Shown: one piece after another, positions 1 through 64,000 of the stretch
Position numbering within the stretch: the stretch's first letter is position 1
Layout of the letters: the number at the start of each line of letters is the position of its first letter
Virus record (IMG/VR): IMGVR_UViG_3300047375_000738
Source of the DNA: a virus
Taxonomy: Duplodnaviria > Caudoviricetes
Length of the DNA stretch: 64,000 nucleotides
Direction: 5' to 3' (one strand)
The notes under the pieces: generated by a model
What the model was told of the DNA's origin: nothing
The model's database searches: none
What the model saw: the letters and a program-made list of their open reading frames with translations, nothing else
Program-made: the position numbers and the translations under genes

Positions 1-25
1 CCCGTGTTTCAAGTTTAACTGTCAT
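1..25 (-). CDS. 5' end of hypothetical protein running off the window
   Basis: ATG at 25 with GGAGAG SD and upstream sigma70 promoter. Confidence 0.4.
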
Positions 26-87
26 TTTGTCTCTCCATTTTGATTCGGTTAAGAATTGCGTAGGGCTGTTATGCTTCCTACTATTAA

Positions 88-116
88 GTTATAGCATAGT
101 TAAATGCTGTTGTCAA
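88..116 (-). promoter_or_regulatory. sigma70-type early promoter
   Basis: TTGACA-17-TATAAC with TG upstream of the -10. Confidence 0.75.
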
Positions 117-124
117 CCAGATAT

Positions 125-523
125 TTATCTTTGTGTCCATGCTAAGTGAGATAATTCATTTTTTTCTGCCCAGCGAATAAACAAACCAGGCTCACGTCCA
201 GTTGCTTCGATCTCACTAGGCTTATCCCAGTAGTCCATACCTTCTTCATTGGTCTGTGTTAGTGTACCTTCTTCGTACTGCTTCACATGGACTAGTTCGT
301 GTGCAAGTGTACACAACAATTCTCTTAGTTTTAGACTGCGTTTAAGATCAATTTCGTACTCACCTGCTTCAAGTTCAGTACAATACCCAAAGTTAGGATC
401 GTTTGACATATTCCTAAAGTTAATTTCAACAGTAGGATTTATGCCAAACTTCTCACAAACAAAATGGGCCATGCTGAAAGCATAGTATTGCTGTCTTGCG
501 CTGCCGCCGTTTACAGTAATCAT
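125..523 (-). CDS. zinc metallopeptidase-like protein
   Basis: LAHELVHVKQ HExxH motif with downstream E (PSEIEA). Confidence 0.65.
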   Translation of the reverse strand: MITVNGGSARQQYYAFSMAHFVCEKFGINPTVEINFRNMSNDPNFGYCTELEAGEYEIDLKRSLKLRELLCTLAHELVHVKQYEEGTLTQTNEEGMDYWDKPSEIEATGREPGLFIRWAEKNELSHLAWTQR

Positions 524-774
524 TGTGCCATCTCTATTAGTTTTAGTTTTAGCATTATAGCATTAACTGCATCAGGTGTCAATCCTGGAATAACATCGTC
601 GTCATCGTGTATTCCTGGCAACTGTACAAACATATCTTGATCAAAAACTGCTGCTTCGTACAAGGTCTTGCCTGGTAGTAAAACAACACTCAGCTGGTAG
701 TTGCCAAACTGTTGTTTCGCTTGGAAATGTCCAGTTCTTACTTCATCAAAAGTTAATGTGTTAAACAGTTTCAT
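520..774 (-). CDS. hypothetical protein
   Basis: start MKLFN after AAGGAGG SD and promoter. Confidence 0.7.
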   Translation of the reverse strand: MKLFNTLTFDEVRTGHFQAKQQFGNYQLSVVLLPGKTLYEAAVFDQDMFVQLPGIHDDDDVIPGLTPDAVNAIMLKLKLIEMAQ

Positions 775-799
775 CTTACCCTCCTTGTTTGTTACATAC

Positions 800-828
800 G
801 TTATAGCATAAAGATAGAGGGTTGTCAA
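800..828 (-). promoter_or_regulatory. sigma70-type early promoter
   Basis: TTGACA-17-TATAAC. Confidence 0.75.
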
Positions 829-829
829 C

Positions 830-1045
830 CTATAATCGTCGGGTAATACGCCCTTTTTCAAGATCATAAGGAGTCATTTCAACTCTTACATTATCTCCTG
901 CTACCATTCTAATTCGAAATTGTCGCATTTTGCCGCTTGTGTAGCAGATTACCATGTGTTTGTTTTCAAGTTCAACTTTAAACGTTTGGTTTGGCAAAAC
1001 TTCAATTATTGTGCCTTCAAATTCTAAGATACCTTCTTTAGCCAT
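830..1045 (-). CDS. infA: translation initiation factor IF-1
   Basis: [22 protein letters not shown]......SGKMR..RIR...GD.V.VE.TPYDL.KGRI matches IF-1. Confidence 0.95.
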
Positions 1046-1217
1046 TCTCTACCTTAGTTATAGATATGACTCCGCGTTCTATGTTTATCTTCAACGTGTC
1101 TCCTGGTTGCCATCCCATCTGCTCAGATATTTCAGGTGGAATATTCATTAATACGTTTTCAGGATCATCTTCGATATCTTCAAAGATTTCCTCAACTTTA
1201 TACTCTCTATTTACCAA
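1038..1217 (-). CDS. AbrB/MazE/SpoVT-like small DNA-binding protein (59 aa, TTG start, not in ORF track)
   Basis: own translation: ...[35 protein letters not shown]. Confidence 0.6.
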
Positions 1218-1389
1218 AGTTATTCCTCCAAAACTGCTTTGCTTTTCCCATAAGATTCTTGGGCTCTACAGACACACCTCTGATAGCTGTGCTGTCGTTG
1301 TGCGTTGTATTTACAATTTCAACAGCATTGGCACTGCTATTTGCTTCAACAACATATGTTTTAGTATCTGTTTTAACTTTCCATTTCAT
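1207..1389 (-). CDS. hypothetical protein
   Basis: TAATG coupling to upstream gene. Confidence 0.6.
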   Translation of the reverse strand: MKWKVKTDTKTYVVEANSSANAVEIVNTTHNDSTAIRGVSVEPKNLMGKAKQFWRNNFGK

Positions 1390-2069
1390 TAGTTTTTCCA
1401 AAAATAAACACTAGTGCCTTTGCCGTTGGTATCCCCGCCATTGTTGTCAATGTCTAGGCCATCGTACTCGATGCTTTCAACTGTATCGTCGCCGTTCCAA
1501 TATTCGGTAGTATAAAATTTTAGTTTCTTAGGATCAAAACTGCCTACAGTTTCAATTATACCGTCAAAGAATGTACCTTTTTCACTGTTATAAACTTGCA
1601 TAACGTATGCTGGTTCGTCTGTTTCATCGTAACCCATTTCGACATCAAGTTCATTATCATCAACTAGTTCAGTTAAATCAACACCGTCAACTACTGTGTT
1701 AACAATACTTGATCCATATTCTCCATTTGCGAGCTCTTCAACTGTAATTCGAGCATGACTGTAGTCTACACCATTTTGATGTACTACTAGATTTTCTGCA
1801 TCATACCACATATGGTGATAGCTAGGATCTTCTTTGTCTGCTAAAAAATCCATCTTAGGATCAATTTCAATCTCGGTGTCTTCAGGATCAAGAATGTAGT
1901 TTACAACTTCGCCGTTGTCGTCTTCTGCCAAACTTTCCCAGTAGTCGTATTGATCTTTATTAAGTGAAAGATATCCAACTTCGCCACCGTATCCCCATAA
2001 TGATACTTGGTAATAACGTGGACCTTTTAATGTTTCTACTAATTCTTTGTTTTCTTCTGATGTTGACAT
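1389..2069 (-). CDS. acidic hypothetical phage protein
   Basis: long ORF, AGGAG SD, sigma70 promoter upstream. Confidence 0.75.
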   Translation of the reverse strand: MSTSEENKELVETLKGPRYYQVSLWGYGGEVGYLSLNKDQYDYWESLAEDDNGEVVNYILDPEDTEIEIDPKMDFLADKEDPSYHHMWYDAENLVVHQNGVDYSHARITVEELANGEYGSSIVNTVVDGVDLTELVDDNELDVEMGYDETDEPAYVMQVYNSEKGTFFDGIIETVGSFDPKKLKFYTTEYWNGDDTVESIEYDGLDIDNNGGDTNGKGTSVYFWKN

Positions 2070-2087
2070 TTTTTTCTCCTTTAGCTT

Positions 2088-2116
2088 ATTATATAGCACT
2101 ATTATTCGTTTGTCAA
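2088..2116 (-). promoter_or_regulatory. sigma70-type early promoter
   Basis: TTGACA-17-TATAAT. Confidence 0.8.
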
Positions 2117-2153
2117 GCATAAATAGATGTATAAGCAAAGCGTGAGGGCGCAC

Positions 2154-2432
2154 ATGGATTTTTTAAGTTTAGTAGGCGATGTAGGATTTCCAATAGCAGG
2201 ATCGATAGCAGCCGGCGGGTTTGTATTCCTAACATTGAAGTTTATACTTGCAGGAGTTACTGGCGGTGTAACTACACTAAAGAACATTATTGGACAATTG
2301 GATAATAGAGTACAGACAATGAATAACGATCTTGTTAAGATTGATGCATTACTTAGTTACGCACTAAACGTAAGACCAAACATAGATCGTATAGCAGCAA
2401 ACGAAGGAAAAGAAGATGCCCGAAGGGACTGA
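2154..2432 (+). CDS. membrane protein with TM plus coiled coil (paralog of 2611..2943)
   Basis: DVGFPIA, hydrophobic helix, LDNRVQTMNNDLVKID. Confidence 0.75.
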   Translation: MDFLSLVGDVGFPIAGSIAAGGFVFLTLKFILAGVTGGVTTLKNIIGQLDNRVQTMNNDLVKIDALLSYALNVRPNIDRIAANEGKEDARRD

Positions 2433-2610
2433 TGACAAAGGCAAGTTAGAACTTGCAGTAAGAATTTTAGGTAACGAACTAGTTGCTTTTAGAATGGACG
2501 TAGACGATTTCAAAATGAAATGGCTAGTTATGGGCGTAGTTGCTATAGTAGCACTAGGATGGACTGCCGGAGAGTTTGGTCCAGCACTCATAAACATGTT
2601 TGGAGAATAA
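2416..2610 (+). CDS. small membrane protein
   Basis: single C-terminal TM helix, operonic. Confidence 0.65.
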   Translation: MPEGTDDKGKLELAVRILGNELVAFRMDVDDFKMKWLVMGVVAIVALGWTAGEFGPALINMFGE

Positions 2611-2943
2611 ATGGAGTTTGATCTAGCCAAAGCAGTTAGTGACTATGGGTTTCCTATTATTGCTGCTATGGGTATGGGTTACTTTATCTATTTTATATGG
2701 AAATGGGTTACTGAAACAATTGATCCTGTTATAGGCGAAACAATGGGTACACTTATTAAACTAGTAGACCGTATTCGTATGCTAGACAACGATTTAATTA
2801 GACTCAATAGTAAACTCAGTATGGTACTTGAATATAGAGCCAAACTTAATCCCGCACGACAAGATGAATTACAAAGGTTAGTTGATGAATACAAACATTC
2901 TGCAGCAGAATCAGACACGACAGGCAAAGCGCCCAAAAAGTAA
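2611..2943 (+). CDS. membrane protein with TM plus coiled coil (paralog of 2154..2432)
   Basis: DYGFPII, TM helix, LVDRIRMLDNDLIRLN. Confidence 0.75.
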   Translation: MEFDLAKAVSDYGFPIIAAMGMGYFIYFIWKWVTETIDPVIGETMGTLIKLVDRIRMLDNDLIRLNSKLSMVLEYRAKLNPARQDELQRLVDEYKHSAAESDTTGKAPKK

Positions 2944-3043
2944 GTGTGAGAACTGTCATTGTGAATCACACTGTGACATAGAGTGTGCTTCGTGTGCCAA
3001 CGATGTTTGCCAGAATTGTAAATGCGAACTTTGTAAACAATAA
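2885..3043 (+). CDS. metallothionein-like Cys-rich peptide (52 aa, not in ORF track)
   Basis: own translation MNTNILQQNQTRQAKRPKSKCENCHCESHCDIECASCANDVCQNCKCELCKQ; 10 Cys and 2 His. Confidence 0.6.
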   Translation: MNTNILQQNQTRQAKRPKSKCENCHCESHCDIECASCANDVCQNCKCELCKQ

Positions 3044-3051
3044 ATACCAGT

Positions 3052-3309
3052 ATGAAAGTACACCTCGGAAGCTGTGAATATAAATGGACTCACGCAAACA
3101 CCAGCATGGAACAAATGTGGATCATGCGTAAAGTGGGTACTGAAACATATAAACAAGTTGAAGAAAACAACTGGAAATGGATACTAGAACACACTTCTAG
3201 TCGTACACTTCCTTCAGATATATATTGTTGTTGCAATATCTCAGTTGAAATGCCAGATACAAAAGAAGCAACACATTTTATAATAAAACATTCGGAGAAA
3301 GTAACATGA
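3052..3309 (+). CDS. hypothetical protein
   Basis: ORF directly after TAAATA. Confidence 0.65.
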   Translation: MKVHLGSCEYKWTHANTSMEQMWIMRKVGTETYKQVEENNWKWILEHTSSRTLPSDIYCCCNISVEMPDTKEATHFIIKHSEKVT

Positions 3310-3533
3310 TGTGGGTAGATTATACAATTGATAGCATTCCTGGCGGCAAAGGCTTTAAGGTCAAAGGCGACTGGGAAGGTGAAGTAATGGGAATTGACAA
3401 CAAAGGTAATAAAAAAGAAAACTGGTTATATCGACCCGGTGACGTTTTTATTGTAAATGAAAATGGGTGGCTTATCAAAACAGATGAAGTGAATGCATTA
3501 TTAATGAAGCACGAAACATCTAAAAATGATTGA
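3306..3533 (+). CDS. hypothetical protein
   Basis: overlapping operonic ORF. Confidence 0.65.
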   Translation: MMWVDYTIDSIPGGKGFKVKGDWEGEVMGIDNKGNKKENWLYRPGDVFIVNENGWLIKTDEVNALLMKHETSKND

Positions 3534-3897
3534 GATACTTTTCCTATTTGTACTATCTATTAAACACGCTTTTGCTGATATGTTTACACAAACATATATC
3601 AAACAACCTTTTACTAAACTTAAATATTTTGACAATGGACACAGACATTATCTACATCACGGATTGAGTAACTTTGCTGTGTGTTTATTTTTTGTATCGC
3701 CAACATGGGCTATAATTTACAGTGTATTTGATTACATTGCACATTGGCATATTGATTGGGGTAAAACAGTATTCTATACAAAATTTAATTGGCAGCGAAC
3801 AGAAAAGAGATTCTGGAGACTGCAATCATTAGACCAAATGCTGCATTACGCTACTGCATTTTTAATTGTGTGGCATGCTCATACTTACGTTTTATAA
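3526..3897 (+). CDS. DUF3307-like membrane protein
   Basis: KHAFAD..Q, H..LH, HWHID..K, DQ.LH motifs. Confidence 0.7.
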   Translation: MIEILFLFVLSIKHAFADMFTQTYIKQPFTKLKYFDNGHRHYLHHGLSNFAVCLFFVSPTWAIIYSVFDYIAHWHIDWGKTVFYTKFNWQRTEKRFWRLQSLDQMLHYATAFLIVWHAHTYVL

Positions 3898-4501
3898 TTT
3901 CAGCAACACTATCTGAACACATAGTTTCATAATGTGTATGTGCTACTTCAATGTGTTCCATATCTTCTCTATGCGTCATACTTGCTAGAGTACACACACC
4001 GTCATTAGGACCGTTGTGATAAGGTACACTACCTGTTGTAGTTACAATCTGTGTCCAAGGCATTTCTAGTTGCATTTCATTTGCTTCACGTATTGGATCG
4101 CTTTTACGTCCTATATCTCTAAACAGTGGATAACTTGGTACAATGTATTTTGCCCAGTCTGCTGTACTACTGCCTCTAAATGGCGTGCTTATACTTACAC
4201 CGCCTACTACTCTCACCCACTGTGTAAGATGTAGTGCGTACAATCCGCCCATGCTATGTCCTATTACAAAATGCGGACCCTTGCCCTTCACTGCATCAAC
4301 AATCATTTCAATGTTATCTTGAAAGCGATTCATGCTGCTATAGTTTATAGATATTTCATTGGTAAAGTTTGTTTGCATTTGCAAATACCTAAAGCTCAAA
4401 CTAGTTTGATTAGCACCGTGTAGCCAAATTACATTTATGTCATCTGTGGTGTGTTTTTCCGTGGCTGTAGAACCAAATAAGTTTCGTATATAATTGAGCA
4501 T
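3851..4501 (-). CDS. alpha/beta hydrolase
   Basis: LHG oxyanion motif, GHSMGG elbow, NDG..., H.HYE. Confidence 0.8.
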   Translation of the reverse strand: MLNYIRNLFGSTATEKHTTDDINVIWLHGANQTSLSFRYLQMQTNFTNEISINYSSMNRFQDNIEMIVDAVKGKGPHFVIGHSMGGLYALHLTQWVRVVGGVSISTPFRGSSTADWAKYIVPSYPLFRDIGRKSDPIREANEMQLEMPWTQIVTTTGSVPYHNGPNDGVCTLASMTHREDMEHIEVAHTHYETMCSDSVAEIIKRKYEHATQLKMQ

Positions 4502-4504
4502 ATA

Positions 4505-6550
4505 TTATTTACTTGTGGCTACAAAGATGCCATTCCAATCTGAAGGCAAATCCTGTGTTTTCATATATTCACAACGTTCAATCCACATATCGTAATACTT
4601 TTCCATCTTGTGATCAAAGTGTGTATACAACATCTTACACTTGTCTATAGCGTCATCAAAACGCTGCGCACGATAGTCTTCGTGCATTTGTTCATGTTTC
4701 TTCTGCGCACTACGCCATGCAGGATATGGCTTATCCAACACTGTGTAAATTTTAAGTCCTACACTTTTGCCTTTGACTTGCAAGTCATCTACTTTGAGGT
4801 AGAAGAAATCTGTTCTAGTTGCTTCGTATGTAGATTCTCCTACAAGTAACAAACACCCATACTCTTTACATTTGCTTTCTACTCTTGCTGCGGTGCTGAC
4901 AGCGTCTCCAAGGACATCATATGAATGACGTTTAGTACTTCCCATCTCACCAAGGTACCCCAGCCCTGTGTTGATGCCAGCGCCCATACCAACAGCAGGA
5001 CGACCATCAGGTATAATAACTTCTTCATTAAACTTCTCCACTGCTTTAAGCATGTCTAAGCCACACTGTACTGCTGTACGAGGATGGTTAGGATCATCTA
5101 TAGGCGCATTGTGTATGTGCATACTAGCATCGCCTATGTACTTGATTATCATTCCGTCTGACTCTAACACAGGTTCTGTAATAGCATCCATGTAGCCATT
5201 CATAATACGTGTGAGTCCTTGTACGTCATCTCCAAAACTTTCTCCTAGTGGTGTAAATCCACGCAAGTCTGAGAATACAATACTTACATTACGCTTAGTG
5301 CCCAGTTTAATAAGCTCTGGCGACTCCTGTAGTAGTCTAACCACTGTTGGTGATGCATAACCTTCGAATTGCTTTTTGATGGCTTGCTTTTGTAAGAACT
5401 CGTCGACGAACTTGACAATGTATCGTTTGAGCCCAACGAGCAAGATGAAAGCACTGATAACAGCGCCATCGATAAGAATATTTTGTGTATTGAAAACATA
5501 TATGCTCCCTCCTATAAACCCGCCCACGGACAACACAAAGAAGGCTATGCCTACAAATGTCCAACGGGCGAGTATGATTAACAAAACGCCGGCTGCAACT
5601 AGAGCTGCTAGTTCTGCCCACTGCTCTGCGTCTGGATGTCTGCTAATATTTGATTCATTAAACACTGTTCCTAGCATTGCTGCCTGTATTTCGTGTGGAA
5701 ATACACTGCCTGCTGCTGTTGCTAGTGGCTGTGTAAGCCCTGCTGCTGTTGGTCCTACAAACACTATACCGCCAGCAAAGTCATCTGGTAAGTCAACTGC
5801 GCTCACGCTTTTGCTGCGCTGACTCCAGTCTATCCATACTTCGCCTGTGGGGCTTGTTTGTATTATACCATATGCTGGTATGCGTAGTTTATCTACACCC
5901 ATAGGTGATAGTTTAATTTGGAAGCTAGGATCGCCTGCTAGTACACGTAGCACTTCCATAGTAACATTTGGATATAATGTACCACTAGATTCAACTACTA
6001 GAGGTATACGTCTAGTAACACCGTCTACTTCCGGCCAACTGTTTGTTATTCCACTACCTACTGCGTTGAATTCAATATCTGGTACATTTGCGATGATTCC
6101 TGGAACACTAGGAATAGTATAAAGAAAGTCGCTGTTAACAATAGTAGCGCCTGGATTGACTGGTTCATTTTTGTTGTCCTCCGCACCTAACATAGTAACT
6201 ATAACAGGTAATTGCTGCATTGTCAAGCCTAATGTAGCATCTTCACCTGACCTGTCTTCTTCCGACATCAATACATTGAAAACCACTAGTCCAGCGCCTC
6301 TGGCATATAAGTCCTCTATAAGGCTACCATAATCACCTCTCGGCCACGGCCATTGTCCGTAAGCCTCTAAACTTGGTTCATCGATGTTCACTGTGTAAAT
6401 GTTGTTTTCAACAGGTTGTTGATTTACAATAAGTGTATCAAAGTAGCGTAGTCGTATGCTTTCTATAAATGCTGGATTAAGATAGTATACATAACTCAGC
6501 ACACCTAATAATAAAACACTCCAAAGCGGGCTGAACAGTACTTTTCTCAT
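4505..6550 (-). CDS. CHASE2-domain class III adenylate/guanylate cyclase
   Basis: CHASE2 motifs (IDEPSL..YGQWPWPR, EVDGVTRR), 3 TM helices, FSDLRGFT, KYIGDA, GINTG, GDAVSTAARVES. Confidence 0.9.
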   Translation of the reverse strand: MRKVLFSPLWSVLLLGVLSYVYYLNPAFIESIRLRYFDTLIVNQQPVENNIYTVNIDEPSLEAYGQWPWPRGDYGSLIEDLYARGAGLVVFNVLMSEEDRSGEDATLGLTMQQLPVIVTMLGAEDNKNEPVNPGATIVNSDFLYTIPSVPGIIANVPDIEFNAVGSGITNSWPEVDGVTRRIPLVVESSGTLYPNVTMEVLRVLAGDPSFQIKLSPMGVDKLRIPAYGIIQTSPTGEVWIDWSQRSKSVSAVDLPDDFAGGIVFVGPTAAGLTQPLATAAGSVFPHEIQAAMLGTVFNESNISRHPDAEQWAELAALVAAGVLLIILARWTFVGIAFFVLSVGGFIGGSIYVFNTQNILIDGAVISAFILLVGLKRYIVKFVDEFLQKQAIKKQFEGYASPTVVRLLQESPELIKLGTKRNVSIVFSDLRGFTPLGESFGDDVQGLTRIMNGYMDAITEPVLESDGMIIKYIGDASMHIHNAPIDDPNHPRTAVQCGLDMLKAVEKFNEEVIIPDGRPAVGMGAGINTGLGYLGEMGSTKRHSYDVLGDAVSTAARVESKCKEYGCLLLVGESTYEATRTDFFYLKVDDLQVKGKSVGLKIYTVLDKPYPAWRSAQKKHEQMHEDYRAQRFDDAIDKCKMLYTHFDHKMEKYYDMWIERCEYMKTQDLPSDWNGIFVATSK

Positions 6551-6837
6551 TTTTTAATTCCTAACAACTTTGCTTTCATTGCGGCCGCAGAGGGCGACTC
6601 TTGTGGTTTGGATTCGGCACTCCCCGTTCGTACTCTACTACTGGGTTGTAGTTTGGAGGGTGCTTCTTGCGAAATCCCCGATGAGGTATTATTAAGCGTT
6701 TCTCTGACTCGGGCAATTCTTGCTTTGTGTTCTTGTTTGCGCTGGTGAAGGTAGGCTTCAAGTAATTTCTCCTGAAACTTTTCCTCCACCATATTTTCTA
6801 TATGTTCTTTGAACAACCATTCGCTTATCCATTTCAT
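6547..6837 (-). CDS. hypothetical protein
   Basis: TAAATA-4-ATG start, overlaps cyclase start. Confidence 0.65.
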   Translation of the reverse strand: MKWISEWLFKEHIENMVEEKFQEKLLEAYLHQRKQEHKARIARVRETLNNTSSGISQEAPSKLQPSSRVRTGSAESKPQESPSAAAMKAKLLGIKK

Positions 6838-6849
6838 ACAGTATTTATT

Positions 6850-8847
6850 TTAGAACTTCCAAGTAAACCCTGCGTTTACAGTTGTACTTGTATTATCGCC
6901 TGCTGTAATTCTGTTAACACCGGCTGCAATACCTATGTTTTCATTAATAGCATGATTTACACCTAAACCTATACGAGTTGTTCCTGCATCGTCAAAATCT
7001 CTAGCAATATTTGCTGTTACTATATCGTTGTCAATATTGATACCAATTGTAGGATAACGATATGTTTCGCTGTTGCCTGCATCTAGTAATGCTGCTTGAA
7101 CATCGCCAGTCTCAGCAAATGCATCGTGACTTTTTGTACCAATAGTATATCCAGCAAACGGACGAACTATACCAGTTGATTTTTCTACTGTAACTGTTGC
7201 CCATCTATCGCTTGAAGTAGTAGATCCCATTGCACTAAAGTCTCCAATAGTTCTATTGTACTCTAAGTCTGTGTTTGCAGCATTTACCTGTCCTCGAACT
7301 GTAATATCGCTGTCATCAATATGTTTACCTGCACTTAAACTTAATACTGTTGTAGACATGCTACCTGTACTACCTTCACCAGTTATATCTGTTGTAATAC
7401 GATTTATACCTAAACCAATAGTCATACTATTATCAGTCACAGCATTATGTCCTAATCCAAACACTCGAGACTCAGCACTATATCCGTTACTCATATCATG
7501 GTTAATACGTCCTGCTGTAAATCCATCACCTATACCTACGCTGCTATGTGGACGCAATGTTAACATTTGATCCATTTGATCCATACGTCCTGTAAATGCA
7601 CCTGGATCTGTAACGGTTACAACATCATCTGCTCTACTTGCTGTAGTGACTGTTGGTGTAGCGTCTGTAACAACTTCGCTACCATCACTCATTGTTGCTG
7701 TAGTTCTAACAAAACTAGTTGTAGTGATTGTCATTGGTGTTGTTACTGTTGTAGTTGTTTCTCTAGCAATAGTTTGTACACCTTCTGCTACACTGCTATC
7801 GTGTGTTGTTTGTGCTGCTGTAAGTACTGGCAACGCTGTATTAACTGCTTCACTACTGCTGGTAATAGTTTCTGTACTTGTACTAACTACTGTAGGTTCT
7901 GCTGCGCCATCTGCTGCGTCTGTAGCACTACCAACATCTTCTAATGTACCCCAACTACTGATGTCACCACCGCCACCTGCGCCTGCTGTAATAGCAGCAT
8001 CGGCAGCATCAAACGCACTTGGTCCAAATATGTATGCGTAACTTGCTGTAAGTATATCGCCTGTGCTTACATCGGCCCAGTTCCAACTTAGTCCAATAGT
8101 GTTGTCGCCTCTGTTTGTGTTTGACTCAGAGTCAAAAGAATTTTCTGTATAACCATCTGCCTCTGTTGACCAGCCTGTAATACCTGCATCAACATTAGAG
8201 TCTGTAGAATAAAGTCCTAACGCATAGCGTGATACTGTTGCTTCTGCAAATGCTACATTACTATCTGGAATAACACCATAACCTAATACGTTGTCTGTAG
8301 CACTTGTGTCGCCAGTTTCTGGCATAGCATCTGGATCAATAAAGCGTCCAAAACTTAGTGCGGTAGCATCACTGCCTGCTGTAATCTGTGTGCCGATCTC
8401 AATGTGTTCTGATGTAGCACCTAAAGTATATGTGTTTTCTATTTCCCAACCACTGTGTGCTGAATTTGTACCAGTCCAAGTAAGTGAATTATCACCGTTT
8501 GTTAAACCATCTGCATCTACCCAAGTACTTCCGCCTTGGTTATTATTTTTGCTGTTAGTACCATCTATCTTGATAGCAAAGCCATCAAACGGTGAACCTG
8601 GTGTTAGGTAGTCGCCTTGTGCGCTATCTGCTGGAAATGTGCCTGAACCTGTGCTGTCAAACTGTAGTCCTGGACGAGTGCTTCCTCCTGATCCAAAAGT
8701 ACCTGCGTCACCATTGACTCCGGCTTTTACATAACTGTTTTCAAGTATACCCATGCCTGTTGCTGTTGTACTCATGCTACTCGTATCTGCCAATGCAGTA
8801 GTACTAAGTAGTGCTGCCATTATACTGGCAATCGCTATTCTTTTCAT
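6850..8847 (-). CDS. autotransporter-like outer-membrane protein
   Basis: signal peptide, passenger region, Thr-rich linker, about 250 aa amphipathic beta C-terminus ending GFTWKF. Confidence 0.7.
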   Translation of the reverse strand: MKRIAIASIMAALLSTTALADTSSMSTTATGMGILENSYVKAGVNGDAGTFGSGGSTRPGLQFDSTGSGTFPADSAQGDYLTPGSPFDGFAIKIDGTNSKNNNQGGSTWVDADGLTNGDNSLTWTGTNSAHSGWEIENTYTLGATSEHIEIGTQITAGSDATALSFGRFIDPDAMPETGDTSATDNVLGYGVIPDSNVAFAEATVSRYALGLYSTDSNVDAGITGWSTEADGYTENSFDSESNTNRGDNTIGLSWNWADVSTGDILTASYAYIFGPSAFDAADAAITAGAGGGGDISSWGTLEDVGSATDAADGAAEPTVVSTSTETITSSSEAVNTALPVLTAAQTTHDSSVAEGVQTIARETTTTVTTPMTITTTSFVRTTATMSDGSEVVTDATPTVTTASRADDVVTVTDPGAFTGRMDQMDQMLTLRPHSSVGIGDGFTAGRINHDMSNGYSAESRVFGLGHNAVTDNSMTIGLGINRITTDITGEGSTGSMSTTVLSLSAGKHIDDSDITVRGQVNAANTDLEYNRTIGDFSAMGSTTSSDRWATVTVEKSTGIVRPFAGYTIGTKSHDAFAETGDVQAALLDAGNSETYRYPTIGINIDNDIVTANIARDFDDAGTTRIGLGVNHAINENIGIAAGVNRITAGDNTSTTVNAGFTWKF

Positions 8848-8901
8848 ATTTTACCCTCATTGTTTGGATGCCGGTTGCGCCCTCACGCCGCGGTCCACAC
8901 T

Positions 8902-9243
8902 CTATTTAAGCCTAATCTCTACTCCTAAAACTACGCCGATATCTTCACTTTCTATGCCTGGTGCTATAAACATTCTCATTTTACCTATGTCATATGTGCC
9001 TCTAATATAAGGAGTAAGCGAGCCATTGTTGTAGCCTGTTACAAATGCAGCTTCAAAACCAAAATTGTTTATTTCTTGTCGATGTCCTGCATATACGCTT
9101 AAATTTTCTACACTATTATAATAGGCGCCTGTAATAAATTTTTCATGTGTGTATCTTAGGTGTGGATGAAAAGCGTTATATTTTTCATCAAATCCAATAT
9201 GGCTACTGAGTCCTAAACTAATCGTTAGTGCTTCTAATATCAT
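8902..9243 (-). CDS. small outer-membrane beta-barrel (PagP-like phage family)
   Basis: N..HPHLRY, GAYYNS, S.YAG, TGY motifs; terminal beta strand. Confidence 0.55.
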   Translation of the reverse strand: MILEALTISLGLSSHIGFDEKYNAFHPHLRYTHEKFITGAYYNSVENLSVYAGHRQEINNFGFEAAFVTGYNNGSLTPYIRGTYDIGKMRMFIAPGIESEDIGVVLGVEIRLK

Positions 9244-9352
9244 CTTGCTTTTCCTCGTAATGAGTGTCTATTTTGGTTGTTAACTTTTCAGCAGCCCACC
9301 AACCAAATGCTGTAAAAAATCCTGCTATGAAAAATGTCAATACAGTTTCCAT
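9218..9352 (-). CDS. 44-aa membrane peptide
   Basis: TAATG-coupled to curlin-like gene; one TM helix. Confidence 0.55.
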   Translation of the reverse strand: METVLTFFIAGFFTAFGWWAAEKLTTKIDTHYEEKQDDIRSTND

Positions 9353-10188
9353 TAGTTGTGCTGCTGAACACTTACAACACACCCGTTTGGGTTTGTACAT
9401 ACACCACTTAGGCTAAATGATTTAGCAGAAGTGTCTGTTTGTTGACTAACTGTTACGTTATAGGCAGGACCATATATGCTTTCTACACTAATGTTTGCTG
9501 ATGCAGAATTCATTCCACGTTGGTTTAAATCAATTACATTGTAATTTCCTGACAACTCAATGTCAGCAGTTTTTTGTCCGCCATTGCCTTTCTGATAAGT
9601 TGTAACATCATTTCCAGTACCTGAAATATCAATGTCTAATAGATGCTTTTGATTTCCTCTTTGCGTCATTTCAACATCGTTGCTATTACCAGTAATTTCT
9701 GCGGTTAATTCATGCCTACCATAGCCTGAAGTTTGTTGATCAGTTTGTGCTGCTTTAATATCGTTATAATTTCCAGTAATTGTAACTGTAGCAGTGTGAT
9801 CACCGCCCTCTGCTAAGTCAATTGTACCATCAGCATGTTTACCTTGCCATATTACCAAGTCGTTGTTATCACCAGTAACTCGAGAAGTGATCATTCCACT
9901 ATCACCGCCGCCGCCTTGATAGAAATCTACATTATTGTTATCACCGTCTAACATTCCCTGGACGCCATGATACATACCTGTTTGTACCATATCAATCGTA
10001 TTGCCATCGCCTTCAATACCTTTAGTCTCACCAGGTATTCCACTGATATAATTTACATCCCCATCTTGAGTCAAGGTTAATGCATTATTGTCACCAACTT
10101 GGTATACATAAATTTCATTTGCATTACTAGTAGTCGTTTTGATTGATAGTAATATTGTTAGCGCCACCGACGCCCACTTGATATCCAT
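9352..10188 (-). CDS. curlin-repeat secreted protein (CsgA/CsgB-like)
   Basis: signal peptide, ANEIY, repeated G-x-x-N-x5-Q-x-G (GNSNDVEMTQRG, GTGNDVTTYQKG, GNYNVIDLNQRG). Confidence 0.75.
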   Translation of the reverse strand: MDIKWASVALTILLSIKTTTSNANEIYVYQVGDNNALTLTQDGDVNYISGIPGETKGIEGDGNTIDMVQTGMYHGVQGMLDGDNNNVDFYQGGGGDSGMITSRVTGDNNDLVIWQGKHADGTIDLAEGGDHTATVTITGNYNDIKAAQTDQQTSGYGRHELTAEITGNSNDVEMTQRGNQKHLLDIDISGTGNDVTTYQKGNGGQKTADIELSGNYNVIDLNQRGMNSASANISVESIYGPAYNVTVSQQTDTSAKSFSLSGVCTNPNGCVVSVQQHN

Positions 10189-11269
10189 ATTTGTAAAATC
10201 CTCCCTGCACCATGTCAACACTATAACTATGACTTTGACTTAGTCTTAATTGAAAAAAGTGTTGATCGCCTTCTGCTCTCCTTACTATAAAATAAGGATA
10301 TTCTTCATCGTAAAATATATTTGTTTCTGGATCTAGTCCAAAAAACTTTTCTTGAAAAAATTGTATGTTTTGAGTTCCTAGCTCATCAAACCACTGTGCT
10401 AATATTTCAGCAAGTTGTTTTTCCATAGCATCTATAAACTCTGAATTTAGATAACTTGTATTATCTAAGTCTGTAACCCAGATGTTTTTAATTCCTTCTA
10501 CAAGCGGATCTTTATCAAGTTCGTCAAACTTTAAAAAATCAATATCTAACAAATTTGTGTTTGGATATTGCCTTACTATTTCCTCTGTGTAAGGAGAAAC
10601 TTTTCTTATGATTAACATTGCGGTAAGCATATCTTCTGGCAAGTTTAGTGTAATTGGTCTTTTAGGCACTGCTCCTGCGTGTGCTACAACTGTAGTTTGA
10701 AATGCTTGATTCATAATAACTGTGCCTGCGTCTGATTCTACTTCAATTTCGCCAACAACACACAGTCCTGCAACATCGCAACTAGGCAATAGTGTTACCA
10801 TACTACCGCCAATCTCGTCTATAATCATCATAAAATCTGTGCCACGCACGTTGATAGTTGCACTTGGTGTTCTAATGTTTACTCTTTGTCTGCTGTTTTT
10901 TGCAATTTGTCCACTAGCATAACGTACTGCACCTAGTGTTGCTTTCATTGACAATGCACCTTTTTGTGTAGCAGGATCGTATATAAACTCATCTATAGTC
11001 ATACGACTATTTTCTGTAACATCAACCCTAGTGTCATCAATAAAATCTAAACGTAATCGACCTTTGCCTGTTACAACATTGTCGTTCATTTGTAACCCAA
11101 GACCTACTTCGCCTGTGTATGCTTCTTTGTCTCGCTTGATTGTACTGCTGCCTTTAGATTCGGCAATCTCGCCAATAGGAGATGCTTTGGCCATATCTAC
11201 ATACGCCAGCGCAAAAAATATTATGTATAAAAGTCTAGTCGGTTTGTGTAATATCAACTGTGTTACCAT
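10127..11269 (-). CDS. FecR-domain protein
   Basis: N-terminal TM/signal, D.V.TG.GR....F.DDT, ENS...IDEFIYDP, RTPSATINVRGTDF. Confidence 0.85.
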   Translation of the reverse strand: MVTQLILHKPTRLLYIIFFALAYVDMAKASPIGEIAESKGSSTIKRDKEAYTGEVGLGLQMNDNVVTGKGRLRLDFIDDTRVDVTENSRMTIDEFIYDPATQKGALSMKATLGAVRYASGQIAKNSRQRVNIRTPSATINVRGTDFMMIIDEIGGSMVTLLPSCDVAGLCVVGEIEVESDAGTVIMNQAFQTTVVAHAGAVPKRPITLNLPEDMLTAMLIIRKVSPYTEEIVRQYPNTNLLDIDFLKFDELDKDPLVEGIKNIWVTDLDNTSYLNSEFIDAMEKQLAEILAQWFDELGTQNIQFFQEKFFGLDPETNIFYDEEYPYFIVRRAEGDQHFFQLRLSQSHSYSVDMVQGGFYKYGYQVGVGGANNITINQNDY

Positions 11270-11987
11270 CCCCAGTCGAAGTCATGTCTACCAAGTTGTC
11301 GTTGATGCCACTTTGTGTAATAGTGTATACACTGCCAGCGCCTGTAATGTCTAATGTTACAGTATGCCCTAAACTATCGCCGTTACCTGATATTGCTAAA
11401 TCAACAATGTTACCAGGTGAACTGGTAGTTAATGTGTTATCATTTGCACTTGTAATTGTTGATCCACTTCCTGTTGAAGCACTGTTATCAATTTCAATAG
11501 TAATGTTAGCATCAGTGCCATCTAAGTCCATGTCAACTAAGTTGTAGTCACCGTCTACTGTGAAGTTAATTGTAGCATCGCCAGCGTCATTGGTTTCGCC
11601 AATCTTGAAGTCAAACGTATTCAAGTCGCCTGTTGTAGTAATATTTAATGTTACACTATCGCAATTTCCGCCACCTGCTGTTGCTGCGCTATCACACAAT
11701 AAGTCAACATTGTTACTGTCTCCAGTAAACTGCCATGTACCTGTGTAGCTATCACCTGCAATAATTGCATCAATGGTATTAGTATCGCCAGTTTGTGTTA
11801 TACTAAACACCATGTTGTCGCCATAGAGGCCAGCGTCTGTAGTACTGTCTCCAATTTTGTTATCCTTGCCATCTTGTGAGATGTCCAAATCTAAACTATC
11901 GCCAATTTGTGTGATGTATATCTCGTTTGCATGTGCTGCACTTACGAGAACCCACGATAGTATAAAACTATATAATGCTGCCCTCAT
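11235..11987 (-). CDS. curlin-repeat secreted protein
   Basis: signal peptide, ANEIYITQIGD, repeats SQDGKDN/TQTGDTN/TGDSN/TQSGINDN/TGDGNTVDITQ. Confidence 0.7.
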   Translation of the reverse strand: MRAALYSFILSWVLVSAAHANEIYITQIGDSLDLDISQDGKDNKIGDSTTDAGLYGDNMVFSITQTGDTNTIDAIIAGDSYTGTWQFTGDSNNVDLLCDSAATAGGGNCDSVTLNITTTGDLNTFDFKIGETNDAGDATINFTVDGDYNLVDMDLDGTDANITIEIDNSASTGSGSTITSANDNTLTTSSPGNIVDLAISGNGDSLGHTVTLDITGAGSVYTITQSGINDNLVDMTSTGDGNTVDITQTD

Positions 11988-12093
11988 TTTTGCTCCTCTG
12001 GGGTTTCCCCTAAATGTATTTACCTCGTGCCTCAACGAATAATAAATACACTTATATTTAGTGTAAATATATTTACAGATAAAGGCTATTATA

Positions 12094-12372
12094 ATGAAAA
12101 CTGCATACGTAATCAACGCTTTGAAACAAGCAGAACAAAAACACAAAGAACAAGAAGAATTCTGGAACTTGTTTAACGAGATTTGGTCTGATGAAGTGCC
12201 AAAACAATATTCTTTAAATGACGAAGTTGATCAATTACAGATTGATAAGATACAACGAGCGTTAGATGAAAACGATGGCAACAGAACTTATGCTGCAAAA
12301 TCACTCGGTATTAAAAGAGAAACACTATTAGCTAAAATGAAACGCTATTGTTTAAACTGCCACAAGTCTTGA
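12094..12372 (+). CDS. Fis-family HTH protein
   Basis: IQRALDENDGNRTYAAKSLGIKRETLLAKMKRY (HTH_8 pattern). Confidence 0.8.
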   Translation: MKTAYVINALKQAEQKHKEQEEFWNLFNEIWSDEVPKQYSLNDEVDQLQIDKIQRALDENDGNRTYAAKSLGIKRETLLAKMKRYCLNCHKS

Positions 12373-13127
12373 TTTGCACCTTGATAGATTAATTCAATGA
12401 CGCCTTGTTCAATTGCTTCACGCACTGCATAGTTTGTAGGTTCGTTAACACTATAACCTGTTTCAATTTCTAATGCCTTTGTGCCTAAGTCTAAGAATTT
12501 AAATACATCTGCTCCAGCACGATAACTTGCTATTGTTTTTTCTGATGCAACGCTAACTAGTACACGCCCTGTACTAACACTTACAATACGCATTGCTACG
12601 GTTACTGTGTCGACTCTGTATTCTGCTGCTGTTCCAATACCAAAGTATCTAGCGCCAGTGCCTCCTGTAGTAACATTTGAGTCATACCCAACTATACCGC
12701 CTTCGATAATTATACCAGCAAATTTCATTGGTGCTAACGGTGAAGCATTATCTTTTTCGTAGTTTTCTCTAGTGTTACGTATTAATTGACGCTCGCGAAT
12801 AATGTTGTCCATGCCCACACGTTCTACAACTTCAAACCATGTGCCGTTGCCTGCTTGTAACAATGCATCTATTACCCAAACTTCAGCGCCTTGTGTTACA
12901 GCACTTGACAGGTTAGCAACATTTTCTGCTGGCTTACGCTGCCCAGTTTTGTCTGTAAAACTATAAACAGCAATTGTCATCACAGGACCATTTAATGGCT
13001 TTAGTTCGTTAAGTTCTTCAACCATTGGATTATCTTGTATCTTTGCAGGGCTTTGTAGCTGTGCTGGAATATTTCCTGCGCTGCATCCTGCAAGCATTAA
13101 TGCTGTAATTAACAATAAATGTTTCAA
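12345..13127 (-). CDS. csgG: curli secretion channel CsgG
   Basis: lipobox LAGC; AVYSF.DKTGQRKP, AVTQGA, ERVGMDN...ERQ.IR, GGIVGYD, YR.D.VTV..R.V.V.TG.V. Confidence 0.9.
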   Translation of the reverse strand: MKHLLLITALMLAGCSAGNIPAQLQSPAKIQDNPMVEELNELKPLNGPVMTIAVYSFTDKTGQRKPAENVANLSSAVTQGAEVWVIDALLQAGNGTWFEVVERVGMDNIIRERQLIRNTRENYEKDNASPLAPMKFAGIIIEGGIVGYDSNVTTGGTGARYFGIGTAAEYRVDTVTVAMRIVSVSTGRVLVSVASEKTIASYRAGADVFKFLDLGTKALEIETGYSVNEPTNYAVREAIEQGVIELIYQGANQDLWQFKQ

Positions 13128-13597
13128 AAGTTAAAGTCTCCTGCACCAGGAATAGTTATTTCTGTGTAGCCATCTTCGCCATCAATAATAAGTGTAATAC
13201 TACCATCAGTTTCATCTTTGGTCCATGTAATAGTAGAGCCTTCTACTTCGGTTGTACCAGTATTCGAACACGCTGGCTGGTCTTCTTCGCCACATGCTGC
13301 AAACATATTATCGACCATTTGTTTTGATAGTGTAGCGTAGATACGTGATTCTAAGTTACGTATAAACTTGTTTAGCACTGTGTTTTCTAGTTCACGCTCT
13401 AAACGATCAGCTTCACGTTGTGCTTCATCGTCAATGTCTTTTTGTCTATTAAACTGTAATTGCTCCATACTTAGTACATGAGCACTATACCCATTGCCAC
13501 TAAACGAAGGTGATTTAAAACTATGCACCAAATCGGCACTTGCTGCTGGTGCATAGTTTGTCATTATAAAAAAGATTATCAAGAATGTGTATCGCAT
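13124..13597 (-). CDS. csgF: curli assembly protein CsgF
   Basis: mature N-terminus LVHSFKSPSFSGNG resembles CsgF F.F.NP.FGG; adjacent to csgG. Confidence 0.8.
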   Translation of the reverse strand: MRYTFLIIFFIMTNYAPAASADLVHSFKSPSFSGNGYSAHVLSMEQLQFNRQKDIDDEAQREADRLERELENTVLNKFIRNLESRIYATLSKQMVDNMFAACGEEDQPACSNTGTTEVEGSTITWTKDETDGSITLIIDGEDGYTEITIPGAGDFNF

Positions 13598-13601
13598 ACT
13601 A

Positions 13602-13739
13602 TTATTTATCTAGCAGGTCCTTGCGCTTGTTGAAAAACATATCCCAGAACATCCAGAACAATGCGCTAAGTTGTATTAGGATTGCACCAATACCTACTCC
13701 GACAAAAAAACAAAATGCTACGTGGATAAAAAGTTCCAT
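13602..13739 (-). CDS. small membrane protein (45 aa)
   Basis: own translation MELFIHVAFCFFVGVGIGAIL...; TAATG coupling. Confidence 0.5.
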   Translation of the reverse strand: MELFIHVAFCFFVGVGIGAILIQLSALFWMFWDMFFNKRKDLLDK

Positions 13740-13885
13740 TACTTGCCTCCTGCATTAGCTTGTATGATTAACCAAAGCGGTCCGCATAGTGCAATAAGAG
13801 CACCAAGCACAACATCGCCTAGTGCAATAAAAGTAATACCTAAGATTGTACATATGATAGCGTAAATAAACATTCCTTGTGTCAT
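13739..13885 (-). CDS. small membrane protein (48 aa)
   Basis: own translation MTQGMFIYAIICTILG...; AGGAG SD. Confidence 0.55.
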   Translation of the reverse strand: MTQGMFIYAIICTILGITFIALGDVVLGALIALCGPLWLIIQANAGGK

Positions 13886-13979
13886 AGCGTTTCTCCTTTG
13901 TGTTGCTATACATATAATATAGCATTAGAGCCGCAAGGATACAACCTAGCAAAAGTAGGGGTTTTGGTATAATAAGTTT

Positions 13980-15059
13980 TTAGAGGTCTGTGCCTTGCTC
14001 AACATCTTTTGTTGAGATAGTAGCAAGTTGTTTGAACAGAGGACCTGTCTCGACTATAATTTTATGTCTTTCAGCTCTTTTTGATCCATCATCTCTAACT
14101 TTTGCTGCACCATAACTATATCTAATCATAAACAAAAAATTCCTTTGCTGGCCGATTTCGTGTACATATAGTGTTGGTCTTCCACCTAATTTCAAACTAG
14201 TCTCTAAGTTTACATTAGCAAGATTTTTACGCATAGTTCTAATTGTTTGTGCAGTGTAATCGTTTTTACCTAAATTAACAATATAAACTCTTGGATCTTT
14301 CTTTGTAAGATGCTCATCCATAAATCCAGCAACATTTGTAATTAGTTGTATTTCTTTAGCAGGATCATCACCTGCTGTAAGTGCGTTCAAGTCATCACTA
14401 ACTTGCTTCATTATTGAAACAACATGTTCTGCCGGATTTTCTTCGTAGTTCTCAATCGGCTTTAGTGTGACGCCCATTTCTTTAAAGAACACTTGCATAT
14501 TTTCAAATGTTCTAGGCGATGCTTGTCCAATAAGATTACTTCCTGTTTTTAGACTCCAGCCTTTAATTGTACGTTCTGTGCCATCTTCTTTTTTGTAAAT
14601 TAAAAAGATGTCTGCTTTTGTACCTTTTTGATCTTCTTCACCTGCTGCTTTAACAACTATTCTATCTGGCTTTCCGTTTTCGTAAAAGATTTTACTCCAT
14701 TTTTTAGCATAGACATCACTGTTTGCAAATCTTACTGCACCATCAAGTTCGTCTGACATTACGCTAGTAAGTGCTTCAATATCTTTTGCATCTGCAATAT
14801 TTTTCTTATTACTAATAATATTTTTAAAAGCAATGCTATCGCCTTCGTCACTCATAAATGTTAGGCTTAGGTCTTTAGTTTTAGAAGTTCTACTTAATAC
14901 TGCTTTGACTTGCTCAGCTGTAACTTGTTCATCACCAATAATCATTTTTGCAACAACTGCACCGCCTAGCAAGTACTCTCCCATGTGTCCACGAGTTGAG
15001 CCGTGCTTTAATTTAGCTACTTTGGCTTCTGTAATATTTTTAAAATCACTGTAACGCAT
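13980..15059 (-). CDS. putative PD-(D/E)XK-like nuclease, possibly virion-packaged
   Basis: GEY...KADIFL...GWSLKT catalytic-like pattern; N-terminal ITE leader. Confidence 0.45.
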   Translation of the reverse strand: MRYSDFKNITEAKVAKLKHGSTRGHMGEYLLGGAVVAKMIIGDEQVTAEQVKAVLSRTSKTKDLSLTFMSDEGDSIAFKNIISNKKNIADAKDIEALTSVMSDELDGAVRFANSDVYAKKWSKIFYENGKPDRIVVKAAGEEDQKGTKADIFLIYKKEDGTERTIKGWSLKTGSNLIGQASPRTFENMQVFFKEMGVTLKPIENYEENPAEHVVSIMKQVSDDLNALTAGDDPAKEIQLITNVAGFMDEHLTKKDPRVYIVNLGKNDYTAQTIRTMRKNLANVNLETSLKLGGRPTLYVHEIGQQRNFLFMIRYSYGAAKVRDDGSKRAERHKIIVETGPLFKQLATISTKDVEQGTDL

Positions 15060-15082
15060 TTGTATATTCCTGTTTTATATAT

Positions 15083-15769
15083 TTATTCAATATCAGGGAA
15101 TAAACATTCTTGTACGAATACTCTTACGTCCTCTTCGTCAAGTCCTAAACTGGTCATTGTTTTAGGAGTATGTGGATTTTGTTTTTGGTAATGGGCATAA
15201 CGATTTTGTGCAGTCTTAACTTCATCTGTATCTGCCATATGATTGTGATTACCAATTTCAGTAAGATATGCATCAACACTATCTAAACTAAGTTCTAGTA
15301 GTTGATCAAGTTCTTCACGTTTGCTCACGTTACCTGCTGCTACCATATGTGGTGAGAAAATTGCTTGAGCCCACTCAGGTAGTTCACGTTCTTTGCGCCA
15401 TTCAAGTTTACCTACTTCGTCACCAAATGCTTCAATCATTGGATGATCAGCATCTACGGTTCTGCTGTAGTCGTGAAAGAATCCTGTAATTTTATTTTTA
15501 CCAGCAATAACATCTAAGCCAAAAACAGGACCGTTATTGTCTAGTCTAGGAAATACACAACAATGCATCATCCACAAGCCTTTGCTGTCACGTACATCAA
15601 CTACATCAATGTGTGCTCTGCGATAGCTGTCACTGCTCCATACTCTATTAAGCCAGCCTGGTTGATTGAATCTATCCATGCCAGGTTCTTGTATTTCTGT
15701 ACCTGTAGCATCAAATGCATCAATTAGTCTATCTTGTATTTCAATTAAGGTTTCCCAAACTTCACTCAT
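15083..15769 (-). CDS. ferredoxin-dependent bilin reductase (PcyA/PcyX family)
   Basis: NRVW....YRRAH, MMHCCVFP, FGLDVIAG..KITGFFHD, LP.WA..IFS, QKQNPHT. Confidence 0.85.
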   Translation of the reverse strand: MSEVWETLIEIQDRLIDAFDATGTEIQEPGMDRFNQPGWLNRVWSSDSYRRAHIDVVDVRDSKGLWMMHCCVFPRLDNNGPVFGLDVIAGKNKITGFFHDYSRTVDADHPMIEAFGDEVGKLEWRKERELPEWAQAIFSPHMVAAGNVSKREELDQLLELSLDSVDAYLTEIGNHNHMADTDEVKTAQNRYAHYQKQNPHTPKTMTSLGLDEEDVRVFVQECLFPDIE

Positions 15770-16947
15770 GTTCTCTCCGTTTCAATAAATTTATTCTCTG
15801 GCAGCGATCCCCAATTGTAATATACTAAATGGTCAACGCCGATTTTTTTAGGTTGTTCGTATGCCTCTGACATAAACAAAAGCAAGTTTAATTTTTCGTC
15901 ATTGGCTGTATAATTAATTTGTGATCGTAGTTGTTTCTGTTCTTCGTTGTATGATGATACTAATAGTTCGTAGTTGTGAACTATATCTTGATTGATCTGA
16001 TCAAACGGTAATGTATTCCAATTATCTTTAAGCCAGGTTATGTTTCTATATATAGTATCATATCTTTGTAATGTATTGTAAATGTGGTCGTATTTTTCTG
16101 GGAAGTATTTTTCAAACGTTCTATAGCCCTGCTTACTTAGGCATTCTAGCATCCGCGGCTCGGCAAACATTATAAACGGATGATGATTTAGTATTGCTCT
16201 CCATGTTTTTTCAGTGATCCAATTGCTACCAGTTTCAGGGCAACTATTTGATTCTGATATGAAACTAAAAGATGTATTTTCATACAGCGTGTGATCAAAC
16301 GGAACTCCGTCGTGATGGAAAGCGCCTCCGGCCTTAACGTGAGATATTTGATCTGGGTTCCGAGCATGTCTTTTTAAAAACTTCGCTACAAACTTTTTAC
16401 TTCGAATGGGTTCCTGGGCGTCTCTATTAGCCTTATGTACTACATCGGTTATAGCATCAACTTGACTATTGACATAGTGCAAACTCCATTCCATGTCGTT
16501 TGTATTTAATATTTCCAGTTCTTTAAATTGTATTAATGGCATGATCCTATTTAACTTGTCTGATTTACCTGATAGAAACAAGCCTCTAAATTTATCTCTA
16601 TTCCACTTGGTGGAGAATTTTTGATCTTGATGGTCAACACTGTGTAAAATTTTATGCTTGAAGAATGCATATGGTATTACGTATGGGTGATGAAATTTAG
16701 TATCTTGTAATTGTGCTAAGTTGCAAAAATGAAAATGCAAATAGTTTTCCTGCGTACAGTATCTATGAATATACTGAACGTGTTGCTGTAATAGACCGGA
16801 TGGGTACAATTCCCAAAGCGACGATGTTATAACTGTTATTTGATATTCTTTGAAGGTTTCAAAAAATTCCTTCATGTGTTCGACTGTGTTCTGGGCATTG
16901 TTAGCATCATCAACAGGAATATTAAAAAATGCAAATAACCTTTTCAC
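15766..16947 (-). CDS. conserved phage protein, possible glycosyltransferase-like fold
   Basis: FSFISES...ITEKTWRAIL..HPF; paralog of 60579 and 61606 ORFs. Confidence 0.5.
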   Translation of the reverse strand: MKRLFAFFNIPVDDANNAQNTVEHMKEFFETFKEYQITVITSSLWELYPSGLLQQHVQYIHRYCTQENYLHFHFCNLAQLQDTKFHHPYVIPYAFFKHKILHSVDHQDQKFSTKWNRDKFRGLFLSGKSDKLNRIMPLIQFKELEILNTNDMEWSLHYVNSQVDAITDVVHKANRDAQEPIRSKKFVAKFLKRHARNPDQISHVKAGGAFHHDGVPFDHTLYENTSFSFISESNSCPETGSNWITEKTWRAILNHHPFIMFAEPRMLECLSKQGYRTFEKYFPEKYDHIYNTLQRYDTIYRNITWLKDNWNTLPFDQINQDIVHNYELLVSSYNEEQKQLRSQINYTANDEKLNLLLFMSEAYEQPKKIGVDHLVYYNWGSLPENKFIETERT

Positions 16948-17483
16948 TCACTCTCCAACTCCTCAAATAATTGCATAGCAAATTGAAAACAAATATTTGC
17001 TTCTTCGGCCATGTCGTCGTGTAACATCGATCTCACTGTAGTTTTTAGTTCTTCTACATTTTCAAAATCATACATTGTGCCAGAGCCAGGATTACGTTTG
17101 CGAATCATTTGTCCGCCGTACATATCACCAAAGTGTCTAACATAAAGATGTGCTAGAAATTCGTCCCTGTGTTCCATGTGCATTACATAATCTGTGTAGT
17201 CTGCTACAACTTGACAAAGTTGCAGTTCTTTACGATCAATATCAAACTCTTCTTCTAGTTCGGTCATATCCGCATGGATATTATTTGCTCTAGCAAGGTG
17301 TTCAATGCCTTCTAATGCACCGTGTCTGCCGGCTTGTGCTTCTAGTACTGCATACAATGCCCATTGATTGTAAAGGTAAGTATGGTATTCTTCTGGTTTC
17401 ATGCCCTTCAATAACTTGCGGGCATGTTCTGTTCTTTCTGCTTTACTATGGTTTTCCCATGTAAGTTCTTTAAGTTTGCTCAT
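16944..17483 (-). CDS. hemO: heme oxygenase
   Basis: LKE.T...H..AE proximal His; HLYVRHFGDMYGGQMI. Confidence 0.9.
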   Translation of the reverse strand: MSKLKELTWENHSKAERTEHARKLLKGMKPEEYHTYLYNQWALYAVLEAQAGRHGALEGIEHLARANNIHADMTELEEEFDIDRKELQLCQVVADYTDYVMHMEHRDEFLAHLYVRHFGDMYGGQMIRKRNPGSGTMYDFENVEELKTTVRSMLHDDMAEEANICFQFAMQLFEELESE

Positions 17484-17782
17484 TTGTCCTCTTCAATTTT
17501 GATACGCAATGGAAATTTATTTTCCTTGCAAATACTTTGTGCTTCTAATGCCTTCTGTTCTGCTATTTCGTAGTTATACGTACCAACTATACCTGAACCT
17601 TCTTCGTGAATTTTGTTAGTAATTTCCATTGCTGTATGTTCATTATGATGAAAAATGTTTACTAACAATGCAATTACAAAGTCCATTGGTGTCTTGTCAT
17701 CATTAAGAAAGATCACATGATACAAACTAGGCTCTTTAATTTTAATTTTGATTTTTTCATCTAATACTACATCAGTACTCAT
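17480..17782 (-). CDS. clpS: N-end rule adaptor ClpS
   Basis: P.LY.VIFLNDDKTPMDFV, IH..G..IVG.Y..EIAE.K, FPL. Confidence 0.9.
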   Translation of the reverse strand: MSTDVVLDEKIKIKIKEPSLYHVIFLNDDKTPMDFVIALLVNIFHHNEHTAMEITNKIHEEGSGIVGTYNYEIAEQKALEAQSICKENKFPLRIKIEEDK

Positions 17783-17796
17783 ATTATTCTCCTAGT

Positions 17797-17821
17797 AAAA
17801 TGGGGGGATATTACTCCCCCC
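17797..17821 (-). terminator. intrinsic terminator after hsp20
   Basis: GGGGGG/CCCCCC stem then TTTT on minus strand. Confidence 0.55.
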
Positions 17822-17828
17822 TAGACTG

Positions 17829-18275
17829 TTAACCTTCAATTGCATCAAAGTTTTTGATAGAAATTTTCTTTGGTTTCTGTGCTTCTGGCACATTGCGCAC
17901 CAAATGAATGTTAAGCATACCTAATTCAAGTCCAGCTTGTTCTACTTCGATATGCTCTGCTAGAGTAAACTCTCTACGGAAGTTACGTCCGCCAATACCT
18001 TTATGTAGGTAATTAACGTCTTCGCCTCCTGGAGGAGTAGTACCTTCAATTGTAAGGACATTCTTTTCTAGTGTAATATCCAAATTGTCCATACCAAAGC
18101 CAGCAACTGCCAACGAGATCATATACTCGTCTTCGTCGATTTCTACTACATTGTATGGTGGATAACCTTGTGATTTACTGTTTGCAAACTCTTTGTTGAG
18201 TTGGTTAAACATTCTATCAAAGCCAATAGTTGCTCTGTGAAATTCAGGTAGGTTTAGTGTTGTTAATCTTGTCAT
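17829..18275 (-). CDS. small heat shock protein Hsp20 (IbpA-like)
   Basis: IGFDRMF, YPPYN, LAVAGF, YLHKGI..R.F.R.F.LA, G.L.I.L. Confidence 0.92.
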   Translation of the reverse strand: MTRLTTLNLPEFHRATIGFDRMFNQLNKEFANSKSQGYPPYNVVEIDEDEYMISLAVAGFGMDNLDITLEKNVLTIEGTTPPGGEDVNYLHKGIGGRNFRREFTLAEHIEVEQAGLELGMLNIHLVRNVPEAQKPKKISIKNFDAIEG

Positions 18276-18327
18276 TTGTTTCTCCTTATAAAGCAAGAAT
18301 TATATTGAGCCCTTTCGGCGCTCATGT

Positions 18328-19488
18328 TTATTTACCAATTGTCGATCCTTCATAGACCGGATTGTGTGTTTGTGTGCAACGAATAAATGTTGTACACTTT
18401 GCTAGTTGTTTTAGTTTCATTGCACCTGCATAGGTACATGTACTACGCACACCTCCGAGGATCTCTTGTACCGTTCTGGCTACTTCTCCTCTATAAGGCA
18501 CTAACACTGTGCGTCCTTCTGATGAACGATAGTTTTTCAATCCACCAAAATGCTTGTCGTTTGCACTTTCGCTACTCATACCGTAGAATTGCACAAAATG
18601 TTTTTCTTCATAAACAGATTCAAAGAATCCGTCATCTGTTTTAGTTACTTCATTGGTTTCGTAAGTCTTAGTGATTATCTCACCACCGCCTTCATTGTGC
18701 CCAGCAAGCATGCCACCAAGCATAACAAAATCTGCGCCGGCAGCAAAGGCCTTAGCGACATCTCCAGGGCAAGTACACCCACCGTCAGCAATAATGTGAC
18801 CACCAAGTCCGTGTGCTGCATCAGCGCACTCGATGACTGCAGATAGTTGCGGATATCCCACACCAGTTTGAATCCTAGTAGTGCAAACAGACCCGGGACC
18901 AATGCCCACTTTAACAATATCAGCTCCTGCAAGGATAAGTTCCTCCGTCATTTCTCTAGTTACTACGTTACCAGCAATGATTACCAAGTCTGGAAACTCT
19001 GTACGTACTTTGCGAACGTGTGCTGCAAAATGATCGCTGTAACCATTAGCAATATCTATACATACATATTTAAGTTTATGTTCAACTTCTTTCTTTACTT
19101 GCAATAGTTTGTTGTAATCACTATCACCTGTGCCAATACTCATGGCTACATTTTCGGTGCGTTCTATAGAATCGCCATCTAAGTCTGCACCATTGAAGTA
19201 CTCAATTAAATATTCTGCACTGTATGTCTTAACCAAACAAGTAAACATTTCGCCTTCAGCAAGTTTGTCCGCCATGCGCATTGTACCAACACCGTCCATA
19301 TTACTTGCCATTATTGGAATACCTTCGTAGTGATATTCATCAGGTAATGGTGTTGCAATGTCGTGATCGTAATGCCTAAATTGGAACTTACGATTAAGTT
19401 TAACTTGACTACGACTTTTAAGTGTACTACGCTTAGGACGGATCAACACATCCTTGTAGTCTAATTTAATATCTTCTTCAATTCTCAT
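18328..19488 (-). CDS. guaC: GMP reductase
   Basis: [48 protein letters not shown]. Confidence 0.93.
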
Positions 19489-20161
19489 TTATTCTCCTAT
19501 ACAGTTCATCAGCCCACAGGCTGTAACCGTTAGCGTTTGGATGACCATCCTTACTAAAGTACTTTAAGTTTACACGATCTTTTGCTGTTTGTCTACCATA
19601 TTTTTTATGTACATAACTTAAAGATTCATCTACTTCTCCGCACCGATTTCTGTCACCATCTAAAAAACTGCGCATAGTTGTGTTAGTAATTATTTTATCT
19701 TTGTTTAACAACGAATAAACAGTTTCACTGTTGTCAAAATTATATGTGCCGTCAATACGTTTAAGATCATCAAAGCTAACAAATGCCAAACAGTCTATGT
19801 TGTTATTCATACAATAGGTTTGCCAACTATGTAGCATTACCATTGATTGATACTGAACTGCTTCGTCACTATAATACTTTAGCATAAAGTTTGAATCAAA
19901 CTTGTCATTGCTTATAGTTTGAAACTTACTATTGATTAGTCGACTAAAGGCTGTTAGGCCCCATACTGCTATGCTGTCTTTATGAATTGGCTGTTTTAAA
20001 AAACTAAGATACTGTAACCAATTACTATCACCTTGTCCGCCAAGGTTAGTATATTCGCATCCTAGTTTATCTGCTAATCTGCCTACCCATCCGCCTAAAC
20101 GAAATTCATCGTCAGTGCCTTCAGTCCAACTACATCCTAATGCATAAAGGTGTGTTACCAC
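19478..20161 (-). CDS. SGNH/GDSL-like hydrolase
   Basis: LGCSWT block I, N.G..G.SN, terminal DGHPN. Confidence 0.55.
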
Positions 20162-20394
20162 TGATCCTGAGCTTTTGCACGTAGTCTCTTATAACGTCGA
20201 ATAGCGGCTTCTTTTTCCTTGCGGCGCTTTGTACCTCTTGATTCATAGTACTCACGTTTACGCAATTCTTGTAGTAGTCCGTCATCAGATACTTTCTTTT
20301 TAAATTTGCGTAATGCCTTTGTAAAGTCGCCGTTGTGTACTACAACATGCAATCCTCTAAGTTCTTCGTCACGTTTCTTTTTGTTAAATTTCAT
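20155..20394 (-). CDS. rpsU: ribosomal protein bS21
   Basis: ALRKFKKKV...GLL.ELRKREYYE....KRR. Confidence 0.9.
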   Translation of the reverse strand: MKFNKKKRDEELRGLHVVVHNGDFTKALRKFKKKVSDDGLLQELRKREYYESRGTKRRKEKEAAIRRYKRLRAKAQDQW

Positions 20395-20776
20395 CTAATC
20401 CTCGTTTGATGTAGTGTTCTAAATATTGCAAGTCGTATATACGATTCGCACTAAGTTTATTATACGGGGTGATCCCGTCATTTGTCAAGTAAAAAGTGTT
20501 AGGTTGCGAAATAATCCAACCTGCTATATTTTTTGTTACAGGTGTACAAAAATCAAGATCGATAATTATCATGTTAACTTTTTTAACATGGTCGATCATC
20601 CAATCTATTTCTAAATCATCTTGGTGATCATACAAATAGATATTCACAGGAGCGCTGGTATGCGATAATAAATCGCTTACTGCATCTCTAATTTCTTGTT
20701 GTGGATATACTAACATAATGCTATAAACATCGTTATTAATACTATCGGGGGGAGTTATTAAAGTAATATCACTCAT
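20384..20776 (-). CDS. hypothetical protein
   Basis: start MSDITLITPPD overlapping upstream stop. Confidence 0.7.
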   Translation of the reverse strand: MSDITLITPPDSINNDVYSIMLVYPQQEIRDAVSDLLSHTSAPVNIYLYDHQDDLEIDWMIDHVKKVNMIIIDLDFCTPVTKNIAGWIISQPNTFYLTNDGITPYNKLSANRIYDLQYLEHYIKRGLDEI

Positions 20777-22895
20777 TGCGTTTTTGTAGTTTACTCCAAA
20801 GGCTTGATTCGTCTTGTTCATTGTTTTGAACATAAGGCTCCTGATGCCATGGCAAATCTTCATCCTTACCTTTTATATATCTGTCTTTATAGTACTTGAT
20901 ATTCTGTTCTGGATGGTCTGTTTTCCATGCTTTCTTTGCTGCCTTGTAGTCTTCATCGCCCTCGAGTGTTTCTACAAAATTACTACGTTTTAATTGTTCT
21001 CTATCCAGCCCTTCGGCAGGCATTCCTCTTTGTTGTCCGGCTCCAGCTGTGTTACGCAACTCGGTAGTGGAGTTGGATTCTTCTCCGGTGTCTTCTGTGT
21101 TTCTATTGATAAAGGTTTCTCCATCTCCGGTTTTATCTGAACTAGTGTGGTGTGCATATTTAACATGCTTATTATCATCGACTGAATTGTCATTTTTATT
21201 CTCCTTGCTAGTGCGGCGCATTTCAAATGTTGCCTGACTAGCTATCAGCAATAAGACTGCAAGTGGATCAAATACAAATATGATTGTAATAATAACCCAA
21301 CGAACAGCTTCTTCTAATATATCTTGATCAGTTTCTCCGTATATAAATTCTGCAAGATATTTTATCGGTCCTACTTCTGCTTCTAATTTTCTGTATTCTG
21401 CTTGTAGAGTATACTTGTCTTCAGTTAAACTGTCAATAGTATTATTTGCTTCTACAATCTTGTTTTCCTGTGTATCTATAACAGCTTCGATATCTGCATC
21501 TTTTCCTATAGTGATAGTATCACGTAATCTTTGGATAAGAGTATTACTTGCGGCAATTTGTGCGTCTGCACTTGCTCTAAGGTCTTTAATTGCTTGTCTT
21601 GCTGTGTTGATACGAGGATCATCTGCTTGTCTTAAGGCAGTAATTGCGTCTTGTGCAGTTTGCCTTGCTTTTCTGTTTGCAGGAATGTCTATGTCTAAGA
21701 CTGTGTCTATCTTTGTCTGTATATTTGCTCGCATTAATTTTGCTTCGTCAACAGCGCCACTTCGGATACTGTCAACTGCATTTAACAAAGATTGTTTACG
21801 TTGTAAAACATTGTCGGTCTGTGTGCCACGCAGATCTTTTACTAGATCTGTTAGTCGTGTTCTTTCGGCATCTAAGGTGCCTTGTGCCTGTGTTCTTAAT
21901 TGTACTGCTTGTGTTTGTAATGTGCTTATACGTGATTGCTGTGCGTCTACCCATTTGGCAAGAGCAGTTCTTGTGTTGCTACCAAACAAACCGTCACTGG
22001 TAACACCTATAACAGCCTGTCCTTCTTGTATCTTAGCACGTTCAGTACTTTGTAATTTATTAGTTGTAACTACAATTGCATTTTCTATGTCTGCAATTTG
22101 TTGTTGCAATGCTTCAATCGCACTGTTGTCAATGCTTACTTCGCTTATGCGTTGTTCATATTCATTTGCTTGTGTGTTGATGCGTTCTAAGTCTGCATCT
22201 AGTTGTGCAATCTGATCACTGTATGGTTGTACTTGCGCTTCAATACTTGCTACACTTGTACCAGCAAGTTCGGTTCTGTAGCTTTCTACTACACTATTTA
22301 AACGCTGTAAATCAGCATCCAAACTAACTAGCTCTTCTTCATACACATTCACTTGATCTTCAAGTGCTTGTAATTGTGTTTGAATTATTGTATTCTGTTC
22401 ATCAATAGCAGGCTGTATACGTTCGTAGGCTGTATCAATTCTGCCTTGCTCTTTATCAATTTGATCTTGTACTGCATTATTACCAGCGCCTACACTTGCT
22501 TCTGCTTCTACAATACGTTCTCTTGCACGAACAATAACTGCATCTTGTCGAACAAGCTCTTGTTCAATGCGTTCAATTTGTGCAATGCCTTCGTTGGCTG
22601 CACTAGTTTGTTCAATATGTGCTTTACTTAGAAAGCCAAAAATACCCATGCTTGTAATAAACATCAATACAACCACAGCAATAGCTAGATAGTATTTTAG
22701 CCACCAACGTGCTTTGTGCCAATACTTGTGCAACCACACTGCTGTAACTAACTTGCCTATTTCTAAAGCACCGCCCATAATAACAATGGGTAGGGCAGCG
22801 GCGGCAAAAATTGCCACTAGTCCGCTGACCGAATAATATATTGCAACGGCACTAATACATAGTGCAGTTATTAAAACTAGTAAACCTAAAATCAT
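20769..22895 (-). CDS. membrane-anchored long coiled-coil protein with peptidoglycan-binding-like motif
   Basis: 3 N-terminal TM, about 430 aa coiled coil, Q..IG...DG.FG.NT..A, C-terminal TM (IIFVFDPLAV). Confidence 0.7.
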   Translation of the reverse strand: MILGLLVLITALCISAVAIYYSVSGLVAIFAAAALPIVIMGGALEIGKLVTAVWLHKYWHKARWWLKYYLAIAVVVLMFITSMGIFGFLSKAHIEQTSAANEGIAQIERIEQELVRQDAVIVRARERIVEAEASVGAGNNAVQDQIDKEQGRIDTAYERIQPAIDEQNTIIQTQLQALEDQVNVYEEELVSLDADLQRLNSVVESYRTELAGTSVASIEAQVQPYSDQIAQLDADLERINTQANEYEQRISEVSIDNSAIEALQQQIADIENAIVVTTNKLQSTERAKIQEGQAVIGVTSDGLFGSNTRTALAKWVDAQQSRISTLQTQAVQLRTQAQGTLDAERTRLTDLVKDLRGTQTDNVLQRKQSLLNAVDSIRSGAVDEAKLMRANIQTKIDTVLDIDIPANRKARQTAQDAITALRQADDPRINTARQAIKDLRASADAQIAASNTLIQRLRDTITIGKDADIEAVIDTQENKIVEANNTIDSLTEDKYTLQAEYRKLEAEVGPIKYLAEFIYGETDQDILEEAVRWVIITIIFVFDPLAVLLLIASQATFEMRRTSKENKNDNSVDDNKHVKYAHHTSSDKTGDGETFINRNTEDTGEESNSTTELRNTAGAGQQRGMPAEGLDREQLKRSNFVETLEGDEDYKAAKKAWKTDHPEQNIKYYKDRYIKGKDEDLPWHQEPYVQNNEQDESSLWSKLQKRNE

Positions 22896-22910
22896 CGTGT
22901 AGTATTTAGC

Positions 22911-23402
22911 CTATTCCCACCTATAGAATATATGCGCACCTATTCTTCCGACTAGTTGTAGTGTCTTAGCCCAACGTGGATTAACATATGTAGCGTGATA
23001 ATGCGTAGAGCCTTCCGTAATGCCGCGATATTTGTTTTCTTCAACCATATTCCAAGCAATACTTTGTGCTTCTACCCAACGATCTTCGTCTTGTGGCCTG
23101 TCATGTTTTCCGTCACAGTACCAACTGAATTGACACTTGTTACGTAGCATATTTCCGTTAGCATCTTGTAATCCTTGCTTGACTACACCACAAACTGTAT
23201 CTGGATAACGTGTATCATTTACACGATTCAGCACTACGTCTGCTACTGCTGCCTTGTCTGCTAGGTTGCTTCCTCTTGCTTCATAGTATACATTCAGTGC
23301 CATACACTGCACTTGTGGAAATAGTTTTTCCAATTCAAAGTTTTGAGCCGATGCTGGACCGGTCACGAAAAGTAGCATTACTGCTGTAATAAAATGTTTC
23401 AT
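22911..23402 (-). CDS. cell wall hydrolase SleB (Hydrolase_2)
   Basis: CMALNVYYEARG, V..VVLNRV...YP.TVCGVV.Q, CQFSWYCDG, YHA.YV.P.W, IG.H.FY. Confidence 0.9.
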   Translation of the reverse strand: MKHFITAVMLLFVTGPASAQNFELEKLFPQVQCMALNVYYEARGSNLADKAAVADVVLNRVNDTRYPDTVCGVVKQGLQDANGNMLRNKCQFSWYCDGKHDRPQDEDRWVEAQSIAWNMVEENKYRGITEGSTHYHATYVNPRWAKTLQLVGRIGAHIFYRWE

Positions 23403-23426
23403 ATTTCTACCTCAATGATTGTTTTG

Positions 23427-23780
23427 TTATCTACGCATACTTGAGATGTCTTTTGCATCTTCTTTTCTGTCTGCGAATACTGGTACCATATTACTCTTAT
23501 GCATTGTTGCAATACCAAGCAACTGACGTTCGCCTGAATATACCATAGACTCCTTTGCTGGACCATGTCCTGCAATCTTGTTGCCTAGTGGTACTGTGTC
23601 ACGTGTTTTGTAATCTGGTATTTCGTTGGTGTGTTGTGCTGTACTTTTGCCTACACCCATCTTTACAAGCCACTGCTCGTGTTCAGCTTGTGCTTTTTGT
23701 AGCTTCTTACTCTTGCTTTGTTTCTGTTTACGATTGTAACGAGTGGTGGTCATATAAGGACCAACTAGTGACATTGTCAT
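23427..23780 (-). CDS. conserved phage hypothetical protein
   Basis: Y.G..L.GIATMHKSNMVPVF. Confidence 0.7.
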   Translation of the reverse strand: MTMSLVGPYMTTTRYNRKQKQSKSKKLQKAQAEHEQWLVKMGVGKSTAQHTNEIPDYKTRDTVPLGNKIAGHGPAKESMVYSGERQLLGIATMHKSNMVPVFADRKEDAKDISSMRR

Positions 23781-23813
23781 AAAAAAACTCCTGCTAATGT
23801 TTCTACTCTAAGT

Positions 23814-23842
23814 AATATAGCAGGAGTTTAGTTGAATGTCAA
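23814..23842 (-). promoter_or_regulatory. sigma70-type promoter inside an inverted repeat
   Basis: TTGACA-17-TATATT; 12-bp IR at 23785-23796/23818-23829. Confidence 0.65.
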
Positions 23843-23845
23843 CCT

Positions 23846-24325
23846 TTATTTTGCCATTTTAGCAACTGCGGCATCATAGTCTTCACGACTTACTACACCT
23901 TCGGTTAGTAGACGTTCACGGTTTGCCATATGTGCAGCCTGTGTGTCGTCTTTTGATCCGCCAAAGTAAGGAACACAATGTCCTTCTATTTCCATAATCT
24001 CTGTAACTTTTTTCATTTCGCCGTTGTATTCTACTTTGAAATCTCCTAAGATACGTCCAAACTTGCCTTTCATATCTTCGCCTTTGCGGTCTTCCGTAGT
24101 GATAAGTTTACCGCCGTGCTTCATAAGTTCTTTCAAACGTGCTTTAGCCGCTTCGCCGAACAAGTCTTCTACTTTGTCTCTTGTGCGTGACTCAGGCGTA
24201 TCAATGCCCATAATTCTTACACGCTCGTCTGTTAGTGTTACACCAAAACCTAGATCAATGTCTACGTCTACTGTGTCGCCGTCTACTACTTTAATGACTT
24301 TTACGTCATACTCATTATGTTGCAT
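23846..24325 (-). CDS. thermonuclease (SNase family)
   Basis: KVVDGDTVD, R.RI.GIDTPESR, KFGRILG. Confidence 0.88.
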   Translation of the reverse strand: MQHNEYDVKVIKVVDGDTVDVDIDLGFGVTLTDERVRIMGIDTPESRTRDKVEDLFGEAAKARLKELMKHGGKLITTEDRKGEDMKGKFGRILGDFKVEYNGEMKKVTEIMEIEGHCVPYFGGSKDDTQAAHMANRERLLTEGVVSREDYDAAVAKMAK

Positions 24326-24337
24326 TGTGTTTCCCTC

Positions 24338-24604
24338 TTAACTTAGTTTCTTTTTAATCCACATGTAGATTGCATACACTACTAATAAGTATGCTGTGGC
24401 TACTGTAACGTCTACAATATGTTCTCGCATGTGATAGATAAATTCTATACCTGCTTGTACATCGCCCTGACTTCCTGAGTTTTCAGTAATGTTTATTGTC
24501 TTACCTTCAAATCCATCAAATGCCCCATCTTCAATAATAATATCACATTCGATACAGTCTTCTTCGCTAGTAGGAAATTCTACTGTTTGATTTATGTCTG
24601 CCAT
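24338..24604 (-). CDS. hypothetical membrane protein
   Basis: C-terminal TM helix. Confidence 0.6.
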   Translation of the reverse strand: MADINQTVEFPTSEEDCIECDIIIEDGAFDGFEGKTINITENSGSQGDVQAGIEFIYHMREHIVDVTVATAYLLVVYAIYMWIKKKLS

Positions 24605-24641
24605 TGCCCTGCCCTGTTATGTACTATGTTTATTTAGTCAT

Positions 24642-24669
24642 AAAAAAAGGCCGCATAAAGCGACCTTTT
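24642..24669 (-). terminator. intrinsic terminator after porin
   Basis: AAAAGG.CGC..GCG.CCTTTT hairpin with T tract. Confidence 0.6.
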
Positions 24670-24687
24670 AGTTGTTATGTGTTTAAC

Positions 24688-25494
24688 TTAGAAGTTGAAC
24701 GATAAACCTGCTGATGGTGTAAAGTCTTCTGCATCTGTGTCATAGTCAACACCAGCAGTAAATTCTGCACCTGCATAGTCCATTGTGTACTCACCACCAA
24801 TGTGCTGTAGTGTGTTTGCATCTGTACCGTTTACGTATGCTGTTAGTGAGTTTACTGCAAATGTGCCTTCATATGCAAATACTTCTGCATCTGTGTCATA
24901 TGTTAATGCACTACCTGCTGTTGCTACACCTAAGTCTACGCCAGATACTGCACCACCGAACACTGTGTTTTCACTGTCCATGTTGTAGTCCATTGCACCT
25001 GTAATAGCAAAACGATCCATATCAATTGTGTATGAACCTTGAATGTTGCTTACATCAGTTACATCTGTTGTCCAGTCTGTTAAGCCTAGTGCTACACTTG
25101 CACCAGCTACTGATACTGCTAATGATTCTGTCATTGCTGGTGTTGCCAATGTTCCGTCAGCTGCTGCATTTGCATCTGTTTCTGGCATTAAGTTGTTGTC
25201 GTCACCAAACGCTAAGCCTACGCCTGCTACTGTAGTTCCTACAGTCCATGTGTCTAGTGTTAGAGCACTACCGTCTGTTGCACTAAAGTCTAGATCTACT
25301 GTTGCCAATGAACCTGCATCGATGTCTAGTTCGATACCCATTGTGCCACCGTAGTTGTCACCAGCTGTTTCAGCAAAGTCTAAGTTTACTGCACCTGAGA
25401 TAACTGGGCCTGTTGGAGCCGCTGTTGTTGTGTCTTCCGCTGAAGCCGCACTTGCAAATGCCGCTACTGCTAAAATGGTAAATACGTTACGCAT
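24688..25494 (-). CDS. outer-membrane porin-like beta-barrel
   Basis: signal peptide, alternating beta strands, terminal AGLSFNF. Confidence 0.75.
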   Translation of the reverse strand: MRNVFTILAVAAFASAASAEDTTTAAPTGPVISGAVNLDFAETAGDNYGGTMGIELDIDAGSLATVDLDFSATDGSALTLDTWTVGTTVAGVGLAFGDDNNLMPETDANAAADGTLATPAMTESLAVSVAGASVALGLTDWTTDVTDVSNIQGSYTIDMDRFAITGAMDYNMDSENTVFGGAVSGVDLGVATAGSALTYDTDAEVFAYEGTFAVNSLTAYVNGTDANTLQHIGGEYTMDYAGAEFTAGVDYDTDAEDFTPSAGLSFNF

Positions 25495-25642
25495 AATAAT
25501 TTCCTTCTTGTTTTGTTATGTGTTCATAAAGTAAAGGGCAAGTTCGACGCTTGCCCTTTCACTGTTTTATTTATAACATACTTTAGTAAAAGTGCAACCG
25601 TTTAGGTGAATCTTTACTGAAAGTGTGTTCTCTTTGCAACAG

Positions 25643-25864
25643 TTATCCGCCGCCTTGAAATGTACCGTCATTGGCTCTATACCAATTCTTTTGGTTGTGT
25701 ATTCTACCCAACAGTTCTTGTATCTCTGTCATTTCATCATGCAGTTGTGTTGATACATCACCTTGTGCAATAGCCATACCTCTACGACCTGCTTTTGCTC
25801 TTAGTGCTGATTCAATAACTTCAATGTCACGAATCGATAATTCAAACTGTTTGTTAGGTTTCAT
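25643..25864 (-). CDS. hypothetical protein
   Basis: ORF with AGGAG SD. Confidence 0.65.
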   Translation of the reverse strand: MKPNKQFELSIRDIEVIESALRAKAGRRGMAIAQGDVSTQLHDEMTEIQELLGRIHNQKNWYRANDGTFQGGG

Positions 25865-25865
25865 A

Positions 25866-26075
25866 TCACCAAACTCCTAATGTTCTTCCGTTGCCTGCTA
25901 TAATAGCACAACATGTTAGTATATGCAAGACAATCCAAAACGTTCTAAACGCTAGTGCTCGTCTTACATCTTTTTGTCGAATGGGCAAGAACTCTGGTTT
26001 GTCATCGTCACTAAGTCCGATTGGCATTCCAACTGTCCTTGCCCACATTTTTAAAAAGCGTCTTTGTCCGCTCAA
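25866..26075 (-). CDS. small membrane protein
   Basis: TTGA overlap with DoxX stop; WARTVGMPIG, C-terminal TM. Confidence 0.6.
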   Translation of the reverse strand: MSGQRRFLKMWARTVGMPIGLSDDDKPEFLPIRQKDVRRALAFRTFWIVLHILTCCAIIAGNGRTLGVW

Positions 26076-26479
26076 GTTCTGTTTCCTCGCAGAGCAAAGT
26101 ACATGCCACCTACCCAAAGTAGTACATGCAGATTGTCATACCATAAGACGTCCCAGAAACTTTCGGGTTCGCCTGTCCATATAACACCTGTCATAATACT
26201 GGCAATAGTAATACCACTGAAACGTGTAATAACATCGCCAAACTCTTTTGTGCGTTTGATATAGTCTGCCATGCCGCCGACCAACAATCCTGCGGCAGCA
26301 CCAAGCTCTCCAAGTACAACAAACGTCCAAACTAATAGTGTAAGTTCTACTGGTGAGTCTTCAATGTTGATTGGCCACTTGTTCATTCCTTGCTGAAAGA
26401 ATACAACAATAAGCGGAATACGAAGCAGCCAATGAGTCATACAAAACTCTGGTATTCTGTGTACTAAAGTTTTAATCAT
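26072..26479 (-). CDS. DoxX-family membrane protein
   Basis: LLRIPL..VF..QG..K, E..A..GLLVG, LL..G..Y. Confidence 0.7.
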   Translation of the reverse strand: MIKTLVHRIPEFCMTHWLLRIPLIVVFFQQGMNKWPINIEDSPVELTLLVWTFVVLGELGAAAGLLVGGMADYIKRTKEFGDVITRFSGITIASIMTGVIWTGEPESFWDVLWYDNLHVLLWVGGMYFALRGNRT

Positions 26480-26898
26480 TACAGATCAGCCAGCAACTCC
26501 TTGAATTTCTTTTTTGACTTGCCTTTTACTTTTGTTTTGGAAATATCATTATCTCCGTCACCTACAACTACAATAGCAATCATACCCATTGTTTTGTGTG
26601 GAGTACACTGATACAAATACACACCTGGTGTGTCAAATGTAATCGCAACTTCTTTTGATAGTTTTGATTTACGTGGTGCGTCCCATCCGTCCGGACCTGC
26701 AATAAATTCTACATTGTGTCCTTTTGATGTTGGTACCCATGTGATTGTATCGCCTACTTCAATACGTGCGATATCTTCACTATATACCATCTTAGCGCCA
26801 TCTTCACGCTTGTTTAGCATATCGATCGTCATATCCTCTGCGAGTGCCGGAGTGGCAAGGGCGAGGATAATACTTACTGAACTTAATAATTTTCTCAT
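26479..26898 (-). CDS. pseudoazurin-type blue copper protein
   Basis: signal peptide; GHN and C-x2-H-x4-M (YQCTPHKTMGM) type-1 Cu ligands. Confidence 0.9.
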   Translation of the reverse strand: MRKLLSSVSIILALATPALAEDMTIDMLNKREDGAKMVYSEDIARIEVGDTITWVPTSKGHNVEFIAGPDGWDAPRKSKLSKEVAITFDTPGVYLYQCTPHKTMGMIAIVVVGDGDNDISKTKVKGKSKKKFKELLADL

Positions 26899-27107
26899 TT
26901 CTTATCCTTTACATTGAGATTGGACGGATTGTATTGTTCGCCATTATAGCCAGGGTAGGTGTCGTCCTCTACCCCAAAGTTACATGATGCCACAATAAAC
27001 AAAAATGCTATTGATGCATATGTAGTTCGCTTGCTCCATGTTATGAAGCCTTCGAATGTCTTTTCTGCTTCTATTTGAGCGGCTGCTCTTACTTCATTGT
27101 CTGTCAT
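26895..27107 (-). CDS. aa3-type cytochrome c oxidase subunit IV-like
   Basis: EKTFEGFI.W followed by one TM helix. Confidence 0.55.
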   Translation of the reverse strand: MTDNEVRAAAQIEAEKTFEGFITWSKRTTYASIAFLFIVASCNFGVEDDTYPGYNGEQYNPSNLNVKDKK

Positions 27108-27262
27108 TCTAAACCTATACACGGAATAAGAATAGATTGCTTACAATTTTCTGGGTAAGCAATAGCTGAGCCAAGTATAGGTAGACCAACCATACCAATA
27201 ATGATAATCAAGAATGCCCAACCTAGGCCTTTTGTAGTGCAATATTGTGTTTGCTCACTCAT
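27104..27262 (-). CDS. small membrane protein (52 aa, not in ORF track)
   Basis: own translation MSEQTQYCTTKGLGWAFLIIIIGMVGLPILG...; overlaps neighbours. Confidence 0.6.
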   Translation of the reverse strand: MSEQTQYCTTKGLGWAFLIIIIGMVGLPILGSAIAYPENCKQSILIPCIGLE

Positions 27263-27614
27263 GCTCGCCACCATTTGCTCGGCCGTTGTACTTACGTCCT
27301 GATTTCAAAATGTTGTTAAGTGACTCTGGATTATTTTCTGCTTGACGGAATGTTACAACTGTAATTGTAATACCACTAATCAAAAGCAAGTGAAAGGCTG
27401 CGCTTAGGCCAAAAGCCACGTAACTTCCTACCATTAGGGCAAAGATGCCACTCCAGATAAAAAACAGACACTGGAAGATCATGTGTCCTACCATAGGGTC
27501 TAAATTACGTAGTGGTGACTTTTCTACTGTCATTACACTGTCCCACATTTCACGTGGAATGTTTGCAATTTCAGTTAGTGTGGTTGCCCAACCAATGGGT
27601 TTTGGATTCTTCAT
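27255..27614 (-). CDS. membrane protein
   Basis: 2 TM helices; SPLRNLDP motif; AGGAG SD. Confidence 0.7.
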   Translation of the reverse strand: MKNPKPIGWATTLTEIANIPREMWDSVMTVEKSPLRNLDPMVGHMIFQCLFFIWSGIFALMVGSYVAFGLSAAFHLLLISGITITVVTFRQAENNPESLNNILKSGRKYNGRANGGEHE

Positions 27615-27690
27615 AGTTTTCTCCTGTGTGTCTTTTGGTGTGTACTATATATAGCATAAAAAAATACAGAAGTCAACCGTGCAAGGTGTG

Positions 27691-28296
27691 TTAAATTGTA
27701 GCAGGCATAGTAAATAATGCATGTACACCATCATCGGTTGGCCTACGTGCAAATACGCACCACTTGATTACATCTTGATTAGGATAATGTTCGTCACAAT
27801 ACTCTCGAAAACTTGTTCCTGTTGTGTACACATCATCTGCAATTAATACAGGATCTGTTGGATCTCCGCTTGCATATTTGTTTAGTGCTTCGCCTAGTGC
27901 CATACCGCCTCTTGGGATACCTTCGGCTTTGTAGAAAGGACGTTTTTGGTAATCCATTATCATACGTGCAAGTCCTTCCCACCACTCTGGGCGTATAGCA
28001 TCGCACTCAATCTTCCATGCTAGTTTTAGTCCTGCATGACTTGTAAAGTCGCCAACTTCAAATAAATCTGCGCCTGTTCTAAATACCATTAGTTCTCTTT
28101 CCAATTCTTCAATATAATCTGCTGCTTGCCAAGCAAAATGTTCTGTGCATCTTGTCTTCCATTCTTCGCCTGCTTGATTTTTTAATCTTACAACCCATTC
28201 ACTTTTTTGTTGTCTTGGTATAATATCTGTATATACCTTATCAACTACATCGTGTTCGTTTTCTTCTAATTCGAATCCGTGTGTATTATGCGTCAT
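27691..28296 (-). CDS. phosphoribosyltransferase (OPRT-like) with N-terminal extra domain
   Basis: F.SHAG..L.WKIECD, GIPRGG, PRPP motif LIADDVYTTGTS. Confidence 0.75.
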   Translation of the reverse strand: MTHNTHGFELEENEHDVVDKVYTDIIPRQQKSEWVVRLKNQAGEEWKTRCTEHFAWQAADYIEELERELMVFRTGADLFEVGDFTSHAGLKLAWKIECDAIRPEWWEGLARMIMDYQKRPFYKAEGIPRGGMALGEALNKYASGDPTDPVLIADDVYTTGTSFREYCDEHYPNQDVIKWCVFARRPTDDGVHALFTMPATI

Positions 28297-29101
28297 TATT
28301 AGCACCTGTTATCATTTTAATATTCTGTGACAACTTTGCGTTGAACTCTGCATCTGTTTGCGAATGTGCTAGTCCTTCACTTAATGCTCTGCTAAAACTT
28401 GCTGTGATGTCATTATTCATTGATAGCCTACGGCATGCTTCTTGTGTAGCATATCCGCCACTAAGGAATACAACCTTTTCTACGTTGTGTTTAACTGTCA
28501 AGTTATGATACAAGTTAGGTGTTTCAGGAGGTGTTAGTTTAAGAATAACGGAAAAGTCTTTGCCTTGTAAATATATTTCTAACAATCGATACAGCTCATC
28601 TTCAATTGCGGCTTTGTCAGGATGATCAATCGGCACTTCGGGTTCGACAATTGGTACAAGACCGTACTCACTAATTGTGTGTGCTAGTTCAAACTGCTGT
28701 TTAAGAACTGCACCTATCATGCTTTCACTTTTAATAATGCTACGCATCTTAGTGCCGTAGATTCGAGGACCAATGCCGTTTGTAGCCCATTCGCACATAG
28801 CACGTACATCAAATTCTTTGAGCATACCGTTGTCTTCGCATCCGCTATCAACTTTTAGAAACGTGTCAATACCTTTTTCATCAAGCACATTAACCATGCC
28901 GCGGGTGACTGTGTCTTGGTAGAGGATTGCTCCCCAGATGTTTGAGTCGTTGAAGTCAGGACTGTTGACCATTCTAAGACGCATAGCATGAACTTTCTCC
29001 ATCTTGTTTTCTTCTGTGTATTCTTGTCCGTAGCGTTCTAGTACGCCACCTGTTGAACCACCACTGTGATCCATTGCTGCAATAAATCTATGATCACTCA
29101 T
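28286..29101 (-). CDS. class I fructose-bisphosphate aldolase
   Basis: FIAAMDHSGGST, FLKVD.G, GTKMRS.I, PIVEPEV, FLSGGY, ASFSRAL. Confidence 0.9.
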   Translation of the reverse strand: MSDHRFIAAMDHSGGSTGGVLERYGQEYTEENKMEKVHAMRLRMVNSPDFNDSNIWGAILYQDTVTRGMVNVLDEKGIDTFLKVDSGCEDNGMLKEFDVRAMCEWATNGIGPRIYGTKMRSIIKSESMIGAVLKQQFELAHTISEYGLVPIVEPEVPIDHPDKAAIEDELYRLLEIYLQGKDFSVILKLTPPETPNLYHNLTVKHNVEKVVFLSGGYATQEACRRLSMNNDITASFSRALSEGLAHSQTDAEFNAKLSQNIKMITGANNDA

Positions 29102-29432
29102 ATGTTTCGCCTGTTTCACGGAAGAAGTTTTCACTCCAAAATGCTTTGTCGTCAATCCATACATCGTAGTTTTCTTTTTTGCCTACGCTGAGTTCATGAT
29201 ACTTTGCACCCCAACCCTCTAATTGGTTCTTGGTTAGGTCGTAATAGTCAACGCCACTAACACACCCGCGAGCAGTCATATACTTAATTGTATGTCCTGC
29301 ATCGTACAATGCATTTACTCGTGCAATGCGTTCTGGCATTGGAATATGATTTGCATAATCCTTCTTGCCGCCGCTGTCTGGAATAATTACTTCCTTGCAG
29401 ATCGTACCGTCGATATCAATTACATATTTCAT
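29094..29432 (-). CDS. HAD-family phosphatase (capsule-biosynthesis-phosphatase-like)
   Basis: DIDGTIC, TARG, K..YD.WIDDKA. Confidence 0.8.
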   Translation of the reverse strand: MKYVIDIDGTICKEVIIPDSGGKKDYANHIPMPERIARVNALYDAGHTIKYMTARGCVSGVDYYDLTKNQLEGWGAKYHELSVGKKENYDVWIDDKAFWSENFFRETGETYE

Positions 29433-29450
29433 TAAACGTCCTTTATATTA

Positions 29451-29757
29451 GAGTGGCACTTCTGTTGCTAGGCAGTACCCGCCCCCACATACCCTTAGGC
29501 TGCTAATGCCATTTCTGGCGCATAATTGTTATTTGCAATTATAAAGTTTGACCAATAACGCAGTCATCCGGTTAACTCCACTTCACTTTCACACCTGTCG
29601 ATCCTAGTTCTGCCCCATCATAAACATACGACTTGCGGCTTTCGGCCCTTGTCCTATGCACAGGAAAGTAGGTGCATCTACTCTCATATGTTTATGGTGG
29701 AGCAGCGCGGTACTGCCCCGCGGTCCAGTATGTGTCTACGTTGCTTCAACGTCAACA
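29451..29757 (-). ncRNA. ssrA: permuted two-piece tmRNA, tag ANNNYAPEMALAA (29495-29536)
   Basis: T-arm CGCGG-GGCAGUA-CCGCG then CUGCUCCACCA (end 29695) precedes GGGGCAGAACUAGGAUCGAC (start 29616); acceptor stem with G3.U. Confidence 0.92.
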
Positions 29758-29760
29758 TAT

Positions 29761-29791
29761 TATTTATAACATAGTTTTGTAAGCATGTCAA
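29761..29791 (-). promoter_or_regulatory. tmRNA promoter (sigma70 overlapping late TATAAATA)
   Basis: TTGACA-17-TATAAATA. Confidence 0.7.
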
Positions 29792-29813
29792 CCACGAAGA
29801 TATAAATATTAGC

Positions 29814-30677
29814 ATGAAACCATTTAGTATAGGCGATGCTGCTTTTAATATCAGTATGACATGCAATCTTACATGTGAAGGCTGCGAAAGTTTTAACAAC
29901 TACAATTTTAAAGGGCAAGTAAAATTTGCAGACTATGCCGATTACTATAAAGAATGGAGTAAAAAACTTAATATCGAAACTGTAACTATTCACGGAGGCG
30001 AACCATTTACAAATCCAGACATATTAAATTGGGTTACGAATTTAAAAAGGTTATGGCCAACTGCTGATGAGTATTATGTAGCAACCAACGGCACTATATT
30101 ACGTAACAAGATTACAGTTGCAAGACAAATTATAGATCAAGGATACTTTATAAATGTAACTGTTCACGATCCTGCAATGTATGAAGACATACGTAATCAA
30201 CTAGAAGAAGTATTAGAACCATACGACTATCTAATACGTAAAATGGATCTTGGTTACGAGTATTATGATAAGCATACTGAACAGATATACGGATTGATAG
30301 AATATAATTATCACTTTAAAAAAAGTGCTATCGATTATATAAAAGACAAAACATGGTACATGCATCGTAGCGATCCTGTTCAAGCCTATAAAACTTGCTT
30401 AGAAGATCTTAGTCCTTGTAACTTCTTTCATAAAGGAATGTTATACCAATGTCAATTAACAGCATTGCGTGATGATTTATTTTTGCAGTTTAGTATAGAA
30501 CCTGATGCAGTTGACTTACTAAAAAAGTACAATCACGGGGATCCATTTTATCCTATGAATAAACTACGCAAGTTTTTTAGAACTCATAACTTACCAATTC
30601 CACAGTGTACTCTATGTCCTGGTTGCCCTGACACACATCCTATATTTCCAATGGCTAAAAAGAAAATTAAGTTTTAA
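29814..30677 (+). CDS. radical SAM protein
   Basis: CNLTCEGC CxxxCxxC, GGEP, TNGT, C-terminal Cys cluster. Confidence 0.88.
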   Translation: MKPFSIGDAAFNISMTCNLTCEGCESFNNYNFKGQVKFADYADYYKEWSKKLNIETVTIHGGEPFTNPDILNWVTNLKRLWPTADEYYVATNGTILRNKITVARQIIDQGYFINVTVHDPAMYEDIRNQLEEVLEPYDYLIRKMDLGYEYYDKHTEQIYGLIEYNYHFKKSAIDYIKDKTWYMHRSDPVQAYKTCLEDLSPCNFFHKGMLYQCQLTALRDDLFLQFSIEPDAVDLLKKYNHGDPFYPMNKLRKFFRTHNLPIPQCTLCPGCPDTHPIFPMAKKKIKF

Positions 30678-30896
30678 TTACCACTTAGTGGCACGTACTT
30701 TAGAAATGTGTCTTTGTGATTTTATTGCATTCATACAACTTAGTATGCGTCTTGATTTTTGATGGGGTCTATGATAACCATTTTTACTCTGCCAATGTTT
30801 ATCTTGTTCCATTTCTTTAGCTAATTCTTTAGCCAATAATTGTTCAATATACAACAAATCTTCGTCGCCTAGATTGTTAAGCTCTTTTGACACCAT
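30678..30896 (-). CDS. hypothetical protein
   Basis: start MVSKEL after GGAG SD. Confidence 0.55.
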   Translation of the reverse strand: MVSKELNNLGDEDLLYIEQLLAKELAKEMEQDKHWQSKNGYHRPHQKSRRILSCMNAIKSQRHISKVRATKW

Positions 30897-31083
30897 TGTG
30901 GAATCTCCTATTATATGCTTGTTCAAAACCTTCTTCATAATCACATAACGGAGCCCCATTGCAACCGTCGACCCATAGTCTTTTAAAGTAGCTATCTGCT
31001 GATTGAAATGCTGTAGCATCACTCTCTGGAATATGGCCTTTTACCATCCAAAACAACCGATATGCTTCTTTATGTTCTTCCAT
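30877..31083 (-). CDS. hypothetical protein
   Basis: TAAATA-5-ATG; YRLFWMVKGH. Confidence 0.65.
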   Translation of the reverse strand: MEEHKEAYRLFWMVKGHIPESDATAFQSADSYFKRLWVDGCNGAPLCDYEEGFEQAYNRRFHNGVKRA

Positions 31084-31127
31084 AAAGATATTTATACTAA
31101 GCCACGCTTGTTGGCGCTAACAAAGAT

Positions 31128-31391
31128 TTACGATCCTTCAGGAAAGAACCAATAGAGCAAACCTCCACCTGAATCAATTTCTTTTTCAAGCTCTTCAGTT
31201 CGCATATAGTTAATAGTTTGCCCATGTACTTGTATTGCCCACATATCGCCTGGGTCGTAAAAAGCAACGCCTTGCATTGCATTTCTTTTAAACGTAATAG
31301 CACGATAGGTTAACTCGTCATCTGCCTCCTGGTGTGGCGGGATGCCATAGTTACTCATAATGTATTTTTTTAAATCAGCTAGTGTGTTCAT
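31128..31391 (-). CDS. hypothetical protein
   Basis: ORF with AGAGG SD. Confidence 0.65.
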   Translation of the reverse strand: MNTLADLKKYIMSNYGIPPHQEADDELTYRAITFKRNAMQGVAFYDPGDMWAIQVHGQTINYMRTEELEKEIDSGGGLLYWFFPEGS

Positions 31392-31417
31392 TTTATCAAT
31401 TCCTCTACTGTTATTTA

Positions 31418-31600
31418 TTACATATCACGTTTCTTGTCTTGAATTTCTTTACGACGATCTGATATTAAATCTTTCATTTCAGTCAAGGCTTGCCTAGCAC
31501 GAACAGCAGAGGCTTTTACTCCGCTTTCAAACTTTTCACTTTCTTTGATATAGATATCAACAGCCAGCATAAGCTCTTCGTGTAGACTTTTCTTTTCCAT
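31418..31600 (-). CDS. Hc1-like small DNA-binding protein
   Basis: E.G.KASAVRAR..L..M......RKEI resembles chlamydial Hc1 N-terminus. Confidence 0.5.
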   Translation of the reverse strand: MEKKSLHEELMLAVDIYIKESEKFESGVKASAVRARQALTEMKDLISDRRKEIQDKKRDM

Positions 31601-32103
31601 TACTTGCCTGTATATGCATTGCTAAGATTAACCTTTAGGTCCAACAAGCTGTCTTGGTTTGCTTGATACCTAATACCAATACCGCCTTTGTTGCGCCAAC
31701 GATCAATGTTGCTAGGTTTGTCATCAACTAAAATATTTGGTTCTCCTGTAATTTTATCAACTGCATATGCTTCTTTAGCCCCAGTAAAAATAAGATTATG
31801 TATTTGCGGCATGAATCCGTATCTAGTTAGCCATACACGTTTATGATACGAACTGTTGTCTTTGTCTCCACGTAACGGACTTGAACAAATGCCATACTCG
31901 TCACCTGCAAGTTCTCTACAGTGATCAACTAGTTCTTGACTTGTTGGAAACAGCTCAAGTGTATCAAAAAAGTTTGTGTGTTTAAGTGCCATGATTGAGC
32001 TATCGCGATCTGGTAAGTCTTTCCAGTGTGCTATGTTATAAAAACGCTCAATACCACCGAAGAAGTCAGCAATGACTCCGTCCATATCTAAATATAATTT
32101 CAT
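31600..32103 (-). CDS. 5'(3')-deoxyribonucleotidase (NT5C, HAD)
   Basis: LDMDGVIADF, K..W, LVDD...N...W...GG.GI. Confidence 0.85.
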   Translation of the reverse strand: MKLYLDMDGVIADFFGGIERFYNIAHWKDLPDRDSSIMALKHTNFFDTLELFPTSQELVDHCRELAGDEYGICSSPLRGDKDNSSYHKRVWLTRYGFMPQIHNLIFTGAKEAYAVDKITGEPNILVDDKPSNIDRWRNKGGIGIRYQANQDSLLDLKVNLSNAYTGK

Positions 32104-32135
32104 GTGTGCCTCTCTATTTGCCTAAATTATGCTTT

Positions 32136-32163
32136 ATTATAACATAGGAGACTGCGTTGTCAA
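32136..32163 (-). promoter_or_regulatory. sigma70-type promoter
   Basis: TTGACA-16-TATAAT. Confidence 0.65.
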
Positions 32164-32171
32164 CCAGTTTA

Positions 32172-34481
32172 TCACCAAGGTAGTGCAATATTGTATGCGT
32201 ATACTACTCCGGTTTTGTCTGCTACGTATAGTTTTGTTCCGTATCCATTATACCATATTGAAGCTGGTTTGTTATTTGCTATCATTGGAATGTCTACACT
32301 TTCTATTGCTGTGATAGTACCGCCTAAATCCCACGGAGTGCTATTTTCAAACAAATGCAACTTTCGTTGATTAGTTACAAATAATATATATTTTCCGTCG
32401 TGACTAACCTCAAAGCCATTTATTTGATAATCGTCGCCAACTGGTATTTCGTGAGTTCCTCCACGTGGTATTACAAACTGCGCACTAGTTCCAGTATCAA
32501 GAGTCCATCCGCCTGTTGCATTTTCTACACTAGAGTTAGTTGAAGTCATTTGTCTTAACCAATAGATTTCTGGAGATGAAAAATCACGTAACAATACAAA
32601 TAATTTATAGTCAATATTATTATTACCGTCTGCATCTTGTCTATAACGAAGATCAATAACATCCGTTGCTGCTCTATTAAATGTTGCATCACCTGCTGGG
32701 CCATTATCTTCTACCCACGATGTAATATTTCTTGTAGACGGTGGACCGAGAGGAGCAAAGGGAGACGGAGGTTCGCTTGATATATATGTCAAGTGGTACT
32801 CTCTGGATTGTCCAGTGCCTTCGGTTTGAATTGTAACAGCCCTCTTATCTGTAGTACTAGTCATACCATGCATAGGCCAGCTGTTGTGACTGGTGTTTTC
32901 TTTATAACCAAAATCTGACAAGCCGCTGGTGCCTAAATTGTCTTGGTTGAAGCTCCATGTTTCTCTTAACAAAGTACCCGTGCCGTATTCTTTGAAAAAA
33001 CTTAAATATCTAGAAGGAGAATTATAGTTTAAATTATTTTCCATTAATAAAGCATTTGAGTTTAAATAATAAGCTGGTAGGTTTGTCTGCCTAGTTCCGG
33101 TCATTATACCTAACGCTTCGTTTGCACCTCTTGCAGGAAGGAAAGTCAATGTACTCATATCATAAGGTGTGCTCAATGCGCCTATATGTAGTGTATTGCC
33201 TGTGCTCCACCCTTTGATAAGATAAAAAATAGATCCTGCCGGATCGCCGTTTGGAAGCACACCACCATTTAACTCTTCATTCCATGCCATTCCTACCATT
33301 AATCTACTTCCATGGACATCACCTAAATCGTGACTAACTACAGTTTCTGTTGATAGTGTGCTTAAATCAAAACCTGTACTCATAGTTCTTGTTCTAAAAT
33401 TCCAATCTTGTATGTCATTACAATAAACTACTTTTGTTCCGTCATTGGTGATATAACCGCCAAAGAATTCACTTGAAGTATCTGATTGCGTAGGTGTTGA
33501 AGACATAGTAGTCAAATCGTAGCCTGTGCTTAATGTATATTTAAATAGTCCGCCGCCGGTACCATCTGTACCAACTATTAATTCAGTACCGTTACTATTA
33601 AATTTTAATAATGTTAATGTGCTGCTAAAAATACTAATTCCATAACCACCAAAAGTAGTTGTCTGTGTGGGTGTAGTGTTAATTGATGTAATATCCCATG
33701 CAGTATTAAGAGTGTATTTTTTAATATAGTTTCGTGTTGAACCAAGTTTAGCTGTTATAATAGTTGTACTATCAATATATATTGTATGTGTTCCTATATC
33801 AGACTGACTAGCCACGGGTTGTTGTTGTTGTGATTCAAATAGTCCTTGCCGATTTTGTAGCCAGTCAGGATCTGCATCAGTATCGCCTGGAAAAAATCTA
33901 AAATTAGATTGATAATACTGTTTGCCGCTGTTGGCAGAGGCAGATGCAAGAAATCCTCTATTGTTTGGCATAACACTAGGATTGTAAATGATCTCTCCAA
34001 GGCCGCCAGACCCTACACTCTTTAATCCAGTAGCTTCTAAGCCATGTAGTCGAGGTCCTACACCGATACTTGGATACTCGATAGTAGAAATTTTATATAG
34101 TCTTGGATTAACACTTGTATTATTAATAGTAACCGATACTGATGTTGCTAAAACATCAGTACCTGGTGTATTTTGAATGTACGTATATAGTTCTACTCTA
34201 AAAGTTTCTGCATCATCATCAAAGCTACTAGCGTCTGCGGTAGGAGTAATTGTAAAAGAAGCAGCATTACTGTTAATAGTTATTACTCCATCTGTGTCAT
34301 CTAGCTCACTTTGATTACTTGCTTCCCAGTATAGATCGGTTCCATCAGATATATTAGTTGTAGTCACATTGAACGTTAATGCACTTCCTTCATCGATATT
34401 GTTAGCTGTTGGAACAATTGCATAAGTGCTATTGTATCCGGTTGAGCCAGATGCTGCCATGAGCATTTTGGTTATAATCAT
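32172..34481 (-). CDS. virion tail-associated/receptor-binding protein
   Basis: Calx/Ig-like N-terminus, repeated Y.LSTPWD.ST beta-propeller-like units; ATGA-coupled to fibre gene. Confidence 0.65.
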   Translation of the reverse strand: MIITKMLMAASGSTGYNSTYAIVPTANNIDEGSALTFNVTTTNISDGTDLYWEASNQSELDDTDGVITINSNAASFTITPTADASSFDDDAETFRVELYTYIQNTPGTDVLATSVSVTINNTSVNPRLYKISTIEYPSIGVGPRLHGLEATGLKSVGSGGLGEIIYNPSVMPNNRGFLASASANSGKQYYQSNFRFFPGDTDADPDWLQNRQGLFESQQQQPVASQSDIGTHTIYIDSTTIITAKLGSTRNYIKKYTLNTAWDITSINTTPTQTTTFGGYGISIFSSTLTLLKFNSNGTELIVGTDGTGGGLFKYTLSTGYDLTTMSSTPTQSDTSSEFFGGYITNDGTKVVYCNDIQDWNFRTRTMSTGFDLSTLSTETVVSHDLGDVHGSRLMVGMAWNEELNGGVLPNGDPAGSIFYLIKGWSTGNTLHIGALSTPYDMSTLTFLPARGANEALGIMTGTRQTNLPAYYLNSNALLMENNLNYNSPSRYLSFFKEYGTGTLLRETWSFNQDNLGTSGLSDFGYKENTSHNSWPMHGMTSTTDKRAVTIQTEGTGQSREYHLTYISSEPPSPFAPLGPPSTRNITSWVEDNGPAGDATFNRAATDVIDLRYRQDADGNNNIDYKLFVLLRDFSSPEIYWLRQMTSTNSSVENATGGWTLDTGTSAQFVIPRGGTHEIPVGDDYQINGFEVSHDGKYILFVTNQRKLHLFENSTPWDLGGTITAIESVDIPMIANNKPASIWYNGYGTKLYVADKTGVVYAYNIALPW

Positions 34482-36907
34482 GCCATTGCGTCTCCGGCTT
34501 GAAACCCAAACCAAGATGTGCCATTGAATGTAGTAAACACATAAATGTCCAGTTCTCCATTATTTGGCACGTCAGGCTGAACGCCACCAGACCATAATAC
34601 ACTAGACGGCCAAGTAATGCTAAAAGTTGGATTACTTGAGCTCCTATTTAGATATAATGTAAAAGACTCAACTCCAGATGCATATCCTTGAAATACGAAA
34701 GTTGTACTGCCGACTAATGTTATAGAAAAATGATTTGCACTACTAGTATCTAGAAGCTTTGTTGATTGCACTGCGCCTTCGCTGCTAAAAAATTCAGTTA
34801 CATTAGACTTTAAATTAATACTGCCTCCACCGTTTGCAGTAATATCAATATCGCCATTAGTTGTTGAGGTAGTAAGACTATAAGTTTGCATGTCAAGATT
34901 ACCGCCTAATTGTGGCGATGTATCGTCAACAACATCGCCGCTGCCGCCATCTGTAATTCCATATCCGGCAAGTGTTGTTGGTGTTCCTGTTAGATCAGAA
35001 AATGCAACACTTGTAAGATAGTTACTATCGTTTGTCCACTGGCTAATGTTACCACTTTTATTTATTAATGTATCAGTTGAACTTGGTGTAAATATAATGT
35101 CACTTGTTAATGCAAAGGTTCCTGGTGTTCCACCTGGTATACTATGAGTATTAATTGTGCCTAAACTTGTAATATCATATGTTTGTGCGTCAAGGTTACC
35201 ACCTAATTGTGGAGTAATGTCAGCAGCTACACTAGCGATTCCTTTTGTTGTCCAAATATAATCGCCGGTGTTACTGTTTAAAGTTGGATCCCAACCTAAA
35301 ACGTCACCTGAGCCTGCAGTACTAGTATTTAAATGCGCATCTACACTTGCATCTGCATATCCTCCTCCACCGCCGCCGGAAATATCAGAAAGTAAGGCAT
35401 AGGTACCTCCGCTACCTGTAGGAAGAGTGTGTCCGTTTAGACTACCAGTAATTGTAACACCATCGTTGCTGGTTGCTAATCGTTCATTATTGTCGTAGTA
35501 TAATGTACTTGCTGAACTTTTAAACTGAGCAAATTTACTTCCGCCTGAAGATTGGACAATAGTTGTAGAGGATATAATTTTTGTTGTACCAGAGCCGTCG
35601 CCAGCTCCTGTATCTTTTATAATACTATCAGTGCCATCATGAAATATTTCAAAATCTGCCGATGCACCTAGTGCTAGTTTGCCATTATCAGCAAAGGTAA
35701 TACTACTGCCATTTGCAACAGGTGTTGTGATAAATCCTGCATCATTGGTTAGATCGCTATTATTAAGTCCTGATATGCTTGTAATGTAACCGCTATCATT
35801 GGTTAACTGGCTTATATTTTCGCCATTTATACTAGTAAGATAGCTGCTCAAGTCAGGTGGTGTATATTGAAATTGTCCATTAGTGTTGTCATAAGATACA
35901 CTGCCCGATCCACTTGCGGTTGCACTAGCAATAAAACTTAAACTGTTTAATTGTATGTAACCTGGGTTACTAAAATTAACAGTAATGTTACCTTCTATAT
36001 CACTAGTTGTTGATATAGAAGTTCCGCCTTTGATGCTAAATGTTTCACCTCGAGAAATACTAATGCTAGTAGAATCGTCTGCTGTAATGTTAAAAACATT
36101 ATCTTCAATACGACTAAACCTATCAATAACTGTAGTTGCAAAATTTGGATCGTCTCCTAATGCTGCTGCTAGTTCATTTAACGTATTTAATGCACCAGGA
36201 GCACTATCAATTACATTAGCAATAGCACTATCGATATTTGCTTGATTAACTCCGTCAGTGATACCAAATCCTGCTAAAGTTGTGGGCTTGCTTGTTAAAT
36301 CGGCAAAAGCCACACTAGTTAAATAACTACTTAGATCGGGCGGAGTGTAATCAAATTCGCCAGTAGTGTTGTCGTAGGATAACGCTGCTGTTCCTACTGC
36401 ATTTGTTGTTACACTAATCTCTGTTAAATTAATATAGTTAGCATCATTTGTAAATGCACTTACATCCGTAGGAACTCCTGTGAGACTACTGAATGCAAAA
36501 TCTTGTGTAAAACCATTTGTGATTGTTATACTATCGGTTGCAGAATCTGTTGAGATAGAGATGTTTGTTCCAGCTACTAAAGTGATTGTATCTGTTTTAC
36601 TATCTGCATCAATATTTGTTTGCCCAGAAACTGCAAAGGTACTAAAAGCATTTTGATTTATCTCGCCGCTTGCTTGAGTAGCTGCAAGTTGATCCCATCC
36701 TACACTAGTATACCCTTCAAATAAATTAAGTGTATTATTATATCTTAAAGAACCTAAAGTAGGAGAACTATCACGCTCTGCTGTACTACCAATTGGAATT
36801 TGTACAGAACCACTTACACTTGTGCGAGGTGCAATAGCATCAAAATTATCATCCATTTCTGTATAGGTTAACGCCGAACCTTTAGTAGAACGTTTTGTTA
36901 CAGCCAT
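34478..36907 (-). CDS. tail fibre protein
   Basis: K.S.LT..EMD.NF, repeats YTPPDLSSYLTS, PTTLAG.GITDG, PQLGGNLD, D.AP..L.TL.ELAAALG.D.NF. Confidence 0.8.
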   Translation of the reverse strand: MAVTKRSTKGSALTYTEMDDNFDAIAPRTSVSGSVQIPIGSTAERDSSPTLGSLRYNNTLNLFEGYTSVGWDQLAATQASGEINQNAFSTFAVSGQTNIDADSKTDTITLVAGTNISISTDSATDSITITNGFTQDFAFSSLTGVPTDVSAFTNDANYINLTEISVTTNAVGTAALSYDNTTGEFDYTPPDLSSYLTSVAFADLTSKPTTLAGFGITDGVNQANIDSAIANVIDSAPGALNTLNELAAALGDDPNFATTVIDRFSRIEDNVFNITADDSTSISISRGETFSIKGGTSISTTSDIEGNITVNFSNPGYIQLNSLSFIASATASGSGSVSYDNTNGQFQYTPPDLSSYLTSINGENISQLTNDSGYITSISGLNNSDLTNDAGFITTPVANGSSITFADNGKLALGASADFEIFHDGTDSIIKDTGAGDGSGTTKIISSTTIVQSSGGSKFAQFKSSASTLYYDNNERLATSNDGVTITGSLNGHTLPTGSGGTYALLSDISGGGGGGYADASVDAHLNTSTAGSGDVLGWDPTLNSNTGDYIWTTKGIASVAADITPQLGGNLDAQTYDITSLGTINTHSIPGGTPGTFALTSDIIFTPSSTDTLINKSGNISQWTNDSNYLTSVAFSDLTGTPTTLAGYGITDGGSGDVVDDTSPQLGGNLDMQTYSLTTSTTNGDIDITANGGGSINLKSNVTEFFSSEGAVQSTKLLDTSSANHFSITLVGSTTFVFQGYASGVESFTLYLNRSSSNPTFSITWPSSVLWSGGVQPDVPNNGELDIYVFTTFNGTSWFGFQAGDAMA

Positions 36908-37143
36908 TATGTTTGTTCTCCGTTATCATTGTAGTATTTACCCACATATGAATTTAGAGAATTTCCAACTACACCAGGATTGTCTTCGATGTAATTAGAT
37001 GTTGTATACTCAAACAGCTCTATTTCAGCTTCGGTTAGTGCTGTGTTAAACACATAGGTCTGAGCTATCAAACTTGCTTTAATTCCTGGATCGGTTTCTA
37101 CTGCAATCTGAGCCAGTAAACTAGCATAGTTTGGATTTGCCAT
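36907..37143 (-). CDS. virion-associated hypothetical protein
   Basis: coupled between PAAR and fibre genes. Confidence 0.6.
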   Translation of the reverse strand: MANPNYASLLAQIAVETDPGIKASLIAQTYVFNTALTEAEIELFEYTTSNYIEDNPGVVGNSLNSYVGKYYNDNGEQT

Positions 37144-37436
37144 TATTCATTTACCAACACAGACGCAACACCGTTGAGAGCCGAGTTTGCTGGAAAACTA
37201 CCATGTCCTCCTGTGGCATCGCCTGATCTATGAACAAGTTCGCCTTCGCAGTATACGTTTGGACTTGTGCCTACTACTGGATCGCCACATGATGTTGCAT
37301 CTCCATCTCTAATTACGTTACCTAATCCAGCAAATACGCTGGTTTGTGAGGCAACATATTTTGTTTGGTGGAAAGGATTTGGAGTAGGACTTGCGTGTCC
37401 TACATGTTTATATTTGTCAGTAACTAACTGAGGCAT
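37143..37436 (-). CDS. PAAR-domain spike tip protein
   Basis: H.GH...P..FH, R.GD.T.CG, G..V.R.GD.T.GHG. Confidence 0.8.
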   Translation of the reverse strand: MPQLVTDKYKHVGHASPTPNPFHQTKYVASQTSVFAGLGNVIRDGDATSCGDPVVGTSPNVYCEGELVHRSGDATGGHGSFPANSALNGVASVLVNE

Positions 37437-37444
37437 TTATACTC

Positions 37445-37735
37445 CTAGGCCATTTGAATGCCTGTGGTGCTAGTCATATATTGTTTGGCCATTTCTGGTT
37501 CTGTTTTGCACACAAACATCACTGTACTCTTATTTATCGGTACTTTTGCATCCTGTGCAATAGTAAATGCAAATGGTGCTAGACCCATTCCTTGCTGTGT
37601 TGCCATTAGTGCAAGGGGCTTACTAACTGTAATAGTTTTGTCGTTTTCTTCAACAAAACGTGCAACAACTTCGTCGCCGCTGGTTGTTTTGATTGTAATT
37701 GTATCGTTTGTTTTGTATGGTGCTTCGATAATCAT
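37445..37735 (-). CDS. conserved phage hypothetical protein (Sm-like beta fold possible)
   Basis: TIK..SG.E..A.....KP......QG.G..P. Confidence 0.65.
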   Translation of the reverse strand: MIIEAPYKTNDTITIKTTSGDEVVARFVEENDKTITVSKPLALMATQQGMGLAPFAFTIAQDAKVPINKSTVMFVCKTEPEMAKQYMTSTTGIQMA

Positions 37736-38388
37736 TCGTATCCAAATCTTTCTTTTGTTTTTTTAAACTTATTTTGTATGTATTCTAAGTGTTCGTCACT
37801 TATTTCTAAATCTGGGTAGTTGTAATGGTTTCCTGGGCCGTCTTTTGCATTAAATTTAGTAGTACTTAATAATGTCTTGAGAAACGGATTCTTACTTTTT
37901 GTACCTAGTCTTACTATTTCCATATCATCGGTATATTCATCGCCAATATCGTGTACACAGTGTCGAAAGAAAGCAGAATCATGTGCCAATGGCGATGCTG
38001 GATTTCTTTTAAAATCAGCAAGTTTTACATTATCATATTGTTTTACTAAATTCATATGTACATCAAATGTGTATTCAGTTACTAGTTTAGAAGGCAGATG
38101 GCGATTATCTACAAAATATTTTGTCCTGTCAAAATTGTGATTCCAATGCCTCCAGTAGTGCCAGTAACCACTAATAAATCTTTCTATTGGATCGCGAACT
38201 AAAATATACATTGGCTTTCTGTTTGGAGTGCGCCTCATATATTCTTTTACACTAGTTCTTCCTGCTGCTGGATAAGCCGAATCATGCTCGACCCAAACAT
38301 AGTCTTTTGACACTGTATGTCGCAACATAGTAGTGCCACACTTGTTAAAGAAAAACAGTACGCCCTTGTCGTTGTACAGGAATGCCAT
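37732..38388 (-). CDS. sulfotransferase-family protein
   Basis: KCGTT 5'-PSB-like and VRDPIERFISGY 3'-PB-like motifs. Confidence 0.6.
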   Translation of the reverse strand: MAFLYNDKGVLFFFNKCGTTMLRHTVSKDYVWVEHDSAYPAAGRTSVKEYMRRTPNRKPMYILVRDPIERFISGYWHYWRHWNHNFDRTKYFVDNRHLPSKLVTEYTFDVHMNLVKQYDNVKLADFKRNPASPLAHDSAFFRHCVHDIGDEYTDDMEIVRLGTKSKNPFLKTLLSTTKFNAKDGPGNHYNYPDLEISDEHLEYIQNKFKKTKERFGYE

Positions 38389-38478
38389 TTATTTTTTACG
38401 CTTTTTAGTAATTTTTGTTGCTCGTTTTGCAGCAACTTTCATCTTAGTTTTTGTTGCTCGAGGTTTACGAAGTGCCAT
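38389..38478 (-). CDS. 29-aa Lys/Arg-rich peptide (not in ORF track)
   Basis: MALRKPRATKTKMKVAAKRATKITKKRKK; TAATG after grx, stop abuts next ATG. Confidence 0.6.
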   Translation of the reverse strand: MALRKPRATKTKMKVAAKRATKITKKRKK

Positions 38479-38729
38479 TATAAAGTATACCCTGTTCCGT
38501 TATATCCAGTATCTTCTAAGTATTTTACAAATTCATCATAGCCGCCAACTGCTTTGCCACCGACTGTAATTTGAGGAAATGTTCTAGCATTTGGAAATAC
38601 TTCAAAAACTTGTTCTCTAGTAAAGTCTACGTCTAATTGTTTGTAGGTGTACTCGTACTGCCGTGTTTCGCATAGGCTTTTTGCCCTGTTGCAAAACACA
38701 CAATTCTCTTTACCCCATACCTCAATCAT
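38478..38729 (-). CDS. grx: glutaredoxin
   Basis: CVFC, TFPQI, GGYD; next to nrdB. Confidence 0.9.
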   Translation of the reverse strand: MIEVWGKENCVFCNRAKSLCETRQYEYTYKQLDVDFTREQVFEVFPNARTFPQITVGGKAVGGYDEFVKYLEDTGYNGTGYTL

Positions 38730-39853
38730 AGACTAAAGCCTTTGAATGTATCTGCTTCAACATCTTGCTTTGTGCCACCTGAAACATAACTTGTAATCTC
38801 TGTTTCTTGTGGAGCAACTTGTACATCTGCACCTGAGATCCATTTCTGTGTCCACGGCAGTGGGTTATTCTTTACACTATAAGGCGACTTTAGATTTACG
38901 TTAGTCATTCTACGTGTGCAAATCCATTCAATATACTGTCCTAGTAGTTCAGTATTCAAACCAATCATTGAGCCGTCTTTAAACAAATACTTTGCCCATG
39001 CTTTCTCTTGATCAACTGCATCTACAAACATCTGAATACATTCAGCTTCTGTTTCTTTTGCAATCTTAGCATAGTCTGGGTCGTCTGTTTTAAGAATCTT
39101 TAGTAGCATTTGTGTACTTGCCAAGTGCAAGTTTTCATCACGAGCAATTAGTTTAATAATTTTAGCATTGCCTTCCATTTTCTTTAGTTCAGCGAATGCC
39201 CAACTACACGCAAATGATACATAGAAACGCACACCCTCTAAGATGTTTACACTCATTAGTGTAAGCCACAAGTTTTTCTTTAGTTCATATAAATCAACTG
39301 TTTTCTTTTTACCATTGACTGTGTGAGTGCCTTCGCCTAACAAGTTGTACCACATGCTTTGCTCAATTAAGTCGTCATAGTACTTTGAGATATCTCCAGC
39401 ACAATCTACAATCTCTTCAATGTCCATTAGTTCATCAAAGATTTTACTAGGGTTGCTGTATACGTTGCGAATAATGTGTGTATAACTACGTGAGTGAATT
39501 GTTTCACTGAATGTCCATGTCTGGATCCAGTTCTCAATCTCTGGCAAGCTCACAATAGGAGCAAATGCTTCTACTGGTGCTCTACCTTGTACACTATCCA
39601 ACAGGATCTGACGCTTCAAATTACTTGTAAAGATATGACGCTCGTGGTCAGTAAGTGCTTTAAAGTCCTTGCTGTCTTTGGTTACATCAACTTCTTCTGG
39701 TCGCCAAAAGAAACCAAGTTGCTTATCAGTTAGCCCGTCAAAGCTCTTATATTTTAGTGTATCGTAGCGTTGGATAGTCGGACCGCCCGACGGATCCAAA
39801 AACGCTAGAACCTTTGTGTGATCAGTTTTATTTGTTGTATCAAAAACGCTCAT
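38726..39853 (-). CDS. nrdB: ribonucleotide reductase class Ia beta
   Basis: FFWRPEE, LDSVQGR, ETIHSRSY, EGVRFYVSF, RDENLH, VAPQETE. Confidence 0.97.
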   Translation of the reverse strand: MSVFDTTNKTDHTKVLAFLDPSGGPTIQRYDTLKYKSFDGLTDKQLGFFWRPEEVDVTKDSKDFKALTDHERHIFTSNLKRQILLDSVQGRAPVEAFAPIVSLPEIENWIQTWTFSETIHSRSYTHIIRNVYSNPSKIFDELMDIEEIVDCAGDISKYYDDLIEQSMWYNLLGEGTHTVNGKKKTVDLYELKKNLWLTLMSVNILEGVRFYVSFACSWAFAELKKMEGNAKIIKLIARDENLHLASTQMLLKILKTDDPDYAKIAKETEAECIQMFVDAVDQEKAWAKYLFKDGSMIGLNTELLGQYIEWICTRRMTNVNLKSPYSVKNNPLPWTQKWISGADVQVAPQETEITSYVSGGTKQDVEADTFKGFSL

Positions 39854-39872
39854 GTGTGTATCCTTTTTTTAA

Positions 39873-39901
39873 GTTATAGCATATGTTTTCTAGTTTGTCA
39901 A
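39873..39901 (-). promoter_or_regulatory. sigma70-type promoter for nrdB
   Basis: TTGACA-17-TATAAC. Confidence 0.75.
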
Positions 39902-42211
39902 CTAGATAACGCAGGTTTCGCAATATTCGTCTTCGACGTCAGCTGATTCAAGTTCTGGTAAAGCTTCTGCACCCATCATTTTGTTGATATCTAATTCGCC
40001 TTGACCATCGTGTGTGTTAAAATAATACAGTTGCTTACCACCGTATTTATAAAACATAAGCATGTGTTGTAGCATTGTACTCATTGGAATCTTTTCATCA
40101 TCATAGAACACTGGATTGTAACTTGTGTTTACACTGATGCCTTGGTCGATGTACTTCTGCAACACTGCCATAATTTTTAAGTAACCTTCTGGCGATTGCT
40201 GATCCCACAGTAGGTCGTACTTGTTCTTTAGACGCTTGTACTCTGGTACAACCTGTTTAAGAACACCGTGCTTTGATTGCTTCACACTAATCAAACTACG
40301 TGGAGGTTCAATGCCGTTGGTTGCATTTGCAATCTGCGCACTTGTTTCACTTGGCATAAGTGCCATTAGTGTTGAGTTACGAATGCCTGTATCTTTTAGC
40401 TGTGCTCTAAGTGCATCCCAATCCATACGCTCAACATGCGGCACCAACTCGTCTAAGTCTTTCTTATACGTTTGGTTAGGTGTAATACCGTGTCCGTACT
40501 TTGTTTCCATGTTGCCACTTGGTGCGCCAACTTCTGCTGCTAGGTCTGCACTTGCTTTAATCAAATAGTAACTCCATGCTTCTGCATACTCGTCTACCAT
40601 TGCTAACCCTTCAGCATCGATATTTTGATAATCAAGACCGTTCTTGGCTAACCAATATGCAAAGTTAATAATACCAACGCCTAAAGGACGGCGTTTCTCT
40701 GTAGATAACTGTGCTGCTAGGATAGGATAGTTTTGGTAATCTAGTAGTGCATCAAGTCCACGTACTGCTAGTTTTGCTACACGTTCAAAGTCTGCCGGAG
40801 TTCTAACATTACCCCAGTTGATTGCACTCAGCGTACACAAACTAATTTCACCATCAGGGTCATCAAAACTCTTTAATGGCTTTGTTGGTAAGTCAATCTC
40901 TGCACACAAGTTTGATTGTTTAATAGGTGCAACGTCAGGAAGGAATGCGCCGTGGTCATTAGCATTATCAACATTCTGTAGATAGATACGACCTGTGTTC
41001 TTACGCTCTTCCATAAAGCTACCAAATAGTTGTGCGGCGGGAATAGTTTTTTTGCGTAGTCGTGTATTACGTTCAGCTGTTTCATATAGCTCACGGAATT
41101 TATCTTGGTCTGCAAAGAACGCATCATACAAGCCCGGTACATCACTAGGCGAGAAAAGAGTTATATCGCCGCCTGTAACAAGTCTTTCATACATTAGTTT
41201 GTTAAACTGTACACCATAGTCCATATGACGCACACGATTTTCTTCTGTGCCTTTGTTGTTCTTTAGCACAAGCATTTCTTCTGCTTCTAAATGCCAAATA
41301 GGATAATAAATTGTAGCTGCTCCGCCACGCACACCGCCTTGGCTGCATGACTTTGTTGCTGCTTGAAACATCTTGTAGAAAGGGATAATACCTGTATGGT
41401 AAGCATCGCCCTTGCGGATTGGAGAACCAATAGCACGGATACTGCCGCCGCCAATTCCAATGCCTGCTTTTTGACTTACATACTTTACAACACTGCTAGT
41501 AGTAGCATTAATGCTATCAAGACTATCGTCAGTTTCAATAAGGACACAAGATGAGAATTGACGCTGCGGCGTGCGTACACCTGCCATAACAGGAGTAGGC
41601 AAACTAATGTCGTGTAAACTAATAGCATCATAATATTCCTTTACCCATGTTAGTCTAGTTTCTACTGAGTAATCTGCAAACAATGTTGCTGCTATAAGTA
41701 TGTAACACATCTGCGGTGTTTCAAATATCTCACCAGTTACTCTGTTCTGACAAAGATACTTACCACGGAGTTGTTCCATAGCAACATAAGTTAAGTTTTC
41801 ATCACGCTCGTGTTTAATAAAATTATTAATTTTATCCCACTCTTCGTCACTGTATTTTGTAATTAATTCAGGATCGTAAAACCCAGCTTCAATGTTGCGT
41901 TCAACTAATTCTTTTACATGGCAAGGATCGTAGCCGTCATAGACTTCCTTACGCAATGCATAATTGATAAGTCTACCACCGACATATTGATAGTTAGGAG
42001 TCTCTTCACTAATAAGATCTGCTGCTGCTTTGATAAGAGTTTCTTGAATTTCGCTTGTCTTCATACCATTAAAAAATTGTATTTGACTTTTAATTTCTAC
42101 CTCGCTTGGGCTAACTCCTGTAATGTCGTTACATGCAAAAAATACAACTTTGTGTAACTTTTCTACGTCTAGTGTTTCTTTATCGCCGTTGCGCTTGGTA
42201 ACTTGAATCAT
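39902..42211 (-). CDS. nrdA: ribonucleotide reductase class Ia alpha
   Basis: ATP cone VTKRNG, QFSSCVL, SQGGVRGG, QSNLCAEI, C-terminal CETC. Confidence 0.97.
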   Translation of the reverse strand: MIQVTKRNGDKETLDVEKLHKVVFFACNDITGVSPSEVEIKSQIQFFNGMKTSEIQETLIKAAADLISEETPNYQYVGGRLINYALRKEVYDGYDPCHVKELVERNIEAGFYDPELITKYSDEEWDKINNFIKHERDENLTYVAMEQLRGKYLCQNRVTGEIFETPQMCYILIAATLFADYSVETRLTWVKEYYDAISLHDISLPTPVMAGVRTPQRQFSSCVLIETDDSLDSINATTSSVVKYVSQKAGIGIGGGSIRAIGSPIRKGDAYHTGIIPFYKMFQAATKSCSQGGVRGGAATIYYPIWHLEAEEMLVLKNNKGTEENRVRHMDYGVQFNKLMYERLVTGGDITLFSPSDVPGLYDAFFADQDKFRELYETAERNTRLRKKTIPAAQLFGSFMEERKNTGRIYLQNVDNANDHGAFLPDVAPIKQSNLCAEIDLPTKPLKSFDDPDGEISLCTLSAINWGNVRTPADFERVAKLAVRGLDALLDYQNYPILAAQLSTEKRRPLGVGIINFAYWLAKNGLDYQNIDAEGLAMVDEYAEAWSYYLIKASADLAAEVGAPSGNMETKYGHGITPNQTYKKDLDELVPHVERMDWDALRAQLKDTGIRNSTLMALMPSETSAQIANATNGIEPPRSLISVKQSKHGVLKQVVPEYKRLKNKYDLLWDQQSPEGYLKIMAVLQKYIDQGISVNTSYNPVFYDDEKIPMSTMLQHMLMFYKYGGKQLYYFNTHDGQGELDINKMMGAEALPELESADVEDEYCETCVI

Positions 42212-42242
42212 TCTCTCTTTTCCTTCTATCAATGTTTGGTAT

Positions 42243-42668
42243 TTAGTATTCGTTCGGTAACGAATATACTGATTCGACAACTAAATTGTCGGGTAAATTT
42301 TCTTTTTTAATGATGCTTCCTCGGTCATATCCAATCACATTATCGTCAACAAAAAACAAGTAATGTGAAGTGGATCTATCTTTGTCTTGTGTAATATGTA
42401 TCTCTTTGACACTAGTAGAAAAACGTTCAGTTAACCCTAAAGTGTAACCAATTCCTAAAATATATCCAAACTCATCGTACTTGTTTTCTTCAAGTAGTTC
42501 CCAAGGAGTTGGCCAGTTCGAAGGAGTGTACGGATCAATACAAAAAGCAGATATTGGCGCAGTATTATATAACTCTACTGTGCTTTTAAAAGGCTGTTCA
42601 TCTGTTTCTAGATGTTGTCTAAAATCATACCAGGCACGAAGCCGGTCTTCAATATTTTTATCAAACAT
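42243..42668 (-). CDS. conserved phage hypothetical protein
   Basis: RL..W..FR, WPTPWEL...N motifs. Confidence 0.7.
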   Translation of the reverse strand: MFDKNIEDRLRAWYDFRQHLETDEQPFKSTVELYNTAPISAFCIDPYTPSNWPTPWELLEENKYDEFGYILGIGYTLGLTERFSTSVKEIHITQDKDRSTSHYLFFVDDNVIGYDRGSIIKKENLPDNLVVESVYSLPNEY

Positions 42669-42670
42669 AA

Positions 42671-44380
42671 CTACGCACGTACACGGTAAGAGTAAGTGAA
42701 TAGGTCTTCTGTTAATGGCGTTAGGTTTTTGCACTTGACAACAATGCTAGGCGATAACGAACCGTCGATGTCGTCTGTTGTTGCTGAAAACACAAAGTTC
42801 GCTAGATAAGTTGTGTCACCTGTAAAATCAGTTGTTTGATTCACTAGCAAGGTAGTGTTGTTGCTATCGTAATGAAATTCCATAGTTCCTGTCTGTCTTA
42901 AAAAAATGTTTGCATCTACGCCGTTTACTCGTTGTCCTTCGTAAAGATAGTCTAAGTAAACTACTCCTTCATTATACAACGGTAATTTAAGAATGTCAAC
43001 CGGATCTGTGCCACCATCTACCTGTGTATTTCCGATAGTGATTGAATGGCGTGTTTTGTTATCAAAATTTACTCTACCTGCAACATCAGCTATGTAGTTG
43101 GTTCCAATGTGCGGATCAATTATACTACTATCGCCTGCTGATCTATGTGGTGACAAACGTAGTGTTCTTTGGAAGTGATCGTTTTCAGTCTTGTTGTCCA
43201 TATCATTTGTAAAACTAATAACAGGTGTAACACATTGGCCTTCGTCGCCACCATCGTTGCCACAGTTTAAGAATGTATTGTTTTGACTGGTGTTGTAGTT
43301 TCCATTTTCAAATAGAAGTGTGTCTCTATAAACTAGATCAAATTTACTATCTTGAATAATATTATAACTAGGACCAGTCGCAAATCCATTTGCACTATTT
43401 AATGATCCTACGCCCATTACAAATGCTTGCCAACAAATACTTGCATTGATATTTGTCCATACATTTTTATCTGCATCGTGCGGTGCTTCAACAATGTGAT
43501 AGAAGTTATCGCAATCAATATTTGTAAACGTATTTTCAATGCACTGTGCATTACCAGTGCCGATCATATCAAACACTACGTGAAAACTTTCGTCAGCATC
43601 TCCAAAGTCGCCGCCAAATGTCCACACACCTTCAATTTTTAAATCACTAAAGTTACTACGTGCAACTTCACGCATTTGGAATACTGCACTAAATCTATTG
43701 TTGCGTAGTGTCATTCCGCTGATATTATTGTGTCTTACTTGTGTTGTATCAGAACTTGTTACTGGAACTGTTTGTGCTAACCCTGTATAAACACCAGGCT
43801 GGGCATTACCGTTTGCAAATGCAAACATTGGTTTTGTACTTGCGGTAGCTGTAGTATCTGATTCGGTGTAAAGTATAGTTTTACCAACTCCGTCACCAAC
43901 CAAACTTACAAGTGGCGGAATGTAAATTGTACTGCGTAGAATGTATTCGCCTGCTGGCACCTTAAGAGTTACTTTTTCTTTGCTTATTAGACTACGTAAA
44001 TAAAGTGCATCAATTGCTGCTTGGAACGCCGGCGCATCATCAGTACCAAGTCCATCTCCAACTGCACCAAAGTCAATTACTGTTGTTGTGGCATCAAGTT
44101 TAGCTTCAAGTGTTTGTGCTATCTTTGCAGTCGAACCCCAAAGGTTGCTAGTATTCTTATAGATATAAGAATTAGCTAGTGCAAAGATATCGCTGTGTTG
44201 TGTAAGAATTTCAGTATTACCAACTGCTGGGGCGCCTTCGCTAACTGCACCGTTACCGATATACATCTTTTGTGTATCAATTGCCCAACCAATTTCGCCG
44301 CCGGCTAACTGCGGAATACCAATTTCAGTTAGTTCTCTACCGCGTCTGTTCTGTATGCGAGAAATTTGAACAATGGCCAT
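42671..44380 (-). CDS. virion structural protein with beta-helix domain
   Basis: MAIVQISRIQ.RRG/PQLA.GEIGW N-terminus; DFGAVGDG..DD..AFQ.AID pectate-lyase-3-like. Confidence 0.75.
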   Translation of the reverse strand: MAIVQISRIQNRRGRELTEIGIPQLAGGEIGWAIDTQKMYIGNGAVSEGAPAVGNTEILTQHSDIFALANSYIYKNTSNLWGSTAKIAQTLEAKLDATTTVIDFGAVGDGLGTDDAPAFQAAIDALYLRSLISKEKVTLKVPAGEYILRSTIYIPPLVSLVGDGVGKTILYTESDTTATASTKPMFAFANGNAQPGVYTGLAQTVPVTSSDTTQVRHNNISGMTLRNNRFSAVFQMREVARSNFSDLKIEGVWTFGGDFGDADESFHVVFDMIGTGNAQCIENTFTNIDCDNFYHIVEAPHDADKNVWTNINASICWQAFVMGVGSLNSANGFATGPSYNIIQDSKFDLVYRDTLLFENGNYNTSQNNTFLNCGNDGGDEGQCVTPVISFTNDMDNKTENDHFQRTLRLSPHRSAGDSSIIDPHIGTNYIADVAGRVNFDNKTRHSITIGNTQVDGGTDPVDILKLPLYNEGVVYLDYLYEGQRVNGVDANIFLRQTGTMEFHYDSNNTTLLVNQTTDFTGDTTYLANFVFSATTDDIDGSLSPSIVVKCKNLTPLTEDLFTYSYRVRA

Positions 44381-44396
44381 GTTATACTCCTAGTGA

Positions 44397-45104
44397 TCAT
44401 TTTAAGTATTTATCCAATCGTCCTGATTGCACCCAATCGCCGTAACCGTTTTCTTGCGCAAGTTTTGTAGTGTGATACGGAGTTACTTCGGTTTGCTCCC
44501 AAGTGTGTGGACTCAATGGATAATCATCTATAATATTTTTTGCATCCATTGGTAGTAAATCGTTTAATCTAGGTTTAATTTGTAAATCAGGTGCTGGAAT
44601 AAAAACAAAAGGTATTCCGCTTCTAACCAAGGTAGCCCATGTACTGTGTATAATCCAAGCGTCTTGATCTGCTTTAGATCTCCATTCGTAGTTCTTAACA
44701 AAGAATGTTTTTATATTTTTAACAACCTTTGGAACATCGTGTTGTAGCAGACTAGTCAAACTGTTCGAAATAATACTTGGATATTCTTTAAAACGTGAAT
44801 CTAAACTACTAACATCTTCTAGTCCTTGATAATTAAAATCAAACAAGTTAGGAGGATGTCCTTGGGCTCTTTCAGCTTTGATTTCTATTCTATCAGCTTG
44901 AGTTGAACCCCAAAAGATAAAGTCAACTCCATCTTCAATAAGCTGATTGACTTGATATCTTATGAGTGTGTTACTACAATCGCCTCGAGCAAATGTTTTA
45001 TAGTTAGTAGCATAATGTATAGCGATATGCTGTGTAAAGTGTTGACCCGGATAGTCTTGTCTTGCAGACATAAAACTATCTCCTGCTACTCCAATTGTCT
45101 TCAT
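44397..45104 (-). CDS. SGNH-like hypothetical protein
   Basis: AGDSF, ARG.CSN, terminal H. Confidence 0.5.
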   Translation of the reverse strand: MKTIGVAGDSFMSARQDYPGQHFTQHIAIHYATNYKTFARGDCSNTLIRYQVNQLIEDGVDFIFWGSTQADRIEIKAERAQGHPPNLFDFNYQGLEDVSSLDSRFKEYPSIISNSLTSLLQHDVPKVVKNIKTFFVKNYEWRSKADQDAWIIHSTWATLVRSGIPFVFIPAPDLQIKPRLNDLLPMDAKNIIDDYPLSPHTWEQTEVTPYHTTKLAQENGYGDWVQSGRLDKYLK

Positions 45105-45784
45105 CCATGTTTCTCATAATACTGGCGGCAGCGATTCCACCACTCTTGTTCCCATTCTGCAAACTCATCTGGCCACAAGTCAAACTGCTGATACTCCAAG
45201 CCGCGACTGCACATAAAGATGTGTCCTTCACGTATGTCTGTACCATGCACTTCGTTATGTCCTAGTGCATATGCTGTAAGCTGTAGATAGTAGTCTTCTA
45301 CCCACTCAGGCTTCTTAGGCTTGTTGGTTTGCTTGAAATCCATAATACAAGGATTGCCTTTGTATTGTCCTACAAGATCAGTAGTACCAGCATAGATACC
45401 AGGAACATAAAGAGGAACTTCGCTGCCCCATATTTCATCTACATCAAGCATTGCTTCATCACGTATAACACATGCCATTTGATATGCTTGCTGTGCGTAT
45501 GGATTGCTGCCTGCGCTTTCTGTCCATACACCATTATCAACATAGTCTTCAAGATACTTGTGCATACGTGTACCAACACCACTTGCTTCAGTAACGATTT
45601 CCTGTGCTTTCTTTTCGCCTACACGTTTCTTCCAGGCAATAAGATGGCTCATGTCTTTGGTGCCGCTAAGGATTGTTGTTACACTTGCTACAGGAGGTCC
45701 GCCGGGTGCAGCATATCTGCGCTTGCCGCCAACTTCTACACGCTTTAGTTTTTCATACGTGTACTTAGGTTTTATTAATGTCAT
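45101..45784 (-). CDS. PD-(D/E)XK exonuclease
   Basis: SVTTILS, GT.MH..LE, SE..L, YAGT.D, DFKQT, QL.AY. Confidence 0.85.
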   Translation of the reverse strand: MTLIKPKYTYEKLKRVEVGGKRRYAAPGGPPVASVTTILSGTKDMSHLIAWKKRVGEKKAQEIVTEASGVGTRMHKYLEDYVDNGVWTESAGSNPYAQQAYQMACVIRDEAMLDVDEIWGSEVPLYVPGIYAGTTDLVGQYKGNPCIMDFKQTNKPKKPEWVEDYYLQLTAYALGHNEVHGTDIREGHIFMCSRGLEYQQFDLWPDEFAEWEQEWWNRCRQYYEKHG

Positions 45785-45790
45785 ACTTAG

Positions 45791-45819
45791 ATTATAATTG
45801 GATCTGGTCCAATTGTCAA
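45791..45819 (-). promoter_or_regulatory. sigma70 promoter with palindromic spacer, likely leaderless
   Basis: TTGACA-17-TATAAT-6-ATG; AATTGGA-N5-TCCAATT. Confidence 0.7.
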
Positions 45820-45820
45820 C

Positions 45821-46138
45821 CTATAATTTTTTACCAACATTAGTAGCTTTCTTAGCCATTTTGCCTACTTTATCTTTGTCACGCTTTTTATCTTTAGGAT
45901 CTAAGTCATCAACTTCGCTTGTTTTTAATTCAAGTGTGTCTTGGGTAAAGTCTTTGATAATTTCGTTAACTCTAGCATCTGTATCATATGCTGCTTTTAG
46001 CATATCGTAACTAAACTGTGGAGCACCCATGTTTAACATGTACTCGTTAATTTCGTCCATTGTAATAGAGGTTTGGCCCTTGTCTTTCAACAGGGCCAAT
46101 ACTTGATAGAGCTTGTCAGTTCTGATAGCTTCAGTTAC
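45821..46138 (-). CDS. ORF without a good start; probable -1 frameshift extension of 46135..46899
   Basis: only a TTG start (46099) without SD, inside a hairpin; frame stays open through the A9G run. Confidence 0.6.
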   Translation of the reverse strand, partial: VTEAIRTDKLYQVLALLKDKGQTSITMDEINEYMLNMGAPQFSYDMLKAAYDTDARVNEIIKDFTQDTLELKTSEVDDLDPKDKKRDKDKVGKMAKKATNVGKKL

Positions 46139-46899
46139 TTTTTTTTTGAAAGTGTTTTTGCTAGTTTGCGTGGATCAACGCTTTCACGTTGTTCTCTTTC
46201 ATCTGGCATATCTTCGCCGCCTGCTGCTGGATCGGATGCTGCCATATCGTCCATGTCATCCATGTCCATATCGCCTGTGTCGCCCATGTCGTCAGTTGGT
46301 TCCATATCCATGTCCATGTCGTCCATGTCTGGATCAGCACCCATCATGTCATCTCCGCCTTCGCCTGTGATTTGGCCTACGCCTGATGTTAGTGCAACAC
46401 GAGTTGATTCCATTGCACCGTATAAACTGTCTAGTGCTGGCTTGATAGTGTTTGTAAATGTTTCGCTTGCTTCAGCACCCATTTCATCACGGATAGCATC
46501 TGCTAGTTCTAGCATGGACTCTGTTTGCATTTCCGCTGTGTCTTCCATCCAACCAGTTAAACGGTCAACCATTTCTTTAGCTGCCATTACTAGCTCTGCT
46601 TGATCTTCTGCACCTTCGTTGACTTGTGAGTCTTCTGGGATTTCAATATCGCCACGCTCACTAATCTCTGCATTCAATACATCTAACATTAGCTTTGATT
46701 TTTGATATGTTTCGTTGTGTACGTTATCAAAACTTTCGTTTGTTTCTACATTGAATACTTGTGTACGTAATTTATTACGAGCGTTTTGTAGTTGCTCTAG
46801 AGTAAACTTCTCTAGGTTAAGTTTAGCGCCGAAGCGTTTTGCTAGACTTTCATTAAGTGTCTTAGCTGTTACTGGTTTTGCAAATTCTGAAATAATCAT
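46135..46899 (-). CDS. acidic head-associated (scaffold-like) protein
   Basis: LNE/VNE motifs, Asp/Met-rich C-terminus, structural neighbourhood. Confidence 0.6.
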   Translation of the reverse strand: MIISEFAKPVTAKTLNESLAKRFGAKLNLEKFTLEQLQNARNKLRTQVFNVETNESFDNVHNETYQKSKLMLDVLNAEISERGDIEIPEDSQVNEGAEDQAELVMAAKEMVDRLTGWMEDTAEMQTESMLELADAIRDEMGAEASETFTNTIKPALDSLYGAMESTRVALTSGVGQITGEGGDDMMGADPDMDDMDMDMEPTDDMGDTGDMDMDDMDDMAASDPAAGGEDMPDEREQRESVDPRKLAKTLSKKK

Positions 46900-46935
46900 G
46901 GGTCCATCCTGATGTTTTATTAAAAGTATTTATCA

Positions 46936-47367
46936 CTAGTGTTTTAAAATGTATGATTCTAGATCTGTATTAATGCTTTCTAACTCTGATTTTGCTACTT
47001 CTAGCCTAATTTCTAGCATTAATTTTTTATTTTCGTCATTGGTTCTATCGATAATGTATGAATAGTGCATTGCATCGTTTAAATGTTTTGATGCATTGTG
47101 ATCCTTTTGTTGTAGTTGATCAATTCTATGTCCACCAAGACTAGCTTTAGCAATTGCTACTGCACCATGCTTGGTATCTGCTGTCGATACTGTAGCATTA
47201 TCCTCAGTGTCTACAATTATGTACCCATGCCTTGTACTACGACGAACAAGCATTTTACCAATACGTATTGTCTTGCCTTCTTTGTAAGGCAAAGTATATT
47301 GCGGAATAATTTTATCGACTAAACTTTGTAATGTATCTGCTGTGCTACGAGTGCTCATGTCCAACAA
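46936..47367 (-). CDS. hypothetical protein
   Basis: operonic ORF. Confidence 0.7.
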   Translation of the reverse strand: MLDMSTRSTADTLQSLVDKIIPQYTLPYKEGKTIRIGKMLVRRSTRHGYIIVDTEDNATVSTADTKHGAVAIAKASLGGHRIDQLQQKDHNASKHLNDAMHYSYIIDRTNDENKKLMLEIRLEVAKSELESINTDLESYILKH

Positions 47368-47551
47368 CCAATAAGGCTCCCTTGTAATTGACTTTAGAAA
47401 CTAGGCTTTTGCGAACCAGGTTGTCTAAGACAATCTGTTCACGTTCAGTAAAAAACTCAATATAACACGGTTTTTCTAACTTGTCAAGTAAAGACTTTTC
47501 TTCGTTAGTTGTGTATATTTCAAATCCTTTTACTAGTTCATTCAATTTCAT
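47345..47551 (-). CDS. hypothetical protein
   Basis: MKLNE leader; operonic. Confidence 0.7.
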   Translation of the reverse strand: MKLNELVKGFEIYTTNEEKSLLDKLEKPCYIEFFTEREQIVLDNLVRKSLVSKVNYKGALLVVGHEHS

Positions 47552-48111
47552 TGTTCAGCGGCCCTCTGTAAATCTGCACTTTTGTAAGTCATTTTCTTTG
47601 GTTCGCCTGGCTTGGCTTGCGGATCTTCAATTTCAACTTCGTCGCCTTGTGTGCGTGTTACTTTGAAGTTCTTCTTGCCGCCTGGAGTATTGGTTGGTAG
47701 TTTTATTGCTTTGCCTACCTTTAAAGCTGGATCGCCACCCATTGTTTTGGCGCCTTGTGCGGCACTTGCTGCACCTGGGTTGGTTGGTGCTTTGCCTGAT
47801 GTTGGAGCAGGCTTTGCTGTTGCTGGTTGAGTACCAACTTTAGCATTTGGATCGTTTGTAGGTGCTTCGTCGTCATCACCGGCTACTGCATTATATGCCC
47901 CTTTTGCCACATTGCCGACACCTTTAGCAACACCCTTTGCTGCTTTGTATGCACCCTTGGCTGCAAGTTTTCCAACACCTAGTGCTGCCTTGCCTGCAAG
48001 TTTTCCAACGCCGCCAACTGCGGCTCGAGCTACACCACCTGCAATTGCAGGAATAAGAGGAAGTATTTCATCCAACTGCTCTTCTTCTTTTATGAACTCG
48101 TGTGCTCTCAT
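47548..48111 (-). CDS. Ala/Gly/Lys-rich putative internal virion protein
   Basis: QLDE leader, low-complexity AG/K repeats. Confidence 0.6.
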   Translation of the reverse strand: MRAHEFIKEEEQLDEILPLIPAIAGGVARAAVGGVGKLAGKAALGVGKLAAKGAYKAAKGVAKGVGNVAKGAYNAVAGDDDEAPTNDPNAKVGTQPATAKPAPTSGKAPTNPGAASAAQGAKTMGGDPALKVGKAIKLPTNTPGGKKNFKVTRTQGDEVEIEDPQAKPGEPKKMTYKSADLQRAAEQ

Positions 48112-48413
48112 CTTTTACTCTTACGCCTTCTTTTTGGTTTGATACTAGTTTTGTTTAGATTGTAAACACGTTTGGTTGTTGGTCTTCTTACAGTTCTACT
48201 TCTATTGATTGCTTGTACACTGCTTTTACTTCTGCGTGTTCTTTTTAGACTAGTACTTTTCTTTTGCGAGGTTGGTGTTGAGCATGTTGCAGGTTTAGCT
48301 ACCACGCGACCTTTTTTAGGTCCGCTGGTACAACGATACTTGCGCTTAACGCCGCCTTTGCTATCTCTTGCCCATACTTGGGTGTAGCTTTCTATGATTT
48401 CTGCATATCTCAT
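48108..48413 (-). CDS. basic putative internal virion protein (paralog of 48410)
   Basis: QVWAR..GGVKRKYRCTSGPKKGRVVAKP..C. Confidence 0.7.
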   Translation of the reverse strand: MRYAEIIESYTQVWARDSKGGVKRKYRCTSGPKKGRVVAKPATCSTPTSQKKSTSLKRTRRSKSSVQAINRSRTVRRPTTKRVYNLNKTSIKPKRRRKSKR

Positions 48414-48703
48414 CGTTTGTTCAAAGTCTTTAGACGCTTGCTTGCTGGATTAACTCTTTTTGTTTTCTTTGCTTTACGAGCCATCTTAGAGCCCAGTCTG
48501 CGTTTAGTTTGTTTAAATCTAACACTAGCTTTAATATTCAAAGGTGCATAGCACTGCGACATTTTTGCAACTACACGGCCCTTGCGTCTTCCGGCAGTAC
48601 AACGATACTTTCGTACAGTTTTCTTTCCAGAACGAGCCCAGACTTGTTTTTCGTCTAGTTCTTCTGATTCAGATGGTGTTAGGGTAAACTCTCTAATAAA
48701 CAT
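48410..48703 (-). CDS. basic putative internal virion protein (paralog of 48108)
   Basis: QVWARSG...RKYRCTAGRRKGRVVAK..QC. Confidence 0.7.
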   Translation of the reverse strand: MFIREFTLTPSESEELDEKQVWARSGKKTVRKYRCTAGRRKGRVVAKMSQCYAPLNIKASVRFKQTKRRLGSKMARKAKKTKRVNPASKRLKTLNKR

Positions 48704-48722
48704 AAAGTATTTATCAGAGATA

Positions 48723-48962
48723 TTAAAGTTGCATTAAGATTACAACAATAGTTGATAATAGTCCAGCTGTTATAGTTCCAGCAGCACCAATAATAACTTT
48801 GGTAAGTCCGGCTTGTCCGGCTGCCATTTGATCAGCAATGCCGTCAAGTTTTTCTTCAACTTTGGTTAGACGTACATCTAACTGCTCATAGCGTAGCGCA
48901 CACAGATCTACGTGTGCTTCAAGTGATTCTTTTTCTAACTGGGTTGATCCGATGGTTGACAT
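48723..48962 (-). CDS. coiled-coil/TM protein
   Basis: E..SLEAHVDLCA.RY..L; C-terminal TM. Confidence 0.7.
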   Translation of the reverse strand: MSTIGSTQLEKESLEAHVDLCALRYEQLDVRLTKVEEKLDGIADQMAAGQAGLTKVIIGAAGTITAGLLSTIVVILMQL

Positions 48963-49044
48963 TTAAACTCCATAATAATTAACGTCGATAGCCTTGTTTA
49001 CGTATTTTAAATGCCTGACAGAATATGTTCTGTAATACTATTTA

Positions 49045-49419
49045 TCATTGCACCAAAGAAAAAACTGTGTTGATCTTGTGATCTTTGGTATAAAATGCAT
49101 TTGTTTTAATAGTTTCATCTAGCTCAGGTATAATTGGAATCATATGCATATCTTCTATTAGTTGTTCAATACTATGAGCATCAGTTAAATCAAACTCAAA
49201 GCATAACTTCCAAAGTTTATGATTACCTTTGTATCCAAAAGACATTGCAGATATATCCTGCATACTACTAGATGAATTAATTATAATTGGGTTAGCTCTA
49301 ATTCCAATTGTCTGTATTACAGATTGATAATTTTGCTGTTGATGTATTCTAAATTTATCATCGCCTCGTCTAGCATGAGTTTCAGTAATATCAATCAATG
49401 TAAACATATTAAATCGCAT
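49045..49419 (-). CDS. hypothetical protein
   Basis: TL.DIT.T, QQQN...IQ.IG.R.NP. Confidence 0.7.
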   Translation of the reverse strand: MRFNMFTLIDITETHARRGDDKFRIHQQQNYQSVIQTIGIRANPIIINSSSSMQDISAMSFGYKGNHKLWKLCFEFDLTDAHSIEQLIEDMHMIPIIPELDETIKTNAFYTKDHKINTVFSLVQ

Positions 49420-49504
49420 ACGGTATTTACAGTCATAAAAAAAGGGCCCAGTAAAAACTGAACCCTTGTGTGACGCCTGCCACGTTCCTAAGGTAAGGAA
49501 TTAT

Positions 49505-49756
49505 TTAAGCTGCAAATGTTGCTACTAGTGAAATACCAGATACTGCTTCTGCGCCGCCTGGTCCACCTTGTACTGCAACGTGGTTGCCGTTTGCTACACC
49601 TTCAACTGCTGCGATTGTTCCGCCGTATGTTGTTGTGATTGAATCACATGCTGCTGCTACTGTGATTGTTCCAGTTGCTACTGCATAGATGTATGTTGTT
49701 GGTCCTAGACCACTCTTTGCAACTACTGCTGCGTTTGGGTTTGATACTGTTGCCAT
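49505..49756 (-). CDS. small Ala/Gly/Thr-rich putative virion protein
   Basis: strong AGGAG SD, biased codon use, terminator downstream. Confidence 0.6.
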   Translation of the reverse strand: MATVSNPNAAVVAKSGLGPTTYIYAVATGTITVAAACDSITTTYGGTIAAVEGVANGNHVAVQGGPGGAEAVSGISLVATFAA

Positions 49757-49859
49757 TTTTTTCTCCTAAATCTTAATGACCTGCACACTCTGTGCAGTTT
49801 TATATATTGTATTTAGTCTTTGAGACAAAAATAGGGGTAAAACGGTTCAAAAACGGGTG

Positions 49860-50609
49860 TTAATGTTTTATTAATGATTTTATACGGTTTAAATGCTTAT
49901 CGCCTAGCGATTCTGTAGGTTCAACCTTTTTTGCTTTCCATGCTGACTTTGGATTGTCGTCTGCTTCAAACTTGTCTACTATTGCTTGTGCATTTGGATT
50001 AGCTTTAACAATTGATTCTACACTACCTAAGTCAGCTGCTTTAGCATTGTCACCTAATAGCATTTTTGCAATTTCATCTGTATTGTTTGAAACTAATTCA
50101 TTTGTTTCTCTGTTTACCAAACCAATGTACGGGCTCCACTTCATGCCTTTTTCTTTTGCAAGTGCAGCAACCATCATCTGTTTGTGTACACCCTTGTAAG
50201 GTGAGCCGCCTGGAATATCGTGTACATGAAACTTCTGTGCTTTATCACCACCTGGAACAACCATAATGTCTACTTGTTGGCCTGCTCCGCCAATGTTAGT
50301 TTTTACATGTACGATTTGTCCTGTTTTACGTGTTTCAAATCCTGCTGCTTGAAATACCTTTTCTAATTCAATTCTAGCATTTTTAGCATCAGCAACACCA
50401 AAGTATTTTGCCATTGCACCTGCATCAGCAATCATATCCAAGTCGCCTGACATCTTACCTGCTTGAGGTGTAGCGCCCGACCCAATAGGCAAAGCCTTTA
50501 CGCCTGTCTTGCCCATTACACTGTCAATTTGTTTTTGAATAGCAGGAATTATCTTTTGGTCAAAGTTTGACGTGCCTTGGAATATGTTTCCGCCTTCATT
50601 AAGAATCAT
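49860..50609 (-). CDS. nucleotidyltransferase-like protein
   Basis: IGSG...SGDLD and QVDIM Pol-beta-superfamily pattern; MILNE leader. Confidence 0.55.
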   Translation of the reverse strand: MILNEGGNIFQGTSNFDQKIIPAIQKQIDSVMGKTGVKALPIGSGATPQAGKMSGDLDMIADAGAMAKYFGVADAKNARIELEKVFQAAGFETRKTGQIVHVKTNIGGAGQQVDIMVVPGGDKAQKFHVHDIPGGSPYKGVHKQMMVAALAKEKGMKWSPYIGLVNRETNELVSNNTDEIAKMLLGDNAKAADLGSVESIVKANPNAQAIVDKFEADDNPKSAWKAKKVEPTESLGDKHLNRIKSLIKH

Positions 50610-50857
50610 TTCTTGCTCTCTTTAACTTTATCGATACCTACTTTAAATTTACGTGGATTGTTACCACGGATACTATTTAGGAAGCGTCTCTCAAGATCGT
50701 TTGCTGTTTCTGCATCATATGTTTCGTGTAATCTTTTAATAAGGTTACATGCGCTCTCTATTAGATTTGTGCCAGTTGTTTGTAAAAAGTCGTCATTCTG
50801 ATTCTTACTGCCAATGTGACTCAGTTCTTCAAGTATACCTCTAGTTCGTTTTCTCAT
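50606..50857 (-). CDS. hypothetical protein
   Basis: TR..LEEL, E..A..LERR.LNSI. Confidence 0.7.
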   Translation of the reverse strand: MRKRTRGILEELSHIGSKNQNDDFLQTTGTNLIESACNLIKRLHETYDAETANDLERRFLNSIRGNNPRKFKVGIDKVKESKK

Positions 50858-50925
50858 TGTTCTGTTTCCTTATTTGTATTTAGTTATACCGATTAATAAA
50901 TATTGTTATAAGTGAGGGCTTGAAA

Positions 50926-51687
50926 ATGATAACAGAAATGACATTCCATGAGCGTAGTCTCTTATTTGCTAACTTAGCTAGTATAGCATATAACGACGAC
51001 ATAGAGCAAGTAAAAAAACTTGTACGTAAACTTGGTTTTACCACAGTAGAATTTTATAACAAAGACGGAGCACAGGCATACCGTTTTATGAACAAGAAAG
51101 ATTTAGTTATTGCTTGTCGCGGAACACAACCAAGTGAGTTCAACGATATCAAAGCAGACTTGAAAGCAATGCCTGTTGTTGCTGAAACTGTAAGCAGAGT
51201 ACACAGAGGTTTCAAAGCAGAAGTAGATGAACTATGGCCTATGATATCTGAAGACCTAGCACGTAAAACTAATCGAGACAAGGACGTTTGGTTCTGTGGA
51301 CATAGTTTAGGTGCTGCTATGACAACTATTATGGCTAGTAGATGCAACTGCGATGTTGACATGCCTGATATACAGGAAGTGTACACATACGGTTCGCCAA
51401 GAGTAGGATGGCGTGGTTACTGTCGTAGTTTAGATGTAGCACACCATCGTTGGGTAAACAACAATGATATTGTTACTAGAGTACCACTAAGAGCTATGGG
51501 CTACATACATCACGGCACAGAACATTATATGAATGCACACGGGCTAGAGCGTAAGCTCACACCTTGGCAGCGTACTAAAGATCGTTGCAGAGGTATGTGG
51601 ATGGGCTTAAAGCAAGGTGGCGTCGATAGTTTCAGTGATCATTCAATGACAAACTATATTGCTAACTTGAAAAAAATGCAGGGCTAA
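50926..51687 (+). CDS. lipase class 3
   Basis: IACRGT, VHRGF, CGHSLGAA, YGSPRVG, NNNDIVTRVP, DH. Confidence 0.9.
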   Translation: MITEMTFHERSLLFANLASIAYNDDIEQVKKLVRKLGFTTVEFYNKDGAQAYRFMNKKDLVIACRGTQPSEFNDIKADLKAMPVVAETVSRVHRGFKAEVDELWPMISEDLARKTNRDKDVWFCGHSLGAAMTTIMASRCNCDVDMPDIQEVYTYGSPRVGWRGYCRSLDVAHHRWVNNNDIVTRVPLRAMGYIHHGTEHYMNAHGLERKLTPWQRTKDRCRGMWMGLKQGGVDSFSDHSMTNYIANLKKMQG

Positions 51688-51736
51688 CCATTGGCCCTGC
51701 TCGTGCTTATTACGTAGCAACCCGACCCTATGGGTA

Positions 51737-52708
51737 TTACAAACCGTTTGGTACAATAATATAATGGATCATTAGCACTAGTGCAACTGATGCACCCAAG
51801 CCTACCATCATTTTACCAAAGTCTTTTGCTACTAGCGGAAACACACTCTTTGTTTTCTTTTTGCCAAAGTATGTTGCCATAGCCAACTCGCGTCCTGCTA
51901 ACAAGCCTACAAACACCCATGTTGTACTCATTGGAATGTCGTTTAGTTCTTTAAAGAAGTATAAGCATAGCCAGTAGAACAAGTCAATCAACGTTGCACT
52001 ACGCACGTATCTTGTGTTGTGTTTCTCCAATACAATCTGTTGTATCTTACCGCCACGTTCTCTAAACATAAAGAACAAGCCTACAACAAATACTGCACTG
52101 ACTAGGAACATTAAGTCCAGCGGAACTTCACGTGGAAGGAACACTGCAATGTTGGCCATGTCATGTGACAACCAAGTCCACCACAAGCCTCCTGTTGCTA
52201 CCCATTGTGCTACACGCCAAAACTTCTTGTTCTTTTCAGCAACCTTTTCAGTTTCATCATACCATCTACCGAAGTACTTGTGTATTGCAAACCAAATCAC
52301 ATATGCAAATGCGGCTGCAACACCATATCCCATGATTGATTTCATAAGCATCTTCTCAAGCACAAAGGTACTTGCGAACACTGACAGCACCAAGAAACTT
52401 GTGCTAACTGGTACGCCCATCCTTGTAAGTGCTACAAGAATAGCAGGTGCGGCTGCGTGATACCATTGCACTTCTTGCCAGGGTATCTTGTTTAGTCTTC
52501 CGTAACTGATGTCTCCACCATTTACACTCCAGCCATACCATAGCGTTGCAAGTAACACTGCACTTGCGGCTCCCCATAGTATTTTATAACTGAATCGCTC
52601 ATTGTTTGATGCCATCCAAGTACCGAGCGTTTGTACTGAATCGTTTGCTATCACTGCATAGGCAGCAAGCAGGAAGCCAATTAGGCTCCATAAGGTGAGT
52701 GCGTCCAT
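51737..52708 (-). CDS. multi-pass membrane protein, PiT/PHO4-like
   Basis: IANDSVQTLG and HDMAN half-repeats, PVSTS / PMSTT. Confidence 0.55.
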   Translation of the reverse strand: MDALTLWSLIGFLLAAYAVIANDSVQTLGTWMASNNERFSYKILWGAASAVLLATLWYGWSVNGGDISYGRLNKIPWQEVQWYHAAAPAILVALTRMGVPVSTSFLVLSVFASTFVLEKMLMKSIMGYGVAAAFAYVIWFAIHKYFGRWYDETEKVAEKNKKFWRVAQWVATGGLWWTWLSHDMANIAVFLPREVPLDLMFLVSAVFVVGLFFMFRERGGKIQQIVLEKHNTRYVRSATLIDLFYWLCLYFFKELNDIPMSTTWVFVGLLAGRELAMATYFGKKKTKSVFPLVAKDFGKMMVGLGASVALVLMIHYIIVPNGL

Positions 52709-52903
52709 TAGTTTCTCCTTTGCTTGACGGCTTTACCCCGTCGCTCACAAGTAACTGTACGTTACACTTTTAATTAGCATTTGTCAACCTGATCATAAAT
52801 AGAACGGCCAGAAAAGAGAAGTTATTCACACCTTCGACCTGACAAACGTGAAAAGACACGTGGCGTTCGCCTTACAAAACAGCATTACATATTGGAGAAA
52901 ACA

Positions 52904-53095
52904 ATGACAACTATAGCAAACATGCTTGGTAGTGTAATGACTGCGGTCAGACTACCAAGAAGAAAAACAGGATTGATACACATCAATCATAACCTTGAAA
53001 CTTATGTTAAGACAGAATTTAGCAAAGGTGATCAGGCATACGTCTTAGACTGTATGCTACGTGGAGACACTCTCGACAGACGTAACATAGTATAA
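52904..53095 (+). CDS. small hypothetical protein
   Basis: GGAG SD, terminator after stop. Confidence 0.65.
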   Translation: MTTIANMLGSVMTAVRLPRRKTGLIHINHNLETYVKTEFSKGDQAYVLDCMLRGDTLDRRNIV

Positions 53096-53097
53096 GG

Positions 53098-53125
53098 AAA
53101 AAGAGCCCCGTAGGGCTCTTTTTTT
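53098..53125. terminator. bidirectional intrinsic terminator
   Basis: AAAAAGAGCCC-CGTA-GGGCTCTTTTTT between convergent genes. Confidence 0.85.
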
Positions 53126-53130
53126 ATTCA

Positions 53131-54045
53131 TCAGGCATATTCATCAACTTTAATACCTTTCTCGTAGTTCAACTTAATAGCATCTACAGGCATACAATGA
53201 CGACCTTTCATTCGTTGATAATGAGCAAACTTTTGATATAAGCCATAAGCAACGCCGTCGTGCCATTGATGTGTATTACGATACTCTCTAAATGATAAAT
53301 CTTGTATCGTCATAACCATAGGCAAAATATTTACAAACCAGTCTTCGAACTCTTTGTAAATCTTTGTTTCAGGATCCATTAGTTCTTCATAACTGCTGTG
53401 GCTAAACAGTCTTGCCATTCCGGACAGTAGTGTATCATTCATACCATACTTTGGATAGGCATAATCTATTAGTTCGGCTGCACGGATAGTTTCATCAACA
53501 CCCATTTTAACTGCTTTTACAAAGTTAGCAAACTTAACTTTTTTACGACCATTGCCTTCATTAACTTTACCGCATTTTAAGTTAGAGCGTTCTAATACAC
53601 TTTTATAGAAAAGAGCATCCGCTTCTTCGCCAATAACTTCGGCCCAAAACAGTTGTTCTGATGAAAGACTTCGAGACGCTGTGCCATTCATTTTAGCAAA
53701 TAGTTGGGCCGCATATCTCGAATCGTTTGTATCAATGATATGAGCAGGCACTTCTGTGATTTCTGGAGCGAAATATTTAACTAGTTCAATACGATGTTGA
53801 CCGTTTATAAGTTTTAATGTGCCATCTTTATATCTAACTGCTGTGGCATATCCAAAAAGGTTCCAATCTACACCTTTTGACTTTTCAGCATAACGCCAGA
53901 TATTAGGTATTTGTAAATCTCTTTGTGCCGCATCCATTTCTGTATCAACTGGAATACGCTCGCCTGGAGCCATATCTCCACGAATAGCACCAATATATTG
54001 TTCAAGTTTTTTAGGCATCTTGATTGCCTGTGTGTGTTGTTCCAT
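53131..54045 (-). CDS. ParB-N-like domain protein
   Basis: LINGQHR motif, A..F..MN. Confidence 0.55.
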   Translation of the reverse strand: MEQHTQAIKMPKKLEQYIGAIRGDMAPGERIPVDTEMDAAQRDLQIPNIWRYAEKSKGVDWNLFGYATAVRYKDGTLKLINGQHRIELVKYFAPEITEVPAHIIDTNDSRYAAQLFAKMNGTASRSLSSEQLFWAEVIGEEADALFYKSVLERSNLKCGKVNEGNGRKKVKFANFVKAVKMGVDETIRAAELIDYAYPKYGMNDTLLSGMARLFSHSSYEELMDPETKIYKEFEDWFVNILPMVMTIQDLSFREYRNTHQWHDGVAYGLYQKFAHYQRMKGRHCMPVDAIKLNYEKGIKVDEYA

Positions 54046-54378
54046 AATGTTCTCCTTTTGCCAAACAACAAAAAGCAGGATACTTTAACAAATATCCAAC
54101 TAGTGAACAGAAAGGCTTACAAGCCTATCTGTGTTAAGTTTTCTAACTTAACAATACTAACATAACAAAAGAAACAGTAAAGGTCAACCTCTTTTTTTAA
54201 CAGTTGCCCTATTCTTTTGGGTGCGCAGATCTGCACAGTTGCGCTGTACGCATATCGTCTTTGCGCATACAACAGTTGTTCTCACCGGTTTTTCATGTTA
54301 AATATAGTTGTAGAAGGAGTAAAACTAACGGTTGTTAGACTCGGATCACACACATATATATACGAAGGAAACGGAAAA

Positions 54379-54639
54379 ATGACTACATTGGTAGCAAACA
54401 CATTCGAAATAGTTGGACTAAACGGCATCGCTAACTTTTTCAAAAACTTAGGTGCCGAACTACGCAGACGCAGAAACATCAAACAAACATACAGAGCACT
54501 TTCAGAACTATCAAACCACGAACTTAATGATATTGGTATTGCTCGTGGCGATATTAAATTTATTGCAAATCAATCATACCCAAAAGCATTACGTGGCGAA
54601 GCTGTAGAAGCAAACCGCAACTTGAGAGGTTGGGTATAA
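54379..54639 (+). CDS. DUF1127 (YjiS-like) small protein
   Basis: RRRR....T..ALSELS..EL.DIGI.RGDI. Confidence 0.85.
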   Translation: MTTLVANTFEIVGLNGIANFFKNLGAELRRRRNIKQTYRALSELSNHELNDIGIARGDIKFIANQSYPKALRGEAVEANRNLRGWV

Positions 54640-54839
54640 TGCAAGAATCAATGGAAGTGGTAGGTAACACACCAGTAGAAACACCAAAGTTTATCAAAAC
54701 ACTTGGCAAGTATGCAGTAGCATTTGCAATGGGCGTATGGGCTTTTGGTGAATCAGCAGGCAGAGCAAGAGCAGCCGCTGAACTACATCGTCAAGGCTTT
54801 TACGAAGAAGCAAAACGTTTGATGTTGGAGGACAAATAA
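54639..54839 (+). CDS. small protein, Rhodobacteraceae-like
   Basis: GRARAAAELHRQGFYEEAK; TAATG coupling. Confidence 0.65.
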   Translation: MQESMEVVGNTPVETPKFIKTLGKYAVAFAMGVWAFGESAGRARAAAELHRQGFYEEAKRLMLEDK

Positions 54840-54840
54840 T

Positions 54841-54975
54841 ATGTTTAAGAGATTTATGAAAGCAATGGAATATCGTTCATACTGCATGGCAATTAGAGAA
54901 CTAAGAAACAGAGGCATGTATAAAAAAGCTGATGAGATCTCTGAGTTCAAAAGTAAAATGTATCCGAGTTACTAA
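54841..54975 (+). CDS. 44-aa small protein (not in ORF track)
   Basis: MFKRFMKAMEYRSYCMAIRELRNRGMYKKA, similar to previous ORF's C-terminus. Confidence 0.6.
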   Translation: MFKRFMKAMEYRSYCMAIRELRNRGMYKKADEISEFKSKMYPSY

Positions 54976-55115
54976 TGATAGATCCGGATCATACATACGT
55001 AAAGCCCAAGGGCGAAAAGAAAAAGGGCGGCAAATAGTTGCCTTTGTTCTTGACAAATACTAAATAATACGTTATATTAATAACACTACACATTCACACA
55101 CACAGGAGTAACAAA

Positions 55116-55415
55116 ATGAATGAACAACTGACAAAGCAATTTGAAACATTTGCTGACATGATGAAGACAGCAATGCCACAAGTAAAAGCCAACAAGAATG
55201 GCTATGAAATCCGTACAAAGGTGCTAGAGATGGCACAAGGTAATGTATGGAATGACTATCATGCAAAGTTTGCAGGATGGGAACAAACCGTAAAACGTGA
55301 TACAGATACTGGTGAAGTTGTAACAACAGTTACAATGCCAGAAGTACCTGGCGCAGATGCAGTATTAGAAGCAGCTGATAAGTTTTATGCGTTTGTGAGT
55401 GGAACTAAAAAATAA
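55116..55415 (+). CDS. conserved phage hypothetical protein
   Basis: KNGYEIR..VLEMA, P....VLEAA.KFY.FV. Confidence 0.75.
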   Translation: MNEQLTKQFETFADMMKTAMPQVKANKNGYEIRTKVLEMAQGNVWNDYHAKFAGWEQTVKRDTDTGEVVTTVTMPEVPGADAVLEAADKFYAFVSGTKK

Positions 55416-55512
55416 AGATTAAATGGACATAGTCCTTACAAGTACATTAGACAAGCAGCCCCTAGTTATTAATTTAGCTAGGGGTTAATCTTGACTTTAA
55501 CTAAGTACTGTT

Positions 55513-55689
55513 ATGATAAAATCAATAATAAAGTTTTTCAAAGAATACAATAGTACACAAACAGAATTACAAAATCAGGGAATCTATTGTTATAGTTCAC
55601 ACGGACTTGTGTTTCAGTATGTTGATAGAGAGACATTTGAAAGACATAACAAAAAAATGGCAGAGGATGATCAACCCCCTGCCAAGTAG
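55513..55689 (+). CDS. possible 58-aa protein
   Basis: own translation MIKSIIKFFKEYN...; no SD. Confidence 0.35.
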   Translation: MIKSIIKFFKEYNSTQTELQNQGIYCYSSHGLVFQYVDRETFERHNKKMAEDDQPPAK

Positions 55690-55694
55690 TAAGT

Positions 55695-55922
55695 TTACTT
55701 ACGGTTCCAAATGGCCCATAGTACCCATACTGCGATCAAGCCCATAACGCCCTGCGAACCTAAGCTCGCAATCATTCCTGATACGTTATCAACTACTGAT
55801 AGACCCTGTGGCATAAACGGCATATTGCCTAGCCCTAAAACTTCAGCTATGATCACTAAAGCTGCCAGACTAACACCAACTTCTGCTAGTGCGCCTGCCC
55901 ACGCTTTTACTTTATTAAGCAT
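55695..55922 (-). CDS. small membrane protein
   Basis: 2 hydrophobic helices, GGAG SD. Confidence 0.7.
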   Translation of the reverse strand: MLNKVKAWAGALAEVGVSLAALVIIAEVLGLGNMPFMPQGLSVVDNVSGMIASLGSQGVMGLIAVWVLWAIWNRK

Positions 55923-56074
55923 CTCCATAAGAAATACCTCCTTCTTGTTATACGAACATAAAGTCCGTCTGTTATTTAAATATACCGAGACCCGGTATTA
56001 TAACCCAACTAAACAGTTATAACATCACTTAACTTTGGATTTGATAAATAATTTTACCATAAAGTGAGTATATA

Positions 56075-57277
56075 ATGATTAATTTAACACCTTTCGAGGA
56101 TATCATAGAAAAATTTAAAGCTGACGGGAACTATCGTGTGTTCAACGATATACTACGTGAACGTGGAAAATTTCCTAAAAATATTTGGTATGGAAAGTAC
56201 GCAATTAAAGAAATCGTCAATTGGTGTAGTAATGATTACCTCGGTATGGGACAACATAAGGTAGTGATTGATGCTATGCATACTGCATTAGAACAGACCG
56301 GAGCAGGCTCAGGCGGCACTCGGAATATAAGTGGCACAAGTCATTATCATGTTGCTCTAGAAGCAGAGCTTGCAGTGTTACATAGTAAAAAAAGTGCTCT
56401 ACTCTTTTCTAGTGCTTATGTTGCAAATGAATGGAGTCTAATTGCGCTAAACAAGATCGTTCCCAACATTATGTTTTTGAGTGATAGTAAAAATCACGCA
56501 AGCCTCATACAGGGTATCCGACATAGTGGTGCTGACAAATCTATATGGCAGCACAACGATATGAAGCAATTAGAGCAACAATTGGAGCAGGCACGAGCCT
56601 CCGGACACACCCCTTGCATAGTGTTTGAGTCTGTGTATAGCATGGACGGCGATGTATCTCCAATTGAAGCAATTTGTGACTTAGCAGAAAAATACAATGC
56701 CATCACATATATCGATGAAGTTCATGCAGTAGGTTTGTATGGTAAGCGTGGAGCAGGGCAGTTAGAAAAACTAGGTGTTCAAGATCGTGTTGACATTGTA
56801 AATGGCACACTAGGTAAAGCCATAGGTGTTACTGGTGGATATATAGCAGGTGAAGCAAGTGTTATTGATGCAATACGCTTGATCGCATCAGGCTTTATAT
56901 TCACTACTTCTTTATCGCCTGTTCTATGTGCAGGTGCTTTAGCAAGTATTAAATGGTTACAGGATCATCCTGAGTTAAGAGAACAGCATCAACGGCAAGC
57001 ACAGCGTTTGAAGTGTGGCTTTGAAGCAAAAGGCATCGAAGTAGCAAAGACAACCACTACCCACATTGTGCCTGTGATGATTAGAGATGCTGTTAAATGT
57101 AAACGTATCAGTGATGTATTGCTGGATGACTATGGACTGTATGTACAGCCTATTAACTATCCAACAGTACCAGTAGGCGAGGAAAGGTTACGTTTTGCTC
57201 CTACACCATTGCACACTGATGCTATGATAAGTGACTGTGTAATGGCAGTAAGAAAGGTTATAGATGAATATACGTAA
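56075..57277 (+). CDS. hemA: 5-aminolevulinate synthase
   Basis: [43 protein letters not shown] Lys, INYPTV..G.ERLR..P. Confidence 0.93.
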
Positions 57278-57680
57278 AACGTTATGGCTAATCGCAGGCT
57301 TCTTTTGCTTGGGTATGGCTTATGTAGGTGTAGTAGTACCTGGAATACCATTTAGTATTTTCCTAGTAATGGCTGCATACTGCTTTAGTAAAAGTAGTCA
57401 GCGGATGCATGACTGGTTATACAATCACAAATACTTTGGACCGTTCCTAACTAATTGGGTACAAAAGAAAGTGTTTCCGACCAAAGGCAAATACCTAATG
57501 GTAATAGTAATGGCAAGTTCTCTTGCATTCCTTTGGTTTACAACAGAGAATATTAAAGCTGTTGCGTGGAGCGGAGGATTTATGGCACTAGTTGCTATAT
57601 GGGCATGGCGCTACCCAGGTACTGTTGCAGAACAGGAACGCAGAGTCAAAGCAGGCGAAAAGGTTGCTTGGTTCAAATAA
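57264..57680 (+). CDS. YbaN/DUF454 membrane protein
   Basis: G..G.VVPG.P...F...AAYCF.KSS.R.H.WL..HK.FG. Confidence 0.85.
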
Positions 57681-57885
57681 ATTAGACCTACACGGAGTTA
57701 GGCACTACGAAGTTGACTACAAGGTAGAAAACTTTATACTAATGAATCAAAAGCTGTTACCGCTTACAATTATTTGCGGTAACAGTCCTGCTATGATTAG
57801 TTTAGTTGAAACTGTAATTAAAAGAATAGACTGTGAAGAAGTAGCAATGGATCGCTACGGAGTAATAGTTGTTAGACGTATCTAA
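57664..57885 (+). CDS. minimal Smr-domain-like protein
   Basis: LDLHG, IICG; TTG start inferred. Confidence 0.55.
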   Translation: MLGSNKLDLHGVRHYEVDYKVENFILMNQKLLPLTIICGNSPAMISLVETVIKRIDCEEVAMDRYGVIVVRRI

Positions 57886-58394
57886 ACAAGCCACTGTTCC
57901 CAACTTGGATGTTTTACTTGAATATCCATTAACTTTCGTTTCCTAGCAAGTTCGTAGTATCCTGGCTTGTAAGGCTTGTTGATAGGACTAATGTTTAGCT
58001 TATTGCTCTTTCTACTATTACAAGGACCACATGCACAAACACAATTAGTCCAACTTGTTTTACCACCATGACTGATAGGAAGTACATGGTCTACAGTTAG
58101 TTGAGCTTTGGGAAATGGGTTGTTACAATATTGGCAAGTGTATTGGTCACGTAAGTAAAGGTTGTTTTTGCTAAATCTAGGGTTCCTGGTGCGCCGGAGG
58201 AAATCTTTTAGCATTATAACCGCCGGCACTCTCGTTTCCCACCGGGGGCTCCGTACGATCCAATCGTCGTACCAATCTAATACTGTACACTTGTCGTGAT
58301 ACATGTAAAGAATAGCTTCTCGCCATTGTACTGCACTAAGTGGTAGATAACTTACAGGCTGTCCGTCTGCATTAATAACTAAGGTGTCGCTCAT
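57882..58394 (-). CDS. HNH endonuclease
   Basis: RD..TCQYC, TVDHV.P.S.GG...W.N.V.AC..CN..K. Confidence 0.9.
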   Translation of the reverse strand: MSDTLVINADGQPVSYLPLSAVQWREAILYMYHDKCTVLDWYDDWIVRSPRWETRVPAVIMLKDFLRRTRNPRFSKNNLYLRDQYTCQYCNNPFPKAQLTVDHVLPISHGGKTSWTNCVCACGPCNSRKSNKLNISPINKPYKPGYYELARKRKLMDIQVKHPSWEQWLV

Positions 58395-58402
58395 AAAGAT
58401 AT

Positions 58403-58594
58403 TTATGTACTGGTATCTTCGTTGAGGTTAATACAGAGTGCTTGCTGTCCTGCTTTGAAATAACCGGCGCCTTTACCTACTTCGTCACTAAGTGCTTCAC
58501 GTGCATGGAAACATTCTACCATACTAGTATGTACTGTCACTGCTTCAATATAAGGAGTTGTATCATAAAAGTATATAAAAACCAATGCCCACAT
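58403..58594 (-). CDS. hypothetical protein
   Basis: operonic ORF. Confidence 0.6.
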   Translation of the reverse strand: MWALVFIYFYDTTPYIEAVTVHTSMVECFHAREALSDEVGKGAGYFKAGQQALCINLNEDTST

Positions 58595-58959
58595 TACAAT
58601 CCGTCCTTCTCTGTATTTTTAAAGTCTGGTTGCCCGCCTACATAAGGTGCAAAGTCTCTACCGTTTGCTACCATACAAGCATAGCCATCGCCGTATACTT
58701 GTAACATTGTCCAAGTGCCTGTGTCTTGATTTGTAAAGAAGAACATACCTCCTGTAAACGGTTGGTTGCCTTGCATACCAAATTGTAGTCCGGTACCTGT
58801 GAACAGCATCGACTCTCCGTACTTGGCAGGTGTCTTCAACATCTCTGCAAACGGAGCGCAAGGTTGTTTTGTATAAAATGTTTTGGCTTGTTGGTCTTGG
58901 GCACTTACAATTGGAGCGGTTAGGCACAATATAAATGCCAAGGCGATTAATCTTAGCAT
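58594..58959 (-). CDS. secreted hypothetical protein
   Basis: signal peptide; N..TGTWT...C. Confidence 0.7.
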   Translation of the reverse strand: MLRLIALAFILCLTAPIVSAQDQQAKTFYTKQPCAPFAEMLKTPAKYGESMLFTGTGLQFGMQGNQPFTGGMFFFTNQDTGTWTMLQVYGDGYACMVANGRDFAPYVGGQPDFKNTEKDGL

Positions 58960-59021
58960 CTTTCTATCCTTTATGTAGTATTTATTAAGACTACTATACT
59001 ATTTAGGTATTGTCAACCTTT

Positions 59022-59582
59022 TTATACAAAATTAAGTAATAGTTTTGGTGTGCGTCCGCCATTGAAGCCTGCATGCCAAATGAATGGGTCACGCCATTTG
59101 TATACTGTACCAACTGGTTGATTGATATAGTAATCATCTTCTATCATAAAGACGTGACCCATCTCTGGGGGGTTGATGTGGACATGATAGCGTCCTAAAC
59201 CAAAGCTGCGAAGCTCATGCTGATCTATATGCCACGGACAACAGAAGCCTGGCTTGATCATACTTACCCAACAGGCGTTAGCATCTTGTACGCCCATAAA
59301 ATCCATAAGACGTTCCTGCACACTTTGATCAAAGTTTATTCCTGGATAGAACATATACCATTCTGCACTACCACCTTCGCTTACTTTTTTATAGCCAGCT
59401 GCGTCCCAAGTTGATAGAGTAGCTTCTAGATCTTCGGGCTTGGTTACTGTTTCTAGCTCGCCGTCTACATACCCTAGTCCTGTGTGCGGAGCAATTGTAG
59501 CAGGCACTTGTTCAAGCAGGCTTGAACAGAACTCCTGCCAATCTACTGTGTCCATTACACCAATATTAGTTGCTGATTTCAT
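59022..59582 (-). CDS. 2OG-Fe(II)/Asp-beta-hydroxylase-like oxygenase
   Basis: PWHID HxD, distal WHAGFN. Confidence 0.65.
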   Translation of the reverse strand: MKSATNIGVMDTVDWQEFCSSLLEQVPATIAPHTGLGYVDGELETVTKPEDLEATLSTWDAAGYKKVSEGGSAEWYMFYPGINFDQSVQERLMDFMGVQDANACWVSMIKPGFCCPWHIDQHELRSFGLGRYHVHINPPEMGHVFMIEDDYYINQPVGTVYKWRDPFIWHAGFNGGRTPKLLLNFV

Positions 59583-60106
59583 ATATACTGATCAAACATT
59601 GACTTGCTAATGTGATCCATTGATGCTTGCCATACACTACCTGCTTTTGTATCCCATATTAGTCTAGGAGGCAGGTCAGTTACTAGCCATGCTTTGTCTA
59701 CTTTAATTTCTTTCTCAAGCTGCCCAGGTGACCATTGTGTTAATCCTGCACAAATTTTAAAGGCATCTGGACGTTGTTGACTTACAAGTTTTTCAAACAT
59801 CAAATCATCACTAGAGATATTTACACCCTTGTCAAGAAACAGTGTATTAGAACTGACAAAGTCTTCTGTGTGCATCATCATTATACTCATAGGATTTACA
59901 GGTCCACCTATGTGTATTGGATCAATGTTGTTTGGATAGTTGATGCCGTGTTGTTGAAGTAAATCGCTAAGATACTTTCCACTCATTCGATTGATCACTA
60001 GACCTGTTGCACCTGCAGGTGTTTCTTCAAATATAAAAACTACTGTGTTGTTAAAGAATCCTTTGAGAGTAGGTGATGATACTAGGAACTTTCCTGTGCG
60101 TTTCAA
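59579..60106 (-). CDS. YqgE/AlgH family protein
   Basis: FLVS.P, F..TVV, GA.GLVINR, GGPV, G...WSPGQLE.E....W. Confidence 0.88.
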   Translation of the reverse strand: MKRTGKFLVSSPTLKGFFNNTVVFIFEETPAGATGLVINRMSGKYLSDLLQQHGINYPNNIDPIHIGGPVNPMSIMMMHTEDFVSSNTLFLDKGVNISSDDLMFEKLVSQQRPDAFKICAGLTQWSPGQLEKEIKVDKAWLVTDLPPRLIWDTKAGSVWQASMDHISKSMFDQYI

Positions 60107-60115
60107 TGTAGACTC

Positions 60116-60361
60116 CTATGAATAGTCTGGTAATGGACCGCCGTGTGCTGCACCTTTAACCTTGCCTTTGATTTTCCTGCGTTTCTTACTGCCGCCGTAA
60201 CGTGCTTTTACTTTACTATCTCGACCACGCAAACCTTGACTCTTGCAACTGCTCAACGCACTAGCACCAATAGCACTATCAGGTTTTGAGCTTTTGCATA
60301 GTTCTTTGCTGGCTTTCCATTCAGCAAGTTCTTCGTCTTCTAATAGGTGTTCAATCTTCAT
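60116..60361 (-). CDS. small basic putative virion protein
   Basis: LLE leader; SCKSQGLR.R; TAAATA-4-ATG. Confidence 0.65.
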   Translation of the reverse strand: MKIEHLLEDEELAEWKASKELCKSSKPDSAIGASALSSCKSQGLRGRDSKVKARYGGSKKRRKIKGKVKGAAHGGPLPDYS

Positions 60362-60368
60362 ACTGTAT

Positions 60369-60554
60369 TTATATTTCTTTGGTAGGTATACTAAAGGTCA
60401 AGGCTTTTCGTTTTCCTTTGGTAGTTCCTAAACTAATCTCACCTGTTCTTTCAAAATATTCTATCTTTGTAATTTGTGCCGGTTCTCTGTTTTTACCGAC
60501 TAATATGGTTTGACCTACTTCTAAGTCAACTGTAAGTTTTGTAAGATTACTCAT
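60369..60554 (-). CDS. hypothetical protein
   Basis: AGGAG SD. Confidence 0.65.
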   Translation of the reverse strand: MSNLTKLTVDLEVGQTILVGKNREPAQITKIEYFERTGEISLGTTKGKRKALTFSIPTKEI

Positions 60555-60578
60555 TGGAAACTCCTTATTGAATAATAT

Positions 60579-61631
60579 TTACCAGCCTATATTTGGGTAG
60601 TCTTCCAAAAGCTGTTGTGCTTGCCCACGTGCTTTAAAAACTGTTTGTCTCATAAGTTCTGCTGCTGGCATCCATTGATATCCATCTTTGTGCAGTAGAT
60701 CAGGTAGCGGAGTTAGTGCTATCTTTTTGAGTAATTCTAGTCTGTTTCTTTCTACTGTGGGTTTAAAACTATTGTACACTTCTACAGGGTCATTGTCAAG
60801 CAGGTTTTTAACATTATCTACAACACCACGTACTCTATCCATTGTAAATGGCAGTGCATCAAATGCATAGTCTATATGCGGCAATAGTTCATAGCCCTGT
60901 GAACTATACAATTCATGCAGTCCTGCGCCTCCAACACCTATCCACGGCCTAGCCCAAATAGTATTACTCCAGGTCTTTTCTGTTAGGTTAGCATACTTTA
61001 TAATAGTTTCTGTGGTTATGTTAAAGGCTGCGTTTGCCCAATAGTCTAGTGGCGGCGGCGGGTTGTTGCACATCTCTGGTACTAGATCCATGTCCAAGTC
61101 TGCACTGGGTAGCCATCCTAGTACATTCTCTTGCCAAGTATCTCCGCCTGGTGGTTGAGGATCCGCATAGTCTTTCCATTCTGCTGTTCTATCCTGTGTG
61201 TAGCTAACAGTGCCGTGAGCAAACCTGTCCATGCTCCACAATGCTTTTACCAACTGTGTTCTATGTGGCTTTGCTATTCTATTCTGACTGTGATAGTGTA
61301 TTTTAGGCTCGCTCAACGGATGAGGAGTTTGATATCCTATATACCAGTCGTATGCACTCCAACTGTGTCTGTAAAACTCTTCAGAGGACATACTAGGATT
61401 TGAGCTGTTGTGCCAGTATTCAAATGTTCTGCTGCGTATTTTGTTGCGCAACTGATCAAGCAAGAATCGTGGCCTATGACGATCTTTACCCACTGCCAGT
61501 TCATATCTCACAAGGTCTTGTGGAGTAGTTGCTTCTTCACCTACATCAAAGTATACAAGTGCTTGACTTGAGTGCAACAAATGTGGATTGGTTGCTAGAT
61601 CTTCTCTAGCGGCGACTGTTGCGAATTGCAT
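60579..61631 (-). CDS. conserved phage protein, possible glycosyltransferase-like fold
   Basis: FNITTET...LTEKTW....ARP; paralog of neighbour. Confidence 0.55.
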   Translation of the reverse strand: MQFATVAAREDLATNPHLLHSSQALVYFDVGEEATTPQDLVRYELAVGKDRHRPRFLLDQLRNKIRSRTFEYWHNSSNPSMSSEEFYRHSWSAYDWYIGYQTPHPLSEPKIHYHSQNRIAKPHRTQLVKALWSMDRFAHGTVSYTQDRTAEWKDYADPQPPGGDTWQENVLGWLPSADLDMDLVPEMCNNPPPPLDYWANAAFNITTETIIKYANLTEKTWSNTIWARPWIGVGGAGLHELYSSQGYELLPHIDYAFDALPFTMDRVRGVVDNVKNLLDNDPVEVYNSFKPTVERNRLELLKKIALTPLPDLLHKDGYQWMPAAELMRQTVFKARGQAQQLLEDYPNIGW

Positions 61632-62607
61632 ACCAAACTCCTATAAGATGTTCTCGCATGCCTGCTGCTCCAGGCGAACAGTGTCCAGGTGCTGTCACAA
61701 CCCAAGGCATTCCTTCTTCTAGTACTTGTTCTTGTATTCTACGTTGATTGTGTAGTGCAACTTCTCTGTTGCGTAGTACTAGCTCCTCGGGTGTAAATCG
61801 TTTGCAGAGTTCGGCTACCTGTTGTGCTAGTCTTTCTACTCTGGCTCGTTCATCACGGATACTGTCAAAGCTGTAGTCTATGTCCTCCATAAGACGATAT
61901 CCGTTGTCTATAAGATGTTGATGCACTCCTACAGGTCCGTTGCACAGCACAGGTCTAGCATGCCACATGGGCTGCCATATCTTTTCTGTTACTATGCTGC
62001 CTTCTTTGTTGTGATGTGTTTCTGTTACTAGATTAAAAGCAGTGTCTGCCCACACTCTCACAGGCGGTGAAGGCATGTCCCATACTGCAGGCAACTGCCA
62101 CTGTTCAACTTGATCTAGTTCTATCCAGGGCTTTTCGGTACGATACTGTTTGTGTGTTTTTCGCTGTAGTTGATTTAGAATACCTGGATCCATTGGAGGT
62201 TCTCTATCTCCCCAACTGATCCTGCCACACTCAAACGCTCCGTTGCTTGCCAATGCTTGTATTAGATATGCTCTGTGTGGACGCATAGTAAGATTCATAC
62301 ACACATAGTGATGTGTAGGTGTTGCCTCAGGTACAGTTTTACTGGTATAGGCCAACATTTTATCAAATCCCTGCCAAATCTGCACTTGAGGTATTGGACT
62401 ATAACAACTGTGTATCTTCAGCCTTCCATCTTGCCAAAGCTGTCTAGCATCTCTAGCAACACTTGGATAAAATCCCTTGCTCCACTCCATCCAGTTGTTG
62501 CAGTTCTCTTGCCAGCCAAACACATGCAGCTCTTCACAGTCGGTGCTGTACCAAAGTTTGGCACTGTTTGAATAGAGTTCTTGGTACTTGATGAAGTAGG
62601 TGTGCAT
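61606..62607 (-). CDS. conserved phage protein, possible glycosyltransferase-like fold
   Basis: FNLVTET...VTEKIW.P...RP; start MHTYF fits TAAATA-5-ATG. Confidence 0.55.
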   Translation of the reverse strand: MHTYFIKYQELYSNSAKLWYSTDCEELHVFGWQENCNNWMEWSKGFYPSVARDARQLWQDGRLKIHSCYSPIPQVQIWQGFDKMLAYTSKTVPEATPTHHYVCMNLTMRPHRAYLIQALASNGAFECGRISWGDREPPMDPGILNQLQRKTHKQYRTEKPWIELDQVEQWQLPAVWDMPSPPVRVWADTAFNLVTETHHNKEGSIVTEKIWQPMWHARPVLCNGPVGVHQHLIDNGYRLMEDIDYSFDSIRDERARVERLAQQVAELCKRFTPEELVLRNREVALHNQRRIQEQVLEEGMPWVVTAPGHCSPGAAGMREHLIGVWYAIRNSRR

Positions 62608-62645
62608 ACACATATTTATATGCGTAGTTAACGATAAATAGTGTT

Positions 62646-63044
62646 ATGAGCAACATCTACACCAAACAGCTAGAACTCTCAGAAGGTCCTTGGCGTATAC
62701 AAAATCAACACAGACTAACCATAGTAGATCCACTGGACAGAACTATTGCTGTGGTCAAAGACAATAGAGCAATTCCTGTAGAACAAAGACTGGCCAATGC
62801 ACACTGTATAGCAGCCGCTCCTGAACTACTGGCTGCACTCAAAGAAGCCACATTCTTACTGCACAACACTGGAGTAAACACCAACGGTGCTATAGTTGAT
62901 CTTCTCTTGAGAGCCGCTCCAGACGATACTCAAATTCGTGAGTGGGCAAACCAAGTACCCTCTGGCAAAGACGCACGACTTCAAAAACTTCGCGACGGTT
63001 CTCTCCTAGCACACGAGTCGAATCCAACTCCGCCCAAGCCCTAA
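62646..63044 (+). CDS. hypothetical phage protein
   Basis: ANA..IAAAPELL.AL phage motif; TAAATA-5-ATG. Confidence 0.7.
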   Translation: MSNIYTKQLELSEGPWRIQNQHRLTIVDPLDRTIAVVKDNRAIPVEQRLANAHCIAAAPELLAALKEATFLLHNTGVNTNGAIVDLLLRAAPDDTQIREWANQVPSGKDARLQKLRDGSLLAHESNPTPPKP

Positions 63045-63537
63045 GTCTTTCTAGTATGCTCGCACTATCCCTTCTCCGCCACTGAGGAGCTATAGTCAAT
63101 CCACTTATAGGATCTACACTAGGATCAATCAACCAAGCTACACAAGTTTCTACACTACGTGAAGGCCATACCCAACTACTCGATCCAATCACAGTACGTG
63201 AAGTGTCCGATCTAGCAACAGGCCACCAAGTGGTTTCGCGCAAAAATTTTGGTGTATCTCCTGTATAACCTATATAGTCTGCGCCCATAGTGGTACAGGT
63301 TTTAGTATAGAGTTCGTATACAGCTTCACTAAAGTCTGAGTTTATCCACACACTGATAGTATCCGTACTAGGTTCCAAGTCCAACATTGCCCTACACAAT
63401 AGTCTAGGAGATAGTATATTGTGGTTGGTGCTAAACTTAGGCTTATCCACTACTATAGTCACAGGTACACCTAGTCGTAAACTTCTATCTTTGTGGTGTA
63501 TGATGTGTCCACGAGGTTCTGGTGTTTCAAACTGCAT
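62890..63537 (-). CDS. hypothetical protein
   Basis: 215-aa ORF with TAAATA-4-ATG start. Confidence 0.5.
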   Translation of the reverse strand: MQFETPEPRGHIIHHKDRSLRLGVPVTIVVDKPKFSTNHNILSPRLLCRAMLDLEPSTDTISVWINSDFSEAVYELYTKTCTTMGADYIGYTGDTPKFLRETTWWPVARSDTSRTVIGSSSWVWPSRSVETCVAWLIDPSVDPISGLTIAPQWRRRDSASILERLRAWAELDSTRVLGENRREVFEVVRLCQRVLGLPTHEFEYRLERLSREDQL

Positions 63538-63562
63538 ATACTATTTAATATACTATACGTAT

Positions 63563-63613
63563 AGGCCCCGCTGTTAGTGAAGCACATATTAGTATAAAAG
63601 GCCCCGCTGTTAG
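63563..63613. repeat. 15-bp direct repeat AGGCCCCGCTGTTAG x2
   Basis: copies at 63563-63577 and 63599-63613. Confidence 0.85.
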
Positions 63614-63720
63614 CATCTAAGATATTTGTGAAGAGTGCCGTTGACTATTGTGATGGACTTGGACAATTTTATTTCACCAATTCTCTACTCTCCAACAGCC
63701 AACGACAAACATATTTATCC

Positions 63721-63882
63721 TAGTATAGACTATAGTATAGTCGAGAACAATAGTCAAGAAGATAGTCGAGTAGAGTTCTCACACTGTGTGTATAGTATAG
63801 TATAGAGTTTGAACTGTAGTGTATACGCATCGAGTATAGTTGAGAGAGACTATAGTAGTAGGTTAGAGTCACAGTGTACACT
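63721..63882. repeat. TATAG-rich low-complexity tract with short palindromes
   Basis: about 8 TATAG copies; GACTATA-G-TATAGTC, CACAC-T-GTGTG, AGTGTACACT. Confidence 0.7.
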
Positions 63883-64000
63883 CGTGGATTTATTGGCAAA
63901 AGTATTTGAACTATGCCTCCTTCTACCTTGGTCAATGGTTTAAAATACTCTAGTAAATCGTTGAAAAACTTAGAGAATATCACTGTGACCGTGTCATACG

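Follow-up and report, generated by a model that had tools for sequence, protein, structure and literature searches.

A plausible envelope-to-cAMP relay in a marine phage: a FecR-domain protein and a CHASE2 class III cyclase within a curli gene block

The window analysed here, a stretch of 64 000 nucleotides from a caudoviricete phage (IMG/VR record IMGVR_UViG_3300047375_000738), carries genes for a CHASE2 receptor cyclase and a FecR-domain protein within a block of curli (T8SS) genes. This arrangement raises the question of whether a phage supplies its host with a sensor that converts a change at the cell envelope into a cyclic-nucleotide signal. The genes of the block, in order from csgF, are:

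13124–13597, minus strand: CsgF, T8SS outer-membrane accessory protein (Pfam CsgF, E 1.3e-12; first in the order conserved across phage loci)
12345–13127, minus strand: CsgG, curli secretion pore lipoprotein (Pfam CsgG, E 9.1e-53)
12094–12372, plus strand: Fis-type HTH protein of 92 aa, between csgG and curlin-1 (Pfam HTH_8, E 1.5e-9, 37.8 bits against a cut-off of 22)
11235–12146, minus strand: curlin-repeat protein 1 (Pfam Curlin_rpt, E 2.3e-4; position conserved)
10127–11269, minus strand: secreted FecR-domain protein (Pfam FecR, E 2.8e-8; AF2 model; PupR fold match)
9352–10221, minus strand: curlin-repeat protein 2 (Pfam Curlin_rpt, E 2.1e-9; likely start ATG at 10188)
8902–9243, minus strand: 113-aa protein resembling the C-terminal part of PagP-type outer-membrane barrels (phrog_3600, E 1.2e-11)
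6850–8847, minus strand: 665-aa secreted protein, probably an autotransporter-type outer-membrane protein (signal peptide; C-terminal end ...FTWKF)
6547–6837, minus strand: 96-aa protein (open reading frame conserved in near relatives)
4505–6550, minus strand: CHASE2 receptor class III cyclase (Pfam, catalytic alignment, hydropathy, domain-wise identity)
3851–4501, minus strand: alpha/beta hydrolase (GHSMGG) directly after the cyclase (Pfam Abhydrolase_6, E 9.3e-7)

The cyclase and FecR genes are co-oriented with both curlin genes, csgG and csgF, and the FecR gene lies between the curlin genes, exactly as originally predicted. It overlaps the end of the curlin-1 gene (likely start ATG at 11987, signal peptide MRAALYSF...AHA) by 35 nt and the likely curlin-2 start by around 62 nt, and it ends 3.6 kb upstream of the cyclase, the median gap in relatives being around 1.6 kb. 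The stop of the 96-aa protein gene overlaps the cyclase start; this protein has no family match in Pfam or PHROG. The 665-aa protein has no Pfam, PHROG or PDB sequence match, and its atlas feature matches are viral clusters, one of which carries PF03797 (Autotransporter) on 55% of its members (score 0.98). The PagP-like gene is found in near relatives of the window and is absent from phages Melnitz and HTVC008M. The hydrolase gene immediately follows the cyclase in around 17 near relatives, and in 19 related loci a homologue of the Fis-type HTH protein is encoded within the cluster or a short way upstream of it, always on the opposite strand.

The block itself is not new. Wittmers et al. 2022 (PMC9599517) described a phage T8SS, FecR and adenylate cyclase block, known from myophages and podophages of SAR11 and OM43, in which a second curlin gene and the cyclase often follow FecR, csgFG having been first noted in PMC7029224 and, for Melnitz, in PMC9004378; the window is one more copy of it, with the same genes in the order csgF-csgG-curlin-FecR-curlin-cyclase that is common to the window, Melnitz and HTVC008M. 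The window's cyclase is 51% identical to that of Melnitz and 34% identical to that of HTVC008M, and its FecR protein is around 42–45% identical to theirs by tblastn and alignment, and 43–45% by alignment alone. In contrast to the module of Melnitz and HTVC008M, the window has three extra genes between curlin-2 and the cyclase (PagP-like, autotransporter-like and 96-aa), and it differs from the published module in the coupled hydrolase gene after the cyclase and the Fis-type HTH gene inside the block. The carrier, with ribonucleotide reductase and tail fibre PHROGs and a tmRNA in the window, appears to be a larger T4-like marine phage, much larger than the phages of the published module; a 134-kb relative is rated 37% complete. 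PMC9599517 makes no mention of CHASE2 and takes FecR as an iron regulator. New here are the near-universal linkage among phages, the common occurrence of a FecR–CHASE2 pair in bacteria, the fixed catalytic set D-K-D-D-S-R, the contrast in conservation between cyclase and CHASE2 domains, the scarcity of cNMP-binding proteins in related phages and SAR11, and the divergent Fis-type HTH gene that travels with the block. Among the 53 related phage loci with at least 6 kb of sequence upstream of the cyclase, the cyclase, FecR and CsgG genes are linked in 52, in the same gene order, a recurrence that indicates more than chance placement.

Pfam recognizes both CHASE2 (PF05226, E 2.7e-35, 122.6 bits against a cut-off of 26.3) and Guanylate_cyc (PF00211, E 1e-17, 64.8 bits against a curated cut-off of 21.9) in the product of 4505–6550, which also matches PDB sequences down to E 1.7e-21. 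The protein consists of a first membrane helix, a periplasmic CHASE2 domain (around 25–307), three membrane helices (308–382), a cyclase domain (418–610) and a conserved C-terminal tail (611–681). Hydropathy places the hydrophobic segments at 3–22, 308–353 and 355–382, that is, one N-terminal and about three after CHASE2; the original prediction of a three-helix protein should therefore be corrected to the usual 1+3 topology of CHASE2 receptors. Its reading of the active site was accurate in all three respects when the sequence was aligned to the solved cyclases 2w01, 3r5g and 1wc0. Both metal aspartates are present (D428 in SDLRG and D474 in KYIGD) and are invariant across 60 homologues; K470 and D545 form the ATP-type base pair; and S552, in SYDVLGDAVSTAAR, replaces the ribose-positioning Asn of the three solved enzymes. 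The same segment, SYDVLGDAVSTAAR, also contains D545 and R556, the latter being the phosphate-position Arg (equivalent to Arg1029), which is invariant among homologues, and K593 and K595 in VKGK (equivalent to Lys1065) are nearly invariant. In total, seven of the eight key residues are retained, with a Cya2-type Arg430. The cyclase domain remains around 76% identical where the CHASE2 sensor falls to around 37%, and is under strong purifying selection. Because of these retained residues, this conservation and the Lys470/Asp545 pair, the phage CHASE2 protein is likely to be a working enzyme.

The substitution at position 552 bears on what that enzyme makes. Asn1025 of AC-II C2 hydrogen-bonds the ribose O4' (PMC9223806; a ribose-positioning role is also given in PMC6005667), and the activity or product of a Ser552 cyclase may therefore differ. 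All 85 cyclase homologues of the phage clade have D-K-D-D-S-R, with Asp at the second base position, whereas bacterial relatives and HTVC008M have D-K-D-(S/T)-N-R, with Ser or Thr. Among 139 sequences, comprising the window's cyclase and its 138 nearest bacterial representatives, only six have D-K-D-D-S-R, and five of these six belong to the phage clade or a phage-type contig. The fixed pair of changes, Asn to Ser and Ser/Thr to Asp, offers a naturally occurring test of how class III cyclases work. It is conceivable, though we consider it unlikely, that the cyclase has changed its function, making another cyclic nucleotide, having very low activity or serving as a scaffold, with no cAMP signalling. 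The fixation of two coupled changes that are rare in the nearest bacterial representatives, the ribose-positioning role of the replaced Asn and the scarcity of cNMP-binding receivers (see below) would fit such a change. However, the metal, phosphate and base residues are all kept, Lys/Asp is the classic ATP pair, and no other part of the protein is as conserved as the catalytic domain, which argues against decay; furthermore, the canonical Asn is still present in HTVC008M and in other phages that carry the block.

The FecR protein comprises a signal peptide (1–29), a FecR beta domain (33–195), an acidic disordered linker, a helix (276–305) and a conserved C-terminal beta domain (310–377), for which no known fold match was found. 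The periplasmic signalling domain of PupR/FecR proteins has as its binding partner the periplasmic part of an outer-membrane transducer. In the AF2 model the N-terminal domain has a pLDDT of around 90 and matches the PupR CCSSD (6ovk_R; VIA Z 15.8, rmsd 2.6 Å over 135 residues) and 4m0n (Z 14.6). The window's protein shares this periplasmic fold with the FecR/PupR anti-sigma regulators of cell-surface signalling (6OVK), but it is secreted, has a C-terminal domain of its own, and lacks the cytoplasmic anti-sigma domain and the membrane anchor, the FecR domain beginning at residue 33 directly after the signal peptide; neither a FecI sigma factor nor a TonB-dependent FecA was found by Pfam or PHROG among the genes of the block. 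These absences count against the proposal of PMC9599517, to which the Pfam family name also lends itself, that the protein is a regulator of the iron (ferric citrate) type and ties the curli pore to iron uptake. Since, in addition, 18 of 32 FecR matches in Alphaproteobacteria adjoin CHASE2 genes, we regard an iron function as highly improbable.

Bacterial genomes point to CHASE2 as a candidate partner. In ten alphaproteobacterial genomes, Pfam recognizes FecR within around 7 kb of about 17 of 25 CHASE2 genes. Two less biased alphaproteobacterial sets, pooled, have FecR in the neighbourhood of 19 of 35 CHASE2 loci (7 of the 20 best loci with a custom FecR profile and 12 of 15 further loci with Pfam), where chance, given one to six FecR copies per genome, would give around 1%. 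A search via FecR alone led to two Acidobacteriota loci in which the next gene downstream encodes CHASE2-HD. Published examples include the LysM-FecR and CHASE2 histidine kinase operon of Burkholderia and Pseudomonas (PMC5192318), the CHASE2-cyclase/FecR/PDE/TPR cluster of Campylobacterota (PMC9239204) and smc02177 of S. meliloti (PMC5498481). In the first two, as in the window, a periplasmic FecR gene stands beside a CHASE2 receptor, but the outputs and accessory genes are different and curli genes are absent. On the other side, FecR is missing from the neighbourhood of many CHASE2 cyclases in bacteria, a point against the relay favoured below. CsgG was never found near CHASE2 in true bacterial contigs, and joining the pair to curli genes thus appears to be a phage feature. 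The two phage proteins resemble an envelope-sensor pair of bacterial type, which phages would have coupled to curli genes.

On balance we favour, at somewhat better than even probability, the reading that phages have spliced a FecR–CHASE2 pair into a csgF-csgG-curlin operon, with FecR as an adaptor that relays an outer-membrane change to cAMP. The FecR protein would act as a periplasmic protein–protein adaptor between the CHASE2 domain and an outer-membrane component, which may be the CsgG/CsgF pore, the curlins or the added barrels; a change there would be conveyed by the three membrane helices, and the dimeric cyclase would alter cAMP in the infected cell in response. In this scheme we infer the FecR–CHASE2 contact, the direction of signalling, the cue, the cAMP product and the receiver. 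The envelope-to-cyclic-nucleotide relay of the original prediction is plausible in view of the linkage in phages and bacteria, the PupR-like fold and the precedent of S. meliloti, in which the CHASE2 cyclases CyaD1, CyaD2 and CyaK make cAMP on an outside cue passed via the outer-membrane barrel NsrA (PMC13001267). The S. meliloti proteins, like that of the window, combine CHASE2 with a class III cyclase and a C-terminal tail of the same family, and have a FecR gene in the locus (PMC5498481, PMC13001267). However, they have D-K-D-(S/T)-N-R, a Crp-type receiver (Clr) and no curli linkage.

The further claim, that the relay changes host cyclic-nucleotide levels, assumes a receiver. Melnitz, HTVC008M and three relatives of 105–134 kb yielded no cNMP-binding domain, and only two of 31 Pelagibacteraceae (SAR11) genomes have one. 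Thus, the cAMP receiver is missing for at least SAR11 phages, although the host of the window's phage may differ. Another reading, which we judge improbable, makes the block a self-contained trans-envelope signalling device for hosts without a cAMP system of their own. With its curlin-like C-terminal motif, FecR would hold curli or the CsgG-CsgF pore, and CHASE2 would learn from it of fibre assembly, of contact with another cell or of attack by a second phage; the product of the D-K-D-D-S-R cyclase would be read by a phage-encoded non-Crp receiver, possibly through the divergent Fis-type HTH protein, timing late events such as curli display or lysis.

The arrow between the two proteins may also be reversed. 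In S. meliloti, the only case studied, SMc02177, the FecR neighbour of a CHASE2 cyclase, proved dispensable for perceiving the signal and is in turn a target of cAMP-Clr (PMC5498481); by analogy, the signal may run from cyclase to FecR. The phage FecR protein would then be an envelope effector or adaptor acting with the curlins, downstream of or parallel to the cyclase, and CHASE2 would sense another cue directly or via an outer-membrane barrel. The activation of SMc02177 by cAMP-Clr, its mutant phenotype, which is the same as that of the cyclase mutants, and sensing through NsrA (PMC13001267) all fit this arrangement, as do three features of FecR proteins: the phage gene is interleaved with both curlin genes in overlapping frames and is not beside the cyclase, the conserved C-terminal motif of the phage protein resembles curlin half-repeats, and in bacteria FecR partners are frequently surface proteins of giant size that carry cadherin, Big_9, RTX or LamG domains. 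However, the S. meliloti test used one signal only, and bacterial FecR–CHASE2 adjacency is independent of the output (HD, kinase or cyclase; PMC5192318), which is easier to reconcile with a partner of the sensor domain than with a target of any single output. We therefore regard an effector role as rather unlikely, and retain FecR as the candidate adaptor upstream of the cyclase.

Should FecR and CHASE2 truly form a sensor, the block would be one of the rare instances in which a virus supplies a receptor-to-second-messenger pathway of its own, and would provide a handle on the role of CHASE2 domains and stand-alone FecR-domain proteins in bacteria. SAR11 and OM43, the hosts known so far, reportedly have no curli envelope apparatus (PMC9599517, PMC9004378); these phages bring their hosts the whole apparatus. 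Four marine metatranscriptome libraries contain stretches almost identical to parts of the cyclase, FecR, curlin and csgG-csgF genes, and a 1456-nt RNA-library contig covers csgG and csgF; since DNA carry-over is possible, these give a weak indication that the block is transcribed. Metagenomes contain thousands of near-identical cyclase and FecR sequences, and thus phages with the block are very abundant in the ocean.

The window plainly belongs to a T4-like marine phage, and it carries a class Ia ribonucleotide reductase, tail-fibre PHROGs and a tmRNA gene (29404-29788, minus strand). The tag peptide of this tmRNA is ANNNYAPEMALAA, like those of Melnitz-type phages. On the minus strand a curli block extends from 13597 down to 3851, and Pfam searches confirmed the original prediction that a CHASE2 cyclase and a FecR protein lying between curlin genes are encoded there on one strand. 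The genes of the block, with the source of each assignment, are as follows.

13124-13597, minus strand, CsgF (Pfam)
12345-13127, minus strand, CsgG (Pfam)
11235-12146, minus strand, curlin-repeat protein 1 (Pfam)
10127-11269, minus strand, FecR-domain protein, between both curlin-repeat genes (Pfam)
9352-10221, minus strand, curlin-repeat protein 2 (Pfam)
between curlin-repeat protein 2 and the cyclase, minus strand, 113-aa PagP-like piece (phrog_3600)
between curlin-repeat protein 2 and the cyclase, minus strand, 665-aa secreted protein (Atlas neighbours)
between curlin-repeat protein 2 and the cyclase, minus strand, 96-aa protein (no match)
4505-6550, minus strand, CHASE2 plus Guanylate_cyc protein (Pfam)
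3851-4501, minus strand, alpha/beta hydrolase with GHSMGG and without a signal peptide (Pfam)

The combination of a phage type VIII secretion system (T8SS) region with FecR and adenylate cyclase genes has been explicitly described in myo- and podophages, and was reported to be global and expressed, with the remark that bacterial curli operons do not include FecR or the cyclase (Wittmers et al. 2022, PMC9599517). The block in the window is a further example of it. In that study FecR was read as an iron regulator and CHASE2 was not mentioned; two other papers treat the csgFG pore and never the cyclase or FecR (PMC7029224, PMC9004378). What is added here is the argument for a CHASE2-FecR pairing, the fixed catalytic centre of the cyclase, the missing signal receiver, and an HTH gene that travels with the block. 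Megablast of the window against phage records gave no match, and its relatives were detected at the protein level only, the sole matches in protein searches of these records being Methylophilales phage Melnitz and Pelagibacter phage HTVC008M, whose cyclases are 51% and 34% identical to that of the window, respectively. Both share the order csgF-csgG-curlin-FecR-curlin-cyclase.

Co-occurrence across phage genomes, one of the checks proposed with the original prediction, bore out the linkage. A scan of IMG/VR yielded 80 loci. In 53 of them the sequence extends 6 kb or further upstream of the cyclase; FecR and CsgG were both present in 52 of these, with a median FecR-to-cyclase gap of 1.6 kb. A phage-like 136-kb contig (L093/L094) encodes a CHASE2 cyclase whose catalytic set, D-K-D-T-N-R, is canonical and near which FecR and curli genes were undetected; thus, the CHASE2 cyclase can travel in phages apart from the rest of the block. 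The three genes inserted between curlin-repeat protein 2 and the cyclase, together with the trailing hydrolase, characterize the near clade of the window. The hydrolase gene starts 4 nt past the cyclase stop and lies directly 3' of the cyclase in about 17 near relatives. For the 665-aa protein, sequence searches of Pfam, PHROG and PDB gave no match, and its Atlas neighbours are viral clusters, in one of which 55% of members carry the Autotransporter family. This autotransporter-like protein and the PagP-like barrel piece (6850-9243, minus strand), both restricted to the near clade, form an insertion in the curli block, so that with CsgG three outer-membrane protein types are present in one phage operon.

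Between csgG and the first curlin gene, on the plus strand (12094-12372), lies a gene for a 92-aa protein of the Fis-type HTH kind (HTH_8, E 1.5e-9), and we found no mention of it in the literature on the block. Its homologues occur in 19 related phage loci, inside the cluster or just upstream of csgF and always on the opposite strand, and its product is a candidate local regulator. Scans of the block for sigma-70 promoters and terminators gave counts no higher than the shuffled expectation, and TATAAATA is absent within it.

When the cyclase is aligned to solved class III cyclases, the two metal positions are taken by D428 and D474, those for the base by K470 and D545, and those for the phosphate by R556 and K593/K595, with S552 occupying the place of the ribose-positioning Asn; Arg430 of SDLRG is the counterpart of the Arg that serves as the alternative phosphate residue in Cya2 (PMC6005667, table). 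In mammalian AC-II the ribose O4' is hydrogen-bonded by Asn1025, which corresponds to Asn1146 in CyaC (PMC9223806). From these alignments and this role of Asn, the catalytic residues called in the original prediction, including Ser for Asn, are right. Its description of a 3-TM protein was inaccurate, since hydropathy indicates one N-terminal segment plus about three membrane segments after CHASE2, which is the standard CHASE2 topology.

The set D428, K470, D474, D545, S552 and R556 (D-K-D-D-S-R) is shared by 85/85 phage sequences that have the C-terminal tail, the most distant at 48% identity, whereas the HTVC008M cyclase has D-K-D-S-N-R. The window protein was aligned with 138 representatives taken at 50% identity; of these 139 sequences, 128 had D-K-D-(S/T)-N-R and just six, including the window protein, had D-K-D-D-S-R. 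Of the six, four are members of the phage clade; a fifth comes from a phage-type contig, and the sixth from a short contig of unknown origin that has FecR downstream. The tail, roughly 70 aa ending in ...DWDGVFxATSK, is an ancestral trait of the bacterial family. The cyclase domain of distant phage homologues shares 76% identity with that of the window, against 73% for the linker, 37% for CHASE2 and 26% for the membrane segments; this pattern points to a catalytic domain that is constrained and working, behind a sensor that evolves fast.

In the AF2 model of the FecR protein, the signal peptide precedes a confidently modelled beta domain (33-195); an acidic disordered linker and then a helix follow, and the C-terminal part is again a beta domain (310-377). 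The N-terminal FecR domain resembles the PupR cell-surface-signalling domain (Z 15.8) and BDI_1681 (Z 14.6), and the match to the 5ix9 'cell surface anchoring domain' falls on this domain, not on the C-terminal one. Neither an anti-sigma domain nor a membrane anchor is present, and the protein is therefore not a regulator of the FecR type. The C-terminal domain (10127-10330 in the window, minus strand) has a conserved motif, ...Y-x-I-x-M-x-Q-G...G-x-G-x-x-N-x-I-x-I-x-Q, ending in the invariant Gln377 and resembling curlin half-repeats. There is no match to Pfam Curlin_rpt at E 0.05 or better; folded alone, the domain reached pLDDT 77, and against the PDB its model gave an empty Foldseek result at E 0.001 or better and a best Z of 3.7 (VIA). 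Profile and fold searches thus lend no support, and the curlin likeness is one of motif. Complex prediction for CHASE2 (25-312) and the FecR protein (30-380) with custom alignments scored 0.00, which is uninformative either way.

Scanned with a FecR pattern, bacterial genomes yielded two loci that are truly bacterial, both from Acidobacteriota and both with a FecR(-OmpA) gene followed by a CHASE2-HD gene, and no full-length bacterial homologue that included the C-terminal domain. Five further contigs from MAGs labelled as bacterial (Rhodobacteraceae, Legionellales, Pirellulales, Flavobacteriaceae and Pelagibacter, orders or families from four phyla) show the phage gene order. One MAG, G001, contains three contigs with CHASE2 and five matches to CsgG. 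All of these contigs are probably phage DNA binned into MAGs.

Published cases of the FecR-CHASE2 pair have kinases as outputs (PMC5192318) or come from Campylobacterota (PMC9239204) or S. meliloti (PMC5498481). Among 121 alphaproteobacterial genomes, 51 had CHASE2, and the best 20 matches were without exception CHASE2 cyclases; a custom FecR profile found an adjacent FecR gene at seven of these 20 loci, six of them confirmed by Pfam. For ten genomes, Pfam FecR positions were compared with CHASE2 positions. Where the best CHASE2 locus had been found beforehand to have a FecR neighbour (five genomes), 15/15 CHASE2 genes, ten of them not pre-selected, have FecR within about 7 kb; in the other five genomes, FecR is near two of ten. 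The least biased count is about 19/35, against roughly 1% expected from the 1-6 FecR copies per genome. FecR is absent from the neighbourhood of two bacterial cyclase representatives (P0266 and P0270). At four alphaproteobacterial loci (L146, L135, L132 and L136) the FecR-domain partners of CHASE2 cyclases are surface proteins of 1000-2100 aa that contain cadherin, Big_9, He_PIG, RTX or LamG domains. In the alphaproteobacterial sample, CHASE2 is near none of the roughly 29 CsgG positions, G001 being left out for the phage gene order of its CsgG and CHASE2 contigs; hence, the linking of the curli module with the FecR-CHASE2 pair looks phage-specific.

In S. meliloti, CHASE2 cyclases raise cAMP on a plant protein sensed via the outer-membrane barrel NsrA (PMC13001267). 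The FecR-domain gene smc02177 shares the phenotype of the cyclase mutants, and is a target of cAMP-Clr that is dispensable for perception (PMC5498481). A pathway common to this FecR-domain protein and the cyclases is supported, and action of FecR upstream of them is not. Of the envelope-to-cAMP relay originally proposed, the gene linkage has stood and the relay itself is unproven; an envelope-to-cyclic-nucleotide relay is plausible, being partly supported by linkage and by analogy. Searches for a cNMP-binding domain in Melnitz, in HTVC008M and in three relatives of the window (105-134 kb) gave none, and among 31 Pelagibacteraceae genomes only two have such a domain and only two a class III cyclase.

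Four marine metatranscriptome libraries from different studies contain near-identical contig pieces of the cyclase, FecR, first curlin, 665-aa protein and csgG-csgF genes. These contigs span parts of the block only, operon structure is not readable from them and DNA carry-over is possible; they are consistent with transcription of the block. CheckV estimated the three relatives (L014, L017 and L082, from genomes G124-G126; 105-134 kb) to be 30-37% complete, and the FecR protein of the window also occurs on a 280-kb contig. The clade may represent a jumbo phage whose genome, at about 300 kb, would be some two times as large as that of Melnitz or HTVC008M.

Follow-up and report, generated by a model that had tools for sequence, protein, structure and literature searches.

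The closest described relatives of this locus are the curli (type VIII secretion) modules of marine phages. Wittmers et al. 2022 stated that CsgA/B, FecR and adenylate cyclase were "explicitly identified" in both podo- and myo-pelagiphages, gave the same gene inventory that we find here, and reported metatranscriptome matches (PMC9599517). The record of the Pelagibacter phage HTVC008M (2013 accession) has a "curlin minor subunit CsgB" annotated beside csgG, and in that of the Methylophilales phage Melnitz two "curlin associated repeat proteins" flank a "FecR domain protein". By 2022, the cassette had been described in phages of both SAR11 and OM43. The first-pass annotation of the DNA analyzed here had put the module forward as the best candidate for a new system and had taken its subunit genes to be unclear in the literature; the latter is correct for two earlier papers (PMC7029224, PMC9004378) but not for Wittmers 2022 (PMC9599517), and the former falls because the same layout is annotated in HTVC008M and Melnitz and described in that study. 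As cited in PMC9599517 from Dueholm et al. 2012, alphaproteobacterial-type curli loci consist of csgF-csgG and curlin-repeat genes without csgC, csgD or csgE, and the same three genes are absent from the viral modules; a histidine kinase upstream of csgF is stated for the podophage version only (PMC9599517). In the literature searched, no experiment demonstrates fibers, binding of amyloid dyes, or CsgG-dependent export for a phage curlin.

Pfam searches and reading of the window, by which we mean the whole 64-kb stretch of DNA analyzed, revealed the minus-strand order csgF-csgG-curlin-1-FecR-curlin-2-cyclase (Table 1). The Pfam matches in the module were to CsgF, CsgG, Curlin_rpt (twice), FecR, and CHASE2 plus cyclase. 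This is the pelagiphage-type gene order, and phage genes flank the module in the window. Judged from its sequence, the locus is an instance, in an uncultured marine phage, of the viral type VIII secretion module of the pelagiphage type. Export signals (a signal peptide or a lipobox) were found on CsgF, CsgG, both curlins, and the FecR-domain protein, and the genes overlap. The gene content thus fits the self-contained system that had been proposed at first reading, with a pore, a cap, and two Sec-exported curlin-type substrates. That reading had placed the two signal-peptide proteins after csgF-csgG; both are present, but they are not adjacent, as the FecR-domain gene lies between them. This gene, the plus-strand Fis-type HTH gene, and the closing CHASE2 cyclase had been missed.

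Table 1. Genes of the curli-type module and its inserts, in minus-strand order.
Feature	Position	Strand	Length	Pfam match	Remarks
csgF	13124..13597	-	157 aa	PF10614, E 1.3e-12	profile positions 4-132 of 132
csgG	12345..13127	-	260 aa	PF03783, E 9e-53	predicted outer-membrane lipoprotein pore; lipobox LAGC
Fis-family HTH protein	12094..12372	+	92 aa	PF02954, E 1.5e-9	between csgG and curlin-1
curlin-1	11235..11987	-	250-aa precursor, 230 aa mature	PF07012, 21.5 bits	
FecR-domain protein	10127..11269	-	380 aa	PF04773, E 2.8e-8	overlaps both curlin genes
curlin-2	9352..10188	-	278-aa precursor, 255 aa mature	PF07012, 37.6 bits	
single-TM peptide	9218..9352	-	44 aa		ATG overlaps the TAA stop of curlin-2 by one base (TAATG)
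113-aa protein	8902..9243	-	113 aa	no match	viral family; no evident signal peptide
autotransporter-like protein	6850..8847	-	665 aa	no match	signal peptide ends ALA; C-terminus ...FTWKF
CHASE2 class III adenylate/guanylate cyclase	4505..6550	-	681 aa	PF05226, E 2.7e-35; PF00211, E 1e-17	

The genes and their order are those of the marine viral modules of HTVC008M, Melnitz, the HTVC023P-type podophages, and pelagimyophage MAGs (PMC9599517). Identities to Melnitz and HTVC008M were 49-51% for CsgG, 50-55% for CsgF, 38-53% for curlin-1, and 34-51% for the cyclase (51% to Melnitz, 34% to HTVC008M). Outside the module, the window shows hardly any DNA match to cultured phages. The module was recovered in 80 IMG/VR contigs. 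In 34 of the 52 complete viral modules, the order is csgF-csgG-cur1-FecR-cur2-AC, and the rest carry inserts. Four RNA libraries from as many studies contain contigs matching curlin-1, csgF/G, curlin-2, and the cyclase with 99% identity or more; this is compatible with expression without proving it.

The locus differs from the modules of Wittmers et al. in two places. An opposite-strand Fis-type HTH gene separates csgFG from the curlins; this gene and csgG are convergent, with an overlap of 28 nt at the 3' end of csgG. Since homologues lie at the same place or just upstream of csgF in 21/80 viral loci, we regard it as accessory to the module within this clade. In addition, three genes are inserted between curlin-2 and the cyclase; PMC9599517 makes no mention of them. 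The TAATG overlap read in the sequence bears out the coupling of the 44-aa TM peptide to curlin-2 noted at first reading, and homologues of this peptide occur directly upstream of the small barrel-like gene in two other loci (L017 and L018). The Atlas neighbors of the 113-aa protein (present in 13/52 complete modules) are viral, with a PagP cluster only at rank 42 (score 0.92), and a PagP-like barrel is a lead only. The autotransporter-like protein, found in 10/52 complete modules, lies near a viral Atlas cluster in which 55% of the members carry PF03797. The exact insert layout of our locus recurs in only two of the 52. As a further difference, this time from the podophage version, the ORFs upstream of csgF (13602-15059) had no Pfam matches, and a histidine kinase was not among them; because the kinase is stated for podophages only, its absence does not exclude a myophage-type module.

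CsgG aligned over its full length to the E. coli CsgG structures (E 8.8e-52), and its gene starts at a TTG in a 4-nt overlap (TTGA) with the csgF stop. The signal peptide of CsgF ends in ASA and the mature N-terminus is DLVHSFKSPSFSGNGYSAHVL; a single-sequence phmmer search of the PDB with CsgF found no CsgF chain. On these data, CsgG is a predicted lipoprotein of the curli pore family and CsgF retains the whole CsgF profile. The module shares with the csgBAC and csgDEFG operons of E. coli and Salmonella a full-length CsgG match, a CsgF family match, and two paralogous curlin substrates with Sec signals. It differs from them in lacking CsgE, CsgC, and CsgD: as had been noted at first reading, no ORF of the module matched csgE (gate/adaptor), csgC (chaperone), or csgD (regulator) by Pfam, which sets it outside the enterobacterial curli subtype. 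The phage subunits are also about twice as long as the E. coli curlins and strongly acidic, and in contrast to E. coli CsgA, their first repeat is not preceded by a Gly-rich N-terminal targeting segment. In E. coli, CsgE greatly enhances export.

Among cellular CsgG proteins, the nearest (43-50% identity) come from Alphaproteobacteria, namely Henriciella, Erythrobacter, Sphingobium, Methylobacterium, Bradyrhizobium, and Sphingomonas. In their loci, csgF-csgG has one to five curlin-repeat genes after or before it, and the curlin repeats also start right after the signal peptide. The start N-[ED]-I-Y-x-x-Q-x-G-D, in contrast, is confined to the viral clade, and among the alphaproteobacterial loci within long chromosomal contigs, a FecR or cyclase gene lies within 10 kb of csgG in a single one (L088).

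The constriction loop of the phage CsgG differs from that of E. coli CsgG in our alignment; Tyr51 is lost and Phe56 is replaced by Leu, in what we take to be the E. coli numbering. A changed constriction was also discussed for Melnitz by Buchholz et al., in whose cytograms and TEM images OM43 cells infected with Melnitz did not clump (PMC9004378). Together with the absence of an encoded CsgE gate, these points speak for a pore without fibers, in which CsgG, with or without CsgF, is a channel for lysis timing (depolarization or leakage) or for uptake of large solutes (Buchholz 2022; Zaragoza-Solas 2020), the curlins being leftovers or serving an unrelated role. We consider this unlikely on account of how the curlins are conserved. 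Curlin-1 is present in 80/80 viral loci and is as conserved as CsgG (mean column identity 58% for curlin-1 in an alignment of 46 sequences, A1, and 62% for CsgG), and a second curlin is retained in 50/52 complete modules. Both curlins keep their signal peptides, the invariant Q, N, and G of the repeat positions, and their Cys pairs, which is unlike decaying leftovers. Moreover, a bare pore needs no CsgF. Orthologues of csgF are present in all 80 viral loci.

In the HMM search that the first-pass annotation had proposed, curlin-2 passed the PF07012 cut-off of 20.7 bits clearly and curlin-1, taken alone, only just. The mature proteins start with NEIYITQIGD (curlin-1, signal peptide ending AHA) and NEIYVYQVGD (curlin-2, ending SNA), in keeping with the ANEIY-x-x-Q-x-GD start read from the sequence at the outset. 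The motif N-[ED]-I-Y-x-x-Q-x-G opens all 80 curlin-1 orthologues and most curlin-2 orthologues, and it is the exact stretch aligned by Pfam to the curlin repeat. Curlin-2 has nine G-x-x-N-x-[aliphatic] units, seven of them complete as G-x-x-N-x-[IVL]-x3-Q, in agreement with the G-x-x-N-x5-Q-x-G repeats described at first. It ends ...CTNPNGCVVSVQQHN, which contains the expected Cys pair, CTNPNGC; C241 and C247 are invariant among 28 sequences of an otherwise variable family. Curlin-1 has an internal pair (C78 and C89, mature numbering), and its alignment is invariant at N1, I3, Y4, Q7, and G9 and at the two Cys. Both the N-terminal motif and the Cys pairs characterize the family as a whole. When the two families were compared by hhalign, the match was 99.7% (E 5.5e-27), and we take curlin-1, on its sequence, as a conserved, divergent paralogue of curlin-2.

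For curlin-2, profile and model point to the same relative. The best hit of its profile (A2) in the PDB was the CsgA of Pontibacter korlensis (8c50; E 1.5e-12), and its AF2 model (pLDDT 86.5) matched 8c50_A best among 48,161 chains by VIA-align (Z 23.1, 224 residues aligned at 21% identity; next Z 16.6). The match to E. coli CsgA was marginal (phmmer E 0.46, VIA Z 11.5). P. korlensis CsgA is a cellular protein of Bacteroidota with 363 residues and more repeats than curlin-2, and the two have in common Asp-rich G-x-D-N-x-A-x-I-x-Q-D-G repeats; the high rmsd (8.5 Å) indicates that the solenoids differ in twist or bend. Curlin-2 is therefore a relative, in sequence and predicted fold, of a solved CsgA fiber subunit. 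The model of curlin-1 (pLDDT 85) consists entirely of strand-turn-strand units of about 22 residues, but this β-solenoid is closer to generic flattened β-solenoids (SufD-like, Z 16.9) than to E. coli CsgA (Z 10.7). Searched against the PDB, the curlin-1 profile found no CsgA, 8c50 included. The modelling suggested at first reading accordingly predicts a β-solenoid for both proteins and, for curlin-2, one like that of CsgA.

Beta-helical tailspikes were also among the structural neighbors of both models (Z 10-13), and the window holds a tail-fiber-like gene at 34478-36907. The curlins could in principle be virion parts, tail fiber or spike components like many phage β-helix proteins, but we regard this as highly improbable. 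The two models match tailspikes no better than they match any other β-helix; both curlins carry cleavable Sec signal peptides, whereas tailed-phage virions assemble in the cytoplasm; and the curlin genes come after csgG and before a membrane cyclase gene, in a cassette that is kept as one unit in myo- and podophages (PMC9599517) and in a bacterial chromosome (L088).

The FecR-domain protein has a signal peptide ending in AKA and no cytoplasmic anti-sigma part; its nearest Atlas clusters are all viral, and in Melnitz, HTVC008M, and the viral loci its gene is found at the equivalent place. The viral module usually ends with the CHASE2 cyclase gene. That both are fixed in the module, with the FecR gene overlapping both curlin genes, would suit a trans-envelope sensor, in which acidic solenoids exported via CsgG/CsgF act as monomeric or short cation-binding adhesins or probes, FecR reads secretion or occupancy and passes it to the cyclase, and the output is cAMP rather than a fiber. 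Curlin-1 is indeed very acidic (pI 4.05, net charge -35) and poor in glutamine (2.6%), and its structural neighbors include the Ca2+-dependent β-helical antifreeze protein 3p4g (Z 12.4-12.5), a match that is not specific. However, the solved P. korlensis fiber, the best match of curlin-2, is also built of Asp-rich curlin repeats, so acidity is no argument against fibers, and we give the sensor only a small chance.

Counted against a fiber were the borderline Pfam score, low glutamine, and charge of curlin-1, the generic-solenoid matches of its model and the lack of CsgA among the PDB hits of its profile, the changed CsgG constriction, the absence of CsgE, and the lack of clumping in Melnitz infections.

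We propose, with a probability of roughly 60%, that a pelagiphage-type module making curli-like fibers on the infected cell is the best explanation of the locus. During infection, the host Sec system would carry all parts to the periplasm, where lipidated CsgG would form an outer-membrane channel capped by CsgF, on the assumption that the parts assemble in the outer membrane of the host. Both curlins would cross the channel unfolded, with no CsgE-like gate encoded, as in alphaproteobacterial curli loci, and outside the cell they would fold into flattened two-sheet β-solenoids and stack into acidic curli-like fibers. Curlin-1 is slow-evolving, constant in length, and always present, which makes a role as pore-proximal subunit (nucleator or anchor) most likely; the fast-evolving curlin-2 with its variable repeat number is most likely the distal, exposed one. 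Coupling of the envelope or secretion state to cAMP is the probable task of the periplasmic FecR-domain protein together with the CHASE2 cyclase.

Our analysis adds to the published cassette the resemblance of the curlin-2 model to P. korlensis CsgA, the recognition of curlin-1 as a paralogue, the family-wide motif and Cys pairs, and the inserts. The secretion of amyloid fibers by infected cells, put forward at first reading, is an inference. The likely benefit would be an altered surface of the infected cell, leading to aggregation ("sibling capture") or to the exclusion of other phages.

Between positions 4505 and 13597 the window carries a run of genes of which nearly every one lies on the minus strand and the majority overlap or abut; the start codon of csgG is a TTG that shares TTGA with the csgF stop. 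The first-pass annotation had described 9218-13597 as an apparently complete phage curli system, and all the sequence details that it quoted for the module are present. Both curlins begin as mature proteins with NEIY-x-x-Q-x-GD behind an A-x-A-type cleavage site, curlin-2 contains nine G-x-x-N-x-[aliphatic] units, seven of which complete G-x-x-N-x-[IVL]-x3-Q, and its C-terminal end is CTNPNGCVVSVQQHN. By sequence, all parts bear export signals, the pore and cap belong to the expected families, and the substrates are of the curlin type. The gene content is supported as that of a curli system. The FecR gene, the HTH gene and the run-on to the adenylate cyclase had been overlooked. In Pfam searches of the module's own ORFs, csgE and csgC were absent.

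Genes of the curli (type VIII secretion) module in the window
Feature	Position	Strand	Evidence and remarks
csgF	13124-13597	-	PF10614, E 1.3e-12, profile covered entirely
csgG	12345-13127	-	PF03783, E 9e-53; lipobox LAGC
Fis-family HTH, 92 aa	12094-12372	+	PF02954, E 1.5e-9
curlin-1	11235-11987	-	PF07012, 21.5 bits (cut-off 20.7)
FecR-domain protein with signal peptide	10127-11269	-	PF04773, E 2.8e-8
curlin-2	9352-10188	-	PF07012, 37.6 bits
44-aa membrane peptide	9218-9352	-	coupled to curlin-2 through TAATG overlap
113-aa protein	8902-9243	-	without Pfam match
665-aa autotransporter-like protein	6850-8847	-	without Pfam match of its own; near viral Atlas cluster
CHASE2 adenylate cyclase (AC)	4505-6550	-	PF05226, E 2.7e-35; PF00211, E 1e-17

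The further claim that this is a new system does not hold, as the same cassette has been published in pelagiphages (PMC9599517) and is annotated in two cultured phages. The record of the Pelagibacter phage HTVC008M lists CsgF, CsgG, a "curlin minor subunit CsgB", then two hypothetical proteins and an adenylate cyclase, and that of the Methylophilales phage Melnitz lists CsgF, CsgG, a curlin repeat protein, a FecR domain protein, a curlin repeat protein and a cyclase. The lack of clear subunit genes given in the first-pass annotation corresponds to two papers that called CsgA and CsgB missing (Zaragoza-Solas et al. 2020, PMC7029224; Buchholz et al. 2022, PMC9004378), but CsgA/B, FecR and the cyclase were later "explicitly identified" in podo- and myo-pelagiphages (Wittmers et al. 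2022, PMC9599517). Our literature search on the phage type VIII secretion system (T8SS) module found no experimental follow-up.

We mapped the cassette in 80 viral loci, 52 of which span csgF to the cyclase. The order csgF-csgG-cur1-FecR-cur2-AC occurs in 34 of the 52 complete loci and a second curlin in 50; the remaining complete loci contain the window's inserts in varied combinations, and its exact layout was found again in two (L007 and L010). By gene order, the cassette is conserved as one unit, and the module of the window is one more, divergent copy of the pelagiphage-type T8SS module already published, carrying inserts specific to its clade.

By hhalign the two curlin families are homologues (99.7%, E 5.5e-27); they differ in how they vary across the loci. 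Curlin-1 was found in 80/80 loci, has a near-constant mature length (210-232 aa) and two internal, invariant cysteines, and shows a mean column identity of 58%, compared with 62% for CsgG; it has a pI of 4.05, a net charge of -35 and just 2.6% Gln. Curlin-2 has a mean identity of 31%, a mature length of 203 to 374 aa and an invariant C-terminal C-x5-C. An N-[ED]-I-Y-x-x-Q-x-G mature N-terminus is present in 80/80 curlin-1 and most curlin-2 proteins and coincides exactly with the part aligned by Pfam to the curlin repeat, so the viral curlins open directly with a repeat. In alphaproteobacterial curlins encoded beside csgG the repeats likewise follow directly after the signal peptide, but with different motifs. 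The curlin affiliation of curlin-1 rests on its borderline Pfam match and its homology to curlin-2. In some phages the NEIY start of curlin-2 is swapped for an unrelated N-terminal domain, giving proteins of ~484 aa. Seven viral loci (L045, L046, L047, L056, L062, L065 and L080) have a second curlin of ~385-495 aa in which the signal peptide is followed by an unrelated domain (...YYSTGG...LKSELEDLGFTVTG...) rather than the NEIY repeat, and which appears to be a fibre subunit fused to another module.

Family-alignment models of both proteins were confident (curlin-1, pLDDT 85, pTM 0.84; curlin-2, pLDDT 86.5, pTM 0.85) and consist of strand-turn-strand units of ~22 residues in series. In an exhaustive VIA-align comparison with 48,161 chains, the best match of curlin-2 was Pontibacter korlensis CsgA (8c50_A; Z 23.1, 224 residues, 21% identity, rmsd 8.5 Å); the next chain had Z 16.6 and E. 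coli CsgA Z 11.5. The curlin-2 profile also finds 8c50 from sequence (E 1.5e-12). The curlin-1 model resembles flattened two-sheet solenoids generally (SufD-like, Z 16.9; E. coli CsgA, Z 10.7), P. korlensis CsgA was not among the 50 entries shown for it, and its profile found no relative in the PDB. Foldseek searches of both models against the PDB and AlphaFold/Swiss-Prot gave nothing significant, only generic beta-helices with TM <0.4, and single-sequence phmmer searches of the PDB with the curlins and CsgF were likewise without significant match (E. coli CsgA at E 0.46). Head-to-tail stacking of three curlin-2 copies scored 0.00 in complex prediction against a mark of 0.42, a run without controls that is evidence neither way.

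We put the probability that the module exports its curlins as surface fibres at about 0.6. Host Sec would export the parts, CsgG would be lipidated and capped by CsgF, and unfolded curlins would cross the CsgG pore and stack outside the cell into fibres. From the rates of change and the presence of the two subunits, curlin-1 would be pore-proximal and curlin-2 exposed, and the FecR-domain protein and CHASE2 cyclase may form an envelope-to-cAMP branch. A purely pore-like use of CsgG/CsgF, in lysis or uptake, seems improbable and fits poorly with how strongly the curlin substrates are conserved. It is similarly doubtful that the curlins are non-amyloid proteins at the surface that feed a cAMP sensor, an idea favored by the acidity of curlin-1 and by the fixation of the FecR and cyclase genes in the module; P. 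korlensis CsgA, a fibre subunit, has Asp-rich repeats as curlin-2 does, and acidity is therefore no argument against a curli fibre. That the curlins are virion parts is very unlikely, since their signal peptides contradict it.

A more elaborate and rather speculative proposal is that the curlins share labour and that the module senses itself. Curlin-1 (universal, as slow as CsgG, Q-poor, very acidic and with an internal disulfide) would dock on CsgF as nucleator or anchor, and curlin-2 (fast-evolving, variable in repeat number and with a C-terminal disulfide cap) would form the exposed fibre and be subject to diversifying selection. In place of CsgE, the FecR-domain protein with its signal peptide would serve as periplasmic gate or chaperone and signal secretion load to the CHASE2 cyclase. 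If true, the phage would give a curli-less planktonic host cAMP-controlled surface fibres.

Several genes accompany this core. The Fis-family HTH gene, on the other strand, shares 28 nt with the 3' end of csgG and is without mention in published descriptions of the module; homologues at this spot or immediately upstream of csgF occur in 21/80 viral loci, and the protein could be the module's missing transcription factor. The small TM peptide and the 113-aa protein (8902-9352, minus strand) form a two-gene cassette that other phages (L017) also carry upstream of csgF. The 113-aa family lacks a signal peptide and conserves the motifs YN-x2-HPH-x-R, GAYYNS and VTGY; PagP is a weak Atlas lead only (rank 42, score 0.92). 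The 665-aa protein, encoded between curlin-2 and the cyclase, has a signal peptide and a C-terminal Phe, and an Autotransporter domain is present in 55% of the members of a viral Atlas cluster close to it; the gene occurs in 10/52 complete modules.

Late-promoter boxes TATAAATA were not enriched in the window (7 found, 7.1 expected), and none lies near the module. Sigma-70-like and terminator-like matches in the module region were at background level and therefore permit no statement on its timing. At 11999-12012 and 12039-12067, a short hairpin TGGGGTTTCCCCTA lies just upstream of the curlin-1 ribosome-binding site, after GGTAAATAC, and a sigma-70-like TTTACA-17-TATTAT, of a pattern that occurs regionally at background level, is present as well; because of these elements the curlin genes may have a promoter of their own apart from csgFG. 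RNA-library contigs from four libraries of four studies matched at ≥99% identity, covering curlin-1 in all four and also csgF/G, curlin-2, the autotransporter-like gene and the cyclase. These contigs are silent on strand, ends and level and may stem from DNA carry-over, and stretches without them are uninformative; they fit the published metatranscriptome hits, reported along with T8SS parts at 65/65 GOV2.0 stations (PMC9599517).

The window has phage-type genes (tail-fibre-like, ribonucleotide reductase, exonuclease and virion-protein-like) and also encodes a heme oxygenase and a PcyX-type bilin reductase. A search with its CsgG brought up 80 viral contigs in IMG/VR (57-84% identity), some of which are 130-195 kb in length; HTVC008M and Melnitz strains are the only cultured phages with the cassette. 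The DNA of 56000-63900 and the protein at 42671-44380 gave no useful phage relatives; outside the cassette the window is too far from cultured phages to be placed, and the RNR large subunit was rejected as a lineage marker as it matches thousands of unrelated phages. The exact 4.4-kb stretch 9218-13597 (99-100% of sampled words) was found in at least 14 DNA runs from at least 12 studies, 12 of the runs labelled seawater or marine and 2 freshwater metagenome, so the phage population is widespread.

An alphaproteobacterial origin of the phage T8SS has been proposed (PMC9599517), and the closest cellular CsgG proteins are alphaproteobacterial (43-50% identity). Several "MAG" contigs with CsgG at 51-69% identity are arranged like the viral loci and look like phage DNA that was binned. 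Viral-type cassettes lie on MAG contigs L083-L087, L090, L093, L101, L118, L122, L152 and L162, one of them 142 kb, under the labels Polynucleobacter, Rhodobacteraceae, Pirellulales, Legionellales, Sphingobacteriales, Saprospirales, Flavobacteriales and Synechococcus; probably these are phage sequences that ended up in cellular bins, and any inference of host or origin from them would be misled. FecR and the cyclase have been stated not to be within bacterial T8SS operons (PMC9599517). A 397-kb Henriciella MAG contig (L088, 6466-12489) has genes for CsgF, CsgG, a curlin of 504 aa, a FecR-domain protein and a CHASE2 cyclase directly one after another, with genes for TonB-dependent receptors and for metabolism around them; in this chromosomal setting the FecR-cyclase linkage to the T8SS therefore exists in a cell too. 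Its FecR-type protein occurs in 1/151 genomes of the family, the Henriciella MAG itself, so transfer may have run from phage to bacterium or the other way.

The surface-fibre idea is already in print, and the window adds one fairly divergent copy; with its confidently modelled subunits, its defined mature N-termini and its conserved Cys pairs, this copy could guide construct design. If phage-encoded curli work, free-living ocean bacteria without any curli genes could grow surface fibres when infected. Such fibres would matter to aggregation and the formation of particles among the most abundant marine heterotrophs, and to gene exchange and exclusion between phages in them.

Follow-up and report, generated by a model that had tools for sequence, protein, structure and literature searches.

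Genes for heme and bilin metabolism in a fragment of an uncultured marine phage

Marine phage contigs carrying a 5-aminolevulinate synthase gene (valaS) together with genes for heme oxygenase (vhemO) and a bilin reductase (vpcyA/X) have been described by Wegner et al. (2024, Nat Commun; PMC11480375). In some of their data the three genes form one cassette; where hemO and pcyX stay together and valaS lies elsewhere on the contig, these authors speak of a 'broken cassette'. Many of the vAlaS proteins lack equivalents of His342 and Cys400, and valaS occurs alone on some contigs. Enzyme activity was shown for a freshwater member; the tested set of vAlaS, HemO and ferredoxin-dependent bilin reductase (FDBR) came from a freshwater phage, and its reductase proved to be PcyA, not PcyX. 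Heme-supply and iron ideas were discussed, with cofactor supply favoured (PMC11480375).

A further reference point is PcyX_EBK42635 (PDB 5OWG), from work by Ledermann et al. (2016, 2018) that PMC11480375 and PMC13446030 cite; it belongs to a different phage lineage from the one considered here. The closest cultured phage is Pelagibacter phage Mosig EXVC030M (MT647606), with a genome of 141 kb. Its hemO and pcyX lie side by side and overlap, and the genes upstream of them encode 2OG-Fe(II) oxygenases, not ClpS or Hsp20. A ferrochelatase is annotated in Mosig, and the 16.7-kb stretch that was viewed contains no alaS.

We analysed a 64,000-nucleotide stretch of viral DNA ('the window'), whose trio of alaS, hemO and pcyX belongs to the class already published. 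The addition of alaS to a HemO/PcyX pair, from which the first-pass annotation drew its inference, had already been described by Wegner et al. (PMC11480375). The window is a fragment of a giant marine phage (jumbo, T4-like), as yet uncultured, whose host is probably an alphaproteobacterium. Phage origin is indicated by a ribonucleotide reductase, tail fibres and a PHROG match, and large relatives have genomes of 280–400 kb. A permuted tmRNA of alphaproteobacterial type is present, and the closest cellular AlaS proteins are from Pelagibacteraceae (59–60% identity). Mosig is the best isolate match for the window (PcyX 46.5% and HemO 35% identical), and it is Mosig-type pelagiphage genes that the marine members of the Wegner set resemble. 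At the DNA level, 13900–18400 shows no similarity to isolated phages.

With the Wegner set the window shares the same three genes, the broken layout and a vAlaS that lacks the heme feedback residues. It differs in having hemO and pcyX separated by a glycosyltransferase-like gene and alaS 39 kb away; ClpS, hsp20, DUF454 and YbaN have 0 occurrences in the main text of PMC11480375. The explanation we favour, and hold with considerable confidence, is that the published tetrapyrrole gene set is carried here as two separate modules, bilin being made from heme. It draws on computed gene identities, catalytic residues and gene order, and on conservation and co-occurrence in relatives.

The clpS–hemO–pcyX run

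A promoter-like site, identified by consensus match only, heads a run of minus-strand genes (20459..20488, minus strand; sigma-70 hexamers TTGACA and TATAAT matched at 12/12 positions, 18-nt spacer). The first gene behind it encodes ribosomal protein bS21 (20155..20394, minus strand; TIGR00030 59.6 bits, cut-off 28.95). Further along, also on the minus strand, are genes for GMP reductase (GuaC; 18328..19488; PF00478 E 2.5e-69; NF003470 527.9 bits, cut-off 397) and an IbpA/B-like Hsp20 small heat-shock protein (17829..18296; PF00011 56.7 bits, above cut-off). The Hsp20 aligns to the IbpA model with E 1e-39, yet scores below that model's cut-off. Its gene lies upstream of clpS in about 66/81 related loci.

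Between hsp20 and clpS is a G+C-rich hairpin with a weak T tail (17802..17821, minus strand), possibly a partial terminator or an RNA-stabilising element, and the run may be split there into two transcripts. The reading in which hemO and the reductase share one operon with hsp20 and clpS is therefore to be qualified, both by this hairpin and by an extra gene between hemO and pcyX; that all four lie in one minus-strand run stands. Likewise, the genes named by the first-pass annotation in 15083–17483 were placed correctly, while half of that span is occupied by a 393-aa gene (15766–16947) that it omitted.

ClpS (17480..17782, minus strand; PF02617 95.3 bits, above cut-off) is the N-degron adaptor of ClpAP. 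The window protein scores below the cut-offs of the NCBIfam equivalog models. Its alignment to E. coli ClpS structures (E 8e-17) shows both pocket motifs, NDD..TPM and the His, to be conserved; we take NDD..TPM together with His66 (E. coli numbering) to be the N-degron pocket of ClpS. The clpS stop and the hemO start share 4 nt, and clpS lies immediately 5' of hemO in 72 of the 80 viral loci that could be tested, a linkage not found in the literature searched. Within our explanation, which as a whole we consider highly probable, the first module consists of clpS, hemO, the glycosyltransferase-like insert and pcyX, translationally coupled.

The hemO product (vHemO, 179 aa; 16944..17483, minus strand) matches PF01126 at 60.2 bits (cut-off 23) and aligns to HO-1 and HO-2 structures. 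His12 falls at the position of the HO-2 proximal His, and the distal motif GDMYGG (residues 119–124) aligns with GDLSGG. The protein thus combines the family match, proximal His and distal Gly-rich helix motif of a canonical heme oxygenase, and both His12 and GDxxGG are retained in all 81 related loci.

The reductase (228 aa; 15083..15769, minus strand) matches PF05996 at 60.9 bits (cut-off 31) and belongs among the FDBRs as a PcyX, the phage four-electron reductase of the AX clade, rather than a PcyA. It is nearer to PcyX_EBK42635 (E 3.7e-73, over the whole length) than to the best PcyA (E 2.6e-13), and the NCBIfam PcyA model gives 75 bits, far under its cut-off of 206. Asp55, Met67, His69 and Asp86, whose roles are taken from PMC11480375 and PMC13446030, occupy positions identical to those of PcyX_EBK42635, with Asp55 at the position of PcyA Glu76. 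This signature is retained in 81/81 related loci, and hemO and pcyX overlap or abut in 70/81. The gene identities and the PcyX call made from the sequence at first reading were right.

The gene that splits hemO from pcyX (15766..16947, minus strand) shares 4 nt with the hemO stop at one end and 4 nt with the pcyX start at the other. Its 393-aa product has no sequence match in Pfam, PHROG, NCBIfam or PDB. An AlphaFold2 model (pLDDT 80.4) has the two Rossmann domains of a GT-B fold; the best 50 VIA-align matches were all GT-B glycosyltransferases (Z 8.5–11.1 over 224–278 residues), and Foldseek agreed weakly with GT-B. Across 21 homologues, an E-x7-TEKTWR-like block is conserved. The gene itself is found at the hemO–pcyX junction in 0/81 related loci, and ten of the 81 carry other, unrelated inserts there; in other phages this junction has taken up five or more unrelated inserts. 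Given the GT-B fold and this recurrent insertion site, the 393-aa gene is probably unrelated cargo. As the leading interpretation, a bilin-binding or bilin-modifying partner was rejected on the fold, on the varied inserts at the junction and on the protein's homologues in 80 viral loci outside both its own cluster of 60 members on 52 contigs and its large-contig homologues, loci where no linkage to hemO or pcyX is seen.

Directly 3' of pcyX lies a 359-aa gene (13980..15059, minus strand) that matches only PHROGs of unknown function. Atlas returned viral hypothetical proteins and a faint restriction-endonuclease lead. There was no sign of a bilin binder among its PHROG, NCBIfam or Atlas matches, and it was rejected as a candidate for that role.

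The alaS–DUF454 module and its distribution

The vAlaS protein (400 aa; 56075..57277, plus strand) matches TIGR01821 at 562.8 bits (cut-off 338.55), and the sister models fall below their cut-offs (KBL 334.8 versus 460; BioF 322.9 versus 426; SPT also below), which makes it a 5-aminolevulinate synthase of the Shemin pathway. It aligns to the R. capsulatus ALAS structure 2BWN with E 1e-126 and retains the PLP-binding Lys248 (Lys248 in R. capsulatus). The heme-site residue His342 is replaced by Lys341, and the single Cys among the last 20 residues is internal, the end that corresponds to Cys400 having none. The protein accordingly falls in the viral AlaS subtype, defined by loss of His342 and/or Cys400. 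Because the heme feedback residues are missing, vAlaS would be expected to keep feeding glycine and succinyl-CoA into the host heme pathway.

The end of alaS is overlapped by 14 nt by a gene for the small inner-membrane protein DUF454/YbaN (57264..57680, plus strand; PF04304 105.1 bits), so an ALA synthase at 56075 accompanied by YbaN, as first annotated, holds up. The two genes adjoin in 15 of 23 phage-type loci, with varying order and orientation, versus 0 of 71 bacterial alaS loci; this pairing was not found in the literature searched. The module is flanked by an HNH endonuclease gene (57882..58394, minus strand; PF01844 E 1.5e-14), which stays beside alaS–DUF454 in relatives L165–L168, L170 and L174. 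Nearby, a plus-strand ORF at 55711–56022 probably just shadows a minus-strand gene for a 77-aa membrane protein, a gene equipped with a strong ribosome-binding site and with a terminator.

Relatives of the window commonly carry both modules. The first-pass annotation had made its reading depend on hemA co-occurring with hemO and pcyX in relatives, and they do co-occur: alaS is present on 6/10 large pcyX contigs, and pcyX on 3/3 alaS contigs of at least 45 kb. The broken layout seen in the window, where one inserted gene also splits hemO and pcyX, recurs with 25–70 kb spacing in G001, G004, G005, G006, G008 and G010–G013. Locus L169 has a true three-gene cassette, with alaS beside pcyX–hemO. 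One relative rated 100% complete carries hemO–pcyX without alaS; the modules are therefore not obligately linked.

This distribution bears on what the modules do together. One tentative alternative, which we would not expect to prevail, treats them as two independent helpers: vAlaS–DUF454 would supply heme, cytochromes and B12 for respiration, clpS–hemO–pcyX would do a separate job, and their co-occurrence would reflect shared ancestry. Consistent with this, 39 kb and a change of strand separate the modules, each of which has a promoter-like site to itself, and alaS travels with partners of its own, DUF454 and the HNH endonuclease. G003 has hemO–pcyX without alaS, Mosig combines hemO–pcyX with an annotated ferrochelatase and lacks alaS in the region viewed, and Wegner et al., who report some contigs with solitary valaS, favour cofactor supply (PMC11480375). 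The three-gene cassette in L169 and in the Wegner data is, however, hard to explain without a functional link.

Under the reading we prefer, two modules with bilin made from heme, enzyme activities are taken from homology to tested relatives. HemO would open heme to biliverdin IX-alpha, releasing iron and CO, and the PcyX-type reductase, drawing on what we suppose to be host ferredoxin, would reduce biliverdin to the pink bilin phycoerythrobilin with four electrons; the timing of expression is likewise our supposition. Because the PcyX catalytic residues and the coupling to hemO are kept across 81 related loci, we read the reduced bilin, and not just the released iron, as a selected product. 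A PcyX that removes biliverdin and so speeds HemO could fit an iron-release purpose equally well.

That purpose is central to a push–pull scheme for iron, the reading taken from the first-pass annotation, in which vAlaS raises heme, HemO degrades it mainly to free iron and PcyX clears biliverdin. The joint presence of alaS, hemO and pcyX in most large relatives is in its favour, as are the iron-supply role discussed in PMC11480375 and the lack of a bilin acceptor in the window. Nevertheless, heme synthesis uses iron before any is released, so the cycle would yield no net iron unless existing host heme were the source, in which case alaS would be superfluous. The modules lie far apart and, judging by their promoter-like sites, are transcribed separately; one complete relative lacks alaS; and a product-specific, four-electron PcyX signature in 81/81 loci exceeds the needs of biliverdin clearance. 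We consider this scheme unlikely.

Candidate bilin acceptors in relatives

Scans of about 70 ORFs in the window with Pfam or NCBIfam models found no ferredoxin, GAF domain or bilin-binding protein, in agreement with the first reading, the only near finds being a pseudoazurin-like cupredoxin and a radical SAM protein. A search of window ORFs of at least 50 aa for the phycobiliprotein-like repeat described below (phmmer and HMM) gave nothing below E 0.8. Among five large relatives, of which two are rated complete, none has a Fer2 ferredoxin (PF00111), a GAF (PF01590) or phytochrome domain, or a CpeT-type lyase (PF06206). The lack of a GAF or phytochrome domain sets them apart from Bradyrhizobium sp. 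ORS278, whose phytochrome uses phycocyanobilin and whose hemO–pcyA–alaS island, with bphP, is the only cellular case cited with alaS beside bilin genes (PMC11480375).

Giant ORFs of the relatives pass the Pfam Phycobilisome cut-off of 22.2 (4109 aa at 41.7 bits; 3225 aa at 27.6 bits). Each contains 5–6 repeats in which invariant Cys, Arg and Asp residues line up with phycocyanin's alpha-Cys84 bilin site; in the 4109-aa protein (L256:2502-14831, minus strand) one repeat domain spans residues 1690–1830. An AlphaFold2 model of the domain (pLDDT 88.5) gave phycobiliproteins as all of its best 50 Foldseek PDB matches (TM 0.6–0.7). With the PF00502 score, the fold and the Cys/Arg/Asp triad, the domain is found in proteins of G001–G006, G011 and G020, each of which also has pcyX, and it is present in every large relative tested. 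It occurs in 2–35 tandem copies within phage fibre-like proteins of 1000–6400 aa, and CxRD is retained in 35/43 instances.

The fold is the same as that of phycobiliproteins and bilin-binding globins (PF00502; BBAGs, Rockwell et al. 2023, PMC10151467), and the Cys-x-Arg-Asp ... Tyr ... Gly signature of the alpha-84 site is also shared. Phycobiliproteins are free 160-aa subunits, whereas the domains of the relatives stand in tandem inside giant fibre-like proteins, where bilin binding is putative. Cyanophages S-PM2, P-HM1 and P-HM2, which adsorb in a light-dependent manner (PMC6628666), carry the same domain in their giant tail-fibre proteins. Phage proteins with tandem phycobiliprotein-fold domains are not mentioned in the literature searched and may be new.

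These domains raise the prospect of a virion pigment: phycoerythrobilin made by HemO and PcyX would be attached to the tandem fibre domains to give pigmented, possibly light-responsive fibres, and vAlaS would cover the stoichiometric demand for heme. The Pfam score, the invariant repeats, the modelled fold, the retention of CxRD and the presence of pcyX in the domain-bearing relatives listed above all point that way. Against it, the domain is absent from the window and from Mosig, which is complete and has hemO–pcyX, and no CpeT-type lyase accompanies it in the five relatives. Further domain-bearing contigs were found by a degenerate DNA pattern, the repeat alignment being too divergent; bilin reductases were absent from all 16 of these and from G021 and G022. 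The fibre domain is far more widespread than pcyX. Bilin reductases were not enriched among domain-bearing contigs (0/16, plus 0/5), which lowered our estimate of the pigment-fibre idea, and we judge it improbable. With Mosig lacking the domain and many domain-bearing phages lacking a bilin reductase, the link between the fibre domain and PcyX is only a lead.

Taken alone, the window enlarges an already published class of helper genes in phages by one marine genome and changes little. The near-constant coupling of clpS, hemO and pcyX suggests that protein turnover and bilin synthesis are linked, and the phage-specific pairing of alaS with DUF454 offers a first way into the function of a widespread membrane protein. 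Why phages of heterotrophs make bilins has been a question since PcyX was described, and the phycobiliprotein-like fibre domains give it a first concrete candidate for an acceptor encoded by phages themselves; pigmented fibres, if real, would provide one mechanism for both bilin synthesis by phages of non-photosynthetic bacteria and light sensing by some phages.

Tetrapyrrole enzymes and the minus-strand run

Sequence comparison identifies the bilin reductase as PcyX-type, where the first-pass annotation had named a PcyA/PcyX-type enzyme. It matches crystallised PcyX_EBK42635 (PDB 5OWG) with an E value of 3.7e-73, compared to 2.6e-13 for PcyA, and in the alignment Asp55 occupies the position of PcyA Glu76, with Met67, His69 and Asp86 also present. 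Asp55 is the marker separating phycoerythrobilin-making PcyX from PcyA (PMC11480375; Protein Science 2026, PMC13446030). HemO is short (179 aa) and retains the proximal His (His12) and distal GDMYGG motif. 5-Aminolevulinate synthase (AlaS) scores far above the cut-off of the curated ALA synthase model and fails the KBL, BioF and SPT models; PLP lysine Lys248 is retained, Lys341 replaces the heme-sensing His342 of R. capsulatus, and the C-terminal Cys is absent. ClpS retains its N-degron pocket motif.

Family models find hemO, the reductase, hsp20 and clpS in one run, and alaS (first called hemA) with YbaN elsewhere. These named genes are real; overlooked was ORF393, a 393-aa gene between hemO and pcyX. 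The run lies on the minus strand, headed by a perfect sigma-70 consensus site (20459-20488), a putative promoter. Directly behind this are phage-encoded ribosomal protein bS21 (20155-20394; TIGR00030), a 227-aa ORF without family match, GMP reductase (guaC, 18328-19488), IbpA-like hsp20 (17829-18296), clpS (17480-17782), hemO (16944-17483), ORF393 (15766-16947), pcyX (15083-15769) and, directly downstream of it, a 359-aa ORF (13980-15059). Between hsp20 and clpS is a G+C-rich hairpin (17802-17821, minus strand) whose T tail is weak. Because clpS/hemO, hemO/ORF393 and ORF393/pcyX overlap by 4 nt each, the arrangement suggests translational coupling of these four genes.

ORF393 had no match in family searches, and its 21 homologues are ~370 aa each. 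Its AlphaFold2 model (pLDDT 80.4) matches GT-B glycosyltransferases only; the best 50 rows of the structural comparison are all GT-B (Z 8.5–11.1), with T4 DNA alpha-glucosyltransferase on top. In 70 of the 81 viral loci with related pcyX, hemO and pcyX abut or overlap, and none carries an ORF393-like gene at this junction. Other inserts, of at least five unrelated kinds, are found there in 10/81 (e.g. L007:9234-10001, L039:9378-10001, L055:9366-10001 and L078:9351-10001, in each locus's own coordinates). The genes at these four loci are SGNH-hydrolase-like or class II aldolase/adducin-like, as assigned from sequence motifs only. Homologues of ORF393 show no linkage to hemO/pcyX in 80 other viral loci. 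We read ORF393 as probable cargo inserted at an insertion-prone junction; nothing supports a role as bilin modifier.

Directly upstream of hemO lies clpS in 72/80 testable viral loci, and hsp20 is found upstream of clpS in about 66 of the 81 related loci. HemO identity drops to 30–35% across the loci surveyed. Neither ClpS nor hsp20 is mentioned by Wegner et al. (PMC11480375), and no paper combining these terms was found in the literature searched. A functional link is a lead only, because inherited synteny could explain the arrangement.

The surrounding DNA is phage-like: it encodes ribonucleotide reductase and tail fibres, has a large PHROG match and includes curli-type genes. Accessory genes encode a cell-wall hydrolase (22911-23402), a staphylococcal-nuclease-like protein (23846-24325), a class I fructose-bisphosphate-aldolase-like protein (28286-29164), a class 3 lipase (50920-51687) and an AlgH-like DUF179 protein (59579-60106). 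There is also a permuted two-piece tmRNA of alphaproteobacterial type (29450-29808, minus strand; Rfam RF01849, 117.6 bits; ARAGORN tag ANNNYAPEMALAA). Since ClpS diverts ClpAP from ssrA-tagged substrates, the tmRNA may belong with clpS and hsp20 to a protein-quality-control set of the phage.

The alaS–DUF454 pair and its relatives

On the plus strand, 39 kb from the hemO/pcyX run, alaS (56075-57277) is paired with a DUF454/YbaN gene (57264-57680). The pair sits between a minus-strand gene for a 77-aa hydrophobic membrane protein (55695-55928; AAGGAGG ribosome-binding site, strong terminator at 55684-55658) and a minus-strand HNH endonuclease gene (57882-58394). A plus-strand 103-aa ORF (55711-56022) is probably a shadow of the membrane-protein gene. 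Upstream, in a plus-strand island, is a DUF1127 domain protein (54217-54639); in Rhodobacter, cuckoo/CcsR-like RNAs are tied to a DUF1127 protein. Several relatives keep the HNH endonuclease beside the pair, which hints that the alaS–DUF454 pair moves as a mobile cassette. DUF454 adjoins alaS in 15 of 23 phage-type loci (downstream overlapping, upstream or convergent) and in none of the 71 alaS loci that are genuinely alphaproteobacterial, even with the E threshold relaxed to 10. This pairing was not found in the literature searched. Phage-type alaS (66–72% identical), mostly with DUF454, also occurs on contigs L176-L183 and L188, binned as Crocinitomicaceae, Neomarinimicrobiota (335 kb), Polynucleobacter, Saprospiraceae, Vibrio, Flavobacteriales and Neisseriaceae. 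These "MAG" contigs, several of them assigned to non-alphaproteobacteria, are probably mis-binned jumbo-phage DNA.

The pcyX gene has 198 relatives in IMG/VR. Large pcyX-bearing contigs measure 280–400 kb, two being rated complete, and hence represent a jumbo-phage lineage; the closest, G001, encodes a PcyX 90% identical to that of the window. The co-occurrence of alaS with hemO/pcyX, on which the first-pass reading depended, is seen in these relatives: 6/10 large pcyX contigs carry alaS, and 3/3 alaS contigs of at least 45 kb carry pcyX, 25–70 kb away. In one locus (L169), alaS directly adjoins pcyX-hemO. The genes are linked, though not obligately, as large contig G003, rated 100% complete, lacks alaS.

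A screen of Tara and JGI data by Wegner et al. (2024; PMC11480375) turned up valaS on marine contigs resembling the pelagiphage Mosig, either together with hemO and pcyX in a cassette or a "broken cassette", or else by itself. The authors reported loss of heme feedback residues in viral AlaS, demonstrated enzyme activity for a freshwater member, and considered what the genes might be for, naming cofactor supply and iron. With gene set and purposes thus in print, the addition of alaS to HemO/PcyX is not new, and the idea that the phage pushes heme synthesis and pulls heme into bilin plus iron, its push-pull and iron parts putative, is reasonable but already published. The tetrapyrrole genes here are a further case of this published phage gene class.

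Candidate bilin users and a phycobiliprotein-like fibre domain

As first noted, the window holds no ferredoxin; family scans also found no GAF domain or globin, and a repeat search of its ORFs found no phycobiliprotein-like repeat. Five large relatives lack Fer2, GAF domains and CpeT-type lyases. A pseudoazurin-like cupredoxin (26479-26898, minus strand; TIGR02375, 103.3 bits, slightly below the cut-off of 109.85) is an unlikely PcyX reductant because it is presumably periplasmic. A radical SAM gene (29814-30677, plus strand) gives only weak, generic matches (MoaA, NirJ, QueE-like), none of them near its cut-off; it adjoins the tmRNA gene, which is encoded on the other strand.

In two large relatives, giant ORFs match the Pfam Phycobilisome model (cut-off 22.2 bits): one of 4109 aa in G005 (41.7 bits), with a tail-fibre Mtd_N start, and one of 3225 aa in G006 (27.6 bits), with CBM_5_12 repeats. 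Each contains 5–6 repeats of ~140 aa in which Cys, Arg, Asp, Tyr, Asp and Tyr are invariant. Against the PDB, the repeat profile finds phycobiliproteins only (best E 6.8e-5), and the repeat Cys aligns to their alpha-84 chromophore cysteine. For the AlphaFold2 model of the repeat (pLDDT 88.5), the best 50 Foldseek matches are all phycobiliproteins (probability 1.00, TM 0.6–0.7). Profile and model together point to a phycobiliprotein-fold domain, a candidate bilin binder keeping the Cys/Arg/Asp triad.

The domain is common across jumbo phages and the tail-fibre proteins of cyanomyophages. It occurs in G001-G006, G011 and G020 and spans 1464 representative clusters, with 2–35 tandem copies per protein and protein lengths reaching 6382 aa; CxRD is retained in 35/43 instances. 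Giant fibre-like proteins with the domain are encoded at L256:2502-14831 and L257:4242-13919 (minus strand), and further ones at L261, L264, L266, L268 (S-PM2p091) and L269 (P-HM2 PHM2_096). Between 339 and 467 cyanophage records carry it, including giant tail-fibre proteins of S-PM2, P-HM1 and P-HM2. It has no dedicated Pfam family, is absent from Mosig (Pelagibacter phage Mosig EXVC030M, the closest cultured phage), and no phage fibre domain of this type was found described in the literature searched. Because 21 domain-bearing contigs show no bilin reductase, the domain has a far wider distribution than pcyX, and a tie to the PcyX bilin would be only one possibility. For S-PM2 and P-HM2, the reason for light-dependent adsorption is stated as unknown (PMC6628666). 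Of all the side observations, this phycobiliprotein-like fibre domain most deserves follow-up.
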